A stretch of 64,000 nucleotides of DNA from Escherichia phage JSE. The stretch lies in the sequence record EU863408. One strand, given 5' to 3'. The position numbers and the translations under genes were made by a program. Under the pieces are notes generated by a model. The model did not search any database and was not told the origin of the DNA. It worked only from the letters and a program-made list of their open reading frames with translations. This document shows, one piece after another, positions 1 to 64,000 of the stretch (position 1 is its first letter; each line of letters starts with the position of its first letter).

Positions 1-129
1 GAATGCGTACCAGTTCCATCAATACACGCTCACGATCTTTCAGTTGGCCTTCTAAGAATGCGGCCTTTTCTTGAGTGTCAAACAGACGTACTTTCAGGAC
101 ATTAATCATTTGTTCATGCTGATTGGACA
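1..129 (-). CDS. small coiled-coil protein, N-terminal part (gene runs past window start); position downstream of gene 1 matches T4 57A
   Basis: ATG at 127-129 preceded by GGAG; reads MSNQHEQMINVLKVRLFDTQEKAAFLEGQLKDRERVL; identity is positional only. Confidence 0.35.
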
Positions 130-162
130 TATTCACATCTCCTACTTGTTGATAACTTTTTA

Positions 163-819
163 TTAAATGTTCGCGAGAATCGCGCTTTCAAATTCTTCTA
201 ATGTACCATTATTTATGATAATGGTTTCACCGTCAATAGGCAAAATTCCTTTTTCGGTGGAGTGAGTCGATACAATACCAGTATCACGCTGAATATGCAA
301 CACCTTAGCACCCATAGCACGCACGAGAGCAATTTCAATAGGCTGACGCACATCAACCACTACAAAATAACCTTCTTCATTTTTGCGCTTCATAAACTCA
401 TTCACGAATAGATTACACCAATAAAGCGGATTGATCAAGTTAACCATTATATCAGTACCGAGAGTGGTTAACATGAGACGAATAGACCAGACGTTATTAT
501 GTTTTTCGCCAATCTCATTAACGACCTTGTAAATCTCAGCCAGACGATCACAAGTAAAGGAACTACCGCCATACTTCGAATCTAGCATAAGCAGACACTG
601 AATAAACCACTTATGCGCGGTATAGGTATCAATACCTAGATCGGCTTCTCTGTCACGCCCTAACCCGTCAAAGTCAAGATAAGTCAGACCTAAGTCTGGT
701 TGACATTCGCACAATATTTCTTTGATCGGTGCTGCCAGTTGATAACTATGTCCATCAATGATTAACGCGGCAGTATCTTTTCCTACTCGCTTTTTACCAC
801 AAAGTGCAATCAATTTCAT
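163..819 (-). CDS. 1: deoxynucleoside monophosphate kinase (T4 gp1-like)
   Basis: 218 aa; P-loop GKKRVGKDT near N-terminus; size and neighbours match T4 gene 1. Confidence 0.85.
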   Translation of the reverse strand: MKLIALCGKKRVGKDTAALIIDGHSYQLAAPIKEILCECQPDLGLTYLDFDGLGRDREADLGIDTYTAHKWFIQCLLMLDSKYGGSSFTCDRLAEIYKVVNEIGEKHNNVWSIRLMLTTLGTDIMVNLINPLYWCNLFVNEFMKRKNEEGYFVVVDVRQPIEIALVRAMGAKVLHIQRDTGIVSTHSTEKGILPIDGETIIINNGTLEEFESAILANI

Positions 820-834
820 TATATAAGCCTCTTA

Positions 835-1425
835 TTACTTTCTAAAAGCAGGGTGCATAGCTTTAATACCTTCCACCCTCTGACGATCCGCCGCCTGAAT
901 TGCTGGGCGAGGAACGATCAGTTGACCATCACGTTCAATGCTCATTGTTTTAAAGGGAAGAATTGCAGTACACACCAGAGATTCATGCATATCATCGGTG
1001 TATGTTAACTCAAGTTCCCCCAATTGTGAACACCAACAACCATAAAAGTTAAAAGTGCACACAATGTTACGTCGTTCGTTGTCCATCATGTGAACTTGAA
1101 CGGCTTCCGGCATTGAATCCTTCCACGCAGTGGAGTTACCGTTATTGTAGTCTACTATAGAAAGCATCCATGTGTAAAGGTTTAGATAGCTTTCCAAATG
1201 CTCATCGACAATAAACCGGACTACCAACGGGTCAAACTCCACATGACTAGACGGATAATCAGCGACCGCCAAACCATATTGACCAGCAACTTGCTTAGTC
1301 GGTGGAATGGTTATAGCCGGAAGTGTAACACCTTGAGCATTTAAAGTAAAGCCTTTTGTTAGTTGTCCATCTGGAATATTGATCTGCCAGTTGCTGGGGT
1401 TAGCATAGTTAAAGAGATTAGACAT
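835..1425 (-). CDS. 3: tail completion / sheath stabilizer protein (gp3-like)
   Basis: 196 aa; lies between gene 1 and gene 2 as in T4. Confidence 0.7.
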   Translation of the reverse strand: MSNLFNYANPSNWQINIPDGQLTKGFTLNAQGVTLPAITIPPTKQVAGQYGLAVADYPSSHVEFDPLVVRFIVDEHLESYLNLYTWMLSIVDYNNGNSTAWKDSMPEAVQVHMMDNERRNIVCTFNFYGCWCSQLGELELTYTDDMHESLVCTAILPFKTMSIERDGQLIVPRPAIQAADRQRVEGIKAMHPAFRK

Positions 1426-1615
1426 TACTGATTCCTCAAATGAAAATATTTATTAACAATTGTCGCTTTGCGACGTGCCGGAGGCACTGACTACTTTTTA
1501 ACCGAAACAAATTTTCTATTATTCTAAAGATCTTTCTTCGTTTTGGTTATGTTTTAACCAATAACTATATTTTTATACAGTAATAAATAAAACGGGTACT
1601 ATACGAGGACTTCTT

Positions 1616-1870
1616 ATGACAGAAGACATTTTGTTAAAACTCTATGATCGTCTGGATAACGAATTAGCAACATTGCGGGGTGAAGTTCTCTATTTGTCTA
1701 AATGCAATACAGATCTGCTTAAGCAGATTGCAGAAAGGGATGATCAAATAAAATCCCTTTCAGGTGCATTACGTGATCGCGACAAGGCATTAGAGATTTT
1801 ACAGCGTGTTACCAATAAGGAAGAATTAAAAGACTTCTTACATGGTTATGCTCATGCCATCGATCTATAA
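1616..1870 (+). CDS. hypothetical small coiled-coil protein (inserted relative to T4 order)
   Basis: 84 aa; GAGGA 7 nt upstream of ATG; opposite strand to flanking genes. Confidence 0.5.
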   Translation: MTEDILLKLYDRLDNELATLRGEVLYLSKCNTDLLKQIAERDDQIKSLSGALRDRDKALEILQRVTNKEELKDFLHGYAHAIDL

Positions 1871-1871
1871 T

Positions 1872-1896
1872 AAAAAAGCCCGTCATTGACGGGCTT
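1872..1896. terminator. bidirectional intrinsic terminator between convergent genes
   Basis: hairpin GCCCGTC-att-GACGGGC flanked by A6 on plus strand (T6 on minus). Confidence 0.5.
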
Positions 1897-1900
1897 AATG

Positions 1901-3043
1901 TTAACTATTGATCATATCAATGACGTTTTGTAGCTCTGATATGGATAGCGTTTCTGTATATCCATCTGGCATATCTTCTTTACTAACATAGAAACCTTTA
2001 TACTTTTTCTTTATTGCACATTCCATAGAAAGAGCATCATCACCGTTATCGTATTTTTTATAAAATGTCAACTCATGACGAAATATAGATTTTGAAGATT
2101 GGTTTTGTATTCTTTTTATTAATCTGTTGTTGGTTATACCAAATTTTATAGCAACCGCAACATCTTCTTTGTATAAAGTTTGTACATAAATGTATGCAGG
2201 TTTATTCCTCTTAAATCCATGATTGCTACACATAGGGCAACCGCTATTTTTTGATACGTAGTCTCCTAAGTTTGGCGTAAATTCATGTCCGCTACTACAA
2301 CGCATTACCAATTTTGTTTTTAGCATTCCTCTATACTCACCGCCAACAAAATCAACAAATGTATCACCTTTATCAATCGCCTTATCTGTTATTTCCTTTA
2401 CTACTTGCTCAGTTGACTTCTTGTTTTTACCTGAACATAGTTTACATCTAGATCCATTAACTAAAAACGAGTGACCGGATGCAGTATATTCATGTCCATT
2501 AGGGCATTTAACTAAGATATTTCTTTCATAAAAATCTTTATAATCAGACACATAGCCAATGACTTCGTGGTCTTTTTGGTTATTCCTCATCTCTGTTAGC
2601 AACTCTTCGCTATTCCAGCGTTTACCCTTAACGCAGAGACAACCATGACCTTGATAAAGATATATAAATTTCTTAGTAAAGTTTTTGTTGCAATCAGGAC
2701 AATGCATTAGTAATTCTGTCATTTGACCTGTATATCCTTTAGGAATATCGATCAATGTGTATTTTCCGCATATTGTCTTTAATGCATCATCTATTCTTTC
2801 TTTGGTCCAGCGTAAGCGACCAGTGCATTCATGACATTTTACACCCAGTCTAAGAGTATCTAAACTAAATATAGTTGACGTATGTCCTTTATCACATTTT
2901 AACTTAAATCTAGTATCCTTTGCGTTGGTGTATTCTCCGACTAGACCATACCATTCATAACAACATGGGATATGTTCTTTTACCTTCTCTAGATATACAC
3001 CGAACGGTCTAGGAACTGAATTGGGTTTTCTTTCTTTAGTCAT
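1901..3043 (-). CDS. Zn-ribbon repeat protein with C-terminal T5orf172 / GIY-YIG-like domain
   Basis: 380 aa; four repeats of C-x2-GH...C-x-x-C; C-terminus PAYIYVQ...AIKFGITNNRLIKR resembles the T5orf172 motif. Confidence 0.5.
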   Translation of the reverse strand: MTKERKPNSVPRPFGVYLEKVKEHIPCCYEWYGLVGEYTNAKDTRFKLKCDKGHTSTIFSLDTLRLGVKCHECTGRLRWTKERIDDALKTICGKYTLIDIPKGYTGQMTELLMHCPDCNKNFTKKFIYLYQGHGCLCVKGKRWNSEELLTEMRNNQKDHEVIGYVSDYKDFYERNILVKCPNGHEYTASGHSFLVNGSRCKLCSGKNKKSTEQVVKEITDKAIDKGDTFVDFVGGEYRGMLKTKLVMRCSSGHEFTPNLGDYVSKNSGCPMCSNHGFKRNKPAYIYVQTLYKEDVAVAIKFGITNNRLIKRIQNQSSKSIFRHELTFYKKYDNGDDALSMECAIKKKYKGFYVSKEDMPDGYTETLSISELQNVIDMINS

Positions 3044-3065
3044 ATTTTTATATCCTGTAAATTAA

Positions 3066-3092
3066 AGCGCCGTCACCAGCGGCGCTATTTTT
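3066..3092. terminator. hairpin between gene 2 and the Zn-ribbon gene
   Basis: AGCGCCG-tcaccag-CGGCGCT followed by ATTTTTAT. Confidence 0.4.
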
Positions 3093-3099
3093 ATAATCA

Positions 3100-3846
3100 T
3101 TAAAACAATTTCCACACCTTACGAGCATCATATTTCTTGTCTTTGCTCATAAACTGGTAGGTCGGAAGATACACAACCGTGCTCCAATCTTTTGGTGCGA
3201 TCTCAATCAGTTTTGTTTGGATGTGTCCAGGCAAATATGCTTTGATCATGTGGTCTGCGCCTCTCATACCTTTAACATCACTCCATTTAATTTTTAAACG
3301 AGTTTTATTACTAAGAGTAGGTGTACTCGCGTATTGTCGCAACAACGCTTCTAAGAACTGCTGGCGAGCTTTAGGTGGCGCATAGTGCAAGTTCAAACCT
3401 AGCATAATCTCGTTTCCCGCTTTAGATGTACCAAATCCTAGACAGATAATCAAGGGGTATCGGTCAAAGAATGGCAAAGAATCCCGATATTTTGGGTTAT
3501 ACGCATAAGTATAGATCCGTCCCACTTGTGGTTTTACTACCTGATGACCTTTTACACCATCCTTGATGGTCTTCATAAACCACTCCTGTGATTTTTCTTT
3601 AGGACGACTCTTTGATACAGCACGCATAGACGCACGAAAATCATTAATCATCATCATTGCGCGTTGCTGCTTATTGAGACCCTTTGCACCTTTCCCTTTT
3701 AGTTTTTCAACTTCTATTGCTGTTTTAATTTCGCTGGCATAACGAGACATACTTTTAGTGAAAGTCGCATAGGCTATTCCCTTAGAATCTGCAAATGCTT
3801 TAGCTGTCATGCCTTTGGCTTTTGCTTTCGCAAATTCTACACCCAA
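3100..3846 (-). CDS. 2: DNA end protector protein (gp2-like)
   Basis: 248 aa basic protein; position between 3 and 4. Confidence 0.75.
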   Translation of the reverse strand: MGVEFAKAKAKGMTAKAFADSKGIAYATFTKSMSRYASEIKTAIEVEKLKGKGAKGLNKQQRAMMMINDFRASMRAVSKSRPKEKSQEWFMKTIKDGVKGHQVVKPQVGRIYTYAYNPKYRDSLPFFDRYPLIICLGFGTSKAGNEIMLGLNLHYAPPKARQQFLEALLRQYASTPTLSNKTRLKIKWSDVKGMRGADHMIKAYLPGHIQTKLIEIAPKDWSTVVYLPTYQFMSKDKKYDARKVWKLF

Positions 3847-3933
3847 TTCGACCCACTGTTTAGACTTTCGTTTTTGGGGTAGACGGCTTTTCGTCTTCTG
3901 TGATTATTTCAAATACGCTCATAATATTATCCT

Positions 3934-4407
3934 CTATTTGTTAAGCCCTTTAAAGCCAAACACTTTCTTTAATGCATGTTCGGTGATGATCTTAAACTCC
4001 ATGTTATGCTTTTGGCATAATTTCACGGCAGCTAACCATTTTTCAGTATTTTTTGTGTATGTCCATACTTCATGCATATATCGTTGCTTTGTCTTCGCGG
4101 TCATTCTTTTTGGCTTTTCCGGTGGCCTTGTCTCTTTAGCTGGTTTAACTTCCCATAAATGCTCCTTGCCATCATCAAACTTAACGTAAAAATCCATAAA
4201 GTATCTGTGTCTTTTTCCGTCTGTTGATGACTCATAAGGAATTACTACGGTCTCAGATCCCCATTTTGCAACTCTAGGATTGCGGTCTAGCCACTGCATG
4301 ATCCATCTTTCCCAGCTTGAACGGTATGTGATCTTACGTATATCCCCTTTATACTTTTCCTTATTCTCAGGAACATACTTGCCCTTATAAGTGTTAGATC
4401 CTCCCAT
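3934..4407 (-). CDS. 4: head completion protein (gp4-like)
   Basis: 157 aa; YKGD..TYRS.WE...W signature recalled from T4 gp4. Confidence 0.8.
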   Translation of the reverse strand: MGGSNTYKGKYVPENKEKYKGDIRKITYRSSWERWIMQWLDRNPRVAKWGSETVVIPYESSTDGKRHRYFMDFYVKFDDGKEHLWEVKPAKETRPPEKPKRMTAKTKQRYMHEVWTYTKNTEKWLAAVKLCQKHNMEFKIITEHALKKVFGFKGLNK

Positions 4408-4422
4408 TTTAGCACCCTTTAT

Positions 4423-4430
4423 TATAAATA
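4423..4430 (+). promoter_or_regulatory. T4-type late promoter TATAAATA upstream of gene 53
   Basis: exact TATAAATA 33 nt before the ATG at 4463. Confidence 0.5.
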
Positions 4431-4462
4431 CATAATACTATTTATCAATTGAGGGTGATAAA

Positions 4463-5017
4463 ATGCTCTTTTCTTTCTTCCCTGCCATTGAATACAACGG
4501 CAAGATGATTACTGACATTGTGCGCAATTACCGCGCATATTTCAACGCAATAATTTCTGATTATAACATACAAACATATTACATTCAAGGTAGTCCACGA
4601 CCGGAACAAGTTGCATATGAAGTATACGGAAACCAACAACTTTACTGGATCTTGCTGATGCTTAATGACGTATACGATCCGTTCCATGACTGGATCACCG
4701 ATCAAGAGACAGCATATGAATCAGCCGAACAACGATATGCAAATGTCGGAGGAAATCAAGTATTATACCACGTTGATATTGACGGAAACAAGTATTGGAA
4801 TCTTACCGAATATCCGAAAGGATCAAGCAATTGGTATGATAAAGGGGATATTCATCACCGTCATTTGCAGTTTCATGGTGCATTGTCGGCAGTGGACACA
4901 CTGGAAGATGCGATCCTCCGTAATGAGGAACGACGCAAGATCAAGATCATAGATCCTACACAAATTAAACAATTTATTAACGCATTCATTCGAGAAATGG
5001 AAAAGGCTGATGTGTAA
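4463..5017 (+). CDS. 53: baseplate wedge protein gp53-like
   Basis: 184 aa; position before gene 5. Confidence 0.8.
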   Translation: MLFSFFPAIEYNGKMITDIVRNYRAYFNAIISDYNIQTYYIQGSPRPEQVAYEVYGNQQLYWILLMLNDVYDPFHDWITDQETAYESAEQRYANVGGNQVLYHVDIDGNKYWNLTEYPKGSSNWYDKGDIHHRHLQFHGALSAVDTLEDAILRNEERRKIKIIDPTQIKQFINAFIREMEKADV

Positions 5018-5028
5018 GGTGATTAATT

Positions 5029-6828
5029 ATGCTAATGTTTAATAACTCCGTTAAATGGTTTACCGGAATTGTAGAAAACAGGGAAGACCCATTAATGCTG
5101 GGGCGTGTTCAGGTTAGGATTCATGGTATACATCCCTCGCTATCCGCGCACGGTGACATTCAAGGTCTTCCAACAGAAGATCTATTATGGATTACGCCAG
5201 TACAAGATATTACAAGCGCGGCGATCTCCGGTATAGGTCAAAGCCCTACTGGTATTGTTGAAGGTTCAATGGTATTTGGTTTGGCTTTAGATGAACGTTA
5301 TTTAAACTGCGTTATTCTGGGTACTATTGCCGGACAATATACAGAGAAACCACTCACTACAGAAGGTTTTTGCGACCCTTCTGGTGCATATCCTCGTTAT
5401 ATTGGTAATGATGTTAATATTCTTGCTCGTGGCGGTATTAACCCAGAAACCGGACAAACAACAAAACCTGATAGTGTCTATATTCGAGATGAAAACACTG
5501 GAGTTGCAGTAAATCCAGACGACGAGCCATTAGACCAAATTCCGGTTGATGATAATCCTGATTTTACAATAGAAAAAATGCTGAGGGGCGATGAGGGATA
5601 TCGCGAGAAATGGTATCTTGATTCAGAAGGATATCCGACAATAGGCATCGGGCATTTGATCATTTATAAGAAAACCAGTGATCTGGGTATTATCAATAAT
5701 GAACTTTCTAAGCTGGTAGGGCGTGAAGTTACAAACGGAAGACTTACCGCCGAAGAAGTTAGTAAAGTATTTGCTGACGATATAGAAAAGACTCGTCGTG
5801 ATATGCGCAAACATCCACGAATTGCACCTGTCTATAATAAATGTAATGCCTCTCGTCGTATGGCATTAGAAAATATGGCGTTTCAAATGGGTGTTGGTGG
5901 ATTGGGTAAATTTAAGAATAGTCTTGCTGCGATGTTAGCGGAAGAATGGAAACAAGCCTATGATGGATTACGTCAATCTGTATGGGCTAATCAAACTCCA
6001 GGACGGTCAAGCCGTGTTTCTAAAATTATTCTTACTGGTAACTTAGAATCATATGGCGTAATTGCTCCAAAGAAAGAGGAATCTGTTTCTGATGATCCGC
6101 GAGCACGTTTGAGAAATGCCCGTATTGCTGCCTATAAGACGCAGAGAGCAGAAGAAGACCCAGAAGCACCGTTTACCCCACAAGACACACGAATCATGTT
6201 TAAAGAGCCTAAGAGTTCGTATTCTGCGAGGTATCCTTATAACCATGTGTACGAGTCAGAGAGCGGTCATATTATCGAGATTGATGATACTCCTTCTCAT
6301 GAGCGTTATCACCGCAAACATCCTTCTGGTACATTTGAAGAAACCAGACCGGACGGAACGAGGGTAGAAAAGATTGAAGGTGATGATTATCTAATCGTTA
6401 AACAAGGCCGGAAAGTAAACGTTAAGGGTAATTTGCAAGTTGTTGTTGAAGGTGACGCGCAAGTTTATTATATGGGTAATGTGATGCAAACCGTTGATGG
6501 TAACGTCACTGAATTTATTCGTGGCAATGTTAATCAGACCGTTGAAGGTACGGCTAACATGCATGTTGTAGGTGATGTTACCGCTCAACTTGACGCTAAT
6601 TTAACGGCTAATGTCAAGGGTAATGCTGAATTAATGATCGAGGGTAACACTACCGAAACAATTAAAGGTAACTATGATTTAACCGTTGAGGGTAATTTTA
6701 ATATGACCGTCAATGGCACTAAATCAGATCAGGTTAATGGTGACTGGTCCCGTAATTGTGGTGCAAGCGTTAAAGATATTGCATCTGGTACAGTTCAAAT
6801 TGATGGTAGCCGTATTGATTTTGGGTGA
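5029..6828 (+). CDS. 5: baseplate hub + tail lysozyme (gp5-like)
   Basis: 599 aa; central lysozyme-like segment; C-terminal V-x-G-N-x-x-x-T-V-E-G beta-helix repeats. Confidence 0.9.
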   Translation: MLMFNNSVKWFTGIVENREDPLMLGRVQVRIHGIHPSLSAHGDIQGLPTEDLLWITPVQDITSAAISGIGQSPTGIVEGSMVFGLALDERYLNCVILGTIAGQYTEKPLTTEGFCDPSGAYPRYIGNDVNILARGGINPETGQTTKPDSVYIRDENTGVAVNPDDEPLDQIPVDDNPDFTIEKMLRGDEGYREKWYLDSEGYPTIGIGHLIIYKKTSDLGIINNELSKLVGREVTNGRLTAEEVSKVFADDIEKTRRDMRKHPRIAPVYNKCNASRRMALENMAFQMGVGGLGKFKNSLAAMLAEEWKQAYDGLRQSVWANQTPGRSSRVSKIILTGNLESYGVIAPKKEESVSDDPRARLRNARIAAYKTQRAEEDPEAPFTPQDTRIMFKEPKSSYSARYPYNHVYESESGHIIEIDDTPSHERYHRKHPSGTFEETRPDGTRVEKIEGDDYLIVKQGRKVNVKGNLQVVVEGDAQVYYMGNVMQTVDGNVTEFIRGNVNQTVEGTANMHVVGDVTAQLDANLTANVKGNAELMIEGNTTETIKGNYDLTVEGNFNMTVNGTKSDQVNGDWSRNCGASVKDIASGTVQIDGSRIDFG

Positions 6829-6836
6829 GGTAACTA

Positions 6837-7403
6837 ATGGTTGAAATTCTTCCGATGAATTCAAAATTGGAGGATATCAGCGAGCGAGAAATCTTTGAGG
6901 TGGTGTTCTCTTATAAAGCAACGCCACCGGATGCAAATACCACATACACAATTAAAGAGTTTAAGATCAGCGAGTATCGCCCTAATAAGGGCGTTACCGT
7001 TGAAGAAACTAAAATATCTGGTGAGTATCGGGATAGTTTTTCGCTTGGCGCGGATTCTCTTAAATATATAACGAAAGATAGAATTAAAAAATCTGCCGGA
7101 AGTTTTGATGATTTACCAGATCCAACTACCGCAGATCTATATTATTTTAACGCTCCTACACGTCTACAGGAGGTTTATACTTATAAAGTAACCCTAACCT
7201 ATATCCAATCTGTTTCAGAGTCTTCTGGTGGTTCTGGTGAAGGAAATAGTGGTGGTTCCAATAGCCGAGAGGGTGCTGGTGAAACTAATCCTCCTCCGGT
7301 AGTAACCGAACACACAATAGAGAAAGTTTATACTCAAACCGTTTTTGGAAATTGGGATGTGTGGGCGCAGCAACTAAGAGATTATGTACATAGGGGTGTT
7401 TAA
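6837..7403 (+). CDS. 5.1: gp5.1-like protein
   Basis: 188 aa; between gene 5 and the PAAR gene. Confidence 0.45.
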
Positions 7404-7696
7404 TGGCTGGATTATCCTACGATAAAGCTAAAACTACAGGGCACGGAAACTACCCACCTACGGTAATTAATGCAACTCAATCTAAGGTATTTGTTGAGGG
7501 TATCCCTGTATTAGTCGAAGGAGACCCAATTACACCACACACAAAAACAACAAAGCCTTATGATACACACGGGGGAACTACGGTCGCCAGTACCCCGAAA
7601 GTATTTGTTACCGGAAAGAAAGCAATTCAAATGGCAGATCGTATTAGCTGTGGCGATACCGTCGCTATGGCATCACCGAAGGTATTCATAAAATGA
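7403..7696 (+). CDS. 5.4: PAAR-repeat spike tip protein (gp5.4-like)
   Basis: 97 aa; repeated PKVFV/PKVFI segments; size and position. Confidence 0.7.
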
Positions 7697-9597
7697 CAAA
7701 GCAAAAGATTACACAAATTCCTGATATTTTTAATGCTGCTACATTCGATGAAATTAAAAGCGCATTAACAGACTGGATGAGAAACCAGGAAGAATTTAAA
7801 GATTTTGATTTTAATGGTGCTGGTATTAACGTATTGATGGACTTGCTCGCATATAACACTCTGTATATTCAGCAATTCGCTAACGCCGCGCTATATGAAT
7901 CTTTTATCAGAACGGCAATTAAGCGTAGTTCAGTTGTTCAAGCCGCGCAAGATTTAGGATATTTGCCAGCAAGTAAAACTAGTGCATCGACTACAATTAT
8001 GTTGCACGTAACACATCCTCGAAATCCGGCAAGTATTCGAATCCCACGAGGAACTAAATTTATTGCAAGTGTGGATCGCCAGACGTCTTATCCGTTTGTG
8101 ACTACAGAAGACGTTGTGAGCGTTTTAGGTTCAAATGGTTTATATACGCCTATGCTTAAAGTCGCACAAGGTCGTATTGTTCGTACAGAAATGTTATTTG
8201 ATCCGAAGAAACAAATTCTGATCCGCGATCCTGATATTGACCGCGCTCAGGTTAAATTGTGGGTAGACGGTGCTGAATGGAAAGACTGGACACGAGAAAG
8301 CATTGTTAACGCAACTGGTGCAAGCAATATTTTCTATATGCGTGAAACCGTAGACGGTCATACAGAAATCTTCTTTGGTGAAGGTGAATCAACTTTATCT
8401 GCTGCTGGCGGTGCACTGGAAGCAAATTATATTGGTGGACTTAAGCCGTCAACTGGTGCTAATATTGTTATCGAATATATCAGCACTAAAGGCGCGGAAG
8501 CTAACGGATCTGTCAATTTCACATACGCGGATACATTGGCATCTATCTCTATTGTTAAAATTATTGAGAATCCGACAAATGATCGTGATTATGTCGGTGC
8601 AGATGGTGGTGGTGATCCTGAATCAATCGAACGTATCCGTGAACTTGCTCCGGTAATGCGTGAATCTCAGCGTCGTTGTGTTACTGCTTCTGACTATGAG
8701 GCTTTTGTATCTAGCCGTTTTGGTAGTATTGTTCAGGCGGTACAATGTTTCACCGACCGAGAAAAACCGGGTTATGCTTTTGTTGCTGTTAAGCCTAAAT
8801 CTGGCTTGCGTTTGACAACTGTTCAAAAAGAAGATATGCGGGATTATCTGGCAAAATATAATCTTGCCCCTATCACGCCGAGCATCATTGACCCAAACTA
8901 TCTGTATATTAAACAGAATATTAAAGTTTCCTATTCAATCAATGACTTGTCAGAATCAGAGCAGTGGTTGCGCGGTGCGGTTATTGATCAGATTGATGCA
9001 TATTATACCGACGAAGTGGAAATTTTTAACCAGACCTTTAGTAAGTCTAAAATGCTTGCTCGTATTGACAAAGCTGATGTATCTGTGATAGGTTCTAGTG
9101 CAGAAATCGAGATGGTGCGAGAGATCGACAACTTCTATAAAGCACCTATGGCTGGAATCAAGTTTTTAAACCAGTATAAGAGCGGAATCAAGTCTAGTTC
9201 ATTCAACTTCGAAAAGGACGACAAGCAATATCCGATCCATTATGTAAGTACAGAAATGAACAAAGAATCCGGTTTAGCTAAATTGCTGGTTGGACCTTTC
9301 CCTGTTGGTTCTGCAATCGCTTTACCGCACTATTCCGGCACTGATTTTGATAAAGAGGTTATCGACGGTGCGGACCTATACTTTGAGGTTGGAGAGGTTC
9401 AGCATTATGACGACCTTATTTCATGGGATCTGGGTAAACTGAATATCAATAGCGATCGCTTTACTGGTTCATATATTGAGTTGACAGCTAAACCGATTGC
9501 TGATAACATCTTTACTAAAGACGGTTCTTTGATCGTGTTTGAAAACGATCTCCGTCCTCAGTACACAACTATTAGTCTGGAGGCAATTGCTCAATGA
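7693..9597 (+). CDS. 6: baseplate wedge protein gp6-like
   Basis: 634 aa; order 5-6-7-8. Confidence 0.8.
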
Positions 9598-12500
9598 TTA
9601 AAGCGCCTAGTGTAACTAGCTTGACAATAGAAAAATTGTCTGCTAATCAGGCGTATATCACATGGGATGACGTAGGCGAAAACTTCTTTTATTTTGTGGA
9701 GTTAGCCGAAACCAGAACACGAGACGGGGAGATCATCCCCGTCGATGAGTTAAGCTGGGTAAACCTGGGATATACTGCCGAACAAAACTGGTTTGAGGAT
9801 AAAAACCTTTTTCCAGAATATTATTACAAATTTCGTGTAGCAGTAGCCGCAGAAGGATTTGAACAAAGTAAATGGATTGAAACCGAAGAGTTTCAGACAT
9901 TTAAAACAAACGCATATAATTTTTCTATGATGCGAGAGTTCAACCTTGCAAACGAGTTTGTTAAGCAAAAGTTTACATATGATAATCGTGATTATATTAA
10001 ATTCAATACTGATTTAATTCAAGCATCATTGATGAAGGAAGATTTTGTCTTTAGTCCTGAATATGCAAACATGACAAATATCTCAAACTACATTGTAGTT
10101 GATGAGAACTTTCATGAAATACAGGATCACATAGAAAAAGTTTGTATTGATATAAACCGCACTATGTTAGCGGAAATGAACGGTGTTTTGTACCTTTTCG
10201 AACGGTTCCAGCCGATTGTGAAAGTGTCAAATGATAAAGGTCAATCATGGAAAGCATACAAGGCTTTTAATGACCGTGTAGGCAATCCGGTTTCCCGTAC
10301 ATGCGTTTATCAGTCTAAAACCACTACTTACGTTTTAGGATATGACCGAATCTTTTACGGACGACAAGCTAGAGATACTCGATGGAGCGCGGACGATGTT
10401 CGATTTAGTGATGATACGATCACTTTTGCAAAGGTTGGTGACGAGAACGATTTAGGCTTTGACGTTGAGGTCTTTGGTGTATTTTCCAGATTGACAGGTG
10501 ACACCACAAAATACGCCGAAGCTATGGCGTGCAGTGACGATTATTTGTGGGTTGGTGCTAAAGATGTTATTCGCCGGATTCGTCTTAAGAATACTCCTGT
10601 TGATACCGTACAGGGTTCGCCTACGTTTGGAGAAAAAATATTCGATCCTGATGTTATCCGAGTAACAGGAAATGATAAAGCTGTCATTCAGAAAATGGAT
10701 GTGATCGACGGTAAATTGCTTGTATTTGTTACGGGTGAAGTTAAACAGCGTTATCAAGATCCAACTAAACCAGAAAACGTTGTTCCGTCAGATGATGCGG
10801 GTGTATACTTAATAGGGAGTGATGGTCTGTCTTTTCAGAGAGTATTTGGCAACACTCCGCAGGAAAGGGAATATATTCAGCATGGGTTCAGTAATATGTC
10901 AACCAATGGTGATGAGGTGTTCATAAGCCATTATAATCATCACTTTGAAAGCATTTTACCTGATCCAGAAACTGCCGCGAAATATGAATTAGGCGAAGCT
11001 GTGAAATATTCTCAGGAGCCAACTTATCTAACTGATAAGAAAATACATCAAACTACTTTCAGAGCAAGTTATGATGATTTGCGTATTTGGGAGTTGGGAC
11101 CGCAAGCGTATTATAATGAGGCTGATTATACATGGATGCGTCGAAACGGTGTCCGTGTGTGGATCACAAATGATAATCGCCCGTTGGTTGTTTATCCAGA
11201 GGTTATCTATACTCAAGAAGTTGATACATCTGGCATTCTTGACCAAAATAGGGTCAACCGAGAAGTTTATGATAAAGGGACCGTGACCTGTTATCTTAAC
11301 AATGTTAAATTTGAAGGATTCAAACAATATGCATCCGGTGTAATGTTCCATAAAAACACGGGAGAGATCATAGGATTCTATCAATTTAATTATCGTGTTC
11401 GTGACCAAGTTGGTGTATATTGGAAACCTACAAATGTCGCATTTGTTGCTGAATTGCAAAATCAGGTTCGGGAGGTTCCCTGGGTTCCTGTTCATTATGA
11501 CAGAGAGCAAGATCCAGATTTGCGGCCTTTACTGAATAAGATGACGCCTGATAGCTTTTTACTTGAGAACGAAAATTTCAGAAAATTCTCTGAATATTAT
11601 CTGCAATTCTTAAGTGATGGTTCAGGAACATATTATAATAAACTAAAAAATCTGATTAAAAACAAATATCCACGCGAGCAAGATGCATATGAGTATCTTT
11701 GGTCAGAGATGAACAAACGAAACATCTATGCAGATAAAAACAAGCGAGATGCGGTCGTAAGATTCTTTGAATCCCGCAAATCAGATTTTTATTCCACTAA
11801 GGGCGTGGAGGCTTCTTACAAGTTCTTGTTTAAGTTACTTTATAATGAAGATGTGGAAATTGAGGTTGAATCACAAGCCGGACTAGAGTATGATATTGTT
11901 GTTAGTTCAACGAACATTGACGAGGATATCGTAGGACGCACGATCTATACTCCAACCGGACGGGCTAACGTGACTTATCTTGAAAGGGAATATGAAGGTG
12001 GACGTCTACGCTGGCGAGTAACCATTCATAACCTGATCGGGCGGTTTGAAGAAGGTCAAGTGATCAAATCAGAGAAAACAGCGTTTGAGGGGATGATCCT
12101 TGTTGGTGTACGTGGTAAAGAGTTGTTGAGTAGTTCAATCGACTATATCAACCGCTCACGAAGCCAATACACCATGAAGATTAAAAGTGCATTGCCAGTT
12201 TCGCGCTATGCAAATGATGTAATGCGATTCGTTCATCCTGTCGGCTTTGGTTTCATAGGTGTTACTCTTCTTACAATGTTTATTAATAGCGGGTTAAGTA
12301 TGAGACACGTAGAAACTATAATTCAATCTCTGAAAAATTATAAGTTTGACAGCGGATTGCCTAGCGTGTATCCTGATCGTGTTGCTGATCTTGATGTTGA
12401 TGGAAATATTAAGATTGACCCACTAACAGGGAAACCATTATACTTAACGTCACCGACAATTGGCGAAGAGTTCCCTGTTCCTCCTGAATATGATCAGGAG

Positions 12501-12680
12501 AACAGCGAATTGTTCCACGGACTTAAAGCAAGCGAACGAAGATTTGCAATGAGTCCACTGTTTGACCAGTCGGCGGTAACATTCTCTATGTTCCGTGAAC
12601 TTGTAGATAAACGGTTGAAGGATAATATAGGGAATCCACGCGATCCGAAGAATCCGACACAGAGGAAAATTAATGGCTAA
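9594..12680 (+). CDS. 7: baseplate wedge initiator gp7-like
   Basis: 1028 aa (T4 gp7 about 1030 aa). Confidence 0.8.
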   Translation: MIKAPSVTSLTIEKLSANQAYITWDDVGENFFYFVELAETRTRDGEIIPVDELSWVNLGYTAEQNWFEDKNLFPEYYYKFRVAVAAEGFEQSKWIETEEFQTFKTNAYNFSMMREFNLANEFVKQKFTYDNRDYIKFNTDLIQASLMKEDFVFSPEYANMTNISNYIVVDENFHEIQDHIEKVCIDINRTMLAEMNGVLYLFERFQPIVKVSNDKGQSWKAYKAFNDRVGNPVSRTCVYQSKTTTYVLGYDRIFYGRQARDTRWSADDVRFSDDTITFAKVGDENDLGFDVEVFGVFSRLTGDTTKYAEAMACSDDYLWVGAKDVIRRIRLKNTPVDTVQGSPTFGEKIFDPDVIRVTGNDKAVIQKMDVIDGKLLVFVTGEVKQRYQDPTKPENVVPSDDAGVYLIGSDGLSFQRVFGNTPQEREYIQHGFSNMSTNGDEVFISHYNHHFESILPDPETAAKYELGEAVKYSQEPTYLTDKKIHQTTFRASYDDLRIWELGPQAYYNEADYTWMRRNGVRVWITNDNRPLVVYPEVIYTQEVDTSGILDQNRVNREVYDKGTVTCYLNNVKFEGFKQYASGVMFHKNTGEIIGFYQFNYRVRDQVGVYWKPTNVAFVAELQNQVREVPWVPVHYDREQDPDLRPLLNKMTPDSFLLENENFRKFSEYYLQFLSDGSGTYYNKLKNLIKNKYPREQDAYEYLWSEMNKRNIYADKNKRDAVVRFFESRKSDFYSTKGVEASYKFLFKLLYNEDVEIEVESQAGLEYDIVVSSTNIDEDIVGRTIYTPTGRANVTYLEREYEGGRLRWRVTIHNLIGRFEEGQVIKSEKTAFEGMILVGVRGKELLSSSIDYINRSRSQYTMKIKSALPVSRYANDVMRFVHPVGFGFIGVTLLTMFINSGLSMRHVETIIQSLKNYKFDSGLPSVYPDRVADLDVDGNIKIDPLTGKPLYLTSPTIGEEFPVPPEYDQENSELFHGLKASERRFAMSPLFDQSAVTFSMFRELVDKRLKDNIGNPRDPKNPTQRKING

Positions 12681-13668
12681 TGAAAATAGTGTGATCTATC
12701 GCTCAATCATTACTAGCAAATTCAGAACAGAAAAACTTCTGAACTTCTATAATTCTGTAGGCGATGGAGCAAATCAAATTACAATTTATGGAACGTTTGG
12801 ACGTTCGGAGCCGTGGTCAGAAAACGAAAAAGAGGTGGGCTTTGCCCCACCTTATCCGACCGATTCAACGGCTGGTGTTGTTGACATGTGGACCCATATG
12901 ATGGGGGCGGTTAAGATTAACAAATCACTTCTTGATGCGGTTATCCCTCGTAAAGATTGGGGTGATACCGGACAGGATAACCCGCGCACATTCTTTATCA
13001 ATGACATTGTTGTTGTCAACTCAGCACCATATAACCGAACTGATGTTGGTAGCGGCTGGATGGTGTATCGCGTAACCGATGTTCCTGAACGCGGTTACTG
13101 CTCGATTTCAAGCATTGACGCTAAAGTAGAGTGTTTGAAGTTGGGCGGAAAGTGGACCCCCACTCATGAATCAATTGCGCCACCTGTAGGAAAGGGCGAT
13201 TCTATTGATATGGGTGATGGGTATCGTTGGGAATATCTGTACACAATTCCACCTGATGCGGCGATCAACCGTTGCACCAATGAACATATTGTTGTACCGT
13301 TCCCCGATGAACTGCGACAAGATCCGGCGCGTTGGGGCTATGACAATGTGATCACATGGTATAATGACTATAATCTTCTTTATCGGCTGAAAGTAGTAAC
13401 TTTGCGTTTTCAGGCTTATATGGACTCTGCGCAATTCCCAACTACCGCGTTAGTGGGTAATACTGGTTTCCGTCAGTTAAGCATTATCCTTAACCCATTG
13501 GAAAAGAAAGCACGCCCTAGCGATCCAGACGTTAAAGCGGTCAAAGATAAGTACCGACCGCAAGACTTAGAGCCACACTCAGGCGAAATGATCTACATGG
13601 AAAACCGACAACCTATCGTTCGGTCATTAGATCAAACAGAACTTGTTTCTGTATTGTTTGAGTTCTAA
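12673..13668 (+). CDS. 8: baseplate wedge protein gp8-like
   Basis: 331 aa; position. Confidence 0.8.
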   Translation: MANENSVIYRSIITSKFRTEKLLNFYNSVGDGANQITIYGTFGRSEPWSENEKEVGFAPPYPTDSTAGVVDMWTHMMGAVKINKSLLDAVIPRKDWGDTGQDNPRTFFINDIVVVNSAPYNRTDVGSGWMVYRVTDVPERGYCSISSIDAKVECLKLGGKWTPTHESIAPPVGKGDSIDMGDGYRWEYLYTIPPDAAINRCTNEHIVVPFPDELRQDPARWGYDNVITWYNDYNLLYRLKVVTLRFQAYMDSAQFPTTALVGNTGFRQLSIILNPLEKKARPSDPDVKAVKDKYRPQDLEPHSGEMIYMENRQPIVRSLDQTELVSVLFEF

Positions 13669-13683
13669 GTGTATGATTTTAAA

Positions 13684-13710
13684 AGCCAATTCGAGAGAGT
13701 TGGCTTTTTC
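13684..13710 (+). terminator. intrinsic terminator after gene 8
   Basis: AAGCCAA...TTGGCTT hairpin followed by TTTTT. Confidence 0.5.
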
Positions 13711-13721
13711 CATTTTTGGTG

Positions 13722-13749
13722 TTGACAATCTTATTTGGTAAGGTATAAT
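13722..13749 (+). promoter_or_regulatory. consensus sigma70-type early promoter
   Basis: TTGACA (13722-13727), 16-nt spacer, TATAAT (13744-13749); 30 nt before the ATG at 13779. Confidence 0.6.
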
Positions 13750-13778
13750 ACACACATCTAAACAACGGAGGATAAATT

Positions 13779-14036
13779 ATGGCACGTCGTAAATTTACAG
13801 ATAATTGTGAAGCAATTCAGGTATCCCCTTGCGGTTGGGATGTGATCGCGAACGGTGAAAAGATCGGCGAGATCATCGATCATACTCATTCATCACTAGC
13901 CGATTACACCGATGAACTATGGGAGGGTATCAACTTCATGAATGACACTAAACGATTCAAGACTATCGACGAAGCTATCTATTTTGTGTATAATCCAACT
14001 TTCGGTATGTGGGGAACTAGAAAATGGCACGCGTAA
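13779..14036 (+). CDS. hypothetical protein (cassette gene 1)
   Basis: 85 aa; GGAGG 7 nt before ATG. Confidence 0.5.
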   Translation: MARRKFTDNCEAIQVSPCGWDVIANGEKIGEIIDHTHSSLADYTDELWEGINFMNDTKRFKTIDEAIYFVYNPTFGMWGTRKWHA

Positions 14037-14356
14037 ATATTAAATTGCATTACACAATGAATAAAGCTAAGTTCCCAATGCAAAAGCATTACTATGGTCT
14101 ACGTGCACAAGATCCTAAACTCTATGGTACTCATTGGTTTTGTAAACATGATAACCAATGGCACACATACGAAGAAATGCATGAGATGATGAAACAGGGT
14201 ATTGAATTTAGTTATTCTAATTATGACCATCGTATAACTTGCATTCGAAAATTGAAACGATGGATTCGTAAGAATCCGCAATTTAAAAACTTTGTGTTCT
14301 TTATGTCTCATGTTTATTTGGGACATAGCGTTACCGTCACAGCAAAGGTTAAATAA
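14024..14356 (+). CDS. hypothetical protein (cassette gene 2)
   Basis: 110 aa; overlaps the upstream gene by 13 nt. Confidence 0.5.
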   Translation: MARVNIKLHYTMNKAKFPMQKHYYGLRAQDPKLYGTHWFCKHDNQWHTYEEMHEMMKQGIEFSYSNYDHRITCIRKLKRWIRKNPQFKNFVFFMSHVYLGHSVTVTAKVK

Positions 14357-15195
14357 TGGCACGACTTTCTAAACAAGAACAAAAATTACACGATCGGGTG
14401 ATGGAGTTGATTAATTCAGATCGCCCATTGACATATGAAGAAAAAGAATTTTGCTATAATAACTATCATGGCGATGGTCTAGGCGGTTCAGGTGCATTCT
14501 TTACCCCAGAAGGGCTTGCATGGGATTTTACCATCGATGCACATTGCACAGGAAAAGTATTAGATCTTTGTGCTGGGATCGGTCGCTTATCTTTTTGTAT
14601 GTTACATCGTTGTAAGCCAGAAAAGATCGTATGCGTCGAACTCAATCCAGAATTTGCGCGGATTGGCAAGAGACTATTACCGGAGGCAGAATGGATCACC
14701 AGCGATGTATTCGAATTTGAGTCAAACGAAAAATTCGATGTGGTGATCAGCAATCCACCTTTCGGGAAAATCAATACAACCGACACAAAGGATGTATTTG
14801 AGTACACTGGCGGCGAATTTGAATTTAAGGTTATGACATTAGGCCAGAAGTTTGCCGATGTAGGTTATTTTATTGTTCCTACTGGTTCCGCTGGTTTTGC
14901 TTATTCCGGCAGACCTTATTATGACGGGAGCATGAAGTCTAATAAATATCTAAAATGGAGCAAACAAACTGGTTTGGTGACTTACGCCGGATGTGGGATC
15001 GATACATCAATCTATCGCGATGAATGGCATAGTACCAACGTTTTAACAGAAGTGGTTGAGGTTCGGTATTACGAGAAAGAAGCTGTAGAAGCGCCTAAAT
15101 CACGTCCTAACGAACAAATAGAAGAAAGTAAGGAGATTACCTTACCGAAACAGGAAAGCGAGTCTGGGACGCTCTCAGATTTGTTTGACATTTAA
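14356..15195 (+). CDS. SAM-dependent amino-methyltransferase, probably N6-adenine DNA MTase
   Basis: 279 aa; motif I VLDLCAGIGRL then motif IV NPPFG. Confidence 0.6.
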   Translation: MARLSKQEQKLHDRVMELINSDRPLTYEEKEFCYNNYHGDGLGGSGAFFTPEGLAWDFTIDAHCTGKVLDLCAGIGRLSFCMLHRCKPEKIVCVELNPEFARIGKRLLPEAEWITSDVFEFESNEKFDVVISNPPFGKINTTDTKDVFEYTGGEFEFKVMTLGQKFADVGYFIVPTGSAGFAYSGRPYYDGSMKSNKYLKWSKQTGLVTYAGCGIDTSIYRDEWHSTNVLTEVVEVRYYEKEAVEAPKSRPNEQIEESKEITLPKQESESGTLSDLFDI

Positions 15196-15200
15196 TTATA

Positions 15201-15226
15201 AGCCGTCCTTGTGGGCGGCTTTTTTG
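15201..15226 (+). terminator. intrinsic terminator after the methyltransferase cassette
   Basis: AGCCGTCC-ttgt-GGGCGGCT followed by TTTTT. Confidence 0.55.
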
Positions 15227-15235
15227 TATGTATTT

Positions 15236-15243
15236 TATAAATA
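15236..15243 (+). promoter_or_regulatory. late promoter TATAAATA upstream of gene 9
   Basis: exact TATAAATA 27 nt before the ATG at 15271. Confidence 0.5.
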
Positions 15244-15270
15244 ATACATCATAACATGAGGAATTAAACA

Positions 15271-16125
15271 ATGGCACAAGTTCCAAAGAAAAGAATAGAC
15301 ACAGGTACTGTCGGCAATCCCAGCACCGGGGACATCCTCTATGACGGCGGTAATAAAATTAACGATAACTTTGATTCAATATATGACGCATTTGCTGATC
15401 AACGGTTTAAAGACGTAGACCACGGCGTAGGAAGAATGGTTATTCATGCAACCGGATACTATCAGAAACATCCACGTCAAAGCTACTCTGGTTCCGCTGT
15501 TGAGATTGGGAGTCTACACGATATCGATACAACTCAAGGCGCACTTATTGCTATTCTACCTAAAGCAAAGGTCGGTGAGGGTGTTGTATTCATAAATAGT
15601 AACGGTAGCCTTTCAACGACTACACCGCTCAATATTCGAACTCAAGCAGGTGATTCTATTAGCGGGTATTCCGGTGATGCTACAATAACACAACCATTTT
15701 CAAAAGTCACTGTTTGGTGTACTGCCGTTGAAGGTAGTCGCGTAACATGGCGATTGGGTATCGAAAGTATGTTTACCGATACAACAACGCCATTAGATAA
15801 AACAGTTAACGTAACTGGAGTAGCAACAAACGTTGCTATTGCCGCAAAAACAGAATACGTTTCCATCAAATTATTAACTACCGCTAGCAATACATCCGGT
15901 TCAAAAATGCGTTCAAGTGAAACGCTACTGATGATTGATTCTAAAGCCGGAAAAGTTTATGCGACGGAATATGCAGTTTTGCAGAAGACAGAAGACGAAT
16001 TATACACGGTTCGTTATTTCATCGGTTCCGGCGATAAAGTATATGCAGAGTATAAGGCTACTGGCGAAAATATTCGTTTAGCAGTTAAAGCCGTAGACAC
16101 TATTAAAATCGGGGTTGCTACATGA
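15271..16125 (+). CDS. 9: baseplate wedge / long tail fiber socket gp9-like
   Basis: 284 aa; N-terminus PKKRIDTG.VGN.STGDIL.DGGNKIN matches recalled T4 gp9. Confidence 0.85.
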   Translation: MAQVPKKRIDTGTVGNPSTGDILYDGGNKINDNFDSIYDAFADQRFKDVDHGVGRMVIHATGYYQKHPRQSYSGSAVEIGSLHDIDTTQGALIAILPKAKVGEGVVFINSNGSLSTTTPLNIRTQAGDSISGYSGDATITQPFSKVTVWCTAVEGSRVTWRLGIESMFTDTTTPLDKTVNVTGVATNVAIAAKTEYVSIKLLTTASNTSGSKMRSSETLLMIDSKAGKVYATEYAVLQKTEDELYTVRYFIGSGDKVYAEYKATGENIRLAVKAVDTIKIGVAT

Positions 16126-17924
16126 AACAATTAATTAATATCGGTAACGTTGTTGATGACGGTACAGGTGATTATCTAAGAAAAGGCGGTCAAAAGATTA
16201 ATGACAACTTTTCTGAACTTTATACTAAGCTGGGGGATGGTGATATCCCTCATGCATCCGGCGCGTGGAAAACTCACACACAACCAGTATTAAAACCAAA
16301 TTTTGGTGATGCATGGGCGATTAATACAACGAACAACGCTGTTTCTGTTGAATTGCCTAAAGGTGGAGTTGGTGATTATAACAAGACAATTAAACTTCGT
16401 GATGTTTGGCGCTCGTGGGCGTCTCATAACGTAACACTTAAGCCAGCACAAGGTGATACCATTAAGGGATCTCCAATCGACCGTGAGTTGTATAAAGATT
16501 TTATGGATGTTGAACTGGTTTATTGTGCGCCTGGACGCTGGGAATATATCGAAAACAAGCGAGTTGACACGATCACCACGTCTGACCTAAGCACAGTAGC
16601 TAAGGAAGTTTATATTGCCACAGAAGGGCAAACAGATTTCCCTAATGTATTTGGTTCTAACACATATAACACTCGAAATGTTGAAGTATATTATCGAGGA
16701 AACCTTTTATATTATGGCAAGTCTTTTAGTAATGACTCTAACTACGGTTCAATTGGTGAGGATGGATCACTTGTTGAACTTGATGGCAAAAGCATAAAAC
16801 TTCGTTTTCCTTGTTCGGCTGGGGATACCGTTCAAATTATTACATATATGGACGGAATTGCATCATTCCGATCTAGTTATATCACACACACAATTAGAGT
16901 GTATGATACCGGAATGACAGCACTAGAAACTATTCCTGGTGAAGTGTGGGTAGGTGATTTATCGACGAAAAAAGAATTTACCAATGCTGATTTGGGAGTT
17001 AGTAAACGTGATATAATTAACCCAAATTCATTTGAGTTATTAATAAATGGTACTCAAATGATTAAAGCTGGTGATGCTGATCTTCCTTCGTTTGTTTGTG
17101 AAGGTGCTGACGGAGAAACCGAAGAGAGTTGCGCACTTGCTGGCGGTCAGTGGGTACAGTCTGGAGAAGATTATTCACTGGTATTTGATGAGAATAGCAT
17201 TGTAACAGGGATTAAATTAGCTAAAGCGTTGGACAATAGAGATACTATAACAATTCGTTGGTTTAATAACGATATCGGAACTCTATTAGAATGGGATGGT
17301 GTCGGCGGAATTAAAGAAAAAGCAGACAAGATTTATCTCAATAACGAAGACGAAGTTAATTTAACAAAACAAATTGAATATACCGACTTCCAGAATCCTA
17401 GCCAGAAAAACACTCGTCCGGCGGAAGAGTATTCAGGTCGAATTATGGATATATATGCACTGTTTGATATTTTCCATCCGATCGGCACGATATACGAAAA
17501 CGCACATAACCCAGCTAACCCAGCGACATATATGGGTATTGGTATCTGGGTTCGGTATGCGGAAGGAGAATTTCTTGCTGGTTGGTCTTCCGATGCCAGC
17601 GACCAGAATTTTGCATTAAACAATAACGATCTTGATATTCATGGACAACCTACACACACCGCTGGTGGTACTGGTGGTGAAGTTGCCTATCAAATCAAGA
17701 AAGATATGATTCCTGAATTACAATCCAGCGATCGTGTTTTGGTGAAAGACGATACAGGGTCAATTATCATTGGTGGTTGTCAAGTTGACCCTGATGCGGC
17801 AGGTCCAGCGTTTACGAAATATAGAGAGGATATCGTAAAAGTTAATTCTGGAAATGCTGATCCATCAATGATGGGTATTCTTCCTCCATATCGCACCGTT
17901 CATCGCTGGTTAAGGGTAGGTTAA
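16122..17924 (+). CDS. 10: baseplate wedge protein gp10-like
   Basis: 600 aa; N-terminus resembles gp9 N-terminus as in T4. Confidence 0.8.
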   Translation: MKQLINIGNVVDDGTGDYLRKGGQKINDNFSELYTKLGDGDIPHASGAWKTHTQPVLKPNFGDAWAINTTNNAVSVELPKGGVGDYNKTIKLRDVWRSWASHNVTLKPAQGDTIKGSPIDRELYKDFMDVELVYCAPGRWEYIENKRVDTITTSDLSTVAKEVYIATEGQTDFPNVFGSNTYNTRNVEVYYRGNLLYYGKSFSNDSNYGSIGEDGSLVELDGKSIKLRFPCSAGDTVQIITYMDGIASFRSSYITHTIRVYDTGMTALETIPGEVWVGDLSTKKEFTNADLGVSKRDIINPNSFELLINGTQMIKAGDADLPSFVCEGADGETEESCALAGGQWVQSGEDYSLVFDENSIVTGIKLAKALDNRDTITIRWFNNDIGTLLEWDGVGGIKEKADKIYLNNEDEVNLTKQIEYTDFQNPSQKNTRPAEEYSGRIMDIYALFDIFHPIGTIYENAHNPANPATYMGIGIWVRYAEGEFLAGWSSDASDQNFALNNNDLDIHGQPTHTAGGTGGEVAYQIKKDMIPELQSSDRVLVKDDTGSIIIGGCQVDPDAAGPAFTKYREDIVKVNSGNADPSMMGILPPYRTVHRWLRVG

Positions 17925-17925
17925 T

Positions 17926-18570
17926 ATGATTTCTAAAACACGTTCTAAAGCAAGCGTATTTTCTAGCGACGCAGCATTCATTTCATACGATCCGGGGTCT
18001 AAAGACCCCATTATTGGTGACATTCGCCCAATTGGTGGATTAAACGTAGACCAATCTCGCAAAGGTTCTTTTATTAACAACGTACAATCAGCCATTGATG
18101 ATTTGTATAGCATTTCTATGCTTAATGTCGGTGATGTATTGGTAACTACAAATTCAACTCCACCGGAAGCGGCGGGACAAATAGAAACTCTTTCTTTCAC
18201 TGGAACGGTAACAAATAAACACGATCCAGCCGCGAAAAAAGTTGTGATTGAAGTTTTGGGTTATCCATTTGTTGTTAATGTTGGAACATCGAATGTTGCA
18301 TTATGCGAAATGGTCACAACAAAATTTACTGAATTGAAAGACAAAAGCATCCTGTTCTCTAAAGTTCAGAGGAAAGGCACTGGCAACGATCAAATAGAGA
18401 TTCAGTATATTGATTCAAACGCACACGAAGCAACGGTCGTAGAAAAATATGGTATTAGCGTTCGTGGGGAAATAAATTCCCCTGCTCGTTATGGTTATGG
18501 TGCATGGTCCAGATTGGGAACGGAAGAAAAATTTGATTCAACACTATTTTATTTTAAGCGTATTGCGTAA
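17926..18570 (+). CDS. 11: baseplate wedge protein gp11-like
   Basis: 214 aa; position. Confidence 0.75.
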   Translation: MISKTRSKASVFSSDAAFISYDPGSKDPIIGDIRPIGGLNVDQSRKGSFINNVQSAIDDLYSISMLNVGDVLVTTNSTPPEAAGQIETLSFTGTVTNKHDPAAKKVVIEVLGYPFVVNVGTSNVALCEMVTTKFTELKDKSILFSKVQRKGTGNDQIEIQYIDSNAHEATVVEKYGISVRGEINSPARYGYGAWSRLGTEEKFDSTLFYFKRIA

Positions 18571-18581
18571 GGTGTAAAATT

Positions 18582-19985
18582 ATGAATAACACTATTAATC
18601 ACGTAAAAGACGATGCACAGTATGTTAAGTTTGACCCTACCGGAAATTGGCCTAGCAATATAAAAAACGTACAAGCGGCATTAGCCGCTATTCAGGGATT
18701 TGCTATTGCAGGTCTTCCAACGGCAACCGAAGAAACAGCGGGTATTGCTGAAATTGCTACTCAACAAGAAGTAGATGATGGGTTGGATGGAACTAAAATT
18801 GTTACCCCCAAAACATTGGCTGTTAAGCTGTCAAGACCGGACGCAACAAAACTTGTCAAAGGGATCACTCGCTATGCTAATAACGATGAAGCTATGGGCG
18901 ATACTCCAAATATTGCAATTGGTCCTGATACATTAACCCATGTATTCGAGAATAAGAAAGCAACGGAAACCGTACAGGGTACAATTAAAATCTGTTCTAT
19001 GGATGCGGCAAAAATCGGTAGTGATGACACTATGGCGGTCACGCCTAAAAAGATGCACGCTGCTATTGCTCAGATTGTTCCTGGGTTGATTCCAGAACAA
19101 AACACGGCGACCGAGTCCCGTGAGGGTTTAGTTCGACTGGCGACAAGCCAACAAACGCTTGCTGGTACTATCAGAGAAGGATTTGCCGTTAGCCCATATG
19201 CATTTTCCAACGCAAGAGCCAATGAAAATCAGGCGGGTACTGTTAAAATTGCGTCATCCCAACAAATGATTGACGGTAATGACAACACAGTAGTAGTATC
19301 AGCACAAAAATTTGCGAACACTAAAGCAACCACTGGACAATTCGGTGTTGTTAAGCTAACAGATAACCCAGGATCAGGCGAGGCAAACACAGCACTGTCG
19401 GCAAACGCTCGTGTATTGCCTCTAAGTGGTGGTGTCGTTACTGGTGATGTGTATCGTCATAGTGGAGGCGACGGAAACCAGTTTATCATTAAAAATGAAC
19501 TGGATGGTCTTTGTATGCCTATTGGTGGCATCATTCTTACAGCATTTAACAGTTTCGACCACGCACAATTCAAAATCTGCAACGGTCAATGGTTAAATAA
19601 ACACCAATATCCAGTATTATTTTCACGAATCGGTTTCACTTACGGCGGAGATGGCGGAGACAACTTTGCTCTACCCGATATGCGAGGGCTTGTTGCTAGA
19701 GGATGCGACCACGGTCGAGGACTAGACCCAGGTCGTGGATTTGGTACTTATCAAGACGACACCATGCAACATATGACAGGTAACTTCCCTGTAGCCAACC
19801 GTTGGCGAGGTTGGACTGGTGGTGTATTTGCCATCACAGGCGGTCAATGGAGCACGAACTATAAAAACGGTGGTGGTGATGATTGGGGTAGTATTGTTAA
19901 CTTTGACAGCGCAAGACAGGTTAGAACGTCTGGCGAAACTCGCGTTAAAAGCCTTGCATTAAACTACATGATAAGGGTACAATAA
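18582..19985 (+). CDS. 12: short tail fiber protein gp12-like
   Basis: 467 aa; C-terminal tail-collar-like segment NGQWLNKHQYPVLFSRIGFTYGGDGGDNFALPDMRG. Confidence 0.8.
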   Translation: MNNTINHVKDDAQYVKFDPTGNWPSNIKNVQAALAAIQGFAIAGLPTATEETAGIAEIATQQEVDDGLDGTKIVTPKTLAVKLSRPDATKLVKGITRYANNDEAMGDTPNIAIGPDTLTHVFENKKATETVQGTIKICSMDAAKIGSDDTMAVTPKKMHAAIAQIVPGLIPEQNTATESREGLVRLATSQQTLAGTIREGFAVSPYAFSNARANENQAGTVKIASSQQMIDGNDNTVVVSAQKFANTKATTGQFGVVKLTDNPGSGEANTALSANARVLPLSGGVVTGDVYRHSGGDGNQFIIKNELDGLCMPIGGIILTAFNSFDHAQFKICNGQWLNKHQYPVLFSRIGFTYGGDGGDNFALPDMRGLVARGCDHGRGLDPGRGFGTYQDDTMQHMTGNFPVANRWRGWTGGVFAITGGQWSTNYKNGGGDDWGSIVNFDSARQVRTSGETRVKSLALNYMIRVQ

Positions 19986-21754
19986 TGATCGAACAGTTAA
20001 ACATTCGAAAGATCCCTAACGTCGATGGTGTCCCTGGAGAGGGACAGCATTCTATTAGCTGGATTAAAAATGGTGAATGTCTAAGCGCAGCAACCACAGA
20101 AACAGGACACGAGGGGACGCTTAACCGCGCCCCTTATGCGATTCAAGAAAATATTGTTCGTCTGGATGAAAATTCTAAGACAACGGTAACAAAAGTTAAC
20201 GAAGTTGTTACAGCAGTTAATGATATTAAAACTACTTTAGGCGCGGTTGCTGATGGTAGTATTATTGATATTGTCAATCAAACTATTGCAAAGGTTGATT
20301 CTGTAGAAGAAAATTTAGGAGAAACTTCAAGGATATTACAAACCACAGTAGATGAACTGGCAGAGACAGGAAAGAAAATTGGTGTTCGTCCGGCAGCAGA
20401 TCCGAGTACACGAACAATATATGATGATATTTCTTTCATCAAACAAGAATTGGGCGCTTTCCCTAACTTCAATATCAACGGTTCTCCAGATCCGGGTAGT
20501 TCCGGTTCCGGTATCAAATATCGAGTTATCCAGAATACGGAAGCATTAAACAACCACGGTCAGCGAATCCGCCAACTAGAAAACGACTGGCAAGATTCTG
20601 ACGTTGGAGAGCTAACAAAACAAGTTAACAAAATGCGAAGCGAGCTAGGCGATACATCACTAGCAACACAGGACAATGTTTATCTTCGTCTTCGCACAAA
20701 TACTCGCAATATCGCTAGTATATCAAACGAAGTTCAGGAAGTAAAGAAAGCGATTCTATTTGAATCAATTCCTGATATCGGGACTAAAGTAACTAAGCTA
20801 CAATCTGATTATACACAGCTTAATGATGAAGTCAACGGCGTTGACGCTGGTATCCGTCCTCGTTTAACTCTTCTGGAAAATAATATTGGCAATCCTCAAG
20901 CCGCTGGAAGTATTGATTATCGATTGACTAATCAAGAACGGGAATTTGTAGATCTTAAATCTGTTGTCGGTGTTAGTGGTGCTGATGGTCTACGTGGTGA
21001 GGTTGCACGAATCTCTAACACAGTTGGTACTGATAGTGAGCGTCATACTATCGCAGGTCGTCTAAAAATTGTCGAAAACACACAGGGACGACTAGAAGCT
21101 AGCGTACAGGATATCGAGCAAATGATCGGCGATCGAGATTCCGGTCTAACCGCCGGGGTTATTAAGCTGTCAAGCGACATGTACGGCAATCCAGAAGGAA
21201 GCACGCAGCTTGAACAAGATGGGATCGTGAAAACTGTTAAGGAATTGAGCACATCAAATGCAAGCAAGGTAACAGACGTTCCTGATGATGGTTTCCATTA
21301 TCTACGTAAGCACGGGGAATGGGTTCAGGTCGCATGGGCGGCTGGTGCATTTAAAAACACCGCTCAGATTGATATTACTCTCGACGGACAAGATCAATAC
21401 AAAGGAATCCCGCTAAACGATATGACCGAAGAAGTTCCTGCGCGTGGAATGGTTAAGAGCGAATCTCTTGTTACGGTTAACGACAAAGGCTTATTCCGTT
21501 GTGATTTCCGTTGTTCTGTAAATGCGGCACATAACGCTACTTTCGTAGTCGGTATTGCTAAAAATGGTCTGATTGTACATGAGGTACGAAATGGTCATTA
21601 TGGACCTGATGATTTAATTAGCTATTCTACCAGTGCTTTCCTAAATATTGAAAAGGGCGACCGGATCGATATTCGCATTAAGGGCGTATCCGAAGAAGCA
21701 TTAGCGCAACAGCTACAAATTAAAGAGTTCCTCTTTGGAATTTCTCCGGTATAA
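19985..21754 (+). CDS. wac: fibritin (wac-like) with extra C-terminal domain
   Basis: 589 aa; coiled-coil segments; foldon-like DGFHYLRKHGEWVQV followed by about 145 more residues. Confidence 0.65.
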   Translation: MIEQLNIRKIPNVDGVPGEGQHSISWIKNGECLSAATTETGHEGTLNRAPYAIQENIVRLDENSKTTVTKVNEVVTAVNDIKTTLGAVADGSIIDIVNQTIAKVDSVEENLGETSRILQTTVDELAETGKKIGVRPAADPSTRTIYDDISFIKQELGAFPNFNINGSPDPGSSGSGIKYRVIQNTEALNNHGQRIRQLENDWQDSDVGELTKQVNKMRSELGDTSLATQDNVYLRLRTNTRNIASISNEVQEVKKAILFESIPDIGTKVTKLQSDYTQLNDEVNGVDAGIRPRLTLLENNIGNPQAAGSIDYRLTNQEREFVDLKSVVGVSGADGLRGEVARISNTVGTDSERHTIAGRLKIVENTQGRLEASVQDIEQMIGDRDSGLTAGVIKLSSDMYGNPEGSTQLEQDGIVKTVKELSTSNASKVTDVPDDGFHYLRKHGEWVQVAWAAGAFKNTAQIDITLDGQDQYKGIPLNDMTEEVPARGMVKSESLVTVNDKGLFRCDFRCSVNAAHNATFVVGIAKNGLIVHEVRNGHYGPDDLISYSTSAFLNIEKGDRIDIRIKGVSEEALAQQLQIKEFLFGISPV

Positions 21755-21760
21755 GAAATT

Positions 21761-21784
21761 AAAGGGGCGTTAAGCCCCTTTTTC
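21761..21784 (+). terminator. intrinsic terminator after wac
   Basis: GGGGC-gttaa-GCCCC followed by TTTTT. Confidence 0.55.
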
Positions 21785-21800
21785 GTTTATAGGTGATATT

Positions 21801-22733
21801 ATGTCAGGATATGTAACCAATAACCCAAGAGAATTAAAAGACGCTATTCTGCGTCGTTTAGGCGCACCAGTAATTAACGTAGAAGTAACAGAAGACCAGA
21901 TTTACGATTGTATTCAGAGAGCATTAGAACTCTATGGGGAATATCATTTCGATGGTGTGAATAAAGGATATAAAGTATTTCGTGTTAGTGCAGAGCAAGC
22001 GCAACACGGGGTATTTGATTTAAGCGATTCTGGAGTATTCGCAGTAACTAAAATAATTCGAACAAACGTAGGTAGCGCGGCTACGATGGATGGTACTGCC
22101 GTTTATCCGTGGTTTACTGACTTTCTGTTGGGTTTAGCGGGTGTAAATGGCGGTTTAGGATCTGGCTGTAGTAAATTTTATGGACCAAATGCAATGGGCG
22201 GTGATCTAGGATATTTCGAACAGCTTATGAGCTATCGAGCCACTATGCAAAATATGCTTAATCCGCTGCCAGATTATTGGTATAATAGCGCAAACGGACA
22301 ACTTAAGATAACAGGAAACTTCCGAGAAGGTGATCTCATTGTTGTTGAATTATATGTTAAAAGTTATGTTGATGTACCTGATATGATCGGCGCGGTTGCT
22401 GGTTATGCTCATGCGGGAGGATGTTCTACCGCTGGCGGGATTAGCGCCGTTTATGATAACCCAACTGCTGGTTTAAGCGGGATTGTTGCTGGCATGGGAC
22501 CGATCCGTGATAACAAGCAGGGCGCATATAATAACCGTTGGGTTAAAGACTGCGCGACTGCGTTTACTCGTGAGCTATGGGGGCAGATCTTAGCTAAACA
22601 TCAAGGGTTGCAATTACCAGGTGGTGTCACTGTTGATGGTGTCAGAATCATCGAAGAAGCACGCGCGGATATTGAGAAATTGCGACAAGAACTACTTGAC
22701 TTAGATCCTCCGTTCGGCATCCTCATGATTTGA
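21801..22733 (+). CDS. 13: neck protein gp13-like
   Basis: 310 aa; position. Confidence 0.75.
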
Positions 22734-22769
22734 TTTATTGGGGGAGTATTCCCCCATTTGGAGTAACAT

Positions 22770-23510
22770 ATGTTTAACAACACTCTTTTTGCTCGCCTTG
22801 AATCGCAAAAGGATTATGAGAATACACGACAAACCGAGATTCTCAATCCTTACGTAAATTTCAACCGTCATACAAACACCCAGACGTTAGCCGACGTTAT
22901 GGTCGCCGAAGCTATTCAGATGCGAGGTGTAGAATTATATTACATCCCTCGTGAATTTGTCAAACCAGATATGATCTTTGGTGAGGATGTTCAAAGCAAA
23001 TTTACTAAAGCATGGAAATTTGCTGCGTATATAAACTCTTTCGACGGGTATGAAGGTGCAGGAAACTTTTTTCAATCTATGGGTTATACGGCAAACGACG
23101 AATTAACGTTTACGGTGAATCCTAACCTATTCAAGCATCAAGTAGATGATCAAGAGCCAAAATCAGGTGACTTGATTTATATTCCAATGAGTAATGATCT
23201 CTTTGAAATTAATTACGTCGAGCCATATCAGCCGTTTTTTCAGGCTGGCAAAAATGCCATGCGTAAAATTATTGCAGAGAAATTTGTGTATAGCGGTGAG
23301 GAATTGCGACCAGAATTACAACGCAATGAGGGAATTAATGTTGATGAGTTTGCGGATCTGGATCTTGCACCGATCACTAATCTGGACGGGTTAACAGATA
23401 TCAACTTAGATCAGTACAAAGAAGATAAGCAATTCAGAAGCGAAGGACAAGATTTTATTGATCCGTTTGATCCTATTAATGGCAAGGGTTCACCTTTCTC
23501 CGATTTTTGA
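22770..23510 (+). CDS. 14: neck protein gp14-like
   Basis: 246 aa; position. Confidence 0.75.
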
Positions 23511-23550
23511 TAAATACTTGTATTGATATAATATAAGGATCTAATGACTT

Positions 23551-24306
23551 ATGAAAAACTATTATCTATACGAAATAAAGAACAATATAAATGGTAAGAT
23601 ATATGTTGGCATTCGTGGGTATGATGGTGACATAAGTCAAGATCCTTATATGGGTAGTGGATTGACTCTTAAGAGGTCTATTAAAAAGAACGGGATAGAA
23701 AACTTCACAAAAACAATTCTCAAAACGTTTGACTCATGGAAAGAGGCAAGGAAAGCAGAAAGAGAAATAGTTACAGAGGAATTTGTAAAAAGAGAAGATA
23801 CCTATAATGTTTCGGTTGGTGGACAAGGTGGAAATACTCACGCTGGGATGAGCGAAGAACGAAGAAAACTTGCAAGCGAAAGACACGCAGAAGCAAACCG
23901 AAATAGAGTATGGAAGCAAGAATCTAGAGATAAGGTTAGCGCAAGATTCAAAGGTCATAAGCTATCACAGAAGCAGATAGACGCGCTAAAGAAGGCAAAC
24001 ACAGGAAGAAAGTTCACAGAAGAACACAAGTTCAAAATAGGTAAAACGTGGCGAGGAAAGAAACGACCAGATATAGGAGAGAAGGTTGCGGCAAAATTAA
24101 CAGGGAGAAAACTACCCCCAGAACATGTGGCAGCAATAACGCAAAATACACCGAGAGGAAAACAACACTTTAGGGCAAAAAGATTCTTCATCGACGATAT
24201 GGAATTTTATATTTTGAGTGATGCAGCTAAAATGTTTGGTATAAGTTATAAAACGGTTAAAGCTAGACTTCTCTCAGATAAGTTTCCTACATGGAGATAT
24301 GAATAA
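23551..24306 (+). mobile_element. free-standing GIY-YIG homing endonuclease (Seg-like) between genes 14 and 15
   Basis: 251 aa; N-terminal YYLYEIKNNINGKIYVGIRG with downstream R, E and N; basic repeats HKLSQKQIDALKKANTGRKFTEEHKFKIGK; C-terminal HTH-like segment. Confidence 0.75.
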
Positions 24307-25140
24307 ATGTTTTCACATTTTTACAATTCGTCAATTAGAAGGTATATTGTATTGCTGGGTAATTTATTCTCCGGCGTACAAATTAAAAGGGTGCGTAGTG
24401 ACGGTGAGCGTTTTATTAAAGTTCCTATCACCTACGCAAAGAAAGAAAAATTCATGATGAGTCTGGACAAATATAACAATATCTTAAGCGAGGAAGACGT
24501 CGCAAAGGTAGAAACTATTTTACCTCGTATGTGTCTTTCTTTGATTGATATGACATACGCCCAGAACTTTAAAACCAATATTGCAAATAAGACAGTACCA
24601 AAATATACGGCTGATGGAATCAGGAGCGTAACACAATATAATCCTGTACCATATAAGTTTACTTTCGAGTTAGGGATTTATACGCGTAACGAAGATGATA
24701 TGTTTCAGATAATTGAACAGATTCTTCCTTACTTCCAGCCTCATTTTAACTGTAAGATTAAAGAACTACACGGTAATGATGTATGGATTGATCGAGATAT
24801 TCAGGTCACAATTAGTTCTATTACTCCAGATGAACAGGTAGGCGAAGATAAGTTTTCTCGTCGTCGTCTTGAGTGGACCATTATGTTTGAGTTCATCGGG
24901 TTTATCTATCCTCCAGCCACCGACGTTAAGGGGGAAATCAGAACGATTTATCTTGATTTTCATGCTAATTCTCGTGAATTAAATCCTAGCGGTAATTTTG
25001 AATCAGTGGATCATGAAGTTGTTAAACGTGATGTTGAGCAAGAAGAATGGGACGGAACTATCAAAGAATCATATTCTAGTGATATTCCAATACCAGTTGC
25101 ACCGACTCCACCGGGTCCACGTATTGTAAGAGAATTTTAA
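24307..25140 (+). CDS. 15: tail sheath stabilizer / tail completion gp15-like
   Basis: 277 aa; position. Confidence 0.8.
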   Translation: MFSHFYNSSIRRYIVLLGNLFSGVQIKRVRSDGERFIKVPITYAKKEKFMMSLDKYNNILSEEDVAKVETILPRMCLSLIDMTYAQNFKTNIANKTVPKYTADGIRSVTQYNPVPYKFTFELGIYTRNEDDMFQIIEQILPYFQPHFNCKIKELHGNDVWIDRDIQVTISSITPDEQVGEDKFSRRRLEWTIMFEFIGFIYPPATDVKGEIRTIYLDFHANSRELNPSGNFESVDHEVVKRDVEQEEWDGTIKESYSSDIPIPVAPTPPGPRIVREF

Positions 25141-25153
25141 GAGGTAATTTATT

Positions 25154-27474
<2,321 letters not shown>

Positions 27475-27505
27475 CGATAATGCATAAAAAGATGAGGAAA
27501 TTCTA

Positions 27506-29509
27506 ATGACTCTATTATCACCGGGTTTCGAAACGAAAGAAACTACTCTCTCCACTACCATTGTGCAATCTGCGACTGGTCGCGCGGCGCTGGTAGGTAA
27601 ATTTCAATGGGGTCCAGCTTTCCAGATTGTTCAAGTAACTAATGAAGTTGAATTAGTTAATAAATTTGGTCAGCCGGATAATAACACCGCAGACTATTTC
27701 ATGAGCGGGGCTAACTTCCTCCAGTATGGCAATGACCTGCGTGTTGTTCGTGTACTCAATAAAGAAAAAGCAAAAAACGCAACTGCCCTAGCTGGTAACG
27801 TAGAGTTTGAAATCACAAACGAAGGTTCAAACTATGAAGTAGGCGATACCATCAAGATTAAACATAACCGTCAAGATATTGAAACGGCAGGTAAAGTAAC
27901 TAAAGTTGATGGTGATGGTAAAGTTAAGGGCGTATTTATCCCAACTGGTAAAATTATCGCTCACGCTAAAGCAATCGGTGTATATCCAGAACTTGATGGC
28001 GGTTGGACGGCAGAGTTCACTTCTTCGTCAGGTAACGGTAGTGCGGCGCTGTCAGTAACTAAAATTGTTACCGATTCCGGTCTTCTCTTAACGGATCTGG
28101 AAACTTCCCGAGCCAATATCACCAATCAAGATTTTTTGACTAAGCTCAAAAAGTATGATATGCCAGCGGTAAGTGCAATCTATGCTGGTGAGATCGGCAA
28201 CTCTCTGGAAGTTGAAATTCTGGCACGTAGCTCGTTCAGTGGCGCGGTAGCACCTGAATTAACTATGTATCCGTTCGGCGGAACTCGTGCCGCAGCACGC
28301 AACCTAATTCCATATGCACCGCAGAATGATAATCAATATGCGTTTATTGTTCGTCGAGATGGTGTTGTGGTAGAATCCTATGTACTGTCTACTCTGAAAG
28401 GGGATAAAGACGTATACGGCAATTCTATCTACATGGACGACTTCTTTGCTCGTGGTTCTAGCCAGTACATCTATGCAACCGCTCAAGGGTGGGTAGATGG
28501 TTTCAGTGGTATTATCTCTCTTGCTGGTGGTGTGTCTGCTAACGAAGCCAGTACGGGCGACCGTGGAAATGATCCGTTCATTGGTGCGATGATGCAAGGT
28601 TGGGATCTGTTTGCTGAACGAGAATCTATTCACGTAAACCTGTTGATTGCTGGTGCATGTGCTGGCGAAGGCGATGCGTTCTCTACCGTACAGAAACATG
28701 CTGTTTCCATCGGTGATGAGCGTCAGGATTGCTTAGTAATGGTTTCTCCGCCGCGTAGCACTGTTGTTAATATTCCGGTCACTACCGCAATCGATAATCT
28801 GATCGCATGGCGAGAAGGAAATAGCAATTATTCAGACAACAACATGAACATTAATACCACTTACGCGGTTATTGATGGTAACTACAAATATCAGTATGAC
28901 AAATACAACGACGTAAACCGTTGGGTTCCGTTGGCTGCTGATATTGCTGGTTTGTGCGCTCGTACTGATGCTGTATCCCAGCCGTGGATGAGTCCGGCAG
29001 GTTATAACCGTGGTCAGATCATGAACGTGGTTAAACTGGCTATTGAGCCTCGCAAGGCACACCGTGATCGTCTGTATCAGGCTGCAATTAACCCGGTGAT
29101 CGGTGCTGGTGGTGAAGGGTTTATCCTGATGGGTGATAAAACCGCTACGACTGTTCCTAGCCCGTTTGACCGCATTAACGTTCGTCGTCTGTTTAACATG
29201 CTGAAAAAGAATATCGGCGATTCAAGCAAATACAAACTGTTTGAAAACAACGATAACTTTACTCGCGCTTCCTTCCGTATGGAGGTTTCGCAATATCTCA
29301 GCACGATTCGCTCTCTTGGTGGCATTTATGACTTCCGAGTACAATGCGACACCACGAACAACACGCCGGATGTAATTGATCGTAACGAATTTGTTGCTAG
29401 TATGTTCATCAAACCAGCAAAATCGATCAACTATATCATGCTCAATTTCACTGCTGTTGCAACTGGTGCTGATTTTGACGAAATTATCGGTCCAGCTAAC
29501 CAGGCATAA
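27506..29509 (+). CDS. 18: tail sheath protein gp18-like
   Basis: 667 aa; size and position. Confidence 0.9.
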   Translation: MTLLSPGFETKETTLSTTIVQSATGRAALVGKFQWGPAFQIVQVTNEVELVNKFGQPDNNTADYFMSGANFLQYGNDLRVVRVLNKEKAKNATALAGNVEFEITNEGSNYEVGDTIKIKHNRQDIETAGKVTKVDGDGKVKGVFIPTGKIIAHAKAIGVYPELDGGWTAEFTSSSGNGSAALSVTKIVTDSGLLLTDLETSRANITNQDFLTKLKKYDMPAVSAIYAGEIGNSLEVEILARSSFSGAVAPELTMYPFGGTRAAARNLIPYAPQNDNQYAFIVRRDGVVVESYVLSTLKGDKDVYGNSIYMDDFFARGSSQYIYATAQGWVDGFSGIISLAGGVSANEASTGDRGNDPFIGAMMQGWDLFAERESIHVNLLIAGACAGEGDAFSTVQKHAVSIGDERQDCLVMVSPPRSTVVNIPVTTAIDNLIAWREGNSNYSDNNMNINTTYAVIDGNYKYQYDKYNDVNRWVPLAADIAGLCARTDAVSQPWMSPAGYNRGQIMNVVKLAIEPRKAHRDRLYQAAINPVIGAGGEGFILMGDKTATTVPSPFDRINVRRLFNMLKKNIGDSSKYKLFENNDNFTRASFRMEVSQYLSTIRSLGGIYDFRVQCDTTNNTPDVIDRNEFVASMFIKPAKSINYIMLNFTAVATGADFDEIIGPANQA

Positions 29510-29543
29510 TCAGTAAATTAGCATAGATTAAAAGTTAAATCAA

Positions 29544-29568
29544 GCGGGGATTTTCTCCCCGCTCTATT
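29544..29568 (+). terminator. hairpin/terminator between genes 18 and 19
   Basis: GCGGGGA-tttt-CTCCCCGC. Confidence 0.45.
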
Positions 29569-29582
29569 AAGGAATATCAATT

Positions 29583-30077
29583 ATGGCACTCGATTTGAAT
29601 GATATTACACGCGGTTTCGAGTCTGGCGATTTTGCTCGTCCTAACCTGTTTGAAGTTGAGATCCCGTATCTGGGGCAAAACTTTAAGCTGATGTGTAAGG
29701 CTGCGACTGTCCCGGCTGCTACCGTAGAAAAAATTGCTGTAGGCTATCAAAACCGTAAAATTAACATCGCTGGCGACCGTGTATACGACGACTGGACCAT
29801 CACTGTATTCAACGATGACGCACACAAGATCCGTGATGCTATCGTTGCATGGAGCGATCAGACACATGGCACAGGTTCGGCGATCACTGGTGCAACTCCT
29901 GCACAATATAAGAAACAAGCTATTGTTCGTCAACTTAACCGTAACACCGAATCAACTAGCGAAAAAACATTGTACGGTATTTTCCCGACCAACGTTGGTG
30001 AAGTAACCCTCGATTGGGAACAAAACAACGAAGTTGAAACGTTTGAAGTTACTTTTGCTATCGATTGGGTAGAATAA
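29583..30077 (+). CDS. 19: tail tube protein gp19-like
   Basis: 164 aa; position. Confidence 0.85.
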   Translation: MALDLNDITRGFESGDFARPNLFEVEIPYLGQNFKLMCKAATVPAATVEKIAVGYQNRKINIAGDRVYDDWTITVFNDDAHKIRDAIVAWSDQTHGTGSAITGATPAQYKKQAIVRQLNRNTESTSEKTLYGIFPTNVGEVTLDWEQNNEVETFEVTFAIDWVE

Positions 30078-30090
30078 ATATATTATCATG

Positions 30091-30118
30091 CGGGGAGAAG
30101 TTCCCCGCTTAATTTCTC
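30091..30118 (+). terminator. hairpin/terminator between genes 19 and 20
   Basis: GCGGGGA-gaagt-TCCCCGC then TTAATTTCTC. Confidence 0.45.
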
Positions 30119-30135
30119 CCAATTCGAGGTGAATA

Positions 30136-31701
30136 ATGTTTAGTAGATTAAAAATGCTTGCGCGTTGGGCTGATTTTGACAACGACAAATACGAAGAACA
30201 AATTAAAGATAAAGCAGAGTCTATCGCCGCACCTAAAAACAATGATGGTGCTACGGAAGTAGAAATTAATGATAATTCACCTGCTAGCGCGTGGAACTCT
30301 ATTACCCAGCAATTTTACAGCACCGACCAGAAAATCAGCACAACTAAGCAATTAGTTAACACATATCGCGGTTTGATGAATAACCATGAAGTCGAAAACG
30401 CTGTACAAAATATCGTTAACGATGCGATTGTATTTGAAGAAGGTCATGAAGTTGTTTCATTAAATCTTGAGGCGACTGGCTTTAGTGAATCTGTAAAAGA
30501 GCGCATTCATGAAGAATTTAAAGATCTTTTAAACACTATCCAGTTTGATAAGCGTGGTCAGGATATGTTCCGTCGCTGGTATGTCGATTCGCGTATTTTC
30601 TTCCATAAAATCATCGGCAAAAATCCAAAAGATGGTATCGTAGAATTACGCCAGCTTGACCCACGAAATCTTGAATACGTTCGAGAGATCATTACAGAAG
30701 ACACACCGGAAGGTAAAATTTATAAAGCAACGAAAGAATATTTCATTTACACTGTAGGCAATAGCTCTTATTGCGCAGGTGGTCAAGTATTCTCTCCTAA
30801 TAGTCGCGTTAAAATCCCGCGTAGTGCTATTACATACGCTCACAGCGGCTTGATGGATTGCGATGATAAATATATCATTGGTTATTTGCATCGGGCTGTT
30901 AAGCCAGCAAACCAGCTTAAATTGTTGGAAGACGCAATGGTCGTTTATCGTATCACGCGTGCACCGGAACGCCGAGTGTTCTTTATTGATACCGGAAACA
31001 TGAACAACCGCAAGGCTGCACAGCACATGAACTCAGTGGCACAGTCTTTTAAAAACCGCGTTGTTTATGATGCATCGACTGGTAAACTTAAAAACCAGCA
31101 AGCAAATCTATCAATGACAGAGGACTACTGGTTACAGCGTCGAGATGGTAAAGCAATCACCGACGTTACTACTTTACCGGGTGCATCCGGTATGAGTGAT
31201 ATCGATGATATTCGCTACTTTAACCGTAAATTGTATGAAGCGTTGCGTGTGCCATTGTCACGTAGCAATCTCTCCGATGCTAATATGGTGATCGGTGGTG
31301 ATGGTTCAGAAATTACTCGCGATGAGTTGGAATTTTCGAAATTCATTAGAACTCTGCAATCACAGTTTTCGGAAGTATTGCGCGATCCTCTGAAATATAA
31401 TCTGATTCTCAAAAATGTAATTACGGAAGACGATTGGGATCGTGAAATAAATAATATCAAGGTGGTTTTCCATCGGGACTCTTACTATACAGAAGTTAAA
31501 GACGCGGAAATTTTAGAACGTCGAATCGGTCTAATCGAACGTATTACACCTTACATTGGTAAATATTTCTCTAACCAGACAGTGATGCGTGACATTCTGA
31601 AATATACCGATGACCAGATGGACACCGAGAAGAAACAGATCGAAGAAGAAGCGAACGATCCGCGCTTTAAACAAACTCCCGATGAAATAGAGGATTTTTA
31701 A
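30136..31701 (+). CDS. 20: portal vertex protein gp20-like
   Basis: 521 aa; position. Confidence 0.9.
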   Translation: MFSRLKMLARWADFDNDKYEEQIKDKAESIAAPKNNDGATEVEINDNSPASAWNSITQQFYSTDQKISTTKQLVNTYRGLMNNHEVENAVQNIVNDAIVFEEGHEVVSLNLEATGFSESVKERIHEEFKDLLNTIQFDKRGQDMFRRWYVDSRIFFHKIIGKNPKDGIVELRQLDPRNLEYVREIITEDTPEGKIYKATKEYFIYTVGNSSYCAGGQVFSPNSRVKIPRSAITYAHSGLMDCDDKYIIGYLHRAVKPANQLKLLEDAMVVYRITRAPERRVFFIDTGNMNNRKAAQHMNSVAQSFKNRVVYDASTGKLKNQQANLSMTEDYWLQRRDGKAITDVTTLPGASGMSDIDDIRYFNRKLYEALRVPLSRSNLSDANMVIGGDGSEITRDELEFSKFIRTLQSQFSEVLRDPLKYNLILKNVITEDDWDREINNIKVVFHRDSYYTEVKDAEILERRIGLIERITPYIGKYFSNQTVMRDILKYTDDQMDTEKKQIEEEANDPRFKQTPDEIEDF

Positions 31702-31944
31702 ATGAAACAATTTATCGAAGCAATTAAAACTCGCGATCTAACGCTGATCGAAAAAGAATTTGATAAGATCATGGAGGCTAAAAAAGCCCAGATCATCGAA
31801 TCCCAGCGTGTCGAAATCGCATCCAGTATCATGATCGAAGGTGAAGAAGAAAAAGACCGCGATGATGAAGAAGATATGGAAGATGAAGATGAGGACGACG
31901 AAGATCGCAAAGACGATAAAAAAGACAAAGAAGACGACGAATAA
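31702..31944 (+). CDS. 67: prohead core protein gp67-like
   Basis: 80 aa with strongly acidic D/E-rich C-terminal half. Confidence 0.65.
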   Translation: MKQFIEAIKTRDLTLIEKEFDKIMEAKKAQIIESQRVEIASSIMIEGEEEKDRDDEEDMEDEDEDDEDRKDDKKDKEDDE

Positions 31945-31956
31945 TAGGAAGCCAAC

Positions 31957-32364
31957 ATGATTAAAGATTTTACTCCTAAAGCTGACTTAGAAACTTTTCT
32001 GCCGGAAGCACAGGAAAAATTGGACATGTTGGCTATGTTTGAGTCAGAAGAACTATTGAAAATCGTTGAAGGTATCTCCGAGGATGAGCCGGAACTGGCG
32101 GTAGCAATGCTGTCTATCATCGACGGAATTACTGTAAATGAAGCAATGGTTAAACATGTAAACGCACGCGGGGAAGTTGAACGTAAGAAAGATCGCAAAA
32201 CCCGTGAGCGTAATGCTTACATGACTACTGGCCTAAGCAAAGCTAAACGCCGTCAAATTGCCCGTCGTGCTGCAAAAACCAAACGTGCAAATCCATCTAT
32301 CGAACGTCATGCGGAACGTAAGCGCAAAAAAGCAATGCGTAAACGTAAGGCGTTAGGATTATAA
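31957..32364 (+). CDS. 68: prohead core protein gp68-like
   Basis: 135 aa; basic C-terminus; position. Confidence 0.65.
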   Translation: MIKDFTPKADLETFLPEAQEKLDMLAMFESEELLKIVEGISEDEPELAVAMLSIIDGITVNEAMVKHVNARGEVERKKDRKTRERNAYMTTGLSKAKRRQIARRAAKTKRANPSIERHAERKRKKAMRKRKALGL

Positions 32365-32375
32365 CAGGAAACAAC

Positions 32376-33071
32376 ATGGAAAAGAACGAATTACTGATCG
32401 AACAATGGGGCGTTCCTTGTGCTCGCGGTAGTTCGTCATTGCTTGAATCATTTGATGATAAGGCTACAGGAAATCTCTATATTCAAGGGATTTTCCTGCA
32501 AGCCGAAACGGTAAACCGTAATAAACGCTGGTATCCTCGCAGTGTTCTAGAAAATGCGGTTACTAAATACATACATGAACAAGTTGAGACACATCAAGCT
32601 CTAGGCGAACTTAATCACCCAGCAAGAGCAATGCCAGATCCATCTAATGCTTGCATCATAATTGAAAAATTGTGGTGGGAAGGTAATAACGTGATGGGTA
32701 AAGCCCGTGTTATTGAAGGGGATAAAGGCGCAGGTGATAAACTTGCTGCACTGATTCGCGCTGGCTGGATTCCTGGCGTTTCCTCCCGTGGATTGGGTCG
32801 GTTGAAAGACTCTGGTCGCGGATACAATATTGTACAGGAAGGTTTTGTGTTGACGGTTGGTGTTGATGTTGTTTGGGGTCCGAGCGCACCGGATGCGTGG
32901 GTAACTCCTGTGGTTGAGTCAACGGATAGCGATTCTAGCGCGTCAGACGCACCAGAAAGCGATAAAACCGAAAAAGTGACTAACCCTACAGCCTCACAAC
33001 AAAACATCGTAGAATCGAATAATAGCGCGTTTATGGCGCTCGCAGAAGCGTTATCTAAACGCTATAAATAA
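32376..33071 (+). CDS. 21: prohead core protease gp21-like
   Basis: 231 aa; position before the scaffold gene. Confidence 0.8.
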   Translation: MEKNELLIEQWGVPCARGSSSLLESFDDKATGNLYIQGIFLQAETVNRNKRWYPRSVLENAVTKYIHEQVETHQALGELNHPARAMPDPSNACIIIEKLWWEGNNVMGKARVIEGDKGAGDKLAALIRAGWIPGVSSRGLGRLKDSGRGYNIVQEGFVLTVGVDVVWGPSAPDAWVTPVVESTDSDSSASDAPESDKTEKVTNPTASQQNIVESNNSAFMALAEALSKRYK

Positions 33072-33102
33072 TAACGTCGTTATCAACAAGAAGGTTATAA
33101 CC

Positions 33103-33897
33103 ATGCTTAAAGAAATGCTGCTCGAAGAAGCAAAACAGATCACCGTAGACGTTGCTCTCGATGACCTGTTTGAATCCGTCGAACTGTCGCCGGAAGTAAA
33201 AGAAAATTTTGGTACTATCTACGCTCAGGCGGTAAAAGCTAATGCTGTTGCTCTGGCAGAAAGCCACATTGAAAAAATCGCCGCTAAAGCCGATGAACTG
33301 GTAGAATCAAAGGTCGAAGAAGCACGCACCGAGATTGAAACCAAACTGTACGAAGATGCAGATAAATTCCTGAATCACTTAGGCGCTAAATGGCTGGCAG
33401 AAAATAAAGAAGCCGTTACCCGTAATATTAAAGCGGATCTGTGCGAATCCCTGATTGGTTCTCTGAAAGATGTTTTCGTTACTCACAATGTTGTAGTGCC
33501 GGAAGAATCTGTAGACGTTGTTGCTGAACTTGACGAAGCACTCAAAGAAGAAAAAGAAAAAACCTCCGAACTCTTTGATGCCAAACTGCAACTTGAAAGC
33601 GAAATTCGTGGTATGAAGCGCGAACAAGCGATCAATGAAAGCACTCGTGATCTTTCCGATACTCAGAAAGAAAAAGTAACCGCGCTGATTGAAGGTCTGG
33701 AATATAGCGAAACTTTCGATAAGAAATTAACTGCAATTGTCGAAATGGTGGCTAAGAAAGAAGACAAACCAGCGAAGATTGAAGAATCACTAAATACTGA
33801 TGCCGACAAGCTGAATGTTATTGCAGAAGCTGTCGAAGAATCAGAGAAAAAAGCAACTGTAGATTCCGGCGTATCTCGCTACCTGAATTTCATCTAA
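33103..33897 (+). CDS. 22: prohead core scaffold protein gp22-like
   Basis: 264 aa; acidic, alpha-helical composition. Confidence 0.8.
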   Translation: MLKEMLLEEAKQITVDVALDDLFESVELSPEVKENFGTIYAQAVKANAVALAESHIEKIAAKADELVESKVEEARTEIETKLYEDADKFLNHLGAKWLAENKEAVTRNIKADLCESLIGSLKDVFVTHNVVVPEESVDVVAELDEALKEEKEKTSELFDAKLQLESEIRGMKREQAINESTRDLSDTQKEKVTALIEGLEYSETFDKKLTAIVEMVAKKEDKPAKIEESLNTDADKLNVIAEAVEESEKKATVDSGVSRYLNFI

Positions 33898-33913
33898 TGC
33901 AATTCAAATCTAC

Positions 33914-33922
33914 TAATAAATA
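33914..33922 (+). promoter_or_regulatory. late-promoter-like TAATAAATA upstream of gene 23
   Basis: 7/8 match to TATAAATA, about 35 nt before the ATG. Confidence 0.3.
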
Positions 33923-33955
33923 CTTTAGGTTAACAACAAACAAGGTTTAAAGAAC

Positions 33956-35542
33956 ATGAAAACTACCAAAGAACTGATGGAAAAATGGTCCCCGCTGCTG
34001 GAGAACGAAAAACTGCCGGAAATCGCAACTGCGTCTAAGCAGAAACTGGTTGCTAAAATTCTGGAATCTCAGGAAGCGGACTTTGCTGTAGATCCGATCT
34101 ATAAGGATGAAAAAGTTGTTGAAGCATTCGGTGGCTTTATCGCAGAAGCCGAAGTTGCTGGCGACCACGGTTATAACGCATCTAATATCGCGTCTGGTCA
34201 GACTACTGGTGCAATCACCAACGTAGGTCCGGCTGTTATCGGTATGGTTCGCCGTGCTATTCCTAACCTGATCGCATTTGATATTTGTGGTGTTCAGCCG
34301 ATGAGCACTCCGACTAGCCAGATCTTTGCAATCCGTTCTGTATACGGTGGCGACCCGCTGGCTGAACACGCTAAAGAAGCATTCCATCCGATGTACTCTC
34401 CGAATGCGTTCCATAGCTCTCTGGCTGCTAAAGATGCAACGACTGTTTCTCCTACTGGCACTGCGTTCCAGAAACTAACTCTCAGTACTCCGATTGCCGC
34501 AGGTGATATTGTACACCACACCTTCGCAGAAACTGGCATCGCATATCTGCAAAACGTTACCGCAGAACAAGTAACCCCGACCAAAGCTGACAGCGAGTCA
34601 GATGATGAAGTTGTCATGAAGCTGATGGAAGAAGGTAAACTGGCTGAAATCGCTTTCGGTATGGCTACTTCCATCGCTGAATTGCAGCAAGGGTTTAATG
34701 GTTCTCAGAATAACCCGTGGAACGAAATGTCAATGCGTATTGACAAACAGGTTGTTGAAGCGAAATCTCGCCAACTGAAAGCCCGTTATTCTATCGAAGT
34801 TGCGCAGGATCTGCGTGCTGTTCACGGTATGGATGCTGATGCTGAACTGAATGCTATCCTGGCTAACGAAGTTCTGCTGGAAATCAACCGTGAAATCGTT
34901 GACGTGATCAACTTTACCGCTCAGGTTGGTAAAACTGGTATGACTCAGACCGTTGGTTCTAAAGCTGGTGTATTTGACCTGCAAGACCCGATTGATACTC
35001 GCGGTGCTCGTTGGGCTGGTGAATCCTTCAAGTCTCTGATCTACCAGATCGACAAAGAAGCTGCTGAAATCGCTCGTCAGACTGGTCGCGGTGCTGGTAA
35101 CTTTGTTATCGCTTCCCGTAACGTTGTAAACATTCTGGCTTCTGCTGATCAGGGTATCAGTCTTGCTATGCAGGGTGCTGCACAGGGTCTGAATACCGAC
35201 ACCACTAAAGCTGTTTTCGCTGGTGTTCTGGCTGGTAAGTACAAAGTATTCATCGACCAGTATGCTCGTCAGGACTACTTCACCGTAGGTTACAAAGGCG
35301 ATAACGAAATGGATGCTGGTATCTACTATGCTCCGTATGTTGCTCTGACTCCGCTGCGTGCAACTGATCCGCAGTCTTTCCACCCGGTTCTGGGCTTCAA
35401 GACTCGCTACGGCATCGGCATCAACCCGTTTGCTGACAGCAAATCCCAGGCGCCGTCCGCTCGCATCACCTCCGGTATGTTGAGCAAAGACAGCGTAGGT
35501 AAAAACGCATACTTCCGTCGTGTATGGGTTAAAGGTTGCTAA
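33956..35542 (+). CDS. 23: major capsid protein gp23-like
   Basis: 528 aa; strongly biased codon usage typical of a highly expressed gene. Confidence 0.9.
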   Translation: MKTTKELMEKWSPLLENEKLPEIATASKQKLVAKILESQEADFAVDPIYKDEKVVEAFGGFIAEAEVAGDHGYNASNIASGQTTGAITNVGPAVIGMVRRAIPNLIAFDICGVQPMSTPTSQIFAIRSVYGGDPLAEHAKEAFHPMYSPNAFHSSLAAKDATTVSPTGTAFQKLTLSTPIAAGDIVHHTFAETGIAYLQNVTAEQVTPTKADSESDDEVVMKLMEEGKLAEIAFGMATSIAELQQGFNGSQNNPWNEMSMRIDKQVVEAKSRQLKARYSIEVAQDLRAVHGMDADAELNAILANEVLLEINREIVDVINFTAQVGKTGMTQTVGSKAGVFDLQDPIDTRGARWAGESFKSLIYQIDKEAAEIARQTGRGAGNFVIASRNVVNILASADQGISLAMQGAAQGLNTDTTKAVFAGVLAGKYKVFIDQYARQDYFTVGYKGDNEMDAGIYYAPYVALTPLRATDPQSFHPVLGFKTRYGIGINPFADSKSQAPSARITSGMLSKDSVGKNAYFRRVWVKGC

Positions 35543-35626
35543 TATAAGCCATTCCTGAAAACTCCGGTCGGGTGCAATACCCGACTTATCATAAACCTTA
35601 TGACAGTGTAAAGTGTTAATTCCAAA

Positions 35627-35656
35627 GGGAAGACTCGAAAGGGTCTTCCCTTTTTG
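35627..35656 (+). terminator. intrinsic terminator after gene 23
   Basis: GGGAAGACTC-gaaa-GGGTCTTCCC followed by TTTTT. Confidence 0.65.
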
Positions 35657-35943
35657 CGTATTATAACCCGTCATAAATAAGGTTGCAAGCCTATACTCTA
35701 TTGGGAGCTAAAATAGATATACACAACAAACAATTCCACCAATTTTCGTAGTAACTGCATGGCAAAGGGACCAATGAATGAAATGAGCGTTCATGTTGAT
35801 ATTGGGTCGGATAGATTTGGTAGATATACAGATCTGGTGTATGCCGACCTTGTTATGACATTCCAGCGTGACGCTAGCGGTAATTTTGGTTTTGGTACGC
35901 TGTTCCCTGAATTAACCCCAAATTCTCCATAAGGAGGAAATGC

Positions 35944-36096
35944 ATGAGTAAGAAAGAAAACAGCTATGTTATGACTCGTAAGGAATACAACGAATTGATG
36001 TTAGCATTAGCTTATGCAATTATTCGTTCTGATCATGCAATTAATCTGGTAAACAAAGTTAACCGTAGCGTTGATAATGTTTCTAGGAAGAAGTAA
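35944..36096 (+). CDS. hypothetical small protein (50 aa)
   Basis: AAGGAGG 6 nt before ATG; followed by the hairpin at 36106-36132; below the 60-aa ORF cutoff. Confidence 0.35.
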   Translation: MSKKENSYVMTRKEYNELMLALAYAIIRSDHAINLVNKVNRSVDNVSRKK

Positions 36097-36105
36097 GTTT
36101 ATTTT

Positions 36106-36132
36106 GGAATCCTTCGGATTCCTTTTTCTTTT
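36106..36132 (+). terminator. intrinsic terminator
   Basis: GGAATCC-ttc-GGATTCC followed by TTTTTCTTTTT. Confidence 0.6.
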
Positions 36133-36134
36133 TG

Positions 36135-36142
36135 TATAAATA
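36135..36142 (+). promoter_or_regulatory. late promoter TATAAATA upstream of gene 24
   Basis: exact TATAAATA 37 nt before the ATG at 36180. Confidence 0.5.
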
Positions 36143-36179
36143 TGATATATCCATTAAGGCAAATACAGGATTCATAAAC

Positions 36180-37421
36180 ATGACTCATATTTTTACTGAA
36201 CTGTTGCGGGAATCTACTTCCTCAGTAGCTAACCAGACAGCGCGACCGCAACTATTATCATTAACTCGCGCGGTAAACAACCTGATTTTCTCTGATCTGG
36301 TAGCAATCCAGCCAACGGATCAACCAGTATCTGCATTGTACGGCCTACGTTATCTTAATCGTGATGGTCAGATGACTTTCCGAACTGCTACAACCTACGG
36401 TGGCGCGGCTGGTGATCGCACAGAGATTGAAGAGTTTTCAAAAGAAAAATCTTATGACGAAGGCGCACTGTTCAAATCAGACAATGTTGTATACGAAGTT
36501 GTGACCGCTGGTACAGTCGGTGCAGATGCCGAAACTCCAGAAGCTGCAATCTTTAAAGGCATAATGACAAACAAAATTCGTTTCTATAGCGATTGTGCAT
36601 CGGTAGAATACTTTGAAGATAAAAACACCGAAATTTCGTCTACCTCTATGCAGTTTGATAAATGGCAGGTTAATGTAGGTTCTCGTAAACTGAAAACCTC
36701 ATTCACGACCGAATTGATGCAGGATCTTGAGGCAAGCCAAATCAACTCTGAAAACTCTGTAATTGATCTTCTGGCTACGATCGCTTCAGAAGAGATCAAC
36801 AAAGATATTATTCAGAAGTTGATCACTGTATCATCTCGCTATAAAATTAAAGGGATCACCCCTGACGGCGTACTTTCTCTCGTTAGCGTTCAGGATGCAC
36901 CAGCACAAGCGCGTGAACTTTACCGCTATGCTTGCGAAATGAGCAATCAAATGTTGCGGACTTCCTCCTTTTCTGGTACATACGTTTTGGCGTCTTCTCG
37001 CGTGGTTGGCCTCCTACAATCTACCGGATGGATGGAAGAAACCGACAATGCTCTAAGCGAAGGTCGTCTACGTTGCGGTCTGGAAGTGTACGCAGACACG
37101 ACAGCACCTTTCGATTATATGCTCGTTGGTTGTAAGCACATGATCGGTGATATGGAGAGTGTAGGTTCTCTGTTCTACTCCCCATATACAGAAGCCGACG
37201 GCGCTGGCGCGTATAAGAGTGTAATTGACCCTAATAGCTTCCAGCATCATGTAGCTATTATGAATCGTTATTCACTCTCTGTCAACCCATATACATCAAA
37301 AGTTGATCAGGAAGAACACCAGGTCATCAAGGGTGACGATTGGGGTAAAATGGCTGGACGTTCAGAAATGTCCTACATTTTAGGAATCGAACTGCCACCG
37401 CTTGAGATTGACAACGCTTAA
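36180..37421 (+). CDS. 24: head vertex protein gp24-like
   Basis: 413 aa from internal ATG (MTHIFTELL); lies after the late promoter; gp23 paralog position. Confidence 0.8.
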   Translation: MTHIFTELLRESTSSVANQTARPQLLSLTRAVNNLIFSDLVAIQPTDQPVSALYGLRYLNRDGQMTFRTATTYGGAAGDRTEIEEFSKEKSYDEGALFKSDNVVYEVVTAGTVGADAETPEAAIFKGIMTNKIRFYSDCASVEYFEDKNTEISSTSMQFDKWQVNVGSRKLKTSFTTELMQDLEASQINSENSVIDLLATIASEEINKDIIQKLITVSSRYKIKGITPDGVLSLVSVQDAPAQARELYRYACEMSNQMLRTSSFSGTYVLASSRVVGLLQSTGWMEETDNALSEGRLRCGLEVYADTTAPFDYMLVGCKHMIGDMESVGSLFYSPYTEADGAGAYKSVIDPNSFQHHVAIMNRYSLSVNPYTSKVDQEEHQVIKGDDWGKMAGRSEMSYILGIELPPLEIDNA

Positions 37422-38009
37422 CTAAATATCTAACCAAGACAAGTCAGATCCGCCCAAGATTTTTTCGACGGCGGATCTATTTTCTTGATGATATAAGTTA
37501 AAACATGGTATCCCATGTCTACGGGCAACATAAACAGCAATTCTAGTTCCTCCCGAAACGATTCCATTAACTTCTTTCGCCCAGAATATCACACAATCTA
37601 CAGGATCATCAAGTGTCTCACCTAAGACTTGAGCAACATTTCTAGAAAACAGATTTTGCATGTATAACGGTATAGAACGAGGATTATCATAAACGTGTTC
37701 TAATTCATCCATCGCCAGATTTTTTTGTTCTAAGGTTTGCCATGCAATAACATCATGACCGTTATGCTTGTGGTCATAAAACTTCCAATTTGGAATGAAA
37801 ATTTTTCTATAATCTGGATCGTAATACTTCATGAAAGCATTGTCCATACCGTAAGCCCCTCCAGAATGCGCTACAACGCGATTTTCTGACAATACCCTCC
37901 CAATGGTACTAGCCATTATCAAAATGTCGCTAGGCGCTTTTCTAGAGCCTATTAAAGCACATCTACGAAGTGGTTTTACTCCAAATAGATCTTGTAACTG
38001 GTCAAACAT
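37422..38009 (-). CDS. DprA/Smf-like (SLOG-family) Rossmann-fold protein
   Basis: 195 aa; ALIGSRKAPSDI...VVAHSGGAYGMDNAF and C-terminal VSGGTRIAVYVARRHGIPCF resemble DprA motifs. Confidence 0.4.
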   Translation of the reverse strand: MFDQLQDLFGVKPLRRCALIGSRKAPSDILIMASTIGRVLSENRVVAHSGGAYGMDNAFMKYYDPDYRKIFIPNWKFYDHKHNGHDVIAWQTLEQKNLAMDELEHVYDNPRSIPLYMQNLFSRNVAQVLGETLDDPVDCVIFWAKEVNGIVSGGTRIAVYVARRHGIPCFNLYHQENRSAVEKILGGSDLSWLDI

Positions 38010-38390
38010 AATATTTCCTCCATAGAAAGCAATATCATACTACAAGTTAATAACAAATACAAGTATCCGCGTAGCGGAAGCGAGCACAGCGAGCAATAAA
38101 ACACTTCCAGTAATTGATTAATAAATGTTCGAAACAAATTTTTATTATTCTATAAGATAAGTCTTCGTTTTGATCATAATTTAATCACACATGTAAAAAC
38201 TACACAAAAGGATATCGCTTCGCGAACTCCTACGGAGTATAACATTTGTGTTACAATATGTAGTGATTAATAATTAACCAAAGATACATTTTCTATGTTC
38301 TAAAGATCTTTCTTCGTTTTGATCATAATTTAATCAAACAGTATTAATATTGTGCACATGTAAACTAAAATTATGTTAATAACAGATAAC

Positions 38391-38416
38391 AAAAAACGCC
38401 GACCCGAAGGACGGCT
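38391..38416 (-). terminator. intrinsic terminator (minus strand)
   Basis: minus-strand GCCGTCC-ttcg-GGTCGGC followed by GTTTTTT. Confidence 0.55.
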
Positions 38417-38424
38417 AATGTTAA

Positions 38425-38862
38425 TTATTTGTTGATAACGATCTGATTTCGGCGAATGGTAACATTACTCTTAGAGATGATCAGATCATCCGGCACTACG
38501 TTAGTTTTGTATGGCTGGAAGCGAACAAGCATCTGATTGCGTTTAGACCCTTCCTTAATCTTGATTTCCATCTGGATATTGTTGCCTACGTGAGCAACCG
38601 CAATTTCACCTTTATTCTCATAGACCCACTTGCTGGTAACGTCTCCTGCAAAAGCCTTAATAACTTGCAATGCTTCGTCGTATGCGGTAGAGCTGTGAAC
38701 TTTCAGAAGGCCAGCCGTAGCAAGACGGGAGCAGGTGATCGCCGGAGATTGCCAAACATCAACATTAATTTGCTCAATCAGAGTAACACCGCCCTGATCA
38801 ACTGCTTTGAATGCTTCGAACATTGCCTTTTTCATTGCTACGTGGTTTTTACGGAATTTCAT
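38425..38862 (-). CDS. hypothetical protein
   Basis: 145 aa ORF. Confidence 0.5.
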   Translation of the reverse strand: MKFRKNHVAMKKAMFEAFKAVDQGGVTLIEQINVDVWQSPAITCSRLATAGLLKVHSSTAYDEALQVIKAFAGDVTSKWVYENKGEIAVAHVGNNIQMEIKIKEGSKRNQMLVRFQPYKTNVVPDDLIISKSNVTIRRNQIVINK

Positions 38863-38908
38863 AATTAGTCACCTCTATTGATTAGTTATTCAGAATATTA
38901 ATTACAAA

Positions 38909-39184
38909 TCAGGACATTGCCCGTTTGAATGCGTCCATTATAACAGTGTTATTTGGCTTGTCAACACGTTTTTGAACTTTATTTTTAAATTTTTTGTTGA
39001 TGTGGTGTTTACGATAAACAACCTTTTCACGGCTGGCGTAAGCCTCGCGTGCATCTTTTACCATCAACCATGCCTTAGCCGCATCTTGTCCGCTGATCCC
39101 GCCAATCTTCTTAGCAATATCAACAAAATTAAGACCGTGGTCTTCGCGTAGCATGTAAACCATTAACGCTGTTTTCTTGTCCAT
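38909..39184 (-). CDS. hypothetical protein (91 aa from internal start)
   Basis: ATG overlaps the stop of the upstream small gene (TGATG). Confidence 0.4.
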   Translation of the reverse strand: MDKKTALMVYMLREDHGLNFVDIAKKIGGISGQDAAKAWLMVKDAREAYASREKVVYRKHHINKKFKNKVQKRVDKPNNTVIMDAFKRAMS

Positions 39185-39381
39185 CACTTCGCCCCATTGA
39201 CGATTAACAGGATAGTGATCAGTACCGGAAACTGGATCATGACAGTACCAATAAACCGGATAAACGCATTTTCTGACTTCCACACATGACATGCGACTAG
39301 CTGATAGACCATTGTTGCAACCAAAGCCAGAAAATACATCTCGATTGGTGCTTCTTTGATCAATCGTACAATCTCATTCAT
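39184..39381 (-). CDS. small hydrophobic (membrane) protein
   Basis: 65 aa with two hydrophobic stretches. Confidence 0.4.
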   Translation of the reverse strand: MNEIVRLIKEAPIEMYFLALVATMVYQLVACHVWKSENAFIRFIGTVMIQFPVLITILLIVNGAK

Positions 39382-39508
39382 ACTTCACCTCATACATTCA
39401 TAAACACAACAACGAATAATACAGTAACAGTTATCAACGCCATTTTCAACCCCATATTCATAATATTTTCTTCGCCTCACTATGGACAGTAGCATGTCGA
39501 TGCGTGCC

Positions 39509-39536
39509 ATTATAGGCATCTAAATCGCTCTGTCAA
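39509..39536 (-). promoter_or_regulatory. consensus sigma70-type early promoter (minus strand)
   Basis: minus-strand TTGACA-N16-TATAAT. Confidence 0.5.
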
Positions 39537-39540
39537 GCAC

Positions 39541-39572
39541 AAAAACAAAAAAGCCACCCCGAAGGATGGCTG
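39541..39572 (-). terminator. intrinsic terminator after hoc
   Basis: minus-strand GCCATCC-ttcg-GGGTGGC followed by TTTTTTGTTTTT. Confidence 0.6.
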
Positions 39573-39582
39573 ATAGATTTCA

Positions 39583-40797
39583 TTAAGCAGGATGCGTTTC
39601 ACGAATGCGTAGAACTCGCTCTAACGTATCTCGGTCCAGTTTATGTAAATCTTTGGAATGATACATGAAACCATTGCGAGATTCCATGCAAGTGCAATCA
39701 CTATATTGTTCTTCCGCTGCCGCGATTGTCTCCAGATCTTTGGCGTACTTGCTGGTTGAATAAACTTCTCGATCACGCCACTCTAACCCAGCCTCATTGA
39801 ATTTAACAATCTCGTCAAATACCCACCATCCAATGTAGATAAATGAAGTTTTGCGCCACGGGATCGGGTGTACGTAACGAAACATTTTAACAACTTCCAT
39901 TGAACATTTTCGGCTTGTACTTGCTGCAACTTCTACTGTTTCATCTTCGATCTGTTGATATAGTTTAGCAACACACCAGAATTTGGCTGTGTCATCGTAA
40001 GTAGCACTCTCTTTGAACAGATGACCGTCTGGCATGATAGAAAATCCTTCCAGTGCTTCGCCGTCCTCACTACCGATTAGAGTCGGTGACAGTTGCCCTT
40101 CGCGCTGCAAATACCAGTTATGTTTGATCGTCAATTCAGGCATACCGCTAGAATCGCCTACAATGTCCTCTGACACAACATAATTAAGTAAGATCTCATT
40201 ACCTAGTGCCACGGTCTTTGATTCCACCACATCCTGTTCTACGTTCATTGTTGCCAGCATGATTTTAGTCGATGCGCTATCGGCTGAATTTTCCGACTCA
40301 CCCCACACTTTTACAGTATACACGCCGTTTTTATCTGCTGTAAATTTTTTGATTGTAGTATTCTGTTTTGTGTCTATAACTTCTTCGCCCTTACTCCAAC
40401 TATAATGTAGTTCATAGTTGTCTGCTGGAGTCTTCCCACCCGAAAAATTTACTGTTGCATGTAATTCTACGTCTTTTTGTGATGATACGTAGAAATGCGG
40501 CGGTTCGGTGATATTTACGATTAATTCCGCTTCTTCCATGAGGAAAACTTCAGATTCTACTGATTCCATCGTATCAGTATCTTGTACCTTGACTTTATAG
40601 CTACCCGCATTTTCACTTGTTGCGCCTTCTACAGTTAGCGTAGCTGTGTTATTTTCATGCTGTTGGTCGTCTTTTGTCCATGTATATGTCAAATTGCTTG
40701 GTAATGGTTCGTCACCCGCTAAAGTCGCCGTTAAGGTGAAACCATCTCCAGCAAGAAAACATCTTTTGTTAGATTGTATTGATACTGTGAAAGCCAT
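39583..40797 (-). CDS. hoc: Hoc-like outer capsid decoration protein with Ig-like domains
   Basis: 404 aa; repeated Ig-like segments (YTWTKD...AGSYKVKV; YSWSKG...GVYTVKV). Confidence 0.65.
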   Translation of the reverse strand: MAFTVSIQSNKRCFLAGDGFTLTATLAGDEPLPSNLTYTWTKDDQQHENNTATLTVEGATSENAGSYKVKVQDTDTMESVESEVFLMEEAELIVNITEPPHFYVSSQKDVELHATVNFSGGKTPADNYELHYSWSKGEEVIDTKQNTTIKKFTADKNGVYTVKVWGESENSADSASTKIMLATMNVEQDVVESKTVALGNEILLNYVVSEDIVGDSSGMPELTIKHNWYLQREGQLSPTLIGSEDGEALEGFSIMPDGHLFKESATYDDTAKFWCVAKLYQQIEDETVEVAASTSRKCSMEVVKMFRYVHPIPWRKTSFIYIGWWVFDEIVKFNEAGLEWRDREVYSTSKYAKDLETIAAAEEQYSDCTCMESRNGFMYHSKDLHKLDRDTLERVLRIRETHPA

Positions 40798-40966
40798 ATA
40801 AAGCCACTCCCATAGAAAATCCGAATTTAATTAATTGAAATAGTTGATTGCCATCAACCAGATAACCATTGCGATATTCCAATACATGAGTATTAGAATA
40901 GTGATGCAACGAGGCCGAAATAGTCTCGATCTCGTCTGGGTATTTGTTCTGTTTGATGTAATACAT
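40769..40966 (-). CDS. hypothetical small ORF upstream of hoc (frame uncertain)
   Basis: 65-aa ORF overlapping the hoc start; an alternative ATG with GAGGA opens a 29-codon frame. Confidence 0.25.
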   Translation of the reverse strand: MYYIKQNKYPDEIETISASLHHYSNTHVLEYRNGYLVDGNQLFQLIKFGFSMGVALYGFHSINTI

Positions 40967-41062
40967 TGATTTTGTTAGGCATGTAGTATCCTCTTTTTAA
41001 TTGCATAACGGAACTACAATTAAAATTATAACAAATATTTCACAACTTTTATCACCCAAAAA

Positions 41063-41788
41063 TTACTTGAGTGTGTGGAATTGGCTATGTTTAGTCTCTC
41101 GCACCTTGACAGACCCATCGCGTTTGATATAATAGATCAGTGACTTGAGGGTGTCGTGTACATACGCGTGCGGGAAACGTTCTGGATACTTCTTCCAATC
41201 TGGAGTATTAACGATCCAGTCGAAAATCCACCACGGGCAGGAGTAGTAACCACGACCGCCACCGATCAAGCAAATGGTCGGACGGAAGCCAGTAAGATCG
41301 CAAAATGAATCAGTGTCATGTGCTAGGGAACGATGCTCTGCTTCGTCAGAGAAAATGTTTGCTACCGGAGATTTCACTTTAACTTCCGGTGCTTCTTCAA
41401 CATCTGACTTAACTTCTTCGACCACTGGTTCAACTGCTGGAGATTCTTCTTTTGTTTCTTCAATGACGATCTCAGGTTCTTTCATTGCTTCAACCAGAGA
41501 CGGATCAACTTCGTCGAATACTATTTTATCATCTGCGGTGTCTGCTGCCAGAATAAGATCGTTAATACTGGTTCCTTCTGCCGGAGTTTCTTCTTCCATT
41601 TCGGAAGCCAGTTTAGTTAATTCGGTTTCTACGAACTCGATCATGTTCTCTAGTGATAAAGTCTTTTTGACCTTAATATCAAATTGTTTTGCGTAGTCAG
41701 CTAATTCTGTTTTAGCTGTTTTCTGTGCTTCTTTGTCGTCGGACGCCGCAATAGCGCGGAGTTCTTCGAAATATTCTTTATCAAACAT
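41063..41788 (-). CDS. hypothetical acidic protein; positionally Inh-like
   Basis: 241 aa; acidic N-terminal half; lies between hoc and uvsW as T4 inh does. Confidence 0.35.
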   Translation of the reverse strand: MFDKEYFEELRAIAASDDKEAQKTAKTELADYAKQFDIKVKKTLSLENMIEFVETELTKLASEMEEETPAEGTSINDLILAADTADDKIVFDEVDPSLVEAMKEPEIVIEETKEESPAVEPVVEEVKSDVEEAPEVKVKSPVANIFSDEAEHRSLAHDTDSFCDLTGFRPTICLIGGGRGYYSCPWWIFDWIVNTPDWKKYPERFPHAYVHDTLKSLIYYIKRDGSVKVRETKHSQFHTLK

Positions 41789-41814
41789 GTTATTCTCCTG
41801 ATTGGGGGTGTTTG

Positions 41815-41822
41815 TATAAATA
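41815..41822 (+). promoter_or_regulatory. late promoter TATAAATA upstream of uvsW
   Basis: exact TATAAATA 36 nt before the ATG at 41859. Confidence 0.45.
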
Positions 41823-41858
41823 TTTGTATACTGTATTTATTGAGTGAGGCTATTCGCT

Positions 41859-43361
41859 ATGCAAGATATTAAAATTCACTTTCTGAACTATTCCCATGTT
41901 CAAATTGAATGTAGCGATTCAATTTTATTAGAAATGCGAGATTATTTTAGTTTTGAAGTCGAGGGAGCGCGGTTTCAAAAACGAGTAAAATACGGAGGCT
42001 GGGATGGGCGTATTCGTCTTTTAGATTACAACGGAAAGCTGCCAATCGGCCTAACTAAAACCGTGGGAATCTTCGCTAAAAATATGGGCTATAGTGTATG
42101 GGTAGATCCTCGCTTATTCGAAAAAGAACAAGTTACAGAAGAAGAAATTACAAAATGGTGTAATGCCTTAGAATTATATTCCGGTGCTAACAGGATCACC
42201 CCGCATTGGTATCAATCAAAGGCTGTCTTTGAAGGTATCCATCATAAACGCCGTATGTTAGTTTTGCCTACGTCCGCTGGTAAATCTGCGATTGCTTGTA
42301 TGTTGTCTCGCTGGTACTTAGAGAACTACGAAGGGAAAGTGCTGATCATCGTTCCTACCACGTCGCTAGTGCTGCAAATGCGTGATGACTTTGTTGATTA
42401 TCGCCAGTTTCCTTATGAAGCAATTCATACTATCATGAGCGGTACTAGTAAACACGTAGGTGATCGCCTGATCGTTGTTAGTACGTGGCAATCTGCATGT
42501 AAACAACCTCGTGAGTGGTTCCAGCAATTTGGGATGGTTATTGTTGACGAATGTCACAAAGCCACTGCTAAAAACCTGCTAAACATCGTTACTGATATGG
42601 ATCATTGCCAGTTTAAGATCGGCATGACTGGTTCCCCTCGTGACGGGAAAGCTAACATGATGCAGTATGTCGGGCTTTTCGGTGATATTTCTAAGATCGT
42701 GAGTATTGACCGCCTGATGGAAGAAGGGCAGGTGACAAAACTGAAAATTAACTGTCTTTTCCTTCGTTATACCGATGAGGAATGTAGCGCGGTTAAGGGG
42801 CGAGAATATGCGGAAGAGATCAAGTATATTACATCTAACCCACGACGAAATAAGTTTGCTTGTAATTTGGCGCTAAAACTCGCTAAGAAGGGCGAAAACG
42901 TATTCCTGATGTTCCGCAACACTAAGCACGGAAAACTTATGTATGACGCGTTACAGAAGGTACACGACAAGGTTTATTATATTGACGGTGGAGTTAAGAC
43001 AGAAGAACGAGACGAGTTCAAAAAATTAGCGGAAGGGGAAACAGGGATCATTTGTGTTGCGTCTTATGGTGTATTCTCTACTGGTGTTTCAATTAAGAAT
43101 TTGCATCATGTTATTTTCGGTCATCCAGTGAAGGAATCAACTATCGTTCGTCAGAGTATCGGTCGTGCATTGCGTAAACATGGTTCTAAGGATATTGCAA
43201 CGGTCTGGGATCTTATCGATCATTTGGCGGTTAAGACAAAGAGCAAGAATGCTAAGAAACAGTTTAGCCACCTTAATTATGCTCTTAAACATGCGCTTGA
43301 AAGAATAAAAATTTACAACACCGATCGATTCGAATATGTCACGAAAACAATCGAGATCTAA
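41859..43361 (+). CDS. uvsW: UvsW DNA/RNA helicase
   Basis: 500 aa from ATG at 41859 (MQDIKIHF); motifs LPTSAGKS and VIVDECH; strong match to recalled T4 UvsW. Confidence 0.9.
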   Translation: MQDIKIHFLNYSHVQIECSDSILLEMRDYFSFEVEGARFQKRVKYGGWDGRIRLLDYNGKLPIGLTKTVGIFAKNMGYSVWVDPRLFEKEQVTEEEITKWCNALELYSGANRITPHWYQSKAVFEGIHHKRRMLVLPTSAGKSAIACMLSRWYLENYEGKVLIIVPTTSLVLQMRDDFVDYRQFPYEAIHTIMSGTSKHVGDRLIVVSTWQSACKQPREWFQQFGMVIVDECHKATAKNLLNIVTDMDHCQFKIGMTGSPRDGKANMMQYVGLFGDISKIVSIDRLMEEGQVTKLKINCLFLRYTDEECSAVKGREYAEEIKYITSNPRRNKFACNLALKLAKKGENVFLMFRNTKHGKLMYDALQKVHDKVYYIDGGVKTEERDEFKKLAEGETGIICVASYGVFSTGVSIKNLHHVIFGHPVKESTIVRQSIGRALRKHGSKDIATVWDLIDHLAVKTKSKNAKKQFSHLNYALKHALERIKIYNTDRFEYVTKTIEI

Positions 43362-43404
43362 TAAATAGGGGCTTTAATGCCCCTTTATTCTACGGAGATT
43401 AAAA

Positions 43405-43641
43405 ATGATTAGCTTTAAACGTTTTTTGGTTGAGGCCGCTATTGACGGTTTCATGAGTAAGATTTATTCTTGTAATACTATCGAGGGATTAAATGAACTT
43501 GAGGCATATTATGAGAAGCGCAAGAAAGAAACAGAATTGAAACCTGCTGATGACATTTCGATCCGTGATGCTATCGCTGGACGCCGTAAGCAACTGGAAG
43601 CGGACAACGAGCCAGAAGAGGAGCCGGAAGAGGATTTTTAA
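43405..43641 (+). CDS. uvsW.1: UvsW.1-like small protein
   Basis: 78 aa directly after uvsW. Confidence 0.65.
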   Translation: MISFKRFLVEAAIDGFMSKIYSCNTIEGLNELEAYYEKRKKETELKPADDISIRDAIAGRRKQLEADNEPEEEPEEDF

Positions 43642-43649
43642 GATATAAA

Positions 43650-43678
43650 AAAGCCCCATCAATGATGGGGCAAAATAA
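43650..43678. terminator. bidirectional hairpin terminator
   Basis: GCCCCATCA-a-TGATGGGGC flanked by A6 (plus) / T6 (minus). Confidence 0.55.
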
Positions 43679-43704
43679 ACCAATTAAAATCGGTTATCAA
43701 CAAA

Positions 43705-43881
43705 TTACATTAACAGCATTGTTTGCTCTACGAGTTGTTCTTGTTCTTCGCCGTTCGCATCTTCACTAATCGAACGTTCTGTTACTAGCTGTAAGCAGTA
43801 GCCAGTGTGAACAACGCCGTTTTCTGTCTGGACTGATAACGCATCCTCGACAGGTTGTTTACAACAAATACAGATTTTCAT
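43705..43881 (-). CDS. small CxxC protein at the uvsY.-1 position
   Basis: 58 aa (MKICICCKQP...); AGGAGG 7 nt before ATG. Confidence 0.45.
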   Translation of the reverse strand: MKICICCKQPVEDALSVQTENGVVHTGYCLQLVTERSISEDANGEEQEQLVEQTMLLM

Positions 43882-43902
43882 AAAAATTCCTCCTGCATGT
43901 AT

Positions 43903-44310
43903 TTAGCGACCAGATTCCAGCATACGCAATTCTATAGCATTCTTGATCGCAAATCCACGAGATTTAACGATATCAAGTGCGCGACCAGCAAAATCCATTA
44001 CCATCTGGTAATATGCAATTTTCGTATCAAGCGGTAAGATCTCGTCGTCTGCTGCCATGACAACTTTCAATTCTGATTTCTCATATTCAGCACGACACCA
44101 GTCATCACTACGGTTAGTGTAAAAGTCAAGACGATTTTTCATAGCCTTTTTCTTTTTAGCCTCAAGAGCAATCGTCTCTCTTTTCGCCTCGCTGTAAATC
44201 CTTAACCACTTTGAGTATACTACCGGATTATTCAGCGCCTCCCATTGCAACTTAGTCGCATCGATCTTCATGTCAGCTTCTAATTGTTCTTTCAAATCGT
44301 TTAGGTCCAT
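43903..44310 (-). CDS. uvsY: UvsY recombination mediator
   Basis: 135 aa; KLQWEALNN and KSRGFAIKN match recalled T4 UvsY. Confidence 0.85.
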   Translation of the reverse strand: MDLNDLKEQLEADMKIDATKLQWEALNNPVVYSKWLRIYSEAKRETIALEAKKKKAMKNRLDFYTNRSDDWCRAEYEKSELKVVMAADDEILPLDTKIAYYQMVMDFAGRALDIVKSRGFAIKNAIELRMLESGR

Positions 44311-44357
44311 AATATCCCCTTATTCACACTAAGACCTATATCATATCACACACAAAA

Positions 44358-44756
44358 TCACTTTGCAAGTCTTATGCGTAGTTGTTCAAGATCATCTGGG
44401 TTATCTATTACTGAAAAGTAGATTGATACTATGATTGAGTTATCGTCGTACTGCGGAGTTACTTCTACTGTCAGGTTTCGGACCCGTGGTTCATAGTTTC
44501 GGATCGCCTCATTGATGTTTTTTGATAAGGTATCCACTGTCAGTGGGTTCATGTTCTCAAACAGTGATTTATTGAGATCGCATCCAAACAGTGGATCAAA
44601 TGGACGAGATCCCTTGCGAGTAGTCACGATCAGTAGAATAGAATCTTTAACCGCTTTAATCCCTATGTTCTTTTTAACGTCGTTATTCCACGATCTGGAT
44701 ATATTGAGATCCAAATCAGTATACATCTGATTAATAGTTGCCATGTTATACCTCAA
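44358..44756 (-). CDS. 25: baseplate wedge protein gp25-like
   Basis: 132 aa; TTRKGSRPFDP.FGCDL and YEPR...FSVIDNPDD match recalled T4 gp25. Confidence 0.9.
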   Translation of the reverse strand: MRYNMATINQMYTDLDLNISRSWNNDVKKNIGIKAVKDSILLIVTTRKGSRPFDPLFGCDLNKSLFENMNPLTVDTLSKNINEAIRNYEPRVRNLTVEVTPQYDDNSIIVSIYFSVIDNPDDLEQLRIRLAK

Positions 44757-45382
44757 AGAATTTTAAGGAAACTGGATAGACCTGATAATGAATATACACC
44801 AGATTCCCCGCATTCGCACTTGATCGGTACTGCCAGCGTGATTTGATTTCTTGTTAGCTCGTCGATCACTTCTTCCACTTTATCCGTGGTAAGCATATCC
44901 AGCACGCGGTCAAAGTCCTGTGCGTTCAGGTCGTCTATATTGAATTGCTGATCGCCGATCACGATATATTCGATACATGCAATTACCATCTGCATAATAT
45001 CAACATCTTCTGTAAACTTAGGTTGACGAAACTTGATTTTTACTTGTCCTAAGTCCAGAATATACGGTTCAACTTCTGGTATCTGTGTGCGTGAAACATC
45101 AAGAGAGTATACTTTCTCTTTATTGCATACACCACACACCCAAGTAGCATCAATTTTCATCTTATTGAGGCTGTGACACCATAAGAGAAGAAAAATATAT
45201 TCTGCTTCGCATTTCTCTAGCTCTAATGCATTGATCCCCGTACATTCATGTATGATCTCTATAACAACCTCTGACAGCTTGCCAGTCTCTTTTGCTGCTA
45301 CCAGTTTTTGAAATTCGCCGAAGGTGAAAGCACGGGCGTGTATCAACTTTTCGCCTAATTGGATCTTGAAAAAGTATTGCAT
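44753..45382 (-). CDS. 26: baseplate hub protein gp26-like
   Basis: 209 aa; position. Confidence 0.75.
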   Translation of the reverse strand: MQYFFKIQLGEKLIHARAFTFGEFQKLVAAKETGKLSEVVIEIIHECTGINALELEKCEAEYIFLLLWCHSLNKMKIDATWVCGVCNKEKVYSLDVSRTQIPEVEPYILDLGQVKIKFRQPKFTEDVDIMQMVIACIEYIVIGDQQFNIDDLNAQDFDRVLDMLTTDKVEEVIDELTRNQITLAVPIKCECGESGVYSLSGLSSFLKIL

Positions 45383-45424
45383 AATAAAACACCCTTTATA
45401 AACACATAGAATTATTTAGTATTT

Positions 45425-45432
45425 TATAAATA
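45425..45432 (+). promoter_or_regulatory. late promoter TATAAATA upstream of gene 51
   Basis: exact TATAAATA 20 nt before the ATG. Confidence 0.45.
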
Positions 45433-45452
45433 CCCGAAAGGGGGATTATACC

Positions 45453-46223
45453 ATGAATATTATCCGAATAAAACTGCCGGAAGGTGTGCAGAGATTTAAA
45501 CCATTCACGGTAAAAGATTATAGAGATTTCCTTCTGGTGTCAACTGAAATTAAGATGAATCCAGAAGAAGAACAAACGATTCTGGATGAGCTATTAGAAG
45601 AAATATATCCAGAAGTAGATCCGGCATTTCGTGAATATATTTTCCTGAATGTCTTTACTAGCTCAATTGGTAAAACAAAGATACCGCTTTGTTTTACTTG
45701 CCCGACTTGCAACAAAGAAAGAAAAATGTTGCTTAACTTACAGGTTGAAGCACTAAAACCAATCGTTCTAGAGGCCGCAGGGCTTAAAATAACTTTCCGG
45801 TATGTTAAACCATCAACCGACTATGCAAAAACGTTTCTGGATGCGATAGAGCGTGTATCTGATGGTATTAATGATTATCTATGGACTGAATTACCGGAAG
45901 AAGTTAGAGAACAGGTTATCGATTCAATCTCATTTGCTGAATTTGAAGAAGTTGTTAAGCAGATGCACACAATCAAGATCGAACAAAAGATATCTTGTTG
46001 TGAAAGTCATGACCTGAAATACATAGGTCTTCTTCCATTATTCAAATTGTTGTTGAATCCAGATGAGTTATTCATCTTTTATCGAATAAACCATCTATTG
46101 GCAAAATCAAATTATTCTATCAGTGATCTTATGGATATGTTACCGATTGAGAGAAACATTGCACTGACACTGGTCGAGAAAGACGTAAAAGAGGCAAATA
46201 ATGCAAAGAACGGGGTTTCCTAA
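45453..46223 (+). CDS. 51: baseplate hub assembly protein gp51-like
   Basis: 256 aa; position. Confidence 0.75.
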   Translation: MNIIRIKLPEGVQRFKPFTVKDYRDFLLVSTEIKMNPEEEQTILDELLEEIYPEVDPAFREYIFLNVFTSSIGKTKIPLCFTCPTCNKERKMLLNLQVEALKPIVLEAAGLKITFRYVKPSTDYAKTFLDAIERVSDGINDYLWTELPEEVREQVIDSISFAEFEEVVKQMHTIKIEQKISCCESHDLKYIGLLPLFKLLLNPDELFIFYRINHLLAKSNYSISDLMDMLPIERNIALTLVEKDVKEANNAKNGVS

Positions 46224-47311
46224 TGTCTCAATAAAACTTTATCAGGATTATGAGGCATTTCTAAATCATCGCTTTATAGAGTTGGGTGCTACCTTTGTTA
46301 CAATGACTCTGCGTGATTCGATTCGTGGGGTGAATGAAGGATTGTTGCAATTCTATGATAATAAGGCGATGCATACAAAATTAAACGGGAGAGAGATCAT
46401 TCAGATTTCGCTATCCACTGCTAATACAGATGAAGTGTTTAACCGAATCTATGGGATCTCTCATAGTAATGTAACAATTGACCAAAAATCCGACAACATT
46501 TTAACATTCCAGTTAAAGAGCTATCACGAAACACTAAACCTTAAATTTTCTCGCTCATTGACAAATAACGCGGTTAATAACGTAACTAGCATGATTGATG
46601 CCATCTATAAGGAAGTTCCTTTATGGAAACCTACTATAAAGGGTGATAACGTTGTTATTCCTCGTTGTCCGTGGGTTAGTACCATAAATGACTATATGGA
46701 TTTTGTTAGGGCATACGGGCAAAGCGTAGAAACCGAGTCTTTCGTGTATTGCTGGGAAGATTTTGATGGTATAACGATTGCTGGATACGATACAATATTA
46801 AAAAATGAGCCAATACCAGCTATAATCTGTGAGCCTAGACTCATGGGGCAATTTATTGATATGTCGCCTAATCTGATGGTTTTTAATTTTGAGTGGCAGA
46901 CTAAGAGCAATGCTAAAGTTAAAAAATTCATTTAGCAATGTGACATACACCACTATTGATTTTGTTACTAAGCAGTATAATAAAATTATTGTTGGTAATG
47001 GGGATAATATTGCACACTTTGCTCATGGTGGCGCTTATGGCGATTTAACTTATAAGAATGCGTTTTTGGAAGGTTCTAAACTTGCCACAATAGAACAATA
47101 TGATTCATATGCTACCGCCGTGTGTCACGGTAATTTTTCGTTGCGCCCCGGTATGGTTATTCGATTCTTTGATGAGAAGCAACAAGCACGCAATGATTTT
47201 ATTGTTGACGAAGTGGTGCATGAAATTAGCCGAGAGCAATCATTAACTCACCTGTATATGATCGGTAACAGCGAAGAATTACAGGAAGTCAAATTTGAAG
47301 GTAAGATATAA
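46201..47311 (+). CDS. 27: baseplate hub protein gp27-like, interrupted by a 1-nt frameshift at an A6 run (46921-46926)
   Basis: ORFs 46201-46935 and 46889-47311 together align to recalled T4 gp27; removing one A gives ...WQTKSNAKVKNSFSNVTYTTIDF... Confidence 0.7.
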
Positions 47312-47829
47312 TGACAGAAACTAAACCTATGTTAAAATTTGTTGTTCCTGTAAAAAAATTAGAGATAAACGGGAAACATATTAAGATCCCAAAAATGGGG
47401 ATTAAGCAACATCGATTATTAAAAGATGTTCGTAGCTGTGATGAAACATTAAAGATTCTTCTTGATTCAATCTGTCCTGGGTTAAACGCAGCCGAGTCTG
47501 AGTTGGTTATGCTTAACCTTTGTGCGTTTAATGGTAAGTGTCTGGAAGAAAAAGATGGTCTTAAGTTGTCTGATGTATATATTTGTACAGAGACTGAATT
47601 TACTTTAAATGGTAAAGTCTTTAAATTTAAAAATCCAATGTATACTTCTGACCCCATTATCGATGACGCTGATTTCTTGAGTCATCATTATCACGATCCT
47701 AGCGTAGACTTCCATGATTTCCCAGCTTTTATTATGGATTGGGCTACAGGATTAAGAAAAACTATTGCACTGGATACACCGGAAGGTACTATCTATGGTG
47801 GAATTAACATATTGGATCGCCTATCATGA
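47311..47829 (+). CDS. 28: baseplate hub distal protein gp28-like
   Basis: 172 aa; position. Confidence 0.75.
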   Translation: MTETKPMLKFVVPVKKLEINGKHIKIPKMGIKQHRLLKDVRSCDETLKILLDSICPGLNAAESELVMLNLCAFNGKCLEEKDGLKLSDVYICTETEFTLNGKVFKFKNPMYTSDPIIDDADFLSHHYHDPSVDFHDFPAFIMDWATGLRKTIALDTPEGTIYGGINILDRLS

Positions 47830-49559
47830 ATGACGCATTAACATCATTTCGCGGGATGCGCAAGGAAGCGGAAGAAAACCCGATTGATAAACTTAACAAA
47901 TTAGATAAACTTAATTCTATTGATAATTTGCAAGCCGCTACCGAATTGGTGGCAGAGACAGTAGAGCAAAAATCTAATGAAGTTGTTGGTGCGGTCGAGG
48001 ATAACACCGCAGCCAATGAATTGACGGCAGAAAATACACAATCTACCGCTGGCAATACCCAAAAAACTTATGAAGAATTGCAAAAACTCAATAATTTCTC
48101 TTCTCAGATGAATGAGAAATTACGTGGTTTTGGTGTTATGATGGAACGTAGATTTGGTGTTGTCAGTAAAATGGCTAGCGGTATTGGTGCGATTGAAGAA
48201 GCATTGAAAAAACCGGAACAACCGCAAACAATGCCATCACCTCAGCCAGTTTTGCCTACTGTACCGGAACAGCCTAACAATGACAACTATCAAGGTCTTC
48301 CAAAGAAAAAACCAGATGCTGATGACCGAAAGAAAAAGAACGCCACAGATAAGCGTAATGCTGATTCTATGGAAAATCTTCTTAAAGTTGTTCGTGGAGG
48401 ATTTAAAGAAACCATAGGTATCTCTAATAAGGTCTTAGGGATGTTATTTAAGATCACTTTGACCGCTATGGCAGAAGCCGCAAAATGGGGTGCTATTTTG
48501 ATGGGTATTGTTTTTGTCATTGATACCCTGATGGTTCATTTCAGATATTGGAGTGATTTATTCGAAACAAAATTCAATGAATTTATGGATAAGGCCGGAG
48601 GATGGGCTGGTCCTATTAGCGATATTTTAACTACTGTTCGTCAGGTTCGAGATTATTGGTCTAAAGGCGAATATGGAGAGTTAATTAAATCTCTTGTTAT
48701 GGGTATTGGTGATGCATTCTATAAAACCTTTATCCAACTTGATCGAATTATCACTACGGGTATTGCTAAAATTCTTCGTATGATCCCTGGCATGGGTGAT
48801 TATGCCGATAAGTTAGAATATGGTGCTTTAAAATCTGCTGTCGCTCAAGGCTATACGCCAAATGAAAGAGAACTCGAATTAATGGATAAGGTCGAGTCTG
48901 AACACGAAGAAGACAAATATGGAGAGCGCACAGGGTGGACCGGAAAAGCCCGTGATATTGGCGAGGCCATAGGCGAATCTATTAAGGATAAAGTTAACGA
49001 AGGTCTTGTTAGTCTGGGCTGGAGAGATCAAAAGGATGTTGACGCAGAGAAACGACAAGAAGAATTAAAACGCGGAGAATATAAGTCTGTTTCTGCTGAA
49101 CAACGATCTGCTAGTCGTAAACTTAGAATTAAAAGCGAGGGCGCGATCAATAATATTAATGAAGTTATGGAGAATTTGAGCGGTGACTATGACAAAGAAA
49201 GAATGGGAGAGTTGAAAAAGGATATTGATGTTTACCGTGAGCAAGTTCAAGATCCTACATTAGTTGAAAGTGATCGTTCTCAGTTAGAGCGTCTTATTGA
49301 AAAATTTGATGAGATGTATGCTGATAAAACTAAGGGTGTGGTTCCAACTAAATCTGTTCCGGCAACTGAAACGGAAACAGCAAAACAAGCGGAACGTACT
49401 GAACAAATGCAGAAACAAGCTGCAATCCAGCAACAAACGACAAATCAGACCTCAAACGTAAATAATACACAAATTGTAACAAACAATAGAACTATTAAAC
49501 AGGGTGCACCAACAACTAGAATTGATGCCCCAGGTACAATTAATATGGGGAACTTTTAA
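47826..49559 (+). CDS. 29: baseplate hub / tail length determinator gp29-like
   Basis: 577 aa; position. Confidence 0.75.
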   Translation: MNDALTSFRGMRKEAEENPIDKLNKLDKLNSIDNLQAATELVAETVEQKSNEVVGAVEDNTAANELTAENTQSTAGNTQKTYEELQKLNNFSSQMNEKLRGFGVMMERRFGVVSKMASGIGAIEEALKKPEQPQTMPSPQPVLPTVPEQPNNDNYQGLPKKKPDADDRKKKNATDKRNADSMENLLKVVRGGFKETIGISNKVLGMLFKITLTAMAEAAKWGAILMGIVFVIDTLMVHFRYWSDLFETKFNEFMDKAGGWAGPISDILTTVRQVRDYWSKGEYGELIKSLVMGIGDAFYKTFIQLDRIITTGIAKILRMIPGMGDYADKLEYGALKSAVAQGYTPNERELELMDKVESEHEEDKYGERTGWTGKARDIGEAIGESIKDKVNEGLVSLGWRDQKDVDAEKRQEELKRGEYKSVSAEQRSASRKLRIKSEGAINNINEVMENLSGDYDKERMGELKKDIDVYREQVQDPTLVESDRSQLERLIEKFDEMYADKTKGVVPTKSVPATETETAKQAERTEQMQKQAAIQQQTTNQTSNVNNTQIVTNNRTIKQGAPTTRIDAPGTINMGNF

Positions 49560-50617
49560 TGAAAATTAGTGTTATCAATGATGCCGTTGATAGCTTTAAA
49601 GCGGGGGTTAAAACCTCCGCTGGTTTTACCTCAAAAAATAAAGGGAAAACATTAACCGCTCAATTCCCCGCTGAACGTGCTAGCGGTAATGATGCTAGCG
49701 GTTATTATATCAACGACTTATATAATAATGGTCTGTTATTCACTGCATACGATTACACATCCCGTACTACTGGATCGTTGCGTGATTTCAGGAAAAAGAA
49801 AAATGTTGCTAGCGGTTTTGGCGGTAGCGTTAATATCGCTGGTTTTGATTTAAATTTGGGTGGGAGAAATGCTGCATTTGACCGAGAGGCAATTGCTAAT
49901 ATTCTTCTTCCTCGTAGTCAATCTGACGTTGACGCTGCCAGCCATAAGTTTAATGATGTTGGTGAATCTGTTATTTCTCGCGGCGGTGGTACTTTAGGCG
50001 GTGCTCTTTCTAATATGGCATCTACTGCCGTTTTTGGTGGTATCGAAAGTATTACTGGTGGATACCTTGCCGATCACGGTGAACAGATTTATAATACTGC
50101 GCGAAGCATGTATGCGGGTGCTGACGCACGAACGAAAAACTACGTATGGCATCTAACCCCACGTAGTATTGAAGACCTTCGCAATATTCTGATCATATAC
50201 GAAACGTTTTTAGAGTTGTCTTATGGTTCTAGTGGTATTTCCAGCACCGCAAAAGAATTAAAAGCGGAAGTTGATGCGTGGTATAAAAATACACTATTGA
50301 GCAAATCCACTCCAGCCGAGGCAAAGAGAAATGATACGCTGTTTGAAGGGATCACCGATTTTCTATCCAACGTAATTACTGTATCTAACCCGACAATATG
50401 GATGATCTCTAACTTCGGCAAGCGTACATCGTTTGAAGGGCGTAGCGATGCATTTGGTCCCGCTCAGATCTCAAGTGTACGTCTGGACAAGTCGCCTGAT
50501 GGTAAGTTTAATGGCCTTGCTATTTCTCCTAACTTGCCGAGTACCTTTGTTCTGGAAGTATCATTTAGAGAGATCTTGACACTTTCCCGTGGTACTATAT
50601 TTGGGAGTGCGGCATAA
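49559..50617 (+). CDS. 48: baseplate-tail tube junction protein gp48-like
   Basis: 352 aa; position. Confidence 0.75.
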   Translation: MKISVINDAVDSFKAGVKTSAGFTSKNKGKTLTAQFPAERASGNDASGYYINDLYNNGLLFTAYDYTSRTTGSLRDFRKKKNVASGFGGSVNIAGFDLNLGGRNAAFDREAIANILLPRSQSDVDAASHKFNDVGESVISRGGGTLGGALSNMASTAVFGGIESITGGYLADHGEQIYNTARSMYAGADARTKNYVWHLTPRSIEDLRNILIIYETFLELSYGSSGISSTAKELKAEVDAWYKNTLLSKSTPAEAKRNDTLFEGITDFLSNVITVSNPTIWMISNFGKRTSFEGRSDAFGPAQISSVRLDKSPDGKFNGLAISPNLPSTFVLEVSFREILTLSRGTIFGSAA

Positions 50618-51549
50618 TGTTTGATTTAAATGACTTTAACGAACAAGCCGCTAACCTTGACTTTCAGCGATCTAACTTATTCAGCGTGGCATTTGCCACC
50701 ACTCCAAGTAATAAGACACAAGCGATCCTAGAAAGTATGGGTGGTGCGGTATATGATATTATACCAAATGCATTAAATGACTATTTCGGGATTACTCGTG
50801 GTGATTATACTGACGCATTAACAAATCTTGCTGTACAGGGTGTTAGGCGTGCTGTTGATTCATCTGGTGTCAAAAAGTATCTTTTAGGTGCAATGTCATC
50901 CCGCGTAGTTCAATCTCTTCTGGGGCAATTTGATGTTGGTACATATGCGCTTGACTGGTTCAATATGGCATATAAGACAAGCGGTCTTCTGGTGTATGCT
51001 GTTAAGGTTCCAGAAAACAGATTGAATTATGAAATGGACCGTAACCACAATGCGCCAAACATTCGAATTACCGGACGTGATTTTGATCCGCTTGTATTGA
51101 GCTTTAGAATGGACTCTAGCGCATCAAACTATAGAGCAATGCAGGATTGGGTTAACTCAGTAGAAGACCCCGTTACAGGGCTTCGTGCGCTTCCTGTTGA
51201 CGTTGAAGCAGATATTCAGGTCAACTTACATAACCGAATGGGAGTTCCTCACACGATCATGATGTTTAATGGTTGTGTTCCTGTTGGTGTGAGTGCACCG
51301 GAATTAAACTATGAAAACAACAACGAAATCACAACATTCGATGTTACTTTCGCATATCGTTCTATGCAAACTGGTGCTGTAGGAGAGCAAGCCGCGCGAG
51401 AATGGATTGAGGATAAGGCAATAAACGCAATAACAAACACTTTCGGTAATAATTTACTTGATAGTGGGTTATCTGCTGCTGGTAATGCTTTATCGCGTCT
51501 AAATGGCGTTGGTGGGCGTGTGGTGAATACTGTCACTAACTGGTTCTGA
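50617..51549 (+). CDS. 54: baseplate-tail tube initiator gp54-like
   Basis: 310 aa; position. Confidence 0.75.
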   Translation: MFDLNDFNEQAANLDFQRSNLFSVAFATTPSNKTQAILESMGGAVYDIIPNALNDYFGITRGDYTDALTNLAVQGVRRAVDSSGVKKYLLGAMSSRVVQSLLGQFDVGTYALDWFNMAYKTSGLLVYAVKVPENRLNYEMDRNHNAPNIRITGRDFDPLVLSFRMDSSASNYRAMQDWVNSVEDPVTGLRALPVDVEADIQVNLHNRMGVPHTIMMFNGCVPVGVSAPELNYENNNEITTFDVTFAYRSMQTGAVGEQAAREWIEDKAINAITNTFGNNLLDSGLSAAGNALSRLNGVGGRVVNTVTNWF

Positions 51550-51558
51550 TAATCGAAA

Positions 51559-51587
51559 GGCGGGGATAATCCCCGCCTTTTTATTTT
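51559..51587. terminator. bidirectional terminator between gene 54 and the lipoprotein gene
   Basis: GGCGGGG-ataat-CCCCGCC followed by TTTTTATTTT. Confidence 0.6.
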
Positions 51588-52066
51588 GCTAAATCATTGC
51601 AATATTTTAGTGCCTTAGTTTGAAATTCTGCGCTGTTAAGTTCTTCATAACGGTCATAATCACCGTTTAATGCTGCCTTTCTTGCTTCTTGCTCTATCTG
51701 CATGTCAGACATGATAATACAGCGATCCCGTGCTTTCATCTTCTCAAGTTGTATAGACTCTTCTTTCTGTTTGCGCAATTCTTCTTGACGCTTCTTTTCT
51801 TCTCGTGCTTTCTCTTCCCGCGCTTCTTTGATTGCATCCTTGAACATCTGCGTTTGTGGTGCTAAACCAACTTTAACGCGATCCACGTCTCGACGTTCCA
51901 TTTTAGAAATAAAGCATGATTCGATCTGATCATCACTTGCATATGCTGCTTTACATTCACGAAGCAAGAAAACCGGATCTGATTTAGCATTCATCATAGC
52001 TTCCATGTTAGCACAACCAGTAAGAATGAATGCAGCCGCAAGACCAATCAGTTTAATCATTTTCAT
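51581..52066 (-). CDS. putative lipoprotein
   Basis: 161 aa; signal peptide with lipobox LTGC; charged helical C-terminal half. Confidence 0.55.
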   Translation of the reverse strand: MKMIKLIGLAAAFILTGCANMEAMMNAKSDPVFLLRECKAAYASDDQIESCFISKMERRDVDRVKVGLAPQTQMFKDAIKEAREEKAREEKKRQEELRKQKEESIQLEKMKARDRCIIMSDMQIEQEARKAALNGDYDRYEELNSAEFQTKALKYCNDLAK

Positions 52067-52887
52067 TTAGTCACCTCACCGAAAATTGTAAATTGTCTAC
52101 GATTCTCATCGCCGAAAGATTCTACTACGTCGTTTACCTTGACGCAAGTCCCGCGCGGTAAAATTACTTCACATTCGCAAGGGTTCCATGCAATGGACCC
52201 AACAACAAAACCTTTATGATCTTTTACATCAATCACCCATGATACATTACAAGAATGTTGCATCTTTCCGGTCATTGATTCATATCGATTCTCACAATAA
52301 AGGCTAGTGCTGTTTGATAGCCATCCTCCAAAGATGATCGGTGTCATGCTGGTCGATACAAAGTTTTTAAAGGTAAACTCCTTATCTTCAATGATGCGCT
52401 CTATTGTCTGAATGTCAAGATGTTGACCGCGATAAAGAGTACCGTTTAACTTTTCGGTTTTATCCATGACGCAATCCATCAAATCAACAATCTCTGATAT
52501 CTCATCGGTCATGTCTTCTTCGCCTAAGAGAGCACCATTTACCCATTCGTATTGTTCAGACACATAATCACAGATTGCAGTATATTCTTCTGGGGTTATG
52601 TTGTTATGTTTGTAATGTTTGAATACATTATCTCCAAAGTCTTCGGAGTGTACTTCATACATCACATTAATGATTTTCTTGACAAATCCATAATCTTGTG
52701 TCTCACGCTCAAGGAAGCGGATAACCTTCACATAATCATCAAAGTTAATCTGATCGCTGATCATCTCAGTGATCATGTAACCATTAATCCCCTCAATGTC
52801 ATATGTTTCGATGTAATTATCCATACGTTCCATCATTGATTCGCGTGATTCTTCCGAAAGACGAAAATCCTGTAATTGTTTGAACAT
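52063..52887 (-). CDS. Alt-like ADP-ribosyltransferase paralog
   Basis: 274 aa; R-S-ExE triad LYRGQ, FVSTS, CECEVILPRG; GGGAGG before ATG. Confidence 0.65.
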   Translation of the reverse strand: MFKQLQDFRLSEESRESMMERMDNYIETYDIEGINGYMITEMISDQINFDDYVKVIRFLERETQDYGFVKKIINVMYEVHSEDFGDNVFKHYKHNNITPEEYTAICDYVSEQYEWVNGALLGEEDMTDEISEIVDLMDCVMDKTEKLNGTLYRGQHLDIQTIERIIEDKEFTFKNFVSTSMTPIIFGGWLSNSTSLYCENRYESMTGKMQHSCNVSWVIDVKDHKGFVVGSIAWNPCECEVILPRGTCVKVNDVVESFGDENRRQFTIFGEVTK

Positions 52888-52902
52888 TTTAAACCTCCCA
52901 TA

Positions 52903-52940
52903 TAACAGAAAACGGGGCTAGTATAAAACTAGTCCCCGTT
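52903..52940 (-). terminator. intrinsic terminator after alt
   Basis: minus-strand ACGGGGACTAG-loop-CTAGCCCCGT followed by TTTTCTGTT. Confidence 0.5.
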
Positions 52941-52965
52941 TGAGTCAACCATTATTTCTTAAAAA

Positions 52966-55017
52966 TTACATTTTAAATTTATCTGGCATTGCGTCTACAG
53001 ATACCAGATCAGCGATAAGCTGACGTAGAGTTGCCTTATCTGCTTTCTTACGTTCGGTTTTAGCTTCGCTAATGAAGCTGGAGAAAGACAGGTCAGAAGC
53101 AGGTTTAACAACACCTTCACGGATGAATGCATCACCGTCTGCGATCATCTCGCCAGATTCTTGTAATGCTGCCAGTTCATTTTTGTTCATAATATGTGCC
53201 TCAATGTAATAAGTTTCTTGTGAATCCGTCGATGCCGTAGCACGAGTTACCGTATCAAAGGATAACACAACACCGCGAGGAAGTAAAATCTCGCATTCTT
53301 TGTAAGCAAATGCTTTGTTACCTACTGGCAATACAGGGATGTTTTCCGCGCCAGCAATGGAGAAAGCAACATTAGCGCCACCTTCACCGCGAGAGCCAGC
53401 CATAGAATCAACACCAGCAACGGCACTAGCCACGTTTGCATTCCAGCCGCCAAAAATGTTAGGTGCAAGGGAAGTGCTCACATAGTTTTTAAAGTAAAAC
53501 GCTTTTTGCTTACGTGCAGTTTCCCACATTTGCGACCGGAAGTCCATACCACGATACAGAATAGTACCCGGATCAAGTTTAACGCCATAGTTGGAGAAGG
53601 CATTATCCAGTGCATCGCACATCTTGACCAATTCTTCTGGATCTGAGATTCCTTCAAACTCTTCCAGCTTACGGTCGGTTAGGAAGTTGTTCATATTGAT
53701 GTATGCTGCATCGGCATATTCGCTCAACACAAAACCTTCCGCGCCTGGCAGATCAAGATCAATATTTGCCATCATTTCACCCATGTTGCTAGCAATTGCT
53801 TCAAACATACCGGAAGCAACATTACGTAGGGCATCGGTTTTAATCTGGGTGATATTACTACGCAGCATTTCAGCTTTTACATCTGCTGGCATAGACTGGT
53901 CTACTCGATCCATTGCCAGTGCGGTGATCTTGTTTTCGAATACTTCCTCGCTCATGATTTCTTTTAAGCGTTTGATTGATGCTGCGATAACTTCCGCAGA
54001 CAACGGATCATATTGATCCTGAACTTTTACCAGTTCGCTTACTGCGTATTTTGCATCGGCTTCGCTTTCAAAAATAGTACGCATGAAACCATAGCGAGTG
54101 ATAATATCACTTGTCCAGTCATTCAGAGAACGGGCGGTTGAACGTTCTAAGGCTTGACGATCAATCAGAGTATTAAACTGTTTCTTAGGTTCTGCTTCGG
54201 TGATATCTTCTTCCGGTTTAAGATTAATTTTTTCTGGATGATTCACATAGTCGCTGTTATAGGTCGCTTGAGTTTTCAGCATTTCTTCTTTAGTCAAACG
54301 AGATTTAGCCGCTACGCGTTGTTCCGCTTCCGCGTTTCGTTCTTCTTCTGACACAAGACTAGCCGCATACGCTTCATCTTTAGTCAGAGATTCACCAGTA
54401 GCCTTAGATACCCAGCGATCACCTAAATCACTTTCTACTTTAGTGAACAAGGAATCATCAAGTTTAATCCCTTTAATCTTATCAATCGCCATACCGCGAC
54501 GCTTGACAACAACTAAAGCGATCTTTTTGCTGGTCATTACTTCCTGCTGGAATACTTCAAACTTCGGTGTACGACGCACCAAACGCTCTATAACGCGCTT
54601 AACCAGTTCGGTCTTACCTTTCATGCGGGATACGTTAAAACGGAACATAACAGCGTCTAGTTGCGCTTTACGGGCTGTTTCCATAACCACATCAAAAGCA
54701 CTTGACATAACTGCAATCGGGTTATCGCCTAGACCATTTTTAAGCTGTACAATACGACCGCTTTTGTTCATTTCGCACAGTACAACATGTGCGGTCTTGT
54801 CACCCATACGAATGATTTTAGGTGTTTTGTTGGTGAAGTTACAAAGACGGACAATCACATCTTTATCGCGTGTCTGTACTGCAAAAAGCTGTTTAGGATT
54901 CTGCTTAGGCTTTAAGCACTGTACCGGGGCAATACTACCAAAGTTTTCTTCCTCTTCCGTCAACAGCCATTTCTCGAAAGATTCAATCATTAGATCGTCG
55001 ATTTCTAAGTTAAACAT
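52966..55017 (-). CDS. alt: Alt ADP-ribosyltransferase (packaged protein)
   Basis: 683 aa (T4 Alt 682 aa); ILYRGM, YVSTS, ECEILLPRG. Confidence 0.8.
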   Translation of the reverse strand: MFNLEIDDLMIESFEKWLLTEEEENFGSIAPVQCLKPKQNPKQLFAVQTRDKDVIVRLCNFTNKTPKIIRMGDKTAHVVLCEMNKSGRIVQLKNGLGDNPIAVMSSAFDVVMETARKAQLDAVMFRFNVSRMKGKTELVKRVIERLVRRTPKFEVFQQEVMTSKKIALVVVKRRGMAIDKIKGIKLDDSLFTKVESDLGDRWVSKATGESLTKDEAYAASLVSEEERNAEAEQRVAAKSRLTKEEMLKTQATYNSDYVNHPEKINLKPEEDITEAEPKKQFNTLIDRQALERSTARSLNDWTSDIITRYGFMRTIFESEADAKYAVSELVKVQDQYDPLSAEVIAASIKRLKEIMSEEVFENKITALAMDRVDQSMPADVKAEMLRSNITQIKTDALRNVASGMFEAIASNMGEMMANIDLDLPGAEGFVLSEYADAAYINMNNFLTDRKLEEFEGISDPEELVKMCDALDNAFSNYGVKLDPGTILYRGMDFRSQMWETARKQKAFYFKNYVSTSLAPNIFGGWNANVASAVAGVDSMAGSRGEGGANVAFSIAGAENIPVLPVGNKAFAYKECEILLPRGVVLSFDTVTRATASTDSQETYYIEAHIMNKNELAALQESGEMIADGDAFIREGVVKPASDLSFSSFISEAKTERKKADKATLRQLIADLVSVDAMPDKFKM

Positions 55018-55061
55018 TTTATATCCTCTAGTTGATAACCTATAAACCTATATTTATGAAA

Positions 55062-55085
55062 ACGGGGCTTAACGCCCCTTTTTAT
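55062..55085. terminator. hairpin terminator separating the hyperplastic region from alt
   Basis: GGGGC-ttaac-GCCCC with T-runs on both strands. Confidence 0.5.
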
Positions 55086-55297
55086 TATAATGCACCATCG
55101 AGCAATTGCTCTAAGGTGTATCCTGAATAGTCTTTTTCAATCAGGATATATTTTCCTACTCGTTTAATACAACCGCGCATTTCAACGTATTCTGCGTAGT
55201 TGATGGTACGAGTTGTTCCATCTTCCAGTAATGCAGTACCGATTTCGTTAATGCGGTCATAAGTTACGTCGGTAATGATGATTTCGATGTTAGCCAT
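55085..55297 (-). CDS. hypothetical protein (MANIE N-terminus)
   Basis: 70 aa; AGGAG before ATG. Confidence 0.5.
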   Translation of the reverse strand: MANIEIIITDVTYDRINEIGTALLEDGTTRTINYAEYVEMRGCIKRVGKYILIEKDYSGYTLEQLLDGAL

Positions 55298-55333
55298 TTG
55301 ATACTCCTTAGTAGTTCGTTTCTGTATGGGTGT

Positions 55334-55362
55334 ATTATGATATACACCCTCTGTTATGTCAA
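55334..55362 (-). promoter_or_regulatory. repeated early-promoter cassette, copy A
   Basis: minus-strand TTGACA-N17-CATAAT; dyad GGGTGTAT/ATACACCC over the -10. Confidence 0.5.
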
Positions 55363-55368
55363 CAACTT

Positions 55369-55548
55369 TTAGAACATTTTTGAAATTAATTCTGCTTTGA
55401 TTTCGCAGAGAACATCTAAAGATTTCTCGTCACCCGCTTTTGCTGCTTCTGCTTGCATTTTTGAAATGGCTTCAATCTCAGTGCAATTATAAGCCGCTTG
55501 AACTTTAGCGATTGCGATGATTGCCGATTCGATGGTTAAGTGTTTCAT
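55369..55548 (-). CDS. hypothetical protein (59 aa)
   Basis: conserved 5' leader GGAGAATCAAAC before ATG; below ORF-track cutoff. Confidence 0.45.
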   Translation of the reverse strand: MKHLTIESAIIAIAKVQAAYNCTEIEAISKMQAEAAKAGDEKSLDVLCEIKAELISKMF

Positions 55549-55580
55549 GTTTGATTCTCCTTTCGTTTCGGTATGTGTGT

Positions 55581-55609
55581 ATTATAGGGGATCGATGATC
55601 CCCTGTCAA
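55581..55609 (-). promoter_or_regulatory. repeated early-promoter cassette, copy B
   Basis: minus-strand TTGACA-GGGGATCATCGATCCCC-TATAAT. Confidence 0.55.
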
Positions 55610-55617
55610 CAACTTTT

Positions 55618-56136
55618 TTAGTTATTTTTTAATTGCTCATCTTGCAATAGGGCAATCACATGCTGGCGATGTTCTTCCGATTGAGGCACACCGAAAAAGT
55701 TTGTTTTGTAGAAATACTCTAATCGGTCTTCTCGTGTGCTCTCTTCCATCATGATCGCGGGTAGTCCGAGATTTCGGAAACGTCGCTTTTCTGCTGGCGT
55801 AAAATCACTGTAATACAACATAGAATCATCATTACCAGCAATGCTAAACTCATCCTTCATAAAGGAGAATATTGCGTTTAAACGCTGTTTACCGTCCACG
55901 ATTTCGATCTCATAGCGAGAGCCATCATCAATCTTAGCCATTGCGATAGCACCAACCGGAAAATCATTAATCAGGTTTTCGATAAACATACGTTTGTTTT
56001 CTGTGTCCCATACTAAAGGACGCTGATAATCTGGGTTCATGTTGATATAGCCATCTTCTAACCATGCATCATAAACAGAGATGACAAAGTTTTTAGTATT
56101 GGTATAGTAACGGCGTTTAGGCGTTAAACGGTTCAT
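55618..56136 (-). CDS. DUF262 (ParB-like nuclease/NTPase fold) domain protein
   Basis: 172 aa from internal ATG (MNRLTP); motifs PDYQRPLVWD, FPVGAI, VDGKQRLNAIFSF; ATG 1 nt after the upstream stop. Confidence 0.6.
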   Translation of the reverse strand: MNRLTPKRRYYTNTKNFVISVYDAWLEDGYINMNPDYQRPLVWDTENKRMFIENLINDFPVGAIAMAKIDDGSRYEIEIVDGKQRLNAIFSFMKDEFSIAGNDDSMLYYSDFTPAEKRRFRNLGLPAIMMEESTREDRLEYFYKTNFFGVPQSEEHRQHVIALLQDEQLKNN

Positions 56137-56137
56137 G

Positions 56138-56467
56138 TTATAGTCTCCTGAATGGATCATCACGTAAATCAATATCTTTTAAGAACTCATCCCATGAATG
56201 CCGGATATTGTTCTTAATTCTCCAGATAAGCGCAGGGATTGAACGCTCTCCCATCTGGAAGTAAGGATCATATGATCCGTATGCCCAATATGCTACTACA
56301 ATTCCACAATCAGCGCAATAGTATTCTATTTCACTTGCTGGCGACCAAAGTCCATCAATATGATCGGTGATCTTGCTTTCGATGTTATGGCTATGACAAT
56401 CAGGGCAACGGATGCAATGACCTTGTTTATCGTAATTTGACGTTAGCGAATACTTAAACAATCTCAT
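56138..56467 (-). CDS. hypothetical Zn-ribbon protein
   Basis: 109 aa; CIRCPDCH ... CADCG. Confidence 0.5.
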   Translation of the reverse strand: MRLFKYSLTSNYDKQGHCIRCPDCHSHNIESKITDHIDGLWSPASEIEYYCADCGIVVAYWAYGSYDPYFQMGERSIPALIWRIKNNIRHSWDEFLKDIDLRDDPFRRL

Positions 56468-57183
56468 TATAGATCCTTATTTGCTTCAAATACTGCCTTT
56501 GCGAATCCTCGCGGGGTAAGTGACCTTATAGTCTTTGTTTTCGTTCCTTTCCCGCCTAGCTTAGAATGCTGTTTACTGTACCCTTTATTAATCTGCAACG
56601 GTTTCTTTTCTGGCATTATAAAGCCTTGTCCGGACCATAAGCAAGTCTTTTTCGGGTACATATCACGGGCGGCAATATACTCAGGAAACGTAGGATGCTT
56701 ATCATCTTCCGGCAAATAACCGCCATATTCCCACGGATGGAACATATAATCAGGCTTACGCCACATGCTAGAGATAACGCTTACAGGATTCTCTATCATG
56801 TAGGGAACTCCTAGCCATTCACCCAAATAAGCGGTTATTTTAGCTGCCCTTACATCATGAACTTGAATCAATGGTCCTTGCTCTCGTTTCTTTCGTTCAA
56901 AGTGTGCAGCGCCACTAACAGCTAAATTGGTGCACGGTGGGAATGCAAAGATAATATCCGGTTTCCCCCATTCAAGGTCCATTGCTCTTTCCAGCCAGTT
57001 CAAATCAATCCAGGTGTTTACATAGGTAATGTTTGGATGTTCAAATCTGGTATTATACTTTTTGTATGTACCGTGGTCGGCGTCATCCGCATTAAAGCAG
57101 ACTACCTTATGACCTGCTTTAGCCCATTCTAGCCCCATTATCCCCGATCCGTCAAAGTTGCAGAATATTAATTTTTGTTTCAC
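56467..57183 (-). CDS. compact C5-cytosine methyltransferase-like protein
   Basis: 238 aa, GTG start; motif I-like FDGSGIMGL, motif IV DIIFAFPPCTNLAVSG, motif VI-like MIENPVSV; no obvious TRD. Confidence 0.45.
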   Translation of the reverse strand: MKQKLIFCNFDGSGIMGLEWAKAGHKVVCFNADDADHGTYKKYNTRFEHPNITYVNTWIDLNWLERAMDLEWGKPDIIFAFPPCTNLAVSGAAHFERKKREQGPLIQVHDVRAAKITAYLGEWLGVPYMIENPVSVISSMWRKPDYMFHPWEYGGYLPEDDKHPTFPEYIAARDMYPKKTCLWSGQGFIMPEKKPLQINKGYSKQHSKLGGKGTKTKTIRSLTPRGFAKAVFEANKDL

Positions 57184-57431
57184 GCTGCCCCCATTGGTTT
57201 GATAGTAACAGAATCTAAAAGACCTTTGTTAGCCAGTTCGCGGCAAGTTTTCAGATCCGCAACTTCCCAGCCAGCCGCAATCAGGTTATCAATGAGGCTG
57301 TTAGCAACTTCTTCGCTCATGAAAGAGCACTGTTTGCCGATGGTGTAGCGTACACGCTGTAATTTCAGTTTACGGAAGCCTTTAACGTTCAGGTCTTTAG
57401 CGATTTTCTTTGCGGTTTCGATGTTAGCCAT
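57180..57431 (-). CDS. hypothetical protein (MANIE N-terminus)
   Basis: 83 aa; stop overlaps the start of the methyltransferase-like gene. Confidence 0.5.
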   Translation of the reverse strand: MANIETAKKIAKDLNVKGFRKLKLQRVRYTIGKQCSFMSEEVANSLIDNLIAAGWEVADLKTCRELANKGLLDSVTIKPMGAA

Positions 57432-57471
57432 TGTTTGATTCTCCTAAGTGGTATCTCGTCTTGATGGTTGT

Positions 57472-57500
57472 ATTGTAGGGGAGTTATCCTCCCCTGTCAA
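57472..57500 (-). promoter_or_regulatory. repeated early-promoter cassette, copy C
   Basis: minus-strand TTGACA-GGGGAGGATAACTCCCC-TACAAT. Confidence 0.5.
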
Positions 57501-57514
57501 CACTTTTTATAAAA

Positions 57515-57682
57515 TTATTTGTTAATTTCTGGTGCGTTGCTAGGATAGTAACCTTCTTTAACTCCGAGATATTTCGCAACCATCCCTACAATCTTCTGTG
57601 CTACTACAATGTCAAATTTCAGATAATCTTCGCCGTGGGTTTCAATGATATATGCTTCACATGCTGCTTTAGTCTCGAACAT
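57515..57682 (-). CDS. hypothetical protein (55 aa), paralog of 60994-61161
   Basis: MFETKAACEAYIIETHGEDYLKFDIVVAQK...; near-identical second copy. Confidence 0.5.
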   Translation of the reverse strand: MFETKAACEAYIIETHGEDYLKFDIVVAQKIVGMVAKYLGVKEGYYPSNAPEINK

Positions 57683-57715
57683 TTTGATTCTCCTATTTCG
57701 TTTCGGTATGTGTGT

Positions 57716-57744
57716 ATTATAGGGGATCGGTGATCCCCTGTCAA
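57716..57744 (-). promoter_or_regulatory. repeated early-promoter cassette, copy D
   Basis: minus-strand TTGACA-GGGGATCACCGATCCCC-TATAAT. Confidence 0.55.
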
Positions 57745-57750
57745 CAACTT

Positions 57751-58062
57751 TTAGCGACGGCGACGATGTTTTTTGCGAGTTGCCTTTTTGTATGCTTTAT
57801 ATGCCTTTTTACCGTTTTTATATGCTTTTTTGGTATATGATTGATTTTTCTTATTGTTTTTGTATGTTTCCCGGTCAGTATTAATTTCGTTACATTCCAC
57901 GAAACGGTGTCGATGTTCTTGTGGTATGATCAAACATTTATCATAATTAACCATTTCGTTTTTCGTTGTTTGTGGTTTCTTTGGTGTGTTGTTTGCACTA
58001 ACAGACCCAGCAAAGAGAATGAGTATAGCGGTCATTAACGCAAACATTGTTTTCTTAATCAT
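57751..58062 (-). CDS. secreted small protein with lysine/arginine-rich tail
   Basis: 103 aa; N-terminal signal peptide; C-terminal KKAYKNGKKAYKAYKKATRKKHRRRR. Confidence 0.5.
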   Translation of the reverse strand: MIKKTMFALMTAILILFAGSVSANNTPKKPQTTKNEMVNYDKCLIIPQEHRHRFVECNEINTDRETYKNNKKNQSYTKKAYKNGKKAYKAYKKATRKKHRRRR

Positions 58063-58120
58063 AATATTCTCCTTTAGTTTCTGCGGGAGTGTGAATATAA
58101 CACTCCCTTAATATTTTGTA

Positions 58121-58402
58121 TTATTCGTGATTAGTTTCGATGTTGTGCATTTTGCACCAGTTCAGCCAATCGCCCAGATCTTGATAGTTAATGCTTTTAT
58201 CTGCTGCCATCGTTTTTGTCTTGATACCCATATGTGCGTTATGAGTAAGCATTTTTACAGTGAACTCGATTTTATCGCCTTTAGCTTTAACATCAACCAG
58301 TTTGGTCCACTGGCTACCAGCACCGCGAATGTTCATACCAACGATGTTTCCGATGTATGCTTCTTTGTTTTTCAGGATTTCGGTTGCTTTGATGAATTTC
58401 AT
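58121..58402 (-). CDS. hypothetical protein
   Basis: 93 aa; conserved leader before ATG. Confidence 0.5.
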   Translation of the reverse strand: MKFIKATEILKNKEAYIGNIVGMNIRGAGSQWTKLVDVKAKGDKIEFTVKMLTHNAHMGIKTKTMAADKSINYQDLGDWLNWCKMHNIETNHE

Positions 58403-58435
58403 TTTTGATTCTCCAGTTCGTTTCGGTATGGGTGT

Positions 58436-58464
58436 ATTATGCTATGTTCTTACTTTGGTGTCAA
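58436..58464 (-). promoter_or_regulatory. repeated early-promoter cassette, copy E
   Basis: minus-strand TTGACA-N17-CATAAT. Confidence 0.5.
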
Positions 58465-58473
58465 CAACTTTTT

Positions 58474-58743
58474 TTAGATATTTTCAGAAATAAATTTTAA
58501 AACTTGACGTAAATGTTTCTCATCTTTGATGGTAGCCGGAAGTTCTTCTTTTACTTCCTGTGCAAGATAGATATTTCCGTTCCAAGTGAAAGATCCGTCT
58601 TCGTTTACTCGATAGCTGAACATCCACTCGCAATCATTTTCGATTTCATATACACACAGAAGGGTGTAATCGTTAAAGCTATTGATTTCAAGGTCGAAGC
58701 CGTGACGTTTTGCAAAGTTGGTAGTGGTTTTAGTCAGTACCAT
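58474..58743 (-). CDS. hypothetical protein
   Basis: 89 aa; conserved leader. Confidence 0.5.
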   Translation of the reverse strand: MVLTKTTTNFAKRHGFDLEINSFNDYTLLCVYEIENDCEWMFSYRVNEDGSFTWNGNIYLAQEVKEELPATIKDEKHLRQVLKFISENI

Positions 58744-58783
58744 TGTTTGATTCTCCTAAGTGGTATCTCGTCTTGATGGGTGT

Positions 58784-58812
58784 ATTATGCTATACACAGG
58801 ATCTGGTGTCAA
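58784..58812 (-). promoter_or_regulatory. repeated early-promoter cassette, copy F
   Basis: minus-strand TTGACA-N17-CATAAT. Confidence 0.5.
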
Positions 58813-58840
58813 TGCCTTTTTTAAAATTTTATGCAATAAA

Positions 58841-58866
58841 AAAGCCGACGCTAAGGTCGGCTAATA
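58841..58866 (-). terminator. intrinsic terminator (minus strand)
   Basis: minus-strand AGCCGACC-ttagc-GTCGGCT followed by TTTTTTATT. Confidence 0.55.
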
Positions 58867-58869
58867 AAA

Positions 58870-59177
58870 TCATTTAGACAAATAATCATTCAGTGCAATC
58901 CGGTCGGCGTATGCTGGTGTTACGTCAATCGCAATCACTTTAACGCGTGCTTTCTTGCGACCTGGGTTTTCTCGTAACCAGTGCTCATGACCGTGAACAT
59001 TTTATACTGCGATGCTTCTTCGAAAGTACGGATCGGACAAGGGTAATCAGCGTAAAGGATCTCTAGGTCTTCGGTGATGTAAAAATATACATCATAATTA
59101 CTGTTCTCTAGTTTAAGCAGAGACTTTCGGAACATTGGGAGATTTTCGCGGGTAAATTCAAAGATATTATCTTTCAT
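58870..59177 (-). CDS. HxHW-family small protein, frameshifted at a 4-nt homopolymer (59000-59003)
   Basis: N-part in ORF 58935-59177; C-part (NVHGHEHW...VKVIAIDVTPAYAD...) in another frame; adding one A joins them. Confidence 0.4.
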
Positions 59178-59201
59178 AGTATTATCCTCAATAGTTGGAT
59201 G

Positions 59202-59223
59202 AAAAGGGGGGCTTAATGCCCCG
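59202..59223 (-). terminator. intrinsic terminator (minus strand)
   Basis: minus-strand GGGGC-atta-GCCCC followed by CTTTT. Confidence 0.45.
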
Positions 59224-59227
59224 TATA

Positions 59228-59515
59228 TTAAAACAGTCCTTCCTGTACACCGTAGTAGAGTTCATCGCTGATAATTTCATTAATGCGACGGTGTGCATAT
59301 TCCTGATTTGCGAAGTTGTCAGCAAGTTCTACTTTAGTTTCGCCATCATGAGTCCATTTAGTGATAACTTTACCATCGGCAAATTTGAAGTTGAACTCTT
59401 TAGCTACCGCATCGCGTACCAGACGTGCAAACTTATTGTTGCGGATTGCATTGTCGGTTTCGTGTGCAGCGTGAGCGAATTTGTTAACTTTCAGAGTGAT
59501 AGTAATGTATGCCAT
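59228..59515 (-). CDS. hypothetical protein (KEFN family)
   Basis: 95 aa; shares VR.A.AKEFN.K with 62649-62960. Confidence 0.5.
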   Translation of the reverse strand: MAYITITLKVNKFAHAAHETDNAIRNNKFARLVRDAVAKEFNFKFADGKVITKWTHDGETKVELADNFANQEYAHRRINEIISDELYYGVQEGLF

Positions 59516-59562
59516 AATTTGATTCTCCTAGTTAGAAAGTGTATCTCGTTTCGACGGGTGTA

Positions 59563-59591
59563 TTATGCTATACACCCGATCCATTGTCAAC
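59563..59591 (-). promoter_or_regulatory. repeated early-promoter cassette, copy G
   Basis: minus-strand TTGACA-N17-CATAAT; dyad GGGTGTA/TACACCC over the -10. Confidence 0.5.
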
Positions 59592-59922
59592 GCCTTTTTA
59601 TAAAATAATTTTCGATATCTTTATGATGTTTTTCTCGTGCTTGGTCTGCCTCGGCTGGCGATACGTTGGAAGCGATAATCTTCACTACTGTTGCACCTTT
59701 TTCGGTGTCCGACACCCAATGATTATGGAAACCGCTATTATTAAACACTTGATAAGAAAATGATTTAATGTTAGGGAAATTATAAGTGTAATAACGTACC
59801 CTTAATTCTGAATCTACGTATAGATAGATCACCGCACCTAGATAGACCGTCTCACTCGTTCCGTCAACTAACAGTAGAGTATTTCGCAATTCTTCTAAAT
59901 TGTCTTTTGTAAGAAAAATCAT
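59587..59922 (-). CDS. HxHW-family small protein
   Basis: 111 aa; FHNHW...VKIIASNVSPAEAD. Confidence 0.5.
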   Translation of the reverse strand: MIFLTKDNLEELRNTLLLVDGTSETVYLGAVIYLYVDSELRVRYYTYNFPNIKSFSYQVFNNSGFHNHWVSDTEKGATVVKIIASNVSPAEADQAREKHHKDIENYFIKRR

Positions 59923-59936
59923 AGTATAATCCTCAA

Positions 59937-60260
59937 TTAAACCAAATTAACTTTGGTGTTGTGGTGGTTTTCTCGTGCGTCGTCCGCTTCTTCCGGTGTC
60001 ACGTTACGAGCGACGACAATAACACTTGCTGCCTCTCCGTGATGATAGATCTCTACCCAATGGTTATGATTTGCGAATCCGTGTTTTATTGCGTAAGCGA
60101 ACGGCTTAGACGTCCAGTAGTAACTATAATATCGTACATTTAGATCGCTATCAATGTACAAATATGTGCTGTCGTTTACATTGCCACTAACAACAAAAAC
60201 AAGACAATTGCGAAGATCTGACAATATTTTGTCTGTCAATTTTATAATGTGACTGTTCAT
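59937..60260 (-). CDS. HxHW-family small protein
   Basis: 107 aa from ATG at 60260 (track ORF begins at a GTG, 60272); NHNHW...VIVVARNVTPEEAD. Confidence 0.45.
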   Translation of the reverse strand: MNSHIIKLTDKILSDLRNCLVFVVSGNVNDSTYLYIDSDLNVRYYSYYWTSKPFAYAIKHGFANHNHWVEIYHHGEAASVIVVARNVTPEEADDARENHHNTKVNLV

Positions 60261-60262
60261 AA

Positions 60263-60478
60263 TTAACACCACTCAAGAGTTTTTGAAAACACATCTATCC
60301 ATTGTTGAGTATATGCGGTTTCTTTCCATGACACAATACCAGTCGAATAATGGTTTTTGTTTCCAGAAAAGGACGGGCATTTTGATGCATCTTCCATCAT
60401 CTTTTCGGCGAACTCTGGTTCGTATACCCGCAGAATCTGTTGATATGCTTTGTATTCTTTAAATTTGCTCATAATCAT
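60263..60478 (-). CDS. hypothetical protein
   Basis: 71 aa; overlaps both neighbours in other frames. Confidence 0.35.
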   Translation of the reverse strand: MIMSKFKEYKAYQQILRVYEPEFAEKMMEDASKCPSFSGNKNHYSTGIVSWKETAYTQQWIDVFSKTLEWC

Positions 60479-60737
60479 TCACTACCTTATCAGCTTCTTT
60501 TGTTGTTTTTACATCAACTGCGATAACCCGTAAAGGTTCGTCATGGTTCCACCAATGATCGTGAATATCGGCTTGTGATTTATCACCAAAGGAATCACGA
60601 ATATCATTTTTACATTTATAGCTAATGTGACCGTCATAGTCAACATAAAGGTAATTATCGAAAATCGGCGTTTTTAAGATCATACCGAAAAATCTTTCTT
60701 TGTGTGTCTTATCCAGTGTTGCAGTAATTCGCATCAT
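60459..60737 (-). CDS. HxHW-family small protein
   Basis: 92 aa; HDHWW...RVIAVDVKTTKEAD. Confidence 0.5.
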   Translation of the reverse strand: MMRITATLDKTHKERFFGMILKTPIFDNYLYVDYDGHISYKCKNDIRDSFGDKSQADIHDHWWNHDEPLRVIAVDVKTTKEADKVVNDYEQI

Positions 60738-60749
60738 AATATATTCCTC

Positions 60750-60929
60750 TTAGAAAGGGATGGTCATTTCTTGAGCTTGTACATTCTCGTTAGGATTAAA
60801 CTTCATCCAACCGATATTGTCTACCAGCATATGCACATTTTTATCATATCCTACGTGGGTAGTCAATACTGTATGTGCTTTACCTTCAACGATGATTTCC
60901 ATGTACTTCTGAACTTCGATAGCTTTCAT
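60750..60929 (-). CDS. hypothetical protein (59 aa)
   Basis: conserved leader GGAGAATCAAA before ATG. Confidence 0.4.
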   Translation of the reverse strand: MKAIEVQKYMEIIVEGKAHTVLTTHVGYDKNVHMLVDNIGWMKFNPNENVQAQEMTIPF

Positions 60930-60961
60930 TTTGATTCTCCGTTTGTTGTCTTGATGGGAGT

Positions 60962-60990
60962 ATCTTACTACTCCCTTTAATCATTGTCAA
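60962..60990 (-). promoter_or_regulatory. repeated early-promoter cassette, copy H (divergent)
   Basis: minus-strand TTGACA-N17-TAAGAT; dyad GGGAGTAGTA/TACTCCC. Confidence 0.4.
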
Positions 60991-60993
60991 CTA

Positions 60994-61161
60994 TTATTTG
61001 TTAATTTCCGGTGCGTTGCTTGGATAGTAGCCTTCTTTAACACCCAGATATTTTGCAACCATTCCGGTGATCTTCTGTGCTACTACGATATCGAATTTCA
61101 GGTAGTCTTCACCGTGGTTTGCTACAATGTATGCTTCGCATTCTGCTTTAGTCTGGAACAT
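60994..61161 (-). CDS. hypothetical protein (55 aa), paralog of 57515-57682
   Basis: starts at the internal ATG (MFQTKAECEAYIVANHGEDYLKFDIVVAQK...) after the conserved leader. Confidence 0.5.
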   Translation of the reverse strand: MFQTKAECEAYIVANHGEDYLKFDIVVAQKITGMVAKYLGVKEGYYPSNAPEINK

Positions 61162-61195
61162 TTTTGATTCTCCTATATCTCGTTGGTATGTGTGC

Positions 61196-61224
61196 ATTAT
61201 AGGGGATCACCGATCCCCTGTCAA
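61196..61224 (-). promoter_or_regulatory. repeated early-promoter cassette, copy I
   Basis: minus-strand TTGACA-GGGGATCGGTGATCCCC-TATAAT. Confidence 0.55.
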
Positions 61225-61229
61225 CAACT

Positions 61230-61524
61230 TTATAATGCTTTATATGCGTATTTCATAAATTTGTCTGCCACTTCATTGGCATGTTCAGATTCTACGCCTG
61301 ATTCGAGAACAATAGCTAGGTCGGTTTCGTCATTCCCGCCGTACCAATGATTTGATGTTCGATTTTTTTCAATTGGAAATTGGTCACTTTTATCTGTGCG
61401 ACAAAATACATCTAAATGCTCATCGATGTAAAAGATCCAATCTTCATAAAGAATAACGGGTATTAGCAAGATTTTTATTGCCTTCAACGAAAGGTTCGGC
61501 TACAAACAAATTAGTATGTTCCAT
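61230..61524 (-). CDS. hypothetical protein, frameshifted at a 5-nt homopolymer (61472-61476)
   Basis: ATG at 61522-61524 with GAGGA opens a 26-codon frame; removing one T joins it to ORF 61230-61487. Confidence 0.35.
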
Positions 61525-61540
61525 AGTAATTTCCTCAAAA

Positions 61541-61732
61541 TTATACAGCTTCGTAAACTTCCCAATGTCCAACACCAGCACGCTTAACGAAAAGGTTTTC
61601 TTTGATGTTATTCATAAACGTCTGGATGGATTTAATGCGGTTTGAAGGTTTCCATTCTTCGTTGGAATTGCGGCGATACATAATAACATTACCAGTTCGC
61701 TTATATTCAGCAACCATTTTAAGACAACACAT
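61541..61732 (-). CDS. hypothetical protein
   Basis: 63 aa; GAGGATAAT before ATG. Confidence 0.45.
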   Translation of the reverse strand: MCCLKMVAEYKRTGNVIMYRRNSNEEWKPSNRIKSIQTFMNNIKENLFVKRAGVGHWEVYEAV

Positions 61733-61780
61733 AATATTATCCTCAATTTGTGGGAGAGTATTACCCCTCCCGATGTTGTT

Positions 61781-61809
61781 ATATTACATTACACAAAATG
61801 GCGTGTCAA
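61781..61809 (-). promoter_or_regulatory. repeated early-promoter cassette, copy J (variant with 5'-UTR hairpin)
   Basis: minus-strand TTGACA-N17-TAATAT followed by hairpin GGGAGGGGTAATACTCTCCC. Confidence 0.4.
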
Positions 61810-62109
61810 TGCTTCTTTTGCGGTTCCGCTAAGACTTTCGATCTCGCCTGGCATAACATCAACCGCCAGAACTTCTACAACATCCTCGGACCCTAACCAG
61901 TGAGTATGGCCTTTGTAGAACTTGATAACCAGACTACCTTCCTCGTCCCATTTAACGCTATCGCTAGCCCACCACACATCACCGTCGATAAAGTTGATGT
62001 AAAGCACACTACGCCACATTGAATTAATTACTTTCAATACTGCGCCTTTCATCTCTTCCACGGTATGGTCTTCCATTTTGAAGACCTCACCTACCTGAAC
62101 TTTTGCCAT
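61789..62109 (-). CDS. HxHW-family small protein
   Basis: 106 aa from internal ATG (MAKVQVGEV...); GHTHW...VVEVLAVDV. Confidence 0.5.
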   Translation of the reverse strand: MAKVQVGEVFKMEDHTVEEMKGAVLKVINSMWRSVLYINFIDGDVWWASDSVKWDEEGSLVIKFYKGHTHWLGSEDVVEVLAVDVMPGEIESLSGTAKEALTRHFV

Positions 62110-62110
62110 G

Positions 62111-62377
62111 TTACATGCTCCGAATATGTTTAGCTGCATCTTCCAGTTCGTCGATAGTGACACTGTGTGCCAGTAAGTGTACTGGTTGTGGTTCTTCACC
62201 TTCCATAGTATTGATCAGATGACCGTTTCCTGGGTGGAATGTATCGTTGCCGTTCCAAATAGCATACACATCATCTTCTGTTACGTAGATAATAAGTCCA
62301 ATCGGTGATTCTGGTAATTGAAAAATTTTACCCACTGCATCTTTGCGATTGTTTACGATATCTTTTACTGTCTTCAT
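62111..62377 (-). CDS. hypothetical protein (distant HxHW relative?)
   Basis: 88 aa; stop lies 1 nt before the next ATG. Confidence 0.45.
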   Translation of the reverse strand: MKTVKDIVNNRKDAVGKIFQLPESPIGLIIYVTEDDVYAIWNGNDTFHPGNGHLINTMEGEEPQPVHLLAHSVTIDELEDAAKHIRSM

Positions 62378-62396
62378 TTAGTTACCTCTCGTTAAA

Positions 62397-62576
62397 TTAC
62401 ATCACAATCACGCCAGCCGTTGAAAGTTGATGTTTCAACTGAGCATTTTCTGCTACTGTCAAATCAATGATTTCTTGTGACGCTGCAATCATATAGCCAT
62501 TGGTGATATTGTTTTGCATCAGTTCAATGGTTTCTTCGTTGTAGCGGATTTTAGCGATGATTTCGTTGAAGTTCAT
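62397..62576 (-). CDS. hypothetical protein (59 aa)
   Basis: conserved leader GGAGAATCAAAC before ATG. Confidence 0.4.
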   Translation of the reverse strand: MNFNEIIAKIRYNEETIELMQNNITNGYMIAASQEIIDLTVAENAQLKHQLSTAGVIVM

Positions 62577-62610
62577 GTTTGATTCTCCTAGTTCGTTTCG
62601 GTATGTGTGT

Positions 62611-62640
62611 ATTATAGGGGAGTTTAACCTCCCCTGTCAA
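62611..62640 (-). promoter_or_regulatory. repeated early-promoter cassette, copy K
   Basis: minus-strand TTGACA-GGGGAGGTTAAACTCCCC-TATAAT (18-nt spacer). Confidence 0.5.
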
Positions 62641-62648
62641 CAACTTTT

Positions 62649-62960
62649 TTAAAGTTTTTCCATGATAACGGTCATAATTACATCTTCTGCGCGAGCGGTC
62701 AGATTATCAGCGTCAGCATGTGGGCGGTTGGTTGTTACAGAGATAACACCGTTGCGCACTGGTTTGATATTGATATCAAGATGATCCGCGAAACGTTCGC
62801 CAGTTACAGAATGAATTTTGGTGTTAAATTCTTTTGCCAGTGCCTTGCGAACTTCACGAATCAGGATAGCGTTTTTCAGTTGGTTCTCCGCGCTCATGGT
62901 CTTCTGGGTGTTCATGGTTCCGTCGAAGTCAATCATTGGCAGCGTTACGATGTATTTCAT
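62649..62960 (-). CDS. hypothetical protein (KEFN family)
   Basis: 103 aa; shares VRKALAKEFNTK with 59228-59515. Confidence 0.5.
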   Translation of the reverse strand: MKYIVTLPMIDFDGTMNTQKTMSAENQLKNAILIREVRKALAKEFNTKIHSVTGERFADHLDINIKPVRNGVISVTTNRPHADADNLTARAEDVIMTVIMEKL

Positions 62961-63004
62961 TTTTGATTCTCCGTTTAAGAAAGTGTGTTTCGTTTTGATG
63001 TGTG

Positions 63005-63033
63005 TAGTATAGGGGATACGTGATCCCCTGTCA
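63005..63033 (-). promoter_or_regulatory. repeated early-promoter cassette, copy L
   Basis: minus-strand TTGACA-GGGGATCACGTATCCCC-TATACT. Confidence 0.5.
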
Positions 63034-63047
63034 ACAACTTTTTTGAA

Positions 63048-63392
63048 TTATTTTTTCATGAGCTTAATGGCTTCTTCCATAGCCAGCACATTTCGATAGT
63101 TAGGGTATCGTGTTAGATCGTCATACATTCGCTTAAGGGTGGAAACTTCCTCAAACTCTGGGTTTTCTAGATACAGTTGAACAAATTGTTTCTCTACCAT
63201 CTCGGCTTTTAGCTTGTCTGCTTGTTCCTGTTCATATGATTTCGTTGGACCCAACACCAACAAAATGATAAAGGTGATCAACGGGCTAATGATCAATGAT
63301 AGGATAACATAACCGATAACGCTACGGTTTAAACGGCTTGCGTACATGCCTACCAGGAAAACAAAAAGGATATAGATAAACAGAAAGAACAT
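63048..63392 (-). CDS. small membrane protein
   Basis: 114 aa; two N-terminal hydrophobic helices, charged helical C-terminus. Confidence 0.5.
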   Translation of the reverse strand: MFFLFIYILFVFLVGMYASRLNRSVIGYVILSLIISPLITFIILLVLGPTKSYEQEQADKLKAEMVEKQFVQLYLENPEFEEVSTLKRMYDDLTRYPNYRNVLAMEEAIKLMKK

Positions 63393-63399
63393 ATAATAG

Positions 63400-63873
63400 T
63401 TACTCCTTATTTTCGCGCTCGTACTTTTCGAAATAAAATTCTACTGGCTGGTCATGAATTGACAGCAAGCCAAAGCGTTTAGCCGCTCGCAATCCCATAT
63501 TGCGCTGAATATACTTCTGGAAGTTCTCGCGTATACACTTACGCCAGTATTCTAAGCCCATACAGCTTTTATAAAGATTGCATTGTACACACGCCGGATT
63601 CATGTTATCAAGTATATCATGTTCCGGTTTATGCATTCCTACGACCTTATACTTCCACGATCCATCATCATTACGGGCAATTCGTCCATTTTCATCATAG
63701 ACTACCTTTGAGCGTCGCAATACTGGTTTGATGTGGTCTGCGTGCCAGCGATCCCCTAGTTCCTCGCCACAATAGGCACAACGTCCACCATATTTCATTT
63801 TCAGGATCTGGCGTTGCTCTTTCTTTGACAATTTTTTAGGTTTAGGGGCTTTCGCCCCTTCATTATCACACAT
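63400..63873 (-). mobile_element. HNH endonuclease (free-standing homing-endonuclease-like)
   Basis: 157 aa; CAYCGEEL ... HADHIKPV ... NMNPACVQCNLYK. Confidence 0.7.
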
Positions 63874-64000
63874 CGAATACCTCTTTTACTGTATTTGCAG
63901 TGGTCTTGTCGTAGCGAATACGTTTGATGATTGGGAGAAATAAAGAGAACTCCGGTTCATCTTCTTTACGTGATTTGCTGCGGATATACCCGTTGCATGT
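63866..64000 (-). CDS. hypothetical protein, C-terminal part (gene starts beyond window end)
   Basis: open frame ending ...KEVFDV with stop overlapping the HNH start codon. Confidence 0.35.
   Translation of the reverse strand, partial: TCNGYIRSKSRKEDEPEFSLFLPIIKRIRYDKTTANTVKEVFDV

What the first reader, a model, noticed from the sequence alone, without database searches (positions are those of the whole stretch)
55618..57505. Four-gene early operon: small protein, compact C5-methyltransferase-like enzyme, Zn-ribbon protein, stand-alone DUF262 domain
One repeated promoter cassette (57472-57500, minus strand) precedes four tightly coupled genes whose stops and starts overlap or are 1 nt apart. 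The 238-aa product keeps C5-MTase catalytic motifs (FDGSG, DIIFAFPPCTNLAVSG with the catalytic Cys, MIENPVSV) but is too short for a normal target-recognition domain. The last gene encodes only a DUF262 domain (PDYQRPLVWD, VDGKQRLNAIF), a domain best known as the N-terminal module of GmrSD-type restriction enzymes. A phage-encoded truncated C5-MTase-like enzyme coupled to a DUF262-only protein is not a T4 backbone feature and could be a DNA/nucleotide modification or anti-restriction module.
Basis: partly seen in the sequence, partly recalled or inferred. Interest (0 to 1): 0.75.

Follow-up and report, generated by a model that had tools for sequence, protein, structure and literature searches.

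The report
RB49-type phage accessory gene cassette
This is a catalogued early gene cassette of an RB49-like coliphage that strings together four unrelated accessory genes, including a small Dcm-like DNA cytosine methylase and a nuclease-less DUF262 protein, and comparative genomics gives no sign that they work as one module.

Summary
On the minus strand, one repeated promoter cassette (57501-57472) precedes four tightly packed genes of 83, 238, 109 and 172 aa, and a second copy of the cassette follows at 55610-55581.

The window is a Krischvirus, 98-99% identical to RB49, Phi1 and TB34. The cassette is the published PeSL promoter/terminator element of these phages.

- **238-aa protein.** It is not a truncated enzyme. 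It belongs to a very large family of compact phage Dcm-like C5-cytosine methyltransferases (5,795 proteins, 1,520 phage records). It is 55% identical over its full length to the phage KarlJaspers Dcm. The Dcm of the closely related phage K42 was shown by others to make 5mC when expressed alone and to trigger retron Ec86. Its four mutated residues are all conserved here.
- **172-aa protein.** It is a complete minimal DUF262 (ParB/Srx-fold) domain with no nuclease. It represents a widespread viral family of unknown function.
- **Linkage.** The four genes have different distributions. They are neighbours only in Krischvirus: 0 of 79 other Dcm loci and 0 of 78 other DUF262 loci show the pairing.

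The "coupled modification/anti-restriction module" reading is therefore not supported. This is ordinary, already catalogued material. The only open question is what the mini-DUF262 protein does.

The parts
57472..57501 (-). PeSL cassette upstream of g1: -35 TTGACA, a 17-nt spacer holding a GGGGAG...CTCCCC stem-loop, and -10 TACAAT. Inferred to be the early sigma-70 promoter of the unit and a terminator for upstream transcription.
   Evidence: The element type and its promoter and terminator activity are described in PMC2839356.
57180..57431 (-). g1, 83 aa, pI 9.5. Krischvirus-only ORFan (= RB49p190), function unknown.
   Evidence: phrog_14908, unknown function. tblastn finds it in 55 phage records, all Krischvirus-like. 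No Pfam or NCBIfam family.
56467..57183 (-). g2, 238 aa. Compact Dcm-like C5-cytosine DNA methyltransferase (= RB49p189). Motif I is FDGSG at residues 10-14, motif IV is PPC with Cys84, motif VI is ENP with Glu131, and Lys178/Lys179 are present. GTG start.
   Evidence: phrog_757 E 2.8e-90. 55% identical over full length to the KarlJaspers Dcm, and the closely related K42 Dcm was shown to be active. AF2 pLDDT 90.8 with top PDB folds DNMT3B/3A/DNMT1.
56138..56467 (-). g3, 109 aa. Four-cysteine zinc-ribbon protein (= RB49p188) with Cys18/21/24 and Cys51/54. Function unknown.
   Evidence: phrog_2993 E 5e-34. Sub-threshold Pfam zinc-ribbon hits. Homologues in Nonagvirus, Gorganvirus and others lie in unrelated contexts. 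Conserved cysteines shown.
55618..56136 (-). g4, 172 aa, pI 5.0. Minimal stand-alone DUF262 (ParB/Srx-fold NTPase-type) domain (= RB49p187). Motifs YQRxxVW, DGKQR and NFxGVPQSxEH are present. No nuclease domain.
   Evidence: PF03235 E 4.8e-20. Motif alignment. AF2 pLDDT 95.2. Folds matched: ParB, PadC, Noc, BrxU, KorB, Srx, Osa, SspE. Viral DUF262 proteins match at TM about 0.8.
55581..55610 (-). Next PeSL cassette, starting 8 nt after the g4 stop codon. Inferred terminator of the four-gene unit and promoter of the next small gene (55548..55369).
   Evidence: It matches the sigma-70 consensus 12/12.

Best explanation
The region is one PeSL-bounded early transcription unit in a hyperplastic region of an RB49-like Krischvirus. 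It joins four accessory genes of separate evolutionary origin rather than forming a functional module.

**g2 (methylase).** It is a member of the widespread compact phage 'Dcm-like' C5-cytosine DNA methyltransferase family. It most likely acts alone. It would use SAM and Cys84/Glu131 to place 5-methylcytosine at a short, infrequent motif in replicating phage and host DNA. CCWGG is the motif inferred for its studied relative. The benefit would be host-independent protection from methylation-sensitive type II restriction of the EcoRII type. The cost would be exposure to 5mC-sensing defences (retron Ec86, BrxU/GmrSD, Dazbog, McrBC).

**g4 (DUF262).** It is a complete but minimal DUF262/ParB-Srx nucleotide-binding domain with no nuclease. 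It belongs to a viral family that travels independently of any methylase. My best guess is that it is an NTP-dependent switch or binding protein used in phage-host or phage-phage conflict, but its target is unknown.

**g1 and g3.** They are a genus-specific ORFan and a zinc-ribbon protein, both of unknown function.

Shown here: gene structure, family memberships, folds, and absence of conserved linkage. Shown by others: promoter and terminator function of a PeSL, and MTase activity of a homologue. Inferred: early timing, MTase activity and specificity in this phage, anti-restriction benefit, and the role of g4.
For: - **Identity of the window.** It is 98-99% identical to RB49, Phi1, TB34 and other Krischvirus genomes across the region. 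The same genes are annotated in RB49.
- **PeSL.** Six near-identical cassettes lie on the coding strand, with consensus promoters. PeSLs are published as strong sigma-70-like promoters plus terminating stem-loops that mediate ORFan shuffling (PMC2839356).
- **MTase sequence.** phrog_757 matches at E 2.8e-90. The family has 5,795 homologues; the top 120 listed are about 220-260 aa, and 1,520 phage records hold one.
- **MTase homologue.** g2 is 55% identical over its full length to the KarlJaspers Dcm, with C82/E128/K175/K176 conserved as C84/E131/K178/K179. The Dcm of phage K42, whose genome is 95.4% identical to KarlJaspers, gave high 5mC in msDNA by LC-MS when expressed alone; the quadruple mutant did not.
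- **MTase fold.** AF2 pLDDT is 90.8. The best PDB folds are DNMT3B (E 7.8e-8), DNMT3A, DNMT1, DIM2 and MET1.
- **DUF262.** PF03235 matches at E 4.8e-20. AF2 pLDDT is 95.2 with a ParB/Srx fold. A full-library search gave 441 cluster representatives at E<=1e-10; the best-scoring ones listed are mostly 160-190 aa proteins or 250-290 aa proteins with the domain at the C-terminus.
- **No conserved linkage.** Of 80 viral loci with the mini-DUF262, only the 2 Krischvirus loci have the compact Dcm within 6 kb. Of 80 loci with the compact Dcm, only the 1 Krischvirus locus has DUF262, Zn-ribbon or g1 within 5 kb.
- **Different contexts elsewhere.** The DUF262 gene sits among unrelated genes in RB43, Miro and a P22-like phage, and its neighbours are lineage-specific. 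The Zn-ribbon gene lies in unrelated contexts in 9g and Isfahan.
- **Plasticity inside the genus.** RB49 has an extra 81-aa gene between g1 and g2. Phage kaaroe has an extra 59-aa gene between g3 and g4.
Against: - All 55 Krischvirus-type records keep the four genes at >=90% amino-acid identity (one MTase match at 90-95%, all others >=95%), with coupled stops and starts. Some co-function within this genus therefore cannot be excluded.
- HPLC/MS of Krischvirus TB34 DNA reported no detectable modified nucleosides (PMC13390438). That fits a rare-site methylase: 27 CCWGG in 64 kb, roughly 0.2% of cytosines by my estimate. It equally fits an enzyme that is inactive on phage DNA.
- The Pfam PF00145 score (15.7 bits) is below the curated cut-off of 22. 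A family profile finds no solved structure by sequence.
- The CCWGG specificity of the studied homologue is itself inferred. The dcm+ host MG1655 did not methylate the msDNA appreciably.
Confidence: 0.8

Rival explanations
1. Integrated module. The compact MTase lacks its own target-recognition domain, and the co-translated Zn-ribbon and/or DUF262 proteins supply DNA recognition or otherwise act with it as one modification/anti-restriction machine.
For: Stops and starts are coupled. All four genes are retained in all 55 Krischvirus-type records. From my own knowledge, not tested here: fusions of ParB-like domains with DNA methylases exist elsewhere.
Against: A 55%-identical homologue gave 5mC when expressed alone. 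0 of 79 non-Krischvirus Dcm loci carry DUF262, Zn-ribbon or g1. 0 of 78 non-Krischvirus mini-DUF262 loci carry this Dcm. Extra ORFs are inserted between the genes in RB49 and kaaroe. g4 is acidic (pI 5.0), which is not what I would expect of a DNA-recognition subunit.
Confidence: 0.07
2. The mini-DUF262 protein is a counter-defence factor. It would be a nuclease-less mimic that competes with or poisons host DUF262-based sensors of modified DNA (GmrSD/BrxU, Dazbog, SspE, Menshen NsnA). In Krischvirus that would offset the liability created by the phage's own 5mC.
For: All three DUF262 motifs are kept in a minimal fold. The best PADLOC match is NsnA at E 1.9e-20. BrxU shares the fold. BrxU cuts 5mC DNA (PMC13390438). 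Dazbog, a DUF262 system, is escaped by mutations in a phage C5 methylase. The gene sits in early accessory regions of several phage lineages, next to abc1/abc2 in a P22-like phage. Slopekvirus phages, which carry a homologue, also encode Dcm and Dam (PMC5219037).
Against: There is no experimental evidence. The family occurs in many phages with no linked methylase. Known GmrSD inhibitors (Ip1-3) are unrelated injected proteins. Strict conservation of the NTPase-type motifs suggests an enzyme or switch rather than a passive mimic.
Confidence: 0.1
3. The mini-DUF262 protein is the sensor half of a phage-borne restriction or exclusion function against competitor phages with modified DNA such as T-even phages. 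It would work with a separately encoded nuclease.
For: A two-gene type IV system is known in which GmrS1 has only the ParB_n domain and GmrSD2 supplies the HNH nuclease. From established knowledge, Krischvirus and T-even phages share hosts.
Against: No nuclease partner is conserved next to it in any lineage. The adjacent Zn-ribbon protein has no invariant histidine of the kind a His-Me finger nuclease needs. Pfam found no DUF1524/HNH match in g1-g4.
Confidence: 0.04
4. g2 starts a cytosine hypermodification pathway (5mC, then hmC, then glycosylated hmC). This would explain the glucosyl-hmC reported for Krischvirus SAP.
For: SAP was reported to carry hmC and alpha-glucosyl-hmC although no known pathway genes were found in Krischvirus (PMC13390438).
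Against: TB34, whose genome is 99.96% identical, has canonical cytosines. In the 5.6-kb locus fetched here, SAP and TB34 have identical sequence across all four genes. The paper reports no hmC synthase or glucosyltransferase. [quoted passage not shown]
Confidence: 0.02

Closest known systems
Compact phage Dcm-like C5-cytosine methyltransferase (phrog_757), e.g. KarlJaspers/K42 Dcm, the trigger of retron Ec86
   Same: Same length class (236 vs 238 aa) and 55% identity end to end. The catalytic Cys, the ENP Glu and the KK pair are all conserved. Both are single orphan genes in a phage early or accessory region.
   Different: The host phage is a T4-like myovirus rather than a Drexlerviridae siphovirus. 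Activity, specificity and retron triggering have not been tested for the Krischvirus protein. The variable segments (residues 41-75 and 193-215) are only 26-43% identical.
Canonical bacterial type II C5-MTases (PF00145; M.HhaI and E. coli Dcm type) and the DNMT3 catalytic domain
   Same: Rossmann-like class I MTase fold and motifs I, IV and VI. The best structural matches are DNMT3B/3A/DNMT1.
   Different: The Pfam score is below the gathering threshold, and a family profile finds no solved structure by sequence. The protein is about 90-230 aa shorter than the named bacterial enzymes (lengths from my own knowledge). No large target-recognition domain is evident.
GmrSD/BrxU type IV restriction enzymes
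   Same: The N-terminal DUF262 domain matches, with the QR...W, DG(Q/K)QR and N..G motifs. BrxU (7p9k) matches by fold at TMq 0.53.
   Different: g4 has no DUF1524/His-Me nuclease domain. It ends at residue 172 and has no adjacent nuclease gene. It is therefore not a restriction enzyme.
Stand-alone ParB/Srx-fold proteins (PadC, sulfiredoxin, Osa)
   Same: Each is a single-domain ParB/Srx-fold protein, and these nucleotide-binding folds are the structural matches.
   Different: There is no detectable sequence relationship. g4 carries DUF262-specific motifs rather than the ParB GxxR box (from my own knowledge).
PeSL (promoter-early stem-loop) cassettes of RB49/Phi1
   Same: The sequence architecture is identical, and the window comes from the same phage group.
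   Different: None. This is the same element.

Membership tests
C5-cytosine DNA methyltransferase superfamily | Motif I (FxGxG, SAM binding) | tested here: met
   FDGSG at residues 10-14. These positions are nearly invariant in the 61-sequence family alignment.
C5-cytosine DNA methyltransferase superfamily | Motif IV Pro-Cys with the catalytic cysteine | tested here: met
   P82-P83-C84 is invariant. C84 aligns with C82 of the K42/KarlJaspers Dcm, one of the four residues changed in its inactive mutant.
C5-cytosine DNA methyltransferase superfamily | Motif VI ENV-type glutamate | tested here: met
   E131-N132-P133 is invariant and aligns with E128 of the K42 Dcm.
C5-cytosine DNA methyltransferase superfamily | Score above the Pfam PF00145 gathering threshold | tested here: not met
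   15.7 bits against a cut-off of 22, covering only profile positions 7-87. The family is too divergent for the Pfam model.
C5-cytosine DNA methyltransferase superfamily | Class I Rossmann-like MTase fold closest to DNA C5-MTases | tested here: met
   AF2 pLDDT 90.8. Foldseek top hits are DNMT3B (6kdt, E 7.8e-8), DNMT3A, DNMT1, DIM2 and MET1.
C5-cytosine DNA methyltransferase superfamily | Distinct target-recognition domain between motifs VIII and IX | tested here: inconclusive
   Only about 80 residues (141-220) lie between the core and the C-terminal helix. Residues 141-192 are well conserved, 71% identical to the KarlJaspers Dcm. I did not map which residues contact DNA.
C5-cytosine DNA methyltransferase superfamily | SAM-dependent formation of 5mC in DNA | not testable with these tools
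   Reported by LC-MS for the K42 homologue. TB34 virion DNA showed no detectable modified nucleosides.
Compact phage Dcm-like family (phrog_757) | Full-length match to the family profile and the family's typical size | tested here: met
   E 2.8e-90, residues 1-237 on profile positions 12-220 of 247. The top 120 homologues listed are about 220-260 aa.
GmrSD type IV restriction enzyme | N-terminal DUF262 domain with QR/DGQQR motifs | tested here: met
   PF03235 E 4.8e-20. Y37-Q38-R39, W43 and D81-G82-K83-Q84-R85 are conserved.
GmrSD type IV restriction enzyme | C-terminal DUF1524 His-Me finger nuclease domain, fused or in an adjacent gene | tested here: not met
   The protein ends at residue 172, with the DUF262 fold filling its whole length. 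No DUF1524 or HNH hit appears in g1-g4. No conserved nuclease neighbour appears in 70 loci.
ParB/Srx fold | Structural match to ParB N-domain or sulfiredoxin nucleotide-binding folds | tested here: met
   Foldseek probability 1.00 to ParB (7bm8, 6sdk), PadC, Noc and KorB, 0.99 to sulfiredoxin, and 1.00 to BrxU.
ParB/Srx fold | NTP binding or hydrolysis | not testable with these tools
PeSL regulatory cassette | Sigma-70 -35 and -10 hexamers with a G-tract/C-tract stem-loop, repeated in intergenic positions of a hyperplastic region | tested here: met
   Six copies of GTTGACAGGGG-N-CCCCTAtAAT lie on the coding strand. The definition is in PMC2839356.
Operon (single transcription unit) | One promoter, no internal terminator, coupled reading frames | tested here: met
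   Actual transcripts were not examined.

The most novel reading that the evidence does not exclude
The nuclease-less mini-DUF262 protein is a new class of phage counter-defence factor. It would mimic or poison DUF262-based sensors of modified DNA (BrxU/GmrSD, Dazbog, Menshen). Krischvirus would co-express it with its own Dcm-like methylase to neutralise the 5mC liability that the methylase creates.
Probability: 0.1. Interest if true: 0.7.

Novelty: already known. Interest (0 to 1): 0.2.

Why it matters
As it stands this matters little. The genes, the promoter cassette and the methylase family are all catalogued. In RB49 RefSeq the gene is annotated 'DNA methyltransferase', and some records label g4 'DUF262 domain protein'. 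A close family member of the methylase already has published biochemistry.

Two points are of practical use:
- Anyone using Krischvirus phages such as RB49, TB34 or SAP as 'unmodified DNA' controls should know they encode a probably active Dcm-like enzyme. It could create 5mC at rare sites and could trigger retron Ec86 or type IV enzymes.
- The mini-DUF262 family is widespread in viruses and has no assigned function. It has 441 cluster representatives at 50% identity with E<=1e-10 and occurs in RB43-like, Slopekvirus and P22-like phages. It is a cheap target for an anti-defence or exclusion screen.

Tried and rejected
- **MTase against solved structures by sequence.** A phmmer search and a 61-sequence profile search of PDB sequences both found nothing. 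Only the fold comparison linked the protein to DNMTs.
- **Word-indexed homology searches.** They were nearly empty for DUF262 (7 hits) and for the Zn ribbon (1 hit). The full-library HMMER search was needed for DUF262.
- **Zn ribbon as a His-Me nuclease partner of DUF262.** Rejected: no invariant histidine, and the gene is absent next to DUF262 in other lineages.
- **N-terminal extensions of the longer mini-DUF262 relatives (250-360 aa).** Pfam scans gave no domain, so they offer no functional hint.
- **This locus as the explanation of the SAP (modified) versus TB34 (unmodified) puzzle.** Rejected: the sequence is identical across all four genes.
- **Motif counts as a test of MTase specificity.** CCWGG is under-represented (27 vs 54 expected), but so are GGCC, CCSGG and others. 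The counts are uninformative.
- **Literature search for methylome data on this MTase family.** It returned nothing relevant.
Full report
**What is there.**
- g1 runs 57431..57180 (83 aa).
- g2 runs 57183..56467 (238 aa). Its GTG start overlaps the g1 stop in GTGA.
- g3 runs 56467..56138 (109 aa). Its ATG overlaps the g2 stop in TAATG.
- g4 runs 56136..55618 (172 aa). It starts one base after the g3 stop.

All quoted peptide motifs are present. Each gene has a Shine-Dalgarno-like run upstream.

The promoter cassette GTTGACAGGGGAGGATAACTCCCCTACAAT lies at 57501-57472. It is one of six near-identical copies on this strand in the window. It matches the sigma-70 consensus 11/12. The copy at 55610-55581, which starts 8 nt after the g4 stop, matches 12/12. 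No terminator-like site on the coding strand lies inside the unit.

**Where the window comes from.** The region is 98-99% identical to RB49, Phi1, GEC-3S, TB34 and about 50 other Krischvirus-type genomes. The four genes correspond to RB49p190, p189, p188 and p187, downstream of many small ORFans and upstream of alt.

The repeated cassette is the published PeSL (promoter-early stem-loop). It is described as a strong sigma-70-like promoter plus a stem-loop terminator, enriched in hyperplastic regions, that mediates shuffling of ORFan cassettes (PMC2839356; PMC4122927). 'Early' timing here is inferred from that promoter type and was not measured.

**The 238-aa protein.**
- *Sequence evidence.* Pfam's DNA_methylase model gives only 15.7 bits, below its cut-off of 22. 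NCBIfam gives nothing. PHROGs places the protein in phrog_757 'DNA methyltransferase' at E 2.8e-90 over its full length.
- *Family size.* The family holds 5,795 proteins in the large database, and the top 120 listed are about 220-260 aa. It appears in 1,520 phage records, including Drexlerviridae, Dhillonvirus, rV5-like and PVP-SE1-like phages and Klebsiella siphoviruses. The protein is therefore not a truncated enzyme; this is the family's native size.
- *Studied homologue.* g2 is 55% identical end to end to bas06_0055 of phage KarlJaspers, a 711-bp 'Dcm-like C5 cytosine methyltransferase'. A bioRxiv study (10.1101/2023.08.16.553469) worked on the 711-bp dcm of phage K42, whose genome is 95.4% identical to KarlJaspers. 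All four escapers of retron Ec86 disrupt or potentially disrupt that gene. Expressed alone from pBAD, it gave a high 5mC level in msDNA by LC-MS. A C82A/E128A/K175A/K176A mutant gave only a low level.
- *Catalytic residues.* Those four residues align with C84, E131, K178 and K179 of the window protein. All are invariant in a 61-sequence family alignment.
- *Fold.* A family profile finds no solved structure by sequence. An AF2 model (pLDDT 90.8) is closest to DNMT3B (E 7.8e-8), DNMT3A, DNMT1, DIM2 and MET1.
- *Conclusion and caveat.* I conclude that g2 is a bona fide compact orphan C5-cytosine DNA MTase that needs no partner. Its specificity is not established. CCWGG was inferred for K42 Dcm from mutating the msDNA motif, yet the dcm+ host barely methylated that msDNA. 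The probable DNA-facing segment 141-192 is 71% identical between the two proteins, so a shared specificity is plausible.

**The 172-aa protein.**
- *Domain.* PF03235 (GmrSD_N/DUF262) matches at E 4.8e-20. The best PADLOC match is the Menshen sensor NsnA.
- *Motifs.* Alignments show invariant YQR..VW, DGKQR and a C-terminal NFxGVPQSxEH motif. I recall, but did not check here, that three motifs define the DUF262 domain. On that basis the domain is complete in a minimal form.
- *Fold.* The AF2 model is very confident (pLDDT 95.2). It matches ParB N-domains, PadC, Noc, BrxU, KorB, sulfiredoxin, Osa and SspE. It matches many viral 'GmrSD N-terminal domain-containing' proteins at TM about 0.8.
- *What is missing.* There is no DUF1524/His-Me nuclease domain, and no nuclease gene is conserved beside it. 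It is not a GmrSD enzyme.
- *Family.* A full-library HMMER search finds 441 cluster representatives at E<=1e-10. The best-scoring ones are mostly 160-190 aa stand-alone proteins or 250-290 aa proteins with an unannotated N-terminal extension.

**The other two genes.** g3 is a four-cysteine zinc-ribbon protein (phrog_2993). Cys18/21/24 and Cys51/54 are conserved, and no histidine is invariant. g1 is a Krischvirus-only ORFan.

**Are the four genes a module?** Their distributions differ sharply. g1 is in 55 phage records, g2 in 1,520, g3 in 91 and g4 in 304. Only the 55 Krischvirus-type records hold all four.

Two systematic neighbourhood tests gave the same answer:
- Of 80 IMG/VR loci encoding a mini-DUF262, only the two Krischvirus loci have the compact Dcm within 6 kb. 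The neighbours are otherwise lineage-specific.
- Of 80 loci encoding the compact Dcm (52-99% identity), only the one Krischvirus locus has DUF262, Zn-ribbon or g1 within 5 kb.

Individual contexts agree. In RB43, Miro and a P22-like phage the DUF262 gene sits among unrelated genes. In 9g and Isfahan the Zn-ribbon gene does likewise.

The unit is also plastic inside the genus. RB49 and most relatives carry an extra 81-aa gene between g1 and g2. The window, like G2248 and E26, lacks it. Phage kaaroe carries an extra 59-aa gene between g3 and g4.

The most economical reading is a PeSL cassette that has accumulated independent accessory genes. Fixation of all four in the genus at >=90% identity (one MTase match at 90-95%, the rest >=95%) leaves room for lineage-specific co-function, but nothing requires it.

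**How it most likely works.**
- *Transcription and translation (inferred).* Host RNA polymerase transcribes the unit from the PeSL immediately after infection, and translational coupling yields the four proteins.
- *g2 (by homology).* It methylates C5 of cytosine at a short, infrequent motif in phage and host DNA. This gives host-independent protection against methylation-sensitive restriction such as EcoRII; that EcoRII is blocked by Dcm methylation is established knowledge.
- *Cost of 5mC.* It is a known liability. BrxU cuts 5mC DNA (PMC13390438). Escape from Dazbog maps to a phage C5 methylase. K42 Dcm triggers retron Ec86.
- *g4 (speculative).* A role in buffering that liability is attractive but untested, and I give it about 10%.

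HPLC/MS found no modified nucleosides in TB34 DNA. This is compatible with rare-site methylation. The window holds 27 CCWGG sites in 64 kb, which I estimate at roughly 0.2% of cytosines. It is also the main caveat about activity in vivo.

**Verdict.** The identification of the two enzymatic domains is supported. The 'truncated enzyme' and 'coupled module' interpretations are not. Everything except the function of g1, g3 and g4 is already catalogued, so interest is low.

Noticed in passing
window 57180-57186, compared with L001 (RB49) 4780-5025: The window lacks the 81-aa gene RB49p189.1 that most Krischvirus carry between g1 and the MTase. The junction falls in an imperfect direct repeat (TGAAAnnAAAATTAAT) present at the starts of both p189.1 and the MTase. 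The deletion changes the MTase start codon from ATG in RB49 to GTG in the window.
   Followed up: yes
L092 (kaaroe) 1036-1215: Phage kaaroe has an extra 59-aa ORF inserted between the Zn-ribbon and DUF262 genes. ELT3, ELT4 and FL04 also show longer, four-piece matches across this locus. This points to further plasticity inside the 'operon'.
   Followed up: partly
L006 (SAP) 1651-1810, compared with L002 (TB34) 1651-1731: SAP was reported to carry hmC and glucosyl-hmC by an unknown pathway (PMC13390438). In this locus it differs from unmodified TB34 only by a 79-bp tandem duplication of the PeSL directly downstream of the DUF262 gene and a few mostly single-base indels in the intergenic regions. 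The sequence of the four genes is identical. The duplication could be an assembly artefact. I suspect, without evidence, that the SAP modification result could reflect contaminating T-even DNA.
   Followed up: partly
window 57751-58062 (minus strand): A PeSL-flanked 103-aa ORF has what looks by eye like an N-terminal signal peptide and a very basic tail (…KKAYKAYKKATRKKHRRRR). It occupies the slot where RB49 has an unrelated 158-aa protein that also begins like a signal peptide (p192). TB34 and kaaroe have nothing there. It is a textbook PeSL-mediated ORFan swap next to the finding.
   Followed up: partly
whole window: Short-palindrome bias against a first-order Markov expectation. GGCC is strongly avoided (21 vs 105). 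CCWGG (27 vs 54), CCSGG (16 vs 42), TCGA and AGCT are depleted. GATC is enriched (374 vs 259).
   Followed up: no
window 57183-57431 (g1): The 83-aa ORFan gives a weak local hit (E 2.6e-5) to positions 722-785 of the PADLOC model RT_UG35, a DRT reverse transcriptase. I suspect it is a chance or coiled-coil-type match; this was not examined.
   Followed up: no
proteins P0145-P0275: Many of the best-scoring mini-DUF262 relatives are 250-290 aa, with a roughly 120-aa N-terminal extension that has no Pfam match, followed by the same minimal domain ending at the C-terminus. The extension could be the specificity or targeting part of the family.
   Followed up: partly
hits H48, H50 and H52: Several records named 'Campylobacter phage' (C12, C9, A140; 128-141 kb) carry the compact Dcm at the same identity as E. 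coli rV5-like phages. They may be mislabelled or contaminated records.
   Followed up: no

Follow-up and report, generated by a model that had tools for sequence, protein, structure and literature searches.

Gene content of the hyperplastic region

The window, a stretch of 64,000 nucleotides from Escherichia phage JSE (EU863408), is 93–96% identical in DNA sequence to Krischvirus (RB49-like, T4-type) genomes, and its genes follow the order RB49p190–p212. The block of small paralogous genes within it is the hyperplastic region HPR3, which is flanked by a DNA methyltransferase and by HNH/ligase gp30. HPR3 here comprises approximately 20 small accessory genes on the minus strand, arranged in approximately 10 short units with sigma-70-like promoters. 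Ten consensus-like promoters were found on the minus strand, and their positions are those of repeated intergenic elements (PeSLs). This is an already known sort of phage region: PeSL and ORFan cassettes of HPR3 were described in RB49 and phi1 (Arbiol, Comeau, Kutateladze, Adamia and Krisch 2010, PMC2839356; Comeau et al. 2014, PMC4122927), and the same region with the same promoter/stem-loop repeats is found here. The present analysis adds detail to it, and the paralogue families reveal no new kind of system.

Three families of small proteins recur in the block (Table 1): the HxHW proteins, family (a); a pair of 55-residue proteins, family (b); and the KEFN pair, family (c). A former block of "hypothetical proteins" thus resolves into three defined families, for which boundaries and conserved residues, structure models and copy numbers are given. 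The presence of these genes varies between close relatives, and their copy number differs from genome to genome.

Table 1. Members of the three families and neighbouring PeSL elements (window coordinates)
Feature	Position	Strand	Description
a1	58870–59177	−	Orthologue of RB49p197, frameshifted; in-frame ORF only 58935–59177 (80 aa)
a2	59587–59922	−	111 aa; phrog_9345; rare allele, 54% identity to RB49p200
a3	59937–60260	−	107 aa; phrog_9345; tandem neighbour of a2 (43% identity); modelled with AlphaFold2
a4	60459–60737	−	92 aa; phrog_15972; orthologue of RB49p203
a5	61789–62109	−	106 aa; phrog_16486; orthologue of RB49p208
a6	61230–61524	−	Orthologue of RB49p206 (phrog_15965); split into 61459–61524 (N-terminus) and 61230–61487
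Possible seventh relative of (a)	62111–62377	−	88 aa; similar layout without HxHW; unproven; only 7 phage records
b1	57515–57682	−	55 aa; phrog_8009; orthologue of RB49p191 (ORF191)
b2	60994–61161	−	55 aa; orthologue of RB49p205
c1	59228–59515	−	95 aa; phrog_7474; orthologue of RB49p198; model has a β-α-β-β-α fold
c2	62649–62960	−	103 aa; phrog_7474; orthologue of RB49p210; PeSLs on both sides
PeSL upstream of b1	57682–57751	−	TTGACA, GGGGATC-ACC-GATCCCC hairpin, TATAAT, leader, RBS; belongs to the duplicated unit
PeSL downstream of b1	57451–57514		
PeSL upstream of b2	61162–61231	−	87% identical to the b1 PeSL; 3-nt hairpin loop inverted (GGT)
Promoter/PeSL-like element	60941–60990	−	Downstream of b2; heads the unit orf59a–a4–orf71–a3–a2
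PeSL	59541–59604	−	Heads the unit c1–a1
PeSL upstream of c2	62972–63048	−	
PeSL downstream of c2	62577–62646	−	Heads the unit orf59b–orf88–a5

Each of b1, b2, c1 and c2 is preceded by an element of the TTGACA-N17/18-TATAAT type that carries a GGGG...CCCC hairpin or a variant hairpin. A second PeSL lies directly 3' of b1, b2 and c2, which gives them the layout of single-ORF cassettes. Individual family (a) genes are not flanked in this way and are grouped two to five per unit. The placement of the small genes behind sigma-70-like early promoter cassettes is supported by the promoters found here by sequence and by the promoter activity of PeSLs reported for RB49 and phi1 (PMC2839356). From the promoter sequences and the published work on these two phages, we infer that the genes are expressed early.

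The HxHW family

Proteins of family (a) are approximately 85–115 residues long and consist of a Y-x-Y-[IV]-[DNT] β-hairpin, an H-x-H-W loop, a V-x-V-[IL]-A-x-[DN]-V strand and the acidic start of a helix (E-A-D). This layout fits a2, a3, a4, a5 and, with its frameshift corrected, a1; in a6 the loop motif reads S-N-H-W, as opposed to H-N-H-W in most of its orthologues. The family alignment contains no conserved stretch of 7–10 columns. The earlier note counted five HxHW members: four of them (a2–a5) are intact where it placed them, but a1 is not an open frame and a sixth member, a6, had been missed.

The a1 ORF stops at 58935, and the part encoding HEHW...VIAIDV...YAD falls in another frame. 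Compared to RB49p197, a1 is one A short (A4 at 59000–59003, A5 in RB49), and its 80-residue product is identical to EpJSE_00203 (P0079). In a6, an extra C at 61458–61460 shifts the frame relative to RB49p206. Similar frameshifts in family (a) are also carried by other genomes. With two of the six genes frameshifted here and similar cases elsewhere, either the members are individually dispensable or these are homopolymer errors in the sequence. The a1 site was also considered for programmed frameshifting, which inspection of the sequence ruled out: the run is no longer than A4, and there is no canonical slippery heptamer.

An HMM of a1–a3 searched against the 334 ORFs of the window recovered a4 (E 2e-5) and a5 (E 8e-4), and the next round added a6 (E 2e-4). 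Smith–Waterman z-scores within the family range from 5.7 to 28, and none of 200 shuffles scored as high as the observed alignment. Most of each protein is covered by the alignments, and conservation is best in the C-terminal half. The similarity thus reaches beyond the leader-encoded N-termini, and the condition that the earlier note set for its own refutation does not hold. In the all-against-all comparison, BLASTP missed a4, a5, a6 and the family (c) pair, which were linked instead by HMM iteration, Smith–Waterman alignment with shuffles and intermediate sequences. ORF 62111–62377 resembles family (a) by eye, but its membership is not supported (HMM E 0.15–0.3, z 3.9); its homologues amount to seven near-identical copies, too uniform for a profile.

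Full-length matches (E 1e-38 to 1e-72) link each protein to a PHROG of its own, namely 9345, 15972, 15965, 16486 and 17255 in family (a), 8009 in family (b) and 7474 in family (c). The five family (a) groups are kept apart in PHROGs, whereas here HMM iteration, cross-hits and a natural fusion protein that matches four of them unite all five as one superfamily. This two-domain fusion is encoded on a metagenomic contig in which four adjacent genes carry five family (a) domains. Six other Krischvirus loci hold four to six copies each. The tandem a2–a3 pair occupies the slot of RB49 p200 and p199 and was found in only one other phage record.

Searches of Pfam, NCBIfam and PDB sequences with all three families gave no match and the PHROGs are all of "unknown function", in keeping with the earlier remark that none has an obvious known domain. 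Known anti-defence and host-takeover families were not matched either. An exhaustive profile search for family (a) among 1.84 billion representatives returned 23 matches, all uncharacterised, and no distant characterised relative. The long repetitive matches P0095, P0097 and P0098 were discarded as PPC-domain or other proteins whose similarity is restricted to the β-hairpin. P0099 is a borderline match that has no PHROG or Pfam match. Membership of the metallo-β-lactamase superfamily, considered for the HxH motif, was rejected, since the family does not show the combination of an HxHxDH motif with an αβ/βα sandwich of 200 residues or more. In searches of the literature, no paper was found to describe these ORFs as families of paralogues or to give them a function.

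The 55-residue and KEFN pairs

The two 55-residue proteins, b1 and b2, are near-identical as the earlier note had it, with 49 of 55 residues (89%) and 142 of 168 nucleotides in common. They are the product of an old duplication, since dS is about 1 (1.05); dN/dS is 0.05. The similarity runs from the −35 box to the stop codon, so that the duplicated unit is exactly a PeSL, a leader and an ORF, and no other PeSL copy is as close to either of the two PeSLs as they are to each other (87% identity, against 66–71% to the other copies). Family (b) is also present in unrelated siphophages.

The members of family (c) are far more divergent. BLASTP does not match c1 to c2, and Smith–Waterman alignment pairs only a 24-residue segment (z 6.7). 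They nevertheless belong to one family: both match phrog_7474 over the full length (E about 1e-43), and both match the Gaprivervirus gene VR25_147 (tblastn, E 2e-8 and 5e-4), the N-terminus of which resembles c2 and the C-terminus c1.

For a4, a5, a6, b1, b2, c1 and c2, dN/dS between orthologues is mostly below 0.25. Such strong purifying selection, seen for both b copies as well as for orthologues in families (a) and (c), implies that these genes function at the protein level. The families could have been artefacts of shared regulatory or leader sequence, of chance short motifs or of spurious ORFs in AT-rich intergenic DNA, given that the region is rich in repeated PeSL DNA, that a1, one of the listed members, is not an intact ORF and that c1 and c2 escape BLASTP. 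This explanation, which we hold to be highly improbable, is already refuted by the coverage of most of each protein with the strongest similarity in the C-terminal half, by the 200 shuffles, none of which matched the observed scores, and by substitutions that fall mostly in third positions, with dN/dS far below 1. Moreover, the members are connected through independent profile libraries and through an intermediate sequence, and the resemblance between PeSLs stops short of the point at which the coding sequences diverge. After the corrections above, all three are genuine duplicated small-gene families, and they consist of real, selectively constrained, small single-domain proteins. The repeated duplication and divergence of small genes that the earlier note described is supported.

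Two routes of duplication

The paralogues arose by two routes, PeSL recombination on the one hand and tandem duplication with allelic replacement on the other. In RB49 and phi1, PeSL cassettes are reported to leave the genome during infection as mini-circles, which get packaged, and circular excision products were found to contain ORFs 191–194 and ORFan210 (PMC2839356). Two of the genes described here, b1 (orthologue of ORF191) and c2 (orthologue of RB49p210, which is named ORFan210 in that study), thus have counterparts within sequenced mini-circles. When the text of PMC2839356 was searched for paralogues and for duplications, no statement that the ORFans are paralogous turned up. In the first route, recombination between two PeSLs cuts out a cassette of a PeSL and an ORF, which then re-inserts at another PeSL. 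This gave rise to the dispersed b1/b2 pair, whose duplication boundaries are those that the RB49/phi1 cassette model predicts, and c2 sits in the same kind of cassette. At the level of sequence, the b1/b2 pair exemplifies how the cassette mechanism gives rise to a duplicate that is retained; strong purifying selection acts on both of its copies.

PeSL shuffling alone is insufficient for family (a), because most of its members lie inside multi-gene units and not between two PeSLs. Unlike the single-ORF cassettes of RB49 and phi1, the six-member HxHW family grew mostly by tandem duplication and allelic replacement within operons. In our judgement, there is good support for the duplication of immediate-early accessory genes both as cassettes and in tandem.

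The genes could also be cargo of selfish mobile PeSL cassettes, kept by the spread of the cassettes rather than by any benefit against the host. The excision and packaging of mini-circles (PMC2839356), the variable presence of the genes in close relatives, the tolerance of frameshifted copies and the occurrence of family (b) in unrelated siphophages are all consistent with this. However, the two ancient b copies evolve under strong purifying selection, as do the orthologues in families (a) and (c), and most family (a) genes lack PeSL flanks of their own, which makes mere cargo quite improbable.

Possible functions

Hyperplastic regions are home to most of the unexplained genes of T4-type phages, and many phage counter-defence factors came from such accessory regions. 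T-even phages carry lineage-specific arrays of small early accessory genes, including the internal-protein (IP) loci and T4 counter-defence genes. Like the families described here, these genes are small, promoter-proximal, early, variable between close relatives and flanked by regulatory repeats that promote shuffling; the IP loci are discussed in PMC2839356. The characterised T4 proteins, however, have no sequence or fold relationship to the present families.

An anti-defence or host-takeover role, to which the earlier note pointed, is plausible for the three families. It would fit genes that are probably expressed early, are present in some genomes and absent from others, replace one another in their slots and evolve under purifying selection. 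Right after infection, the proteins would bind or inhibit host proteins, or proteins of competing elements, in a stoichiometric manner, and the paralogues and alleles would cover different variants of the target; they would then count as accessory factors of host takeover or counter-defence. Family (a) would be a lineage-specific α/β domain in which the invariant H-x-H-W loop is likely the functional site, probably assembled as a dimer. Family (c) would bind protein via a DinI-like fold. We consider the explanation as a whole, which joins duplication in HPR3 by PeSL cassettes and in tandem to an early binder or inhibitor role, somewhat better than an even bet. The six a, two b and two c genes form a compact set of candidates for deletion and expression screens.

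Instead of inhibiting proteins, family (a) might consist of small metal-dependent enzymes or of metal or ligand binders. The H-x-H motif and the conserved acidic patch would then provide the metal ligands, the protein would again be a dimer, and a nucleotide or signalling molecule could be the substrate; we regard this as unlikely. An equally unlikely, bolder version would make family (a) an unrecognised fold that forms homo- or heterodimers, as the natural tandem fusion suggests, binds a metal or small ligand through H-x-H-W and represents a new class of counter-defence or host-takeover effector. The six-gene array and its allelic replacements would in that case be the mark of an arms race against E. 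coli targets that vary, with family (c) acting on host RecA as a cryptic modulator of the DinI type.

The fold of family (c) also bears on a separate alternative. Phages carry DinI-like small protein modulators, such as the antirepressor Tum of coliphage 186, and family (c) might comprise true DinI-family members that modulate filaments of host RecA or phage UvsX. The c1 model has the fold of E. coli DNA-damage-inducible protein I (DinI; β-α-β-β-α, about 80 residues; PDB 1GHH, 7YWA), agrees with it in size and in the order of secondary structure elements, and finds DinI in complex with RecA as its best structural match. A sequence-level relationship was rejected, however: the hhalign probability is 0.35%, Pfam DinI was not matched at E up to 10, and the PDB profile search did not retrieve it. 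The likeness is therefore one of fold without a detectable sequence relationship, and β-α-β-β-α is a common topology; true membership of the DinI family seems unlikely. The sole piece of c1 that hhalign aligns to DinI is the C-terminal helix (RRINEIISD and KQRISEILQE, respectively), which is the structurally equivalent helix in the two proteins.

Genomic setting and early units

The 5.6-kb region that carries the three small-protein families matches 57 phage records at 93–96% identity, all of them RB49-like T4-type phages of the genus Krischvirus. It keeps the gene order of RB49p190–p212: a DNA methyltransferase gene (56467-57183) is followed by about 20 small ORFs on the minus strand and an HNH endonuclease (63400-63873), beyond which lies the ligase gp30. 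The cluster was named HPR3 by Arbiol et al. in 2010 and is rich in PeSLs, each consisting of a strong sigma-70-like early promoter and a stem-loop (PMC2839356). The PeSLs were recovered in a repeat search as families of intergenic repeats (64–70 nt), and ten minus-strand promoters with 10–12 of 12 consensus matches are found at these repeats. Because the ten promoters coincide with repeat elements, the genes are grouped in about ten short early units (see table).

Promoters, early units and paralogous ORF pairs (orfNN, small ORF of NN residues)
Feature	Strand	Positions	Basis
Promoter sites	minus	63034, 62640, 61809, 61224, 60990, 59590, 58812, 58464, 57744, 57500	promoter scan
PeSL, c2	minus	c2 62649-62960
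PeSL, orf59b, orf88, a5	minus	a5 61789-62109
Promoter, orf63, a6	minus	orf63 61541-61732; a6 61230-61524
PeSL, b2	minus	b2 60994-61161
Promoter, orf59a, a4, orf71, a3, a2	minus	a4 60459-60737; a3 59937-60260; a2 59587-59922
PeSL, c1, a1	minus	c1 59228-59515; a1 58870-59177
PeSL, orf89	minus
PeSL, orf93, then orf103 without a strong promoter of its own	minus	orf103 57751-58062
PeSL, b1	minus	b1 57515-57682
PeSL, orf83	minus
Paralogous pair		52063-52887 / 52966-55017	BLASTP
Paralogous pair		15271-16125 / 16122-17924	BLASTP
Paralogous pair		33956-35542 / 36132-37421	BLASTP
Paralogous pair	plus / minus	45453-46223 / 44753-45382	BLASTP

The N-terminus of orf103 resembles a signal peptide, and its tail is very rich in Lys and Arg. 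The protein matches no PHROG or Pfam entry and has no orthologue among the six Krischvirus loci sampled; in RB49 the mobile ORFan192 takes its place. Orf63, unlike its neighbours, is weakly constrained (orthologue dN/dS 0.74–0.85); it may evolve rapidly, or may not be a genuine gene.

The HxHW family

BLASTP joins only a1, a2 and a3 of the HxHW proteins, family (a) (E 4e-20 to 3e-7). Run against all 334 ORFs of the window, an HMM of these three retrieved a4 (E 2e-5) and a5 (E 8e-4), one further round added a6 (E 2e-4), and no window ORF besides these was recruited. Smith-Waterman z values are 5.7–28 for 11 of the 15 pairs, and none of 200 shuffles equalled the observed scores. The local alignments mostly span residues ~5–30 to ~85–100 and conservation peaks in the middle and C-terminal half; therefore the similarity is not limited to leader-encoded N-termini, and the paralogy proposed in the earlier note survives this check. 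An artefactual origin of the families is excluded. The most conserved columns are Y35, H65, H67, W68, a V-x-V-[IL]-A-x-D-V strand and the start of an E-A-D helix. The main alternative to a host-directed role for these proteins is that they would be small metal-dependent enzymes or bind a ligand. ORF 62111-62377 (IIYVTEDD...GNGHL...LLAHSV...ELEDA) is at best a possible member: it resembles the family by eye but reaches only HMM E values of 0.15–0.3 and z 3.9, and its homologues are only seven near-identical copies.

Five members had been claimed from the sequence. Four are intact at the positions given there, but a1 is not an open frame: its ORF stops at 58935, leaving the HEHW...VIAIDV...YAD part in a different frame. 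In an alignment with the intact RB49p197 (309 nt), one A is absent from an A-run (A4 at 59000-59003). The remaining 80-aa ORF (58935-59177) is identical to EpJSE_00203 of Escherichia phage JSE (P0079), which places the window in JSE or a very close relative. A sixth member, a6, had been overlooked. Its ORF (61230-61487) carries WIFYIDE...SNHW...LAIVLESGV...EHANE, and its true N-terminus, MEHTNLFVAEPFVEGNKNLANT (61459-61524), is shifted out of that frame by one additional C at 61458-61460 compared with RB49p206. The single-base homopolymer indels that break these two of six copies could reflect real pseudogenes or sequencing errors. Family (a) frameshifts also occur in other genomes and assemblies (P0063 of phage kvi, P0091 and P0088); comparison of P0091 with a6 apparently places one at an A7 run. 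P0078 is a chimera in which the N-terminus of orf59a is joined to the C-terminus of a5.

Nothing was found for family (a) in Pfam, NCBIfam or PDB sequence searches. Its members fall into PHROGs 9345 (a1–a3), 15972 (a4), 15965 (a6), 16486 (a5) and 17255 (RB49p199), all of 'unknown function' and connected by weak cross-hits. A word-indexed search through 5.8 billion clusters yielded 79, and the large contigs that carry them are 163–176 kb long. Among 1.84 billion representatives, an exhaustive profile search retrieved only 23 matches, about 17 of them convincing members, and the family is therefore narrow. A 2.1-kb contig (L002, Logan SRR8048117) carries four adjacent genes with five family (a) domains (229-2019), including a 203-aa two-domain fusion (P0087) whose matches to four of the PHROGs link these groups. 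This array is denser than those of Krischvirus. In L003, a divergent metagenomic T4-like contig of 20 kb, two family (a) genes and a c1-like gene stand in a block of small ORFs just after the ligase. A family (a) gene adjoins a c1-type gene both there (8743-9409) and in the window (58870-59515), in reversed order, which may mean functional pairing or chance in small gene blocks.

Six other Krischvirus loci hold 4–6 copies each. The tandem a3 and a2 fill the slot of RB49p200 and p199, and the window lacks a p199-type gene. They share 43% identity with each other and 46–54% with RB49p200, and among 50,697 phage records the pair was found in only one (KMB43). Where orthologues exist, dN/dS is 0.04–0.5 (a4, a5 and a6).

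The 55-residue pair

The two 55-aa proteins b1 and b2, family (b), are near-identical as described earlier: 49 of 55 residues agree, as do 142 of 168 nt. Of the 26 nucleotide differences, 19 fall on third codon positions. With dN/dS of 0.05 and dS of ~1.05, the duplication is old and both copies are strongly constrained. DNA similarity starts with the -35 box in the PeSL upstream and ends just past the stop codon, and the two PeSLs share 87% identity, against 66–71% with the others. This is the footprint predicted by the PeSL mini-circle mechanism. A circle containing RB49 ORFs 191–194 was sequenced by Arbiol et al. (PMC2839356), and ORF191 is the orthologue of b1. On the minus strand the hairpins read GGGGATC-ACC-GATCCCC (b1, 57716-57744) and GGGGATC-GGT-GATCCCC (b2, 61196-61224). 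Their loops are reverse complements, and the difference looks like a 3-nt loop flip, which would fit the crossover inside the loop reported by Arbiol et al. for RB49 mini-circles.

Family (b) corresponds to PHROG 8009 ('unknown function'), with no PDB or Pfam match. It was found at 114 places in 64 records; most Krischvirus genomes have both copies and some a single one. Homologues with 70–72% identity occur in unrelated 45–48-kb siphophages, e.g. Swiduovirus swi2, which indicates that the gene moves horizontally. In these siphophages, swi2 among them (L008 3001-3156), it belongs to a small, oppositely oriented insert of two genes that lies between structural genes and packaging genes.

The KEFN pair

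BLASTP finds nothing between c1 and c2, family (c), and Smith-Waterman aligns only a 24-aa KEFN segment (z 6.7). The pair is nevertheless a real family, as had been proposed: both proteins match phrog_7474 end to end (E ~1e-43), and in tblastn against all phages both match Gaprivervirus VR25_147 at overlapping coordinates (c1, E 2e-8; c2, E 7e-5 to 5e-4). This intermediate has a c2-like N-terminus (MKxI-xxL..DFD.T.N...SAEN) and a c1-like C-terminus (RRI..I.SDELYYGVQE). Family (c) has a predicted DinI-like fold, and its main alternative role would be that of a bona fide RecA modulator. The c2 orthologue RB49p210 (L001 7311-7640) contains an 18-nt tandem duplication, ERFADHERFADH, absent from the window.

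Origin and possible roles

The three families are real. They occupy early cassettes close to promoters, and PeSL-mediated shuffling is known from this region. Their proteins are under purifying selection, and gene content differs among close relatives. Dispersed duplication of family (b) by PeSL recombination is well supported, with c2 in a cassette of like kind, and so is the growth of family (a) by tandem duplication and allelic replacement. We infer that the proteins would act immediately early, binding or inhibiting host factors or defences. For the genes as a whole, the main rival is that they may be selfish cassette cargo.

HPR3 has been published together with its mobile regulatory cassettes and 'ORFans'; the individual genes carry hypothetical annotations and are already clustered in PHROGs. 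New here are the merging of five PHROGs into one six-copy family, its sixth member and two frameshifts, the demonstration that the (b) duplication is PeSL-bounded and old, and the bridging of c1 and c2 with their modelled DinI-like fold. These results sharpen a known kind of feature rather than define a new system, and the uncharacterised families are screening candidates.

Other paralogous ORFs

The window contains further paralogous pairs (BLASTP E 1e-9 to 1e-19; see table). Judging by synteny with relatives, in which genes annotated as ADP-ribosyltransferases stand at the matching position just past the methyltransferase block, the pair at 52063-55017 probably encodes two adjacent Alt-like ADP-ribosyltransferases.
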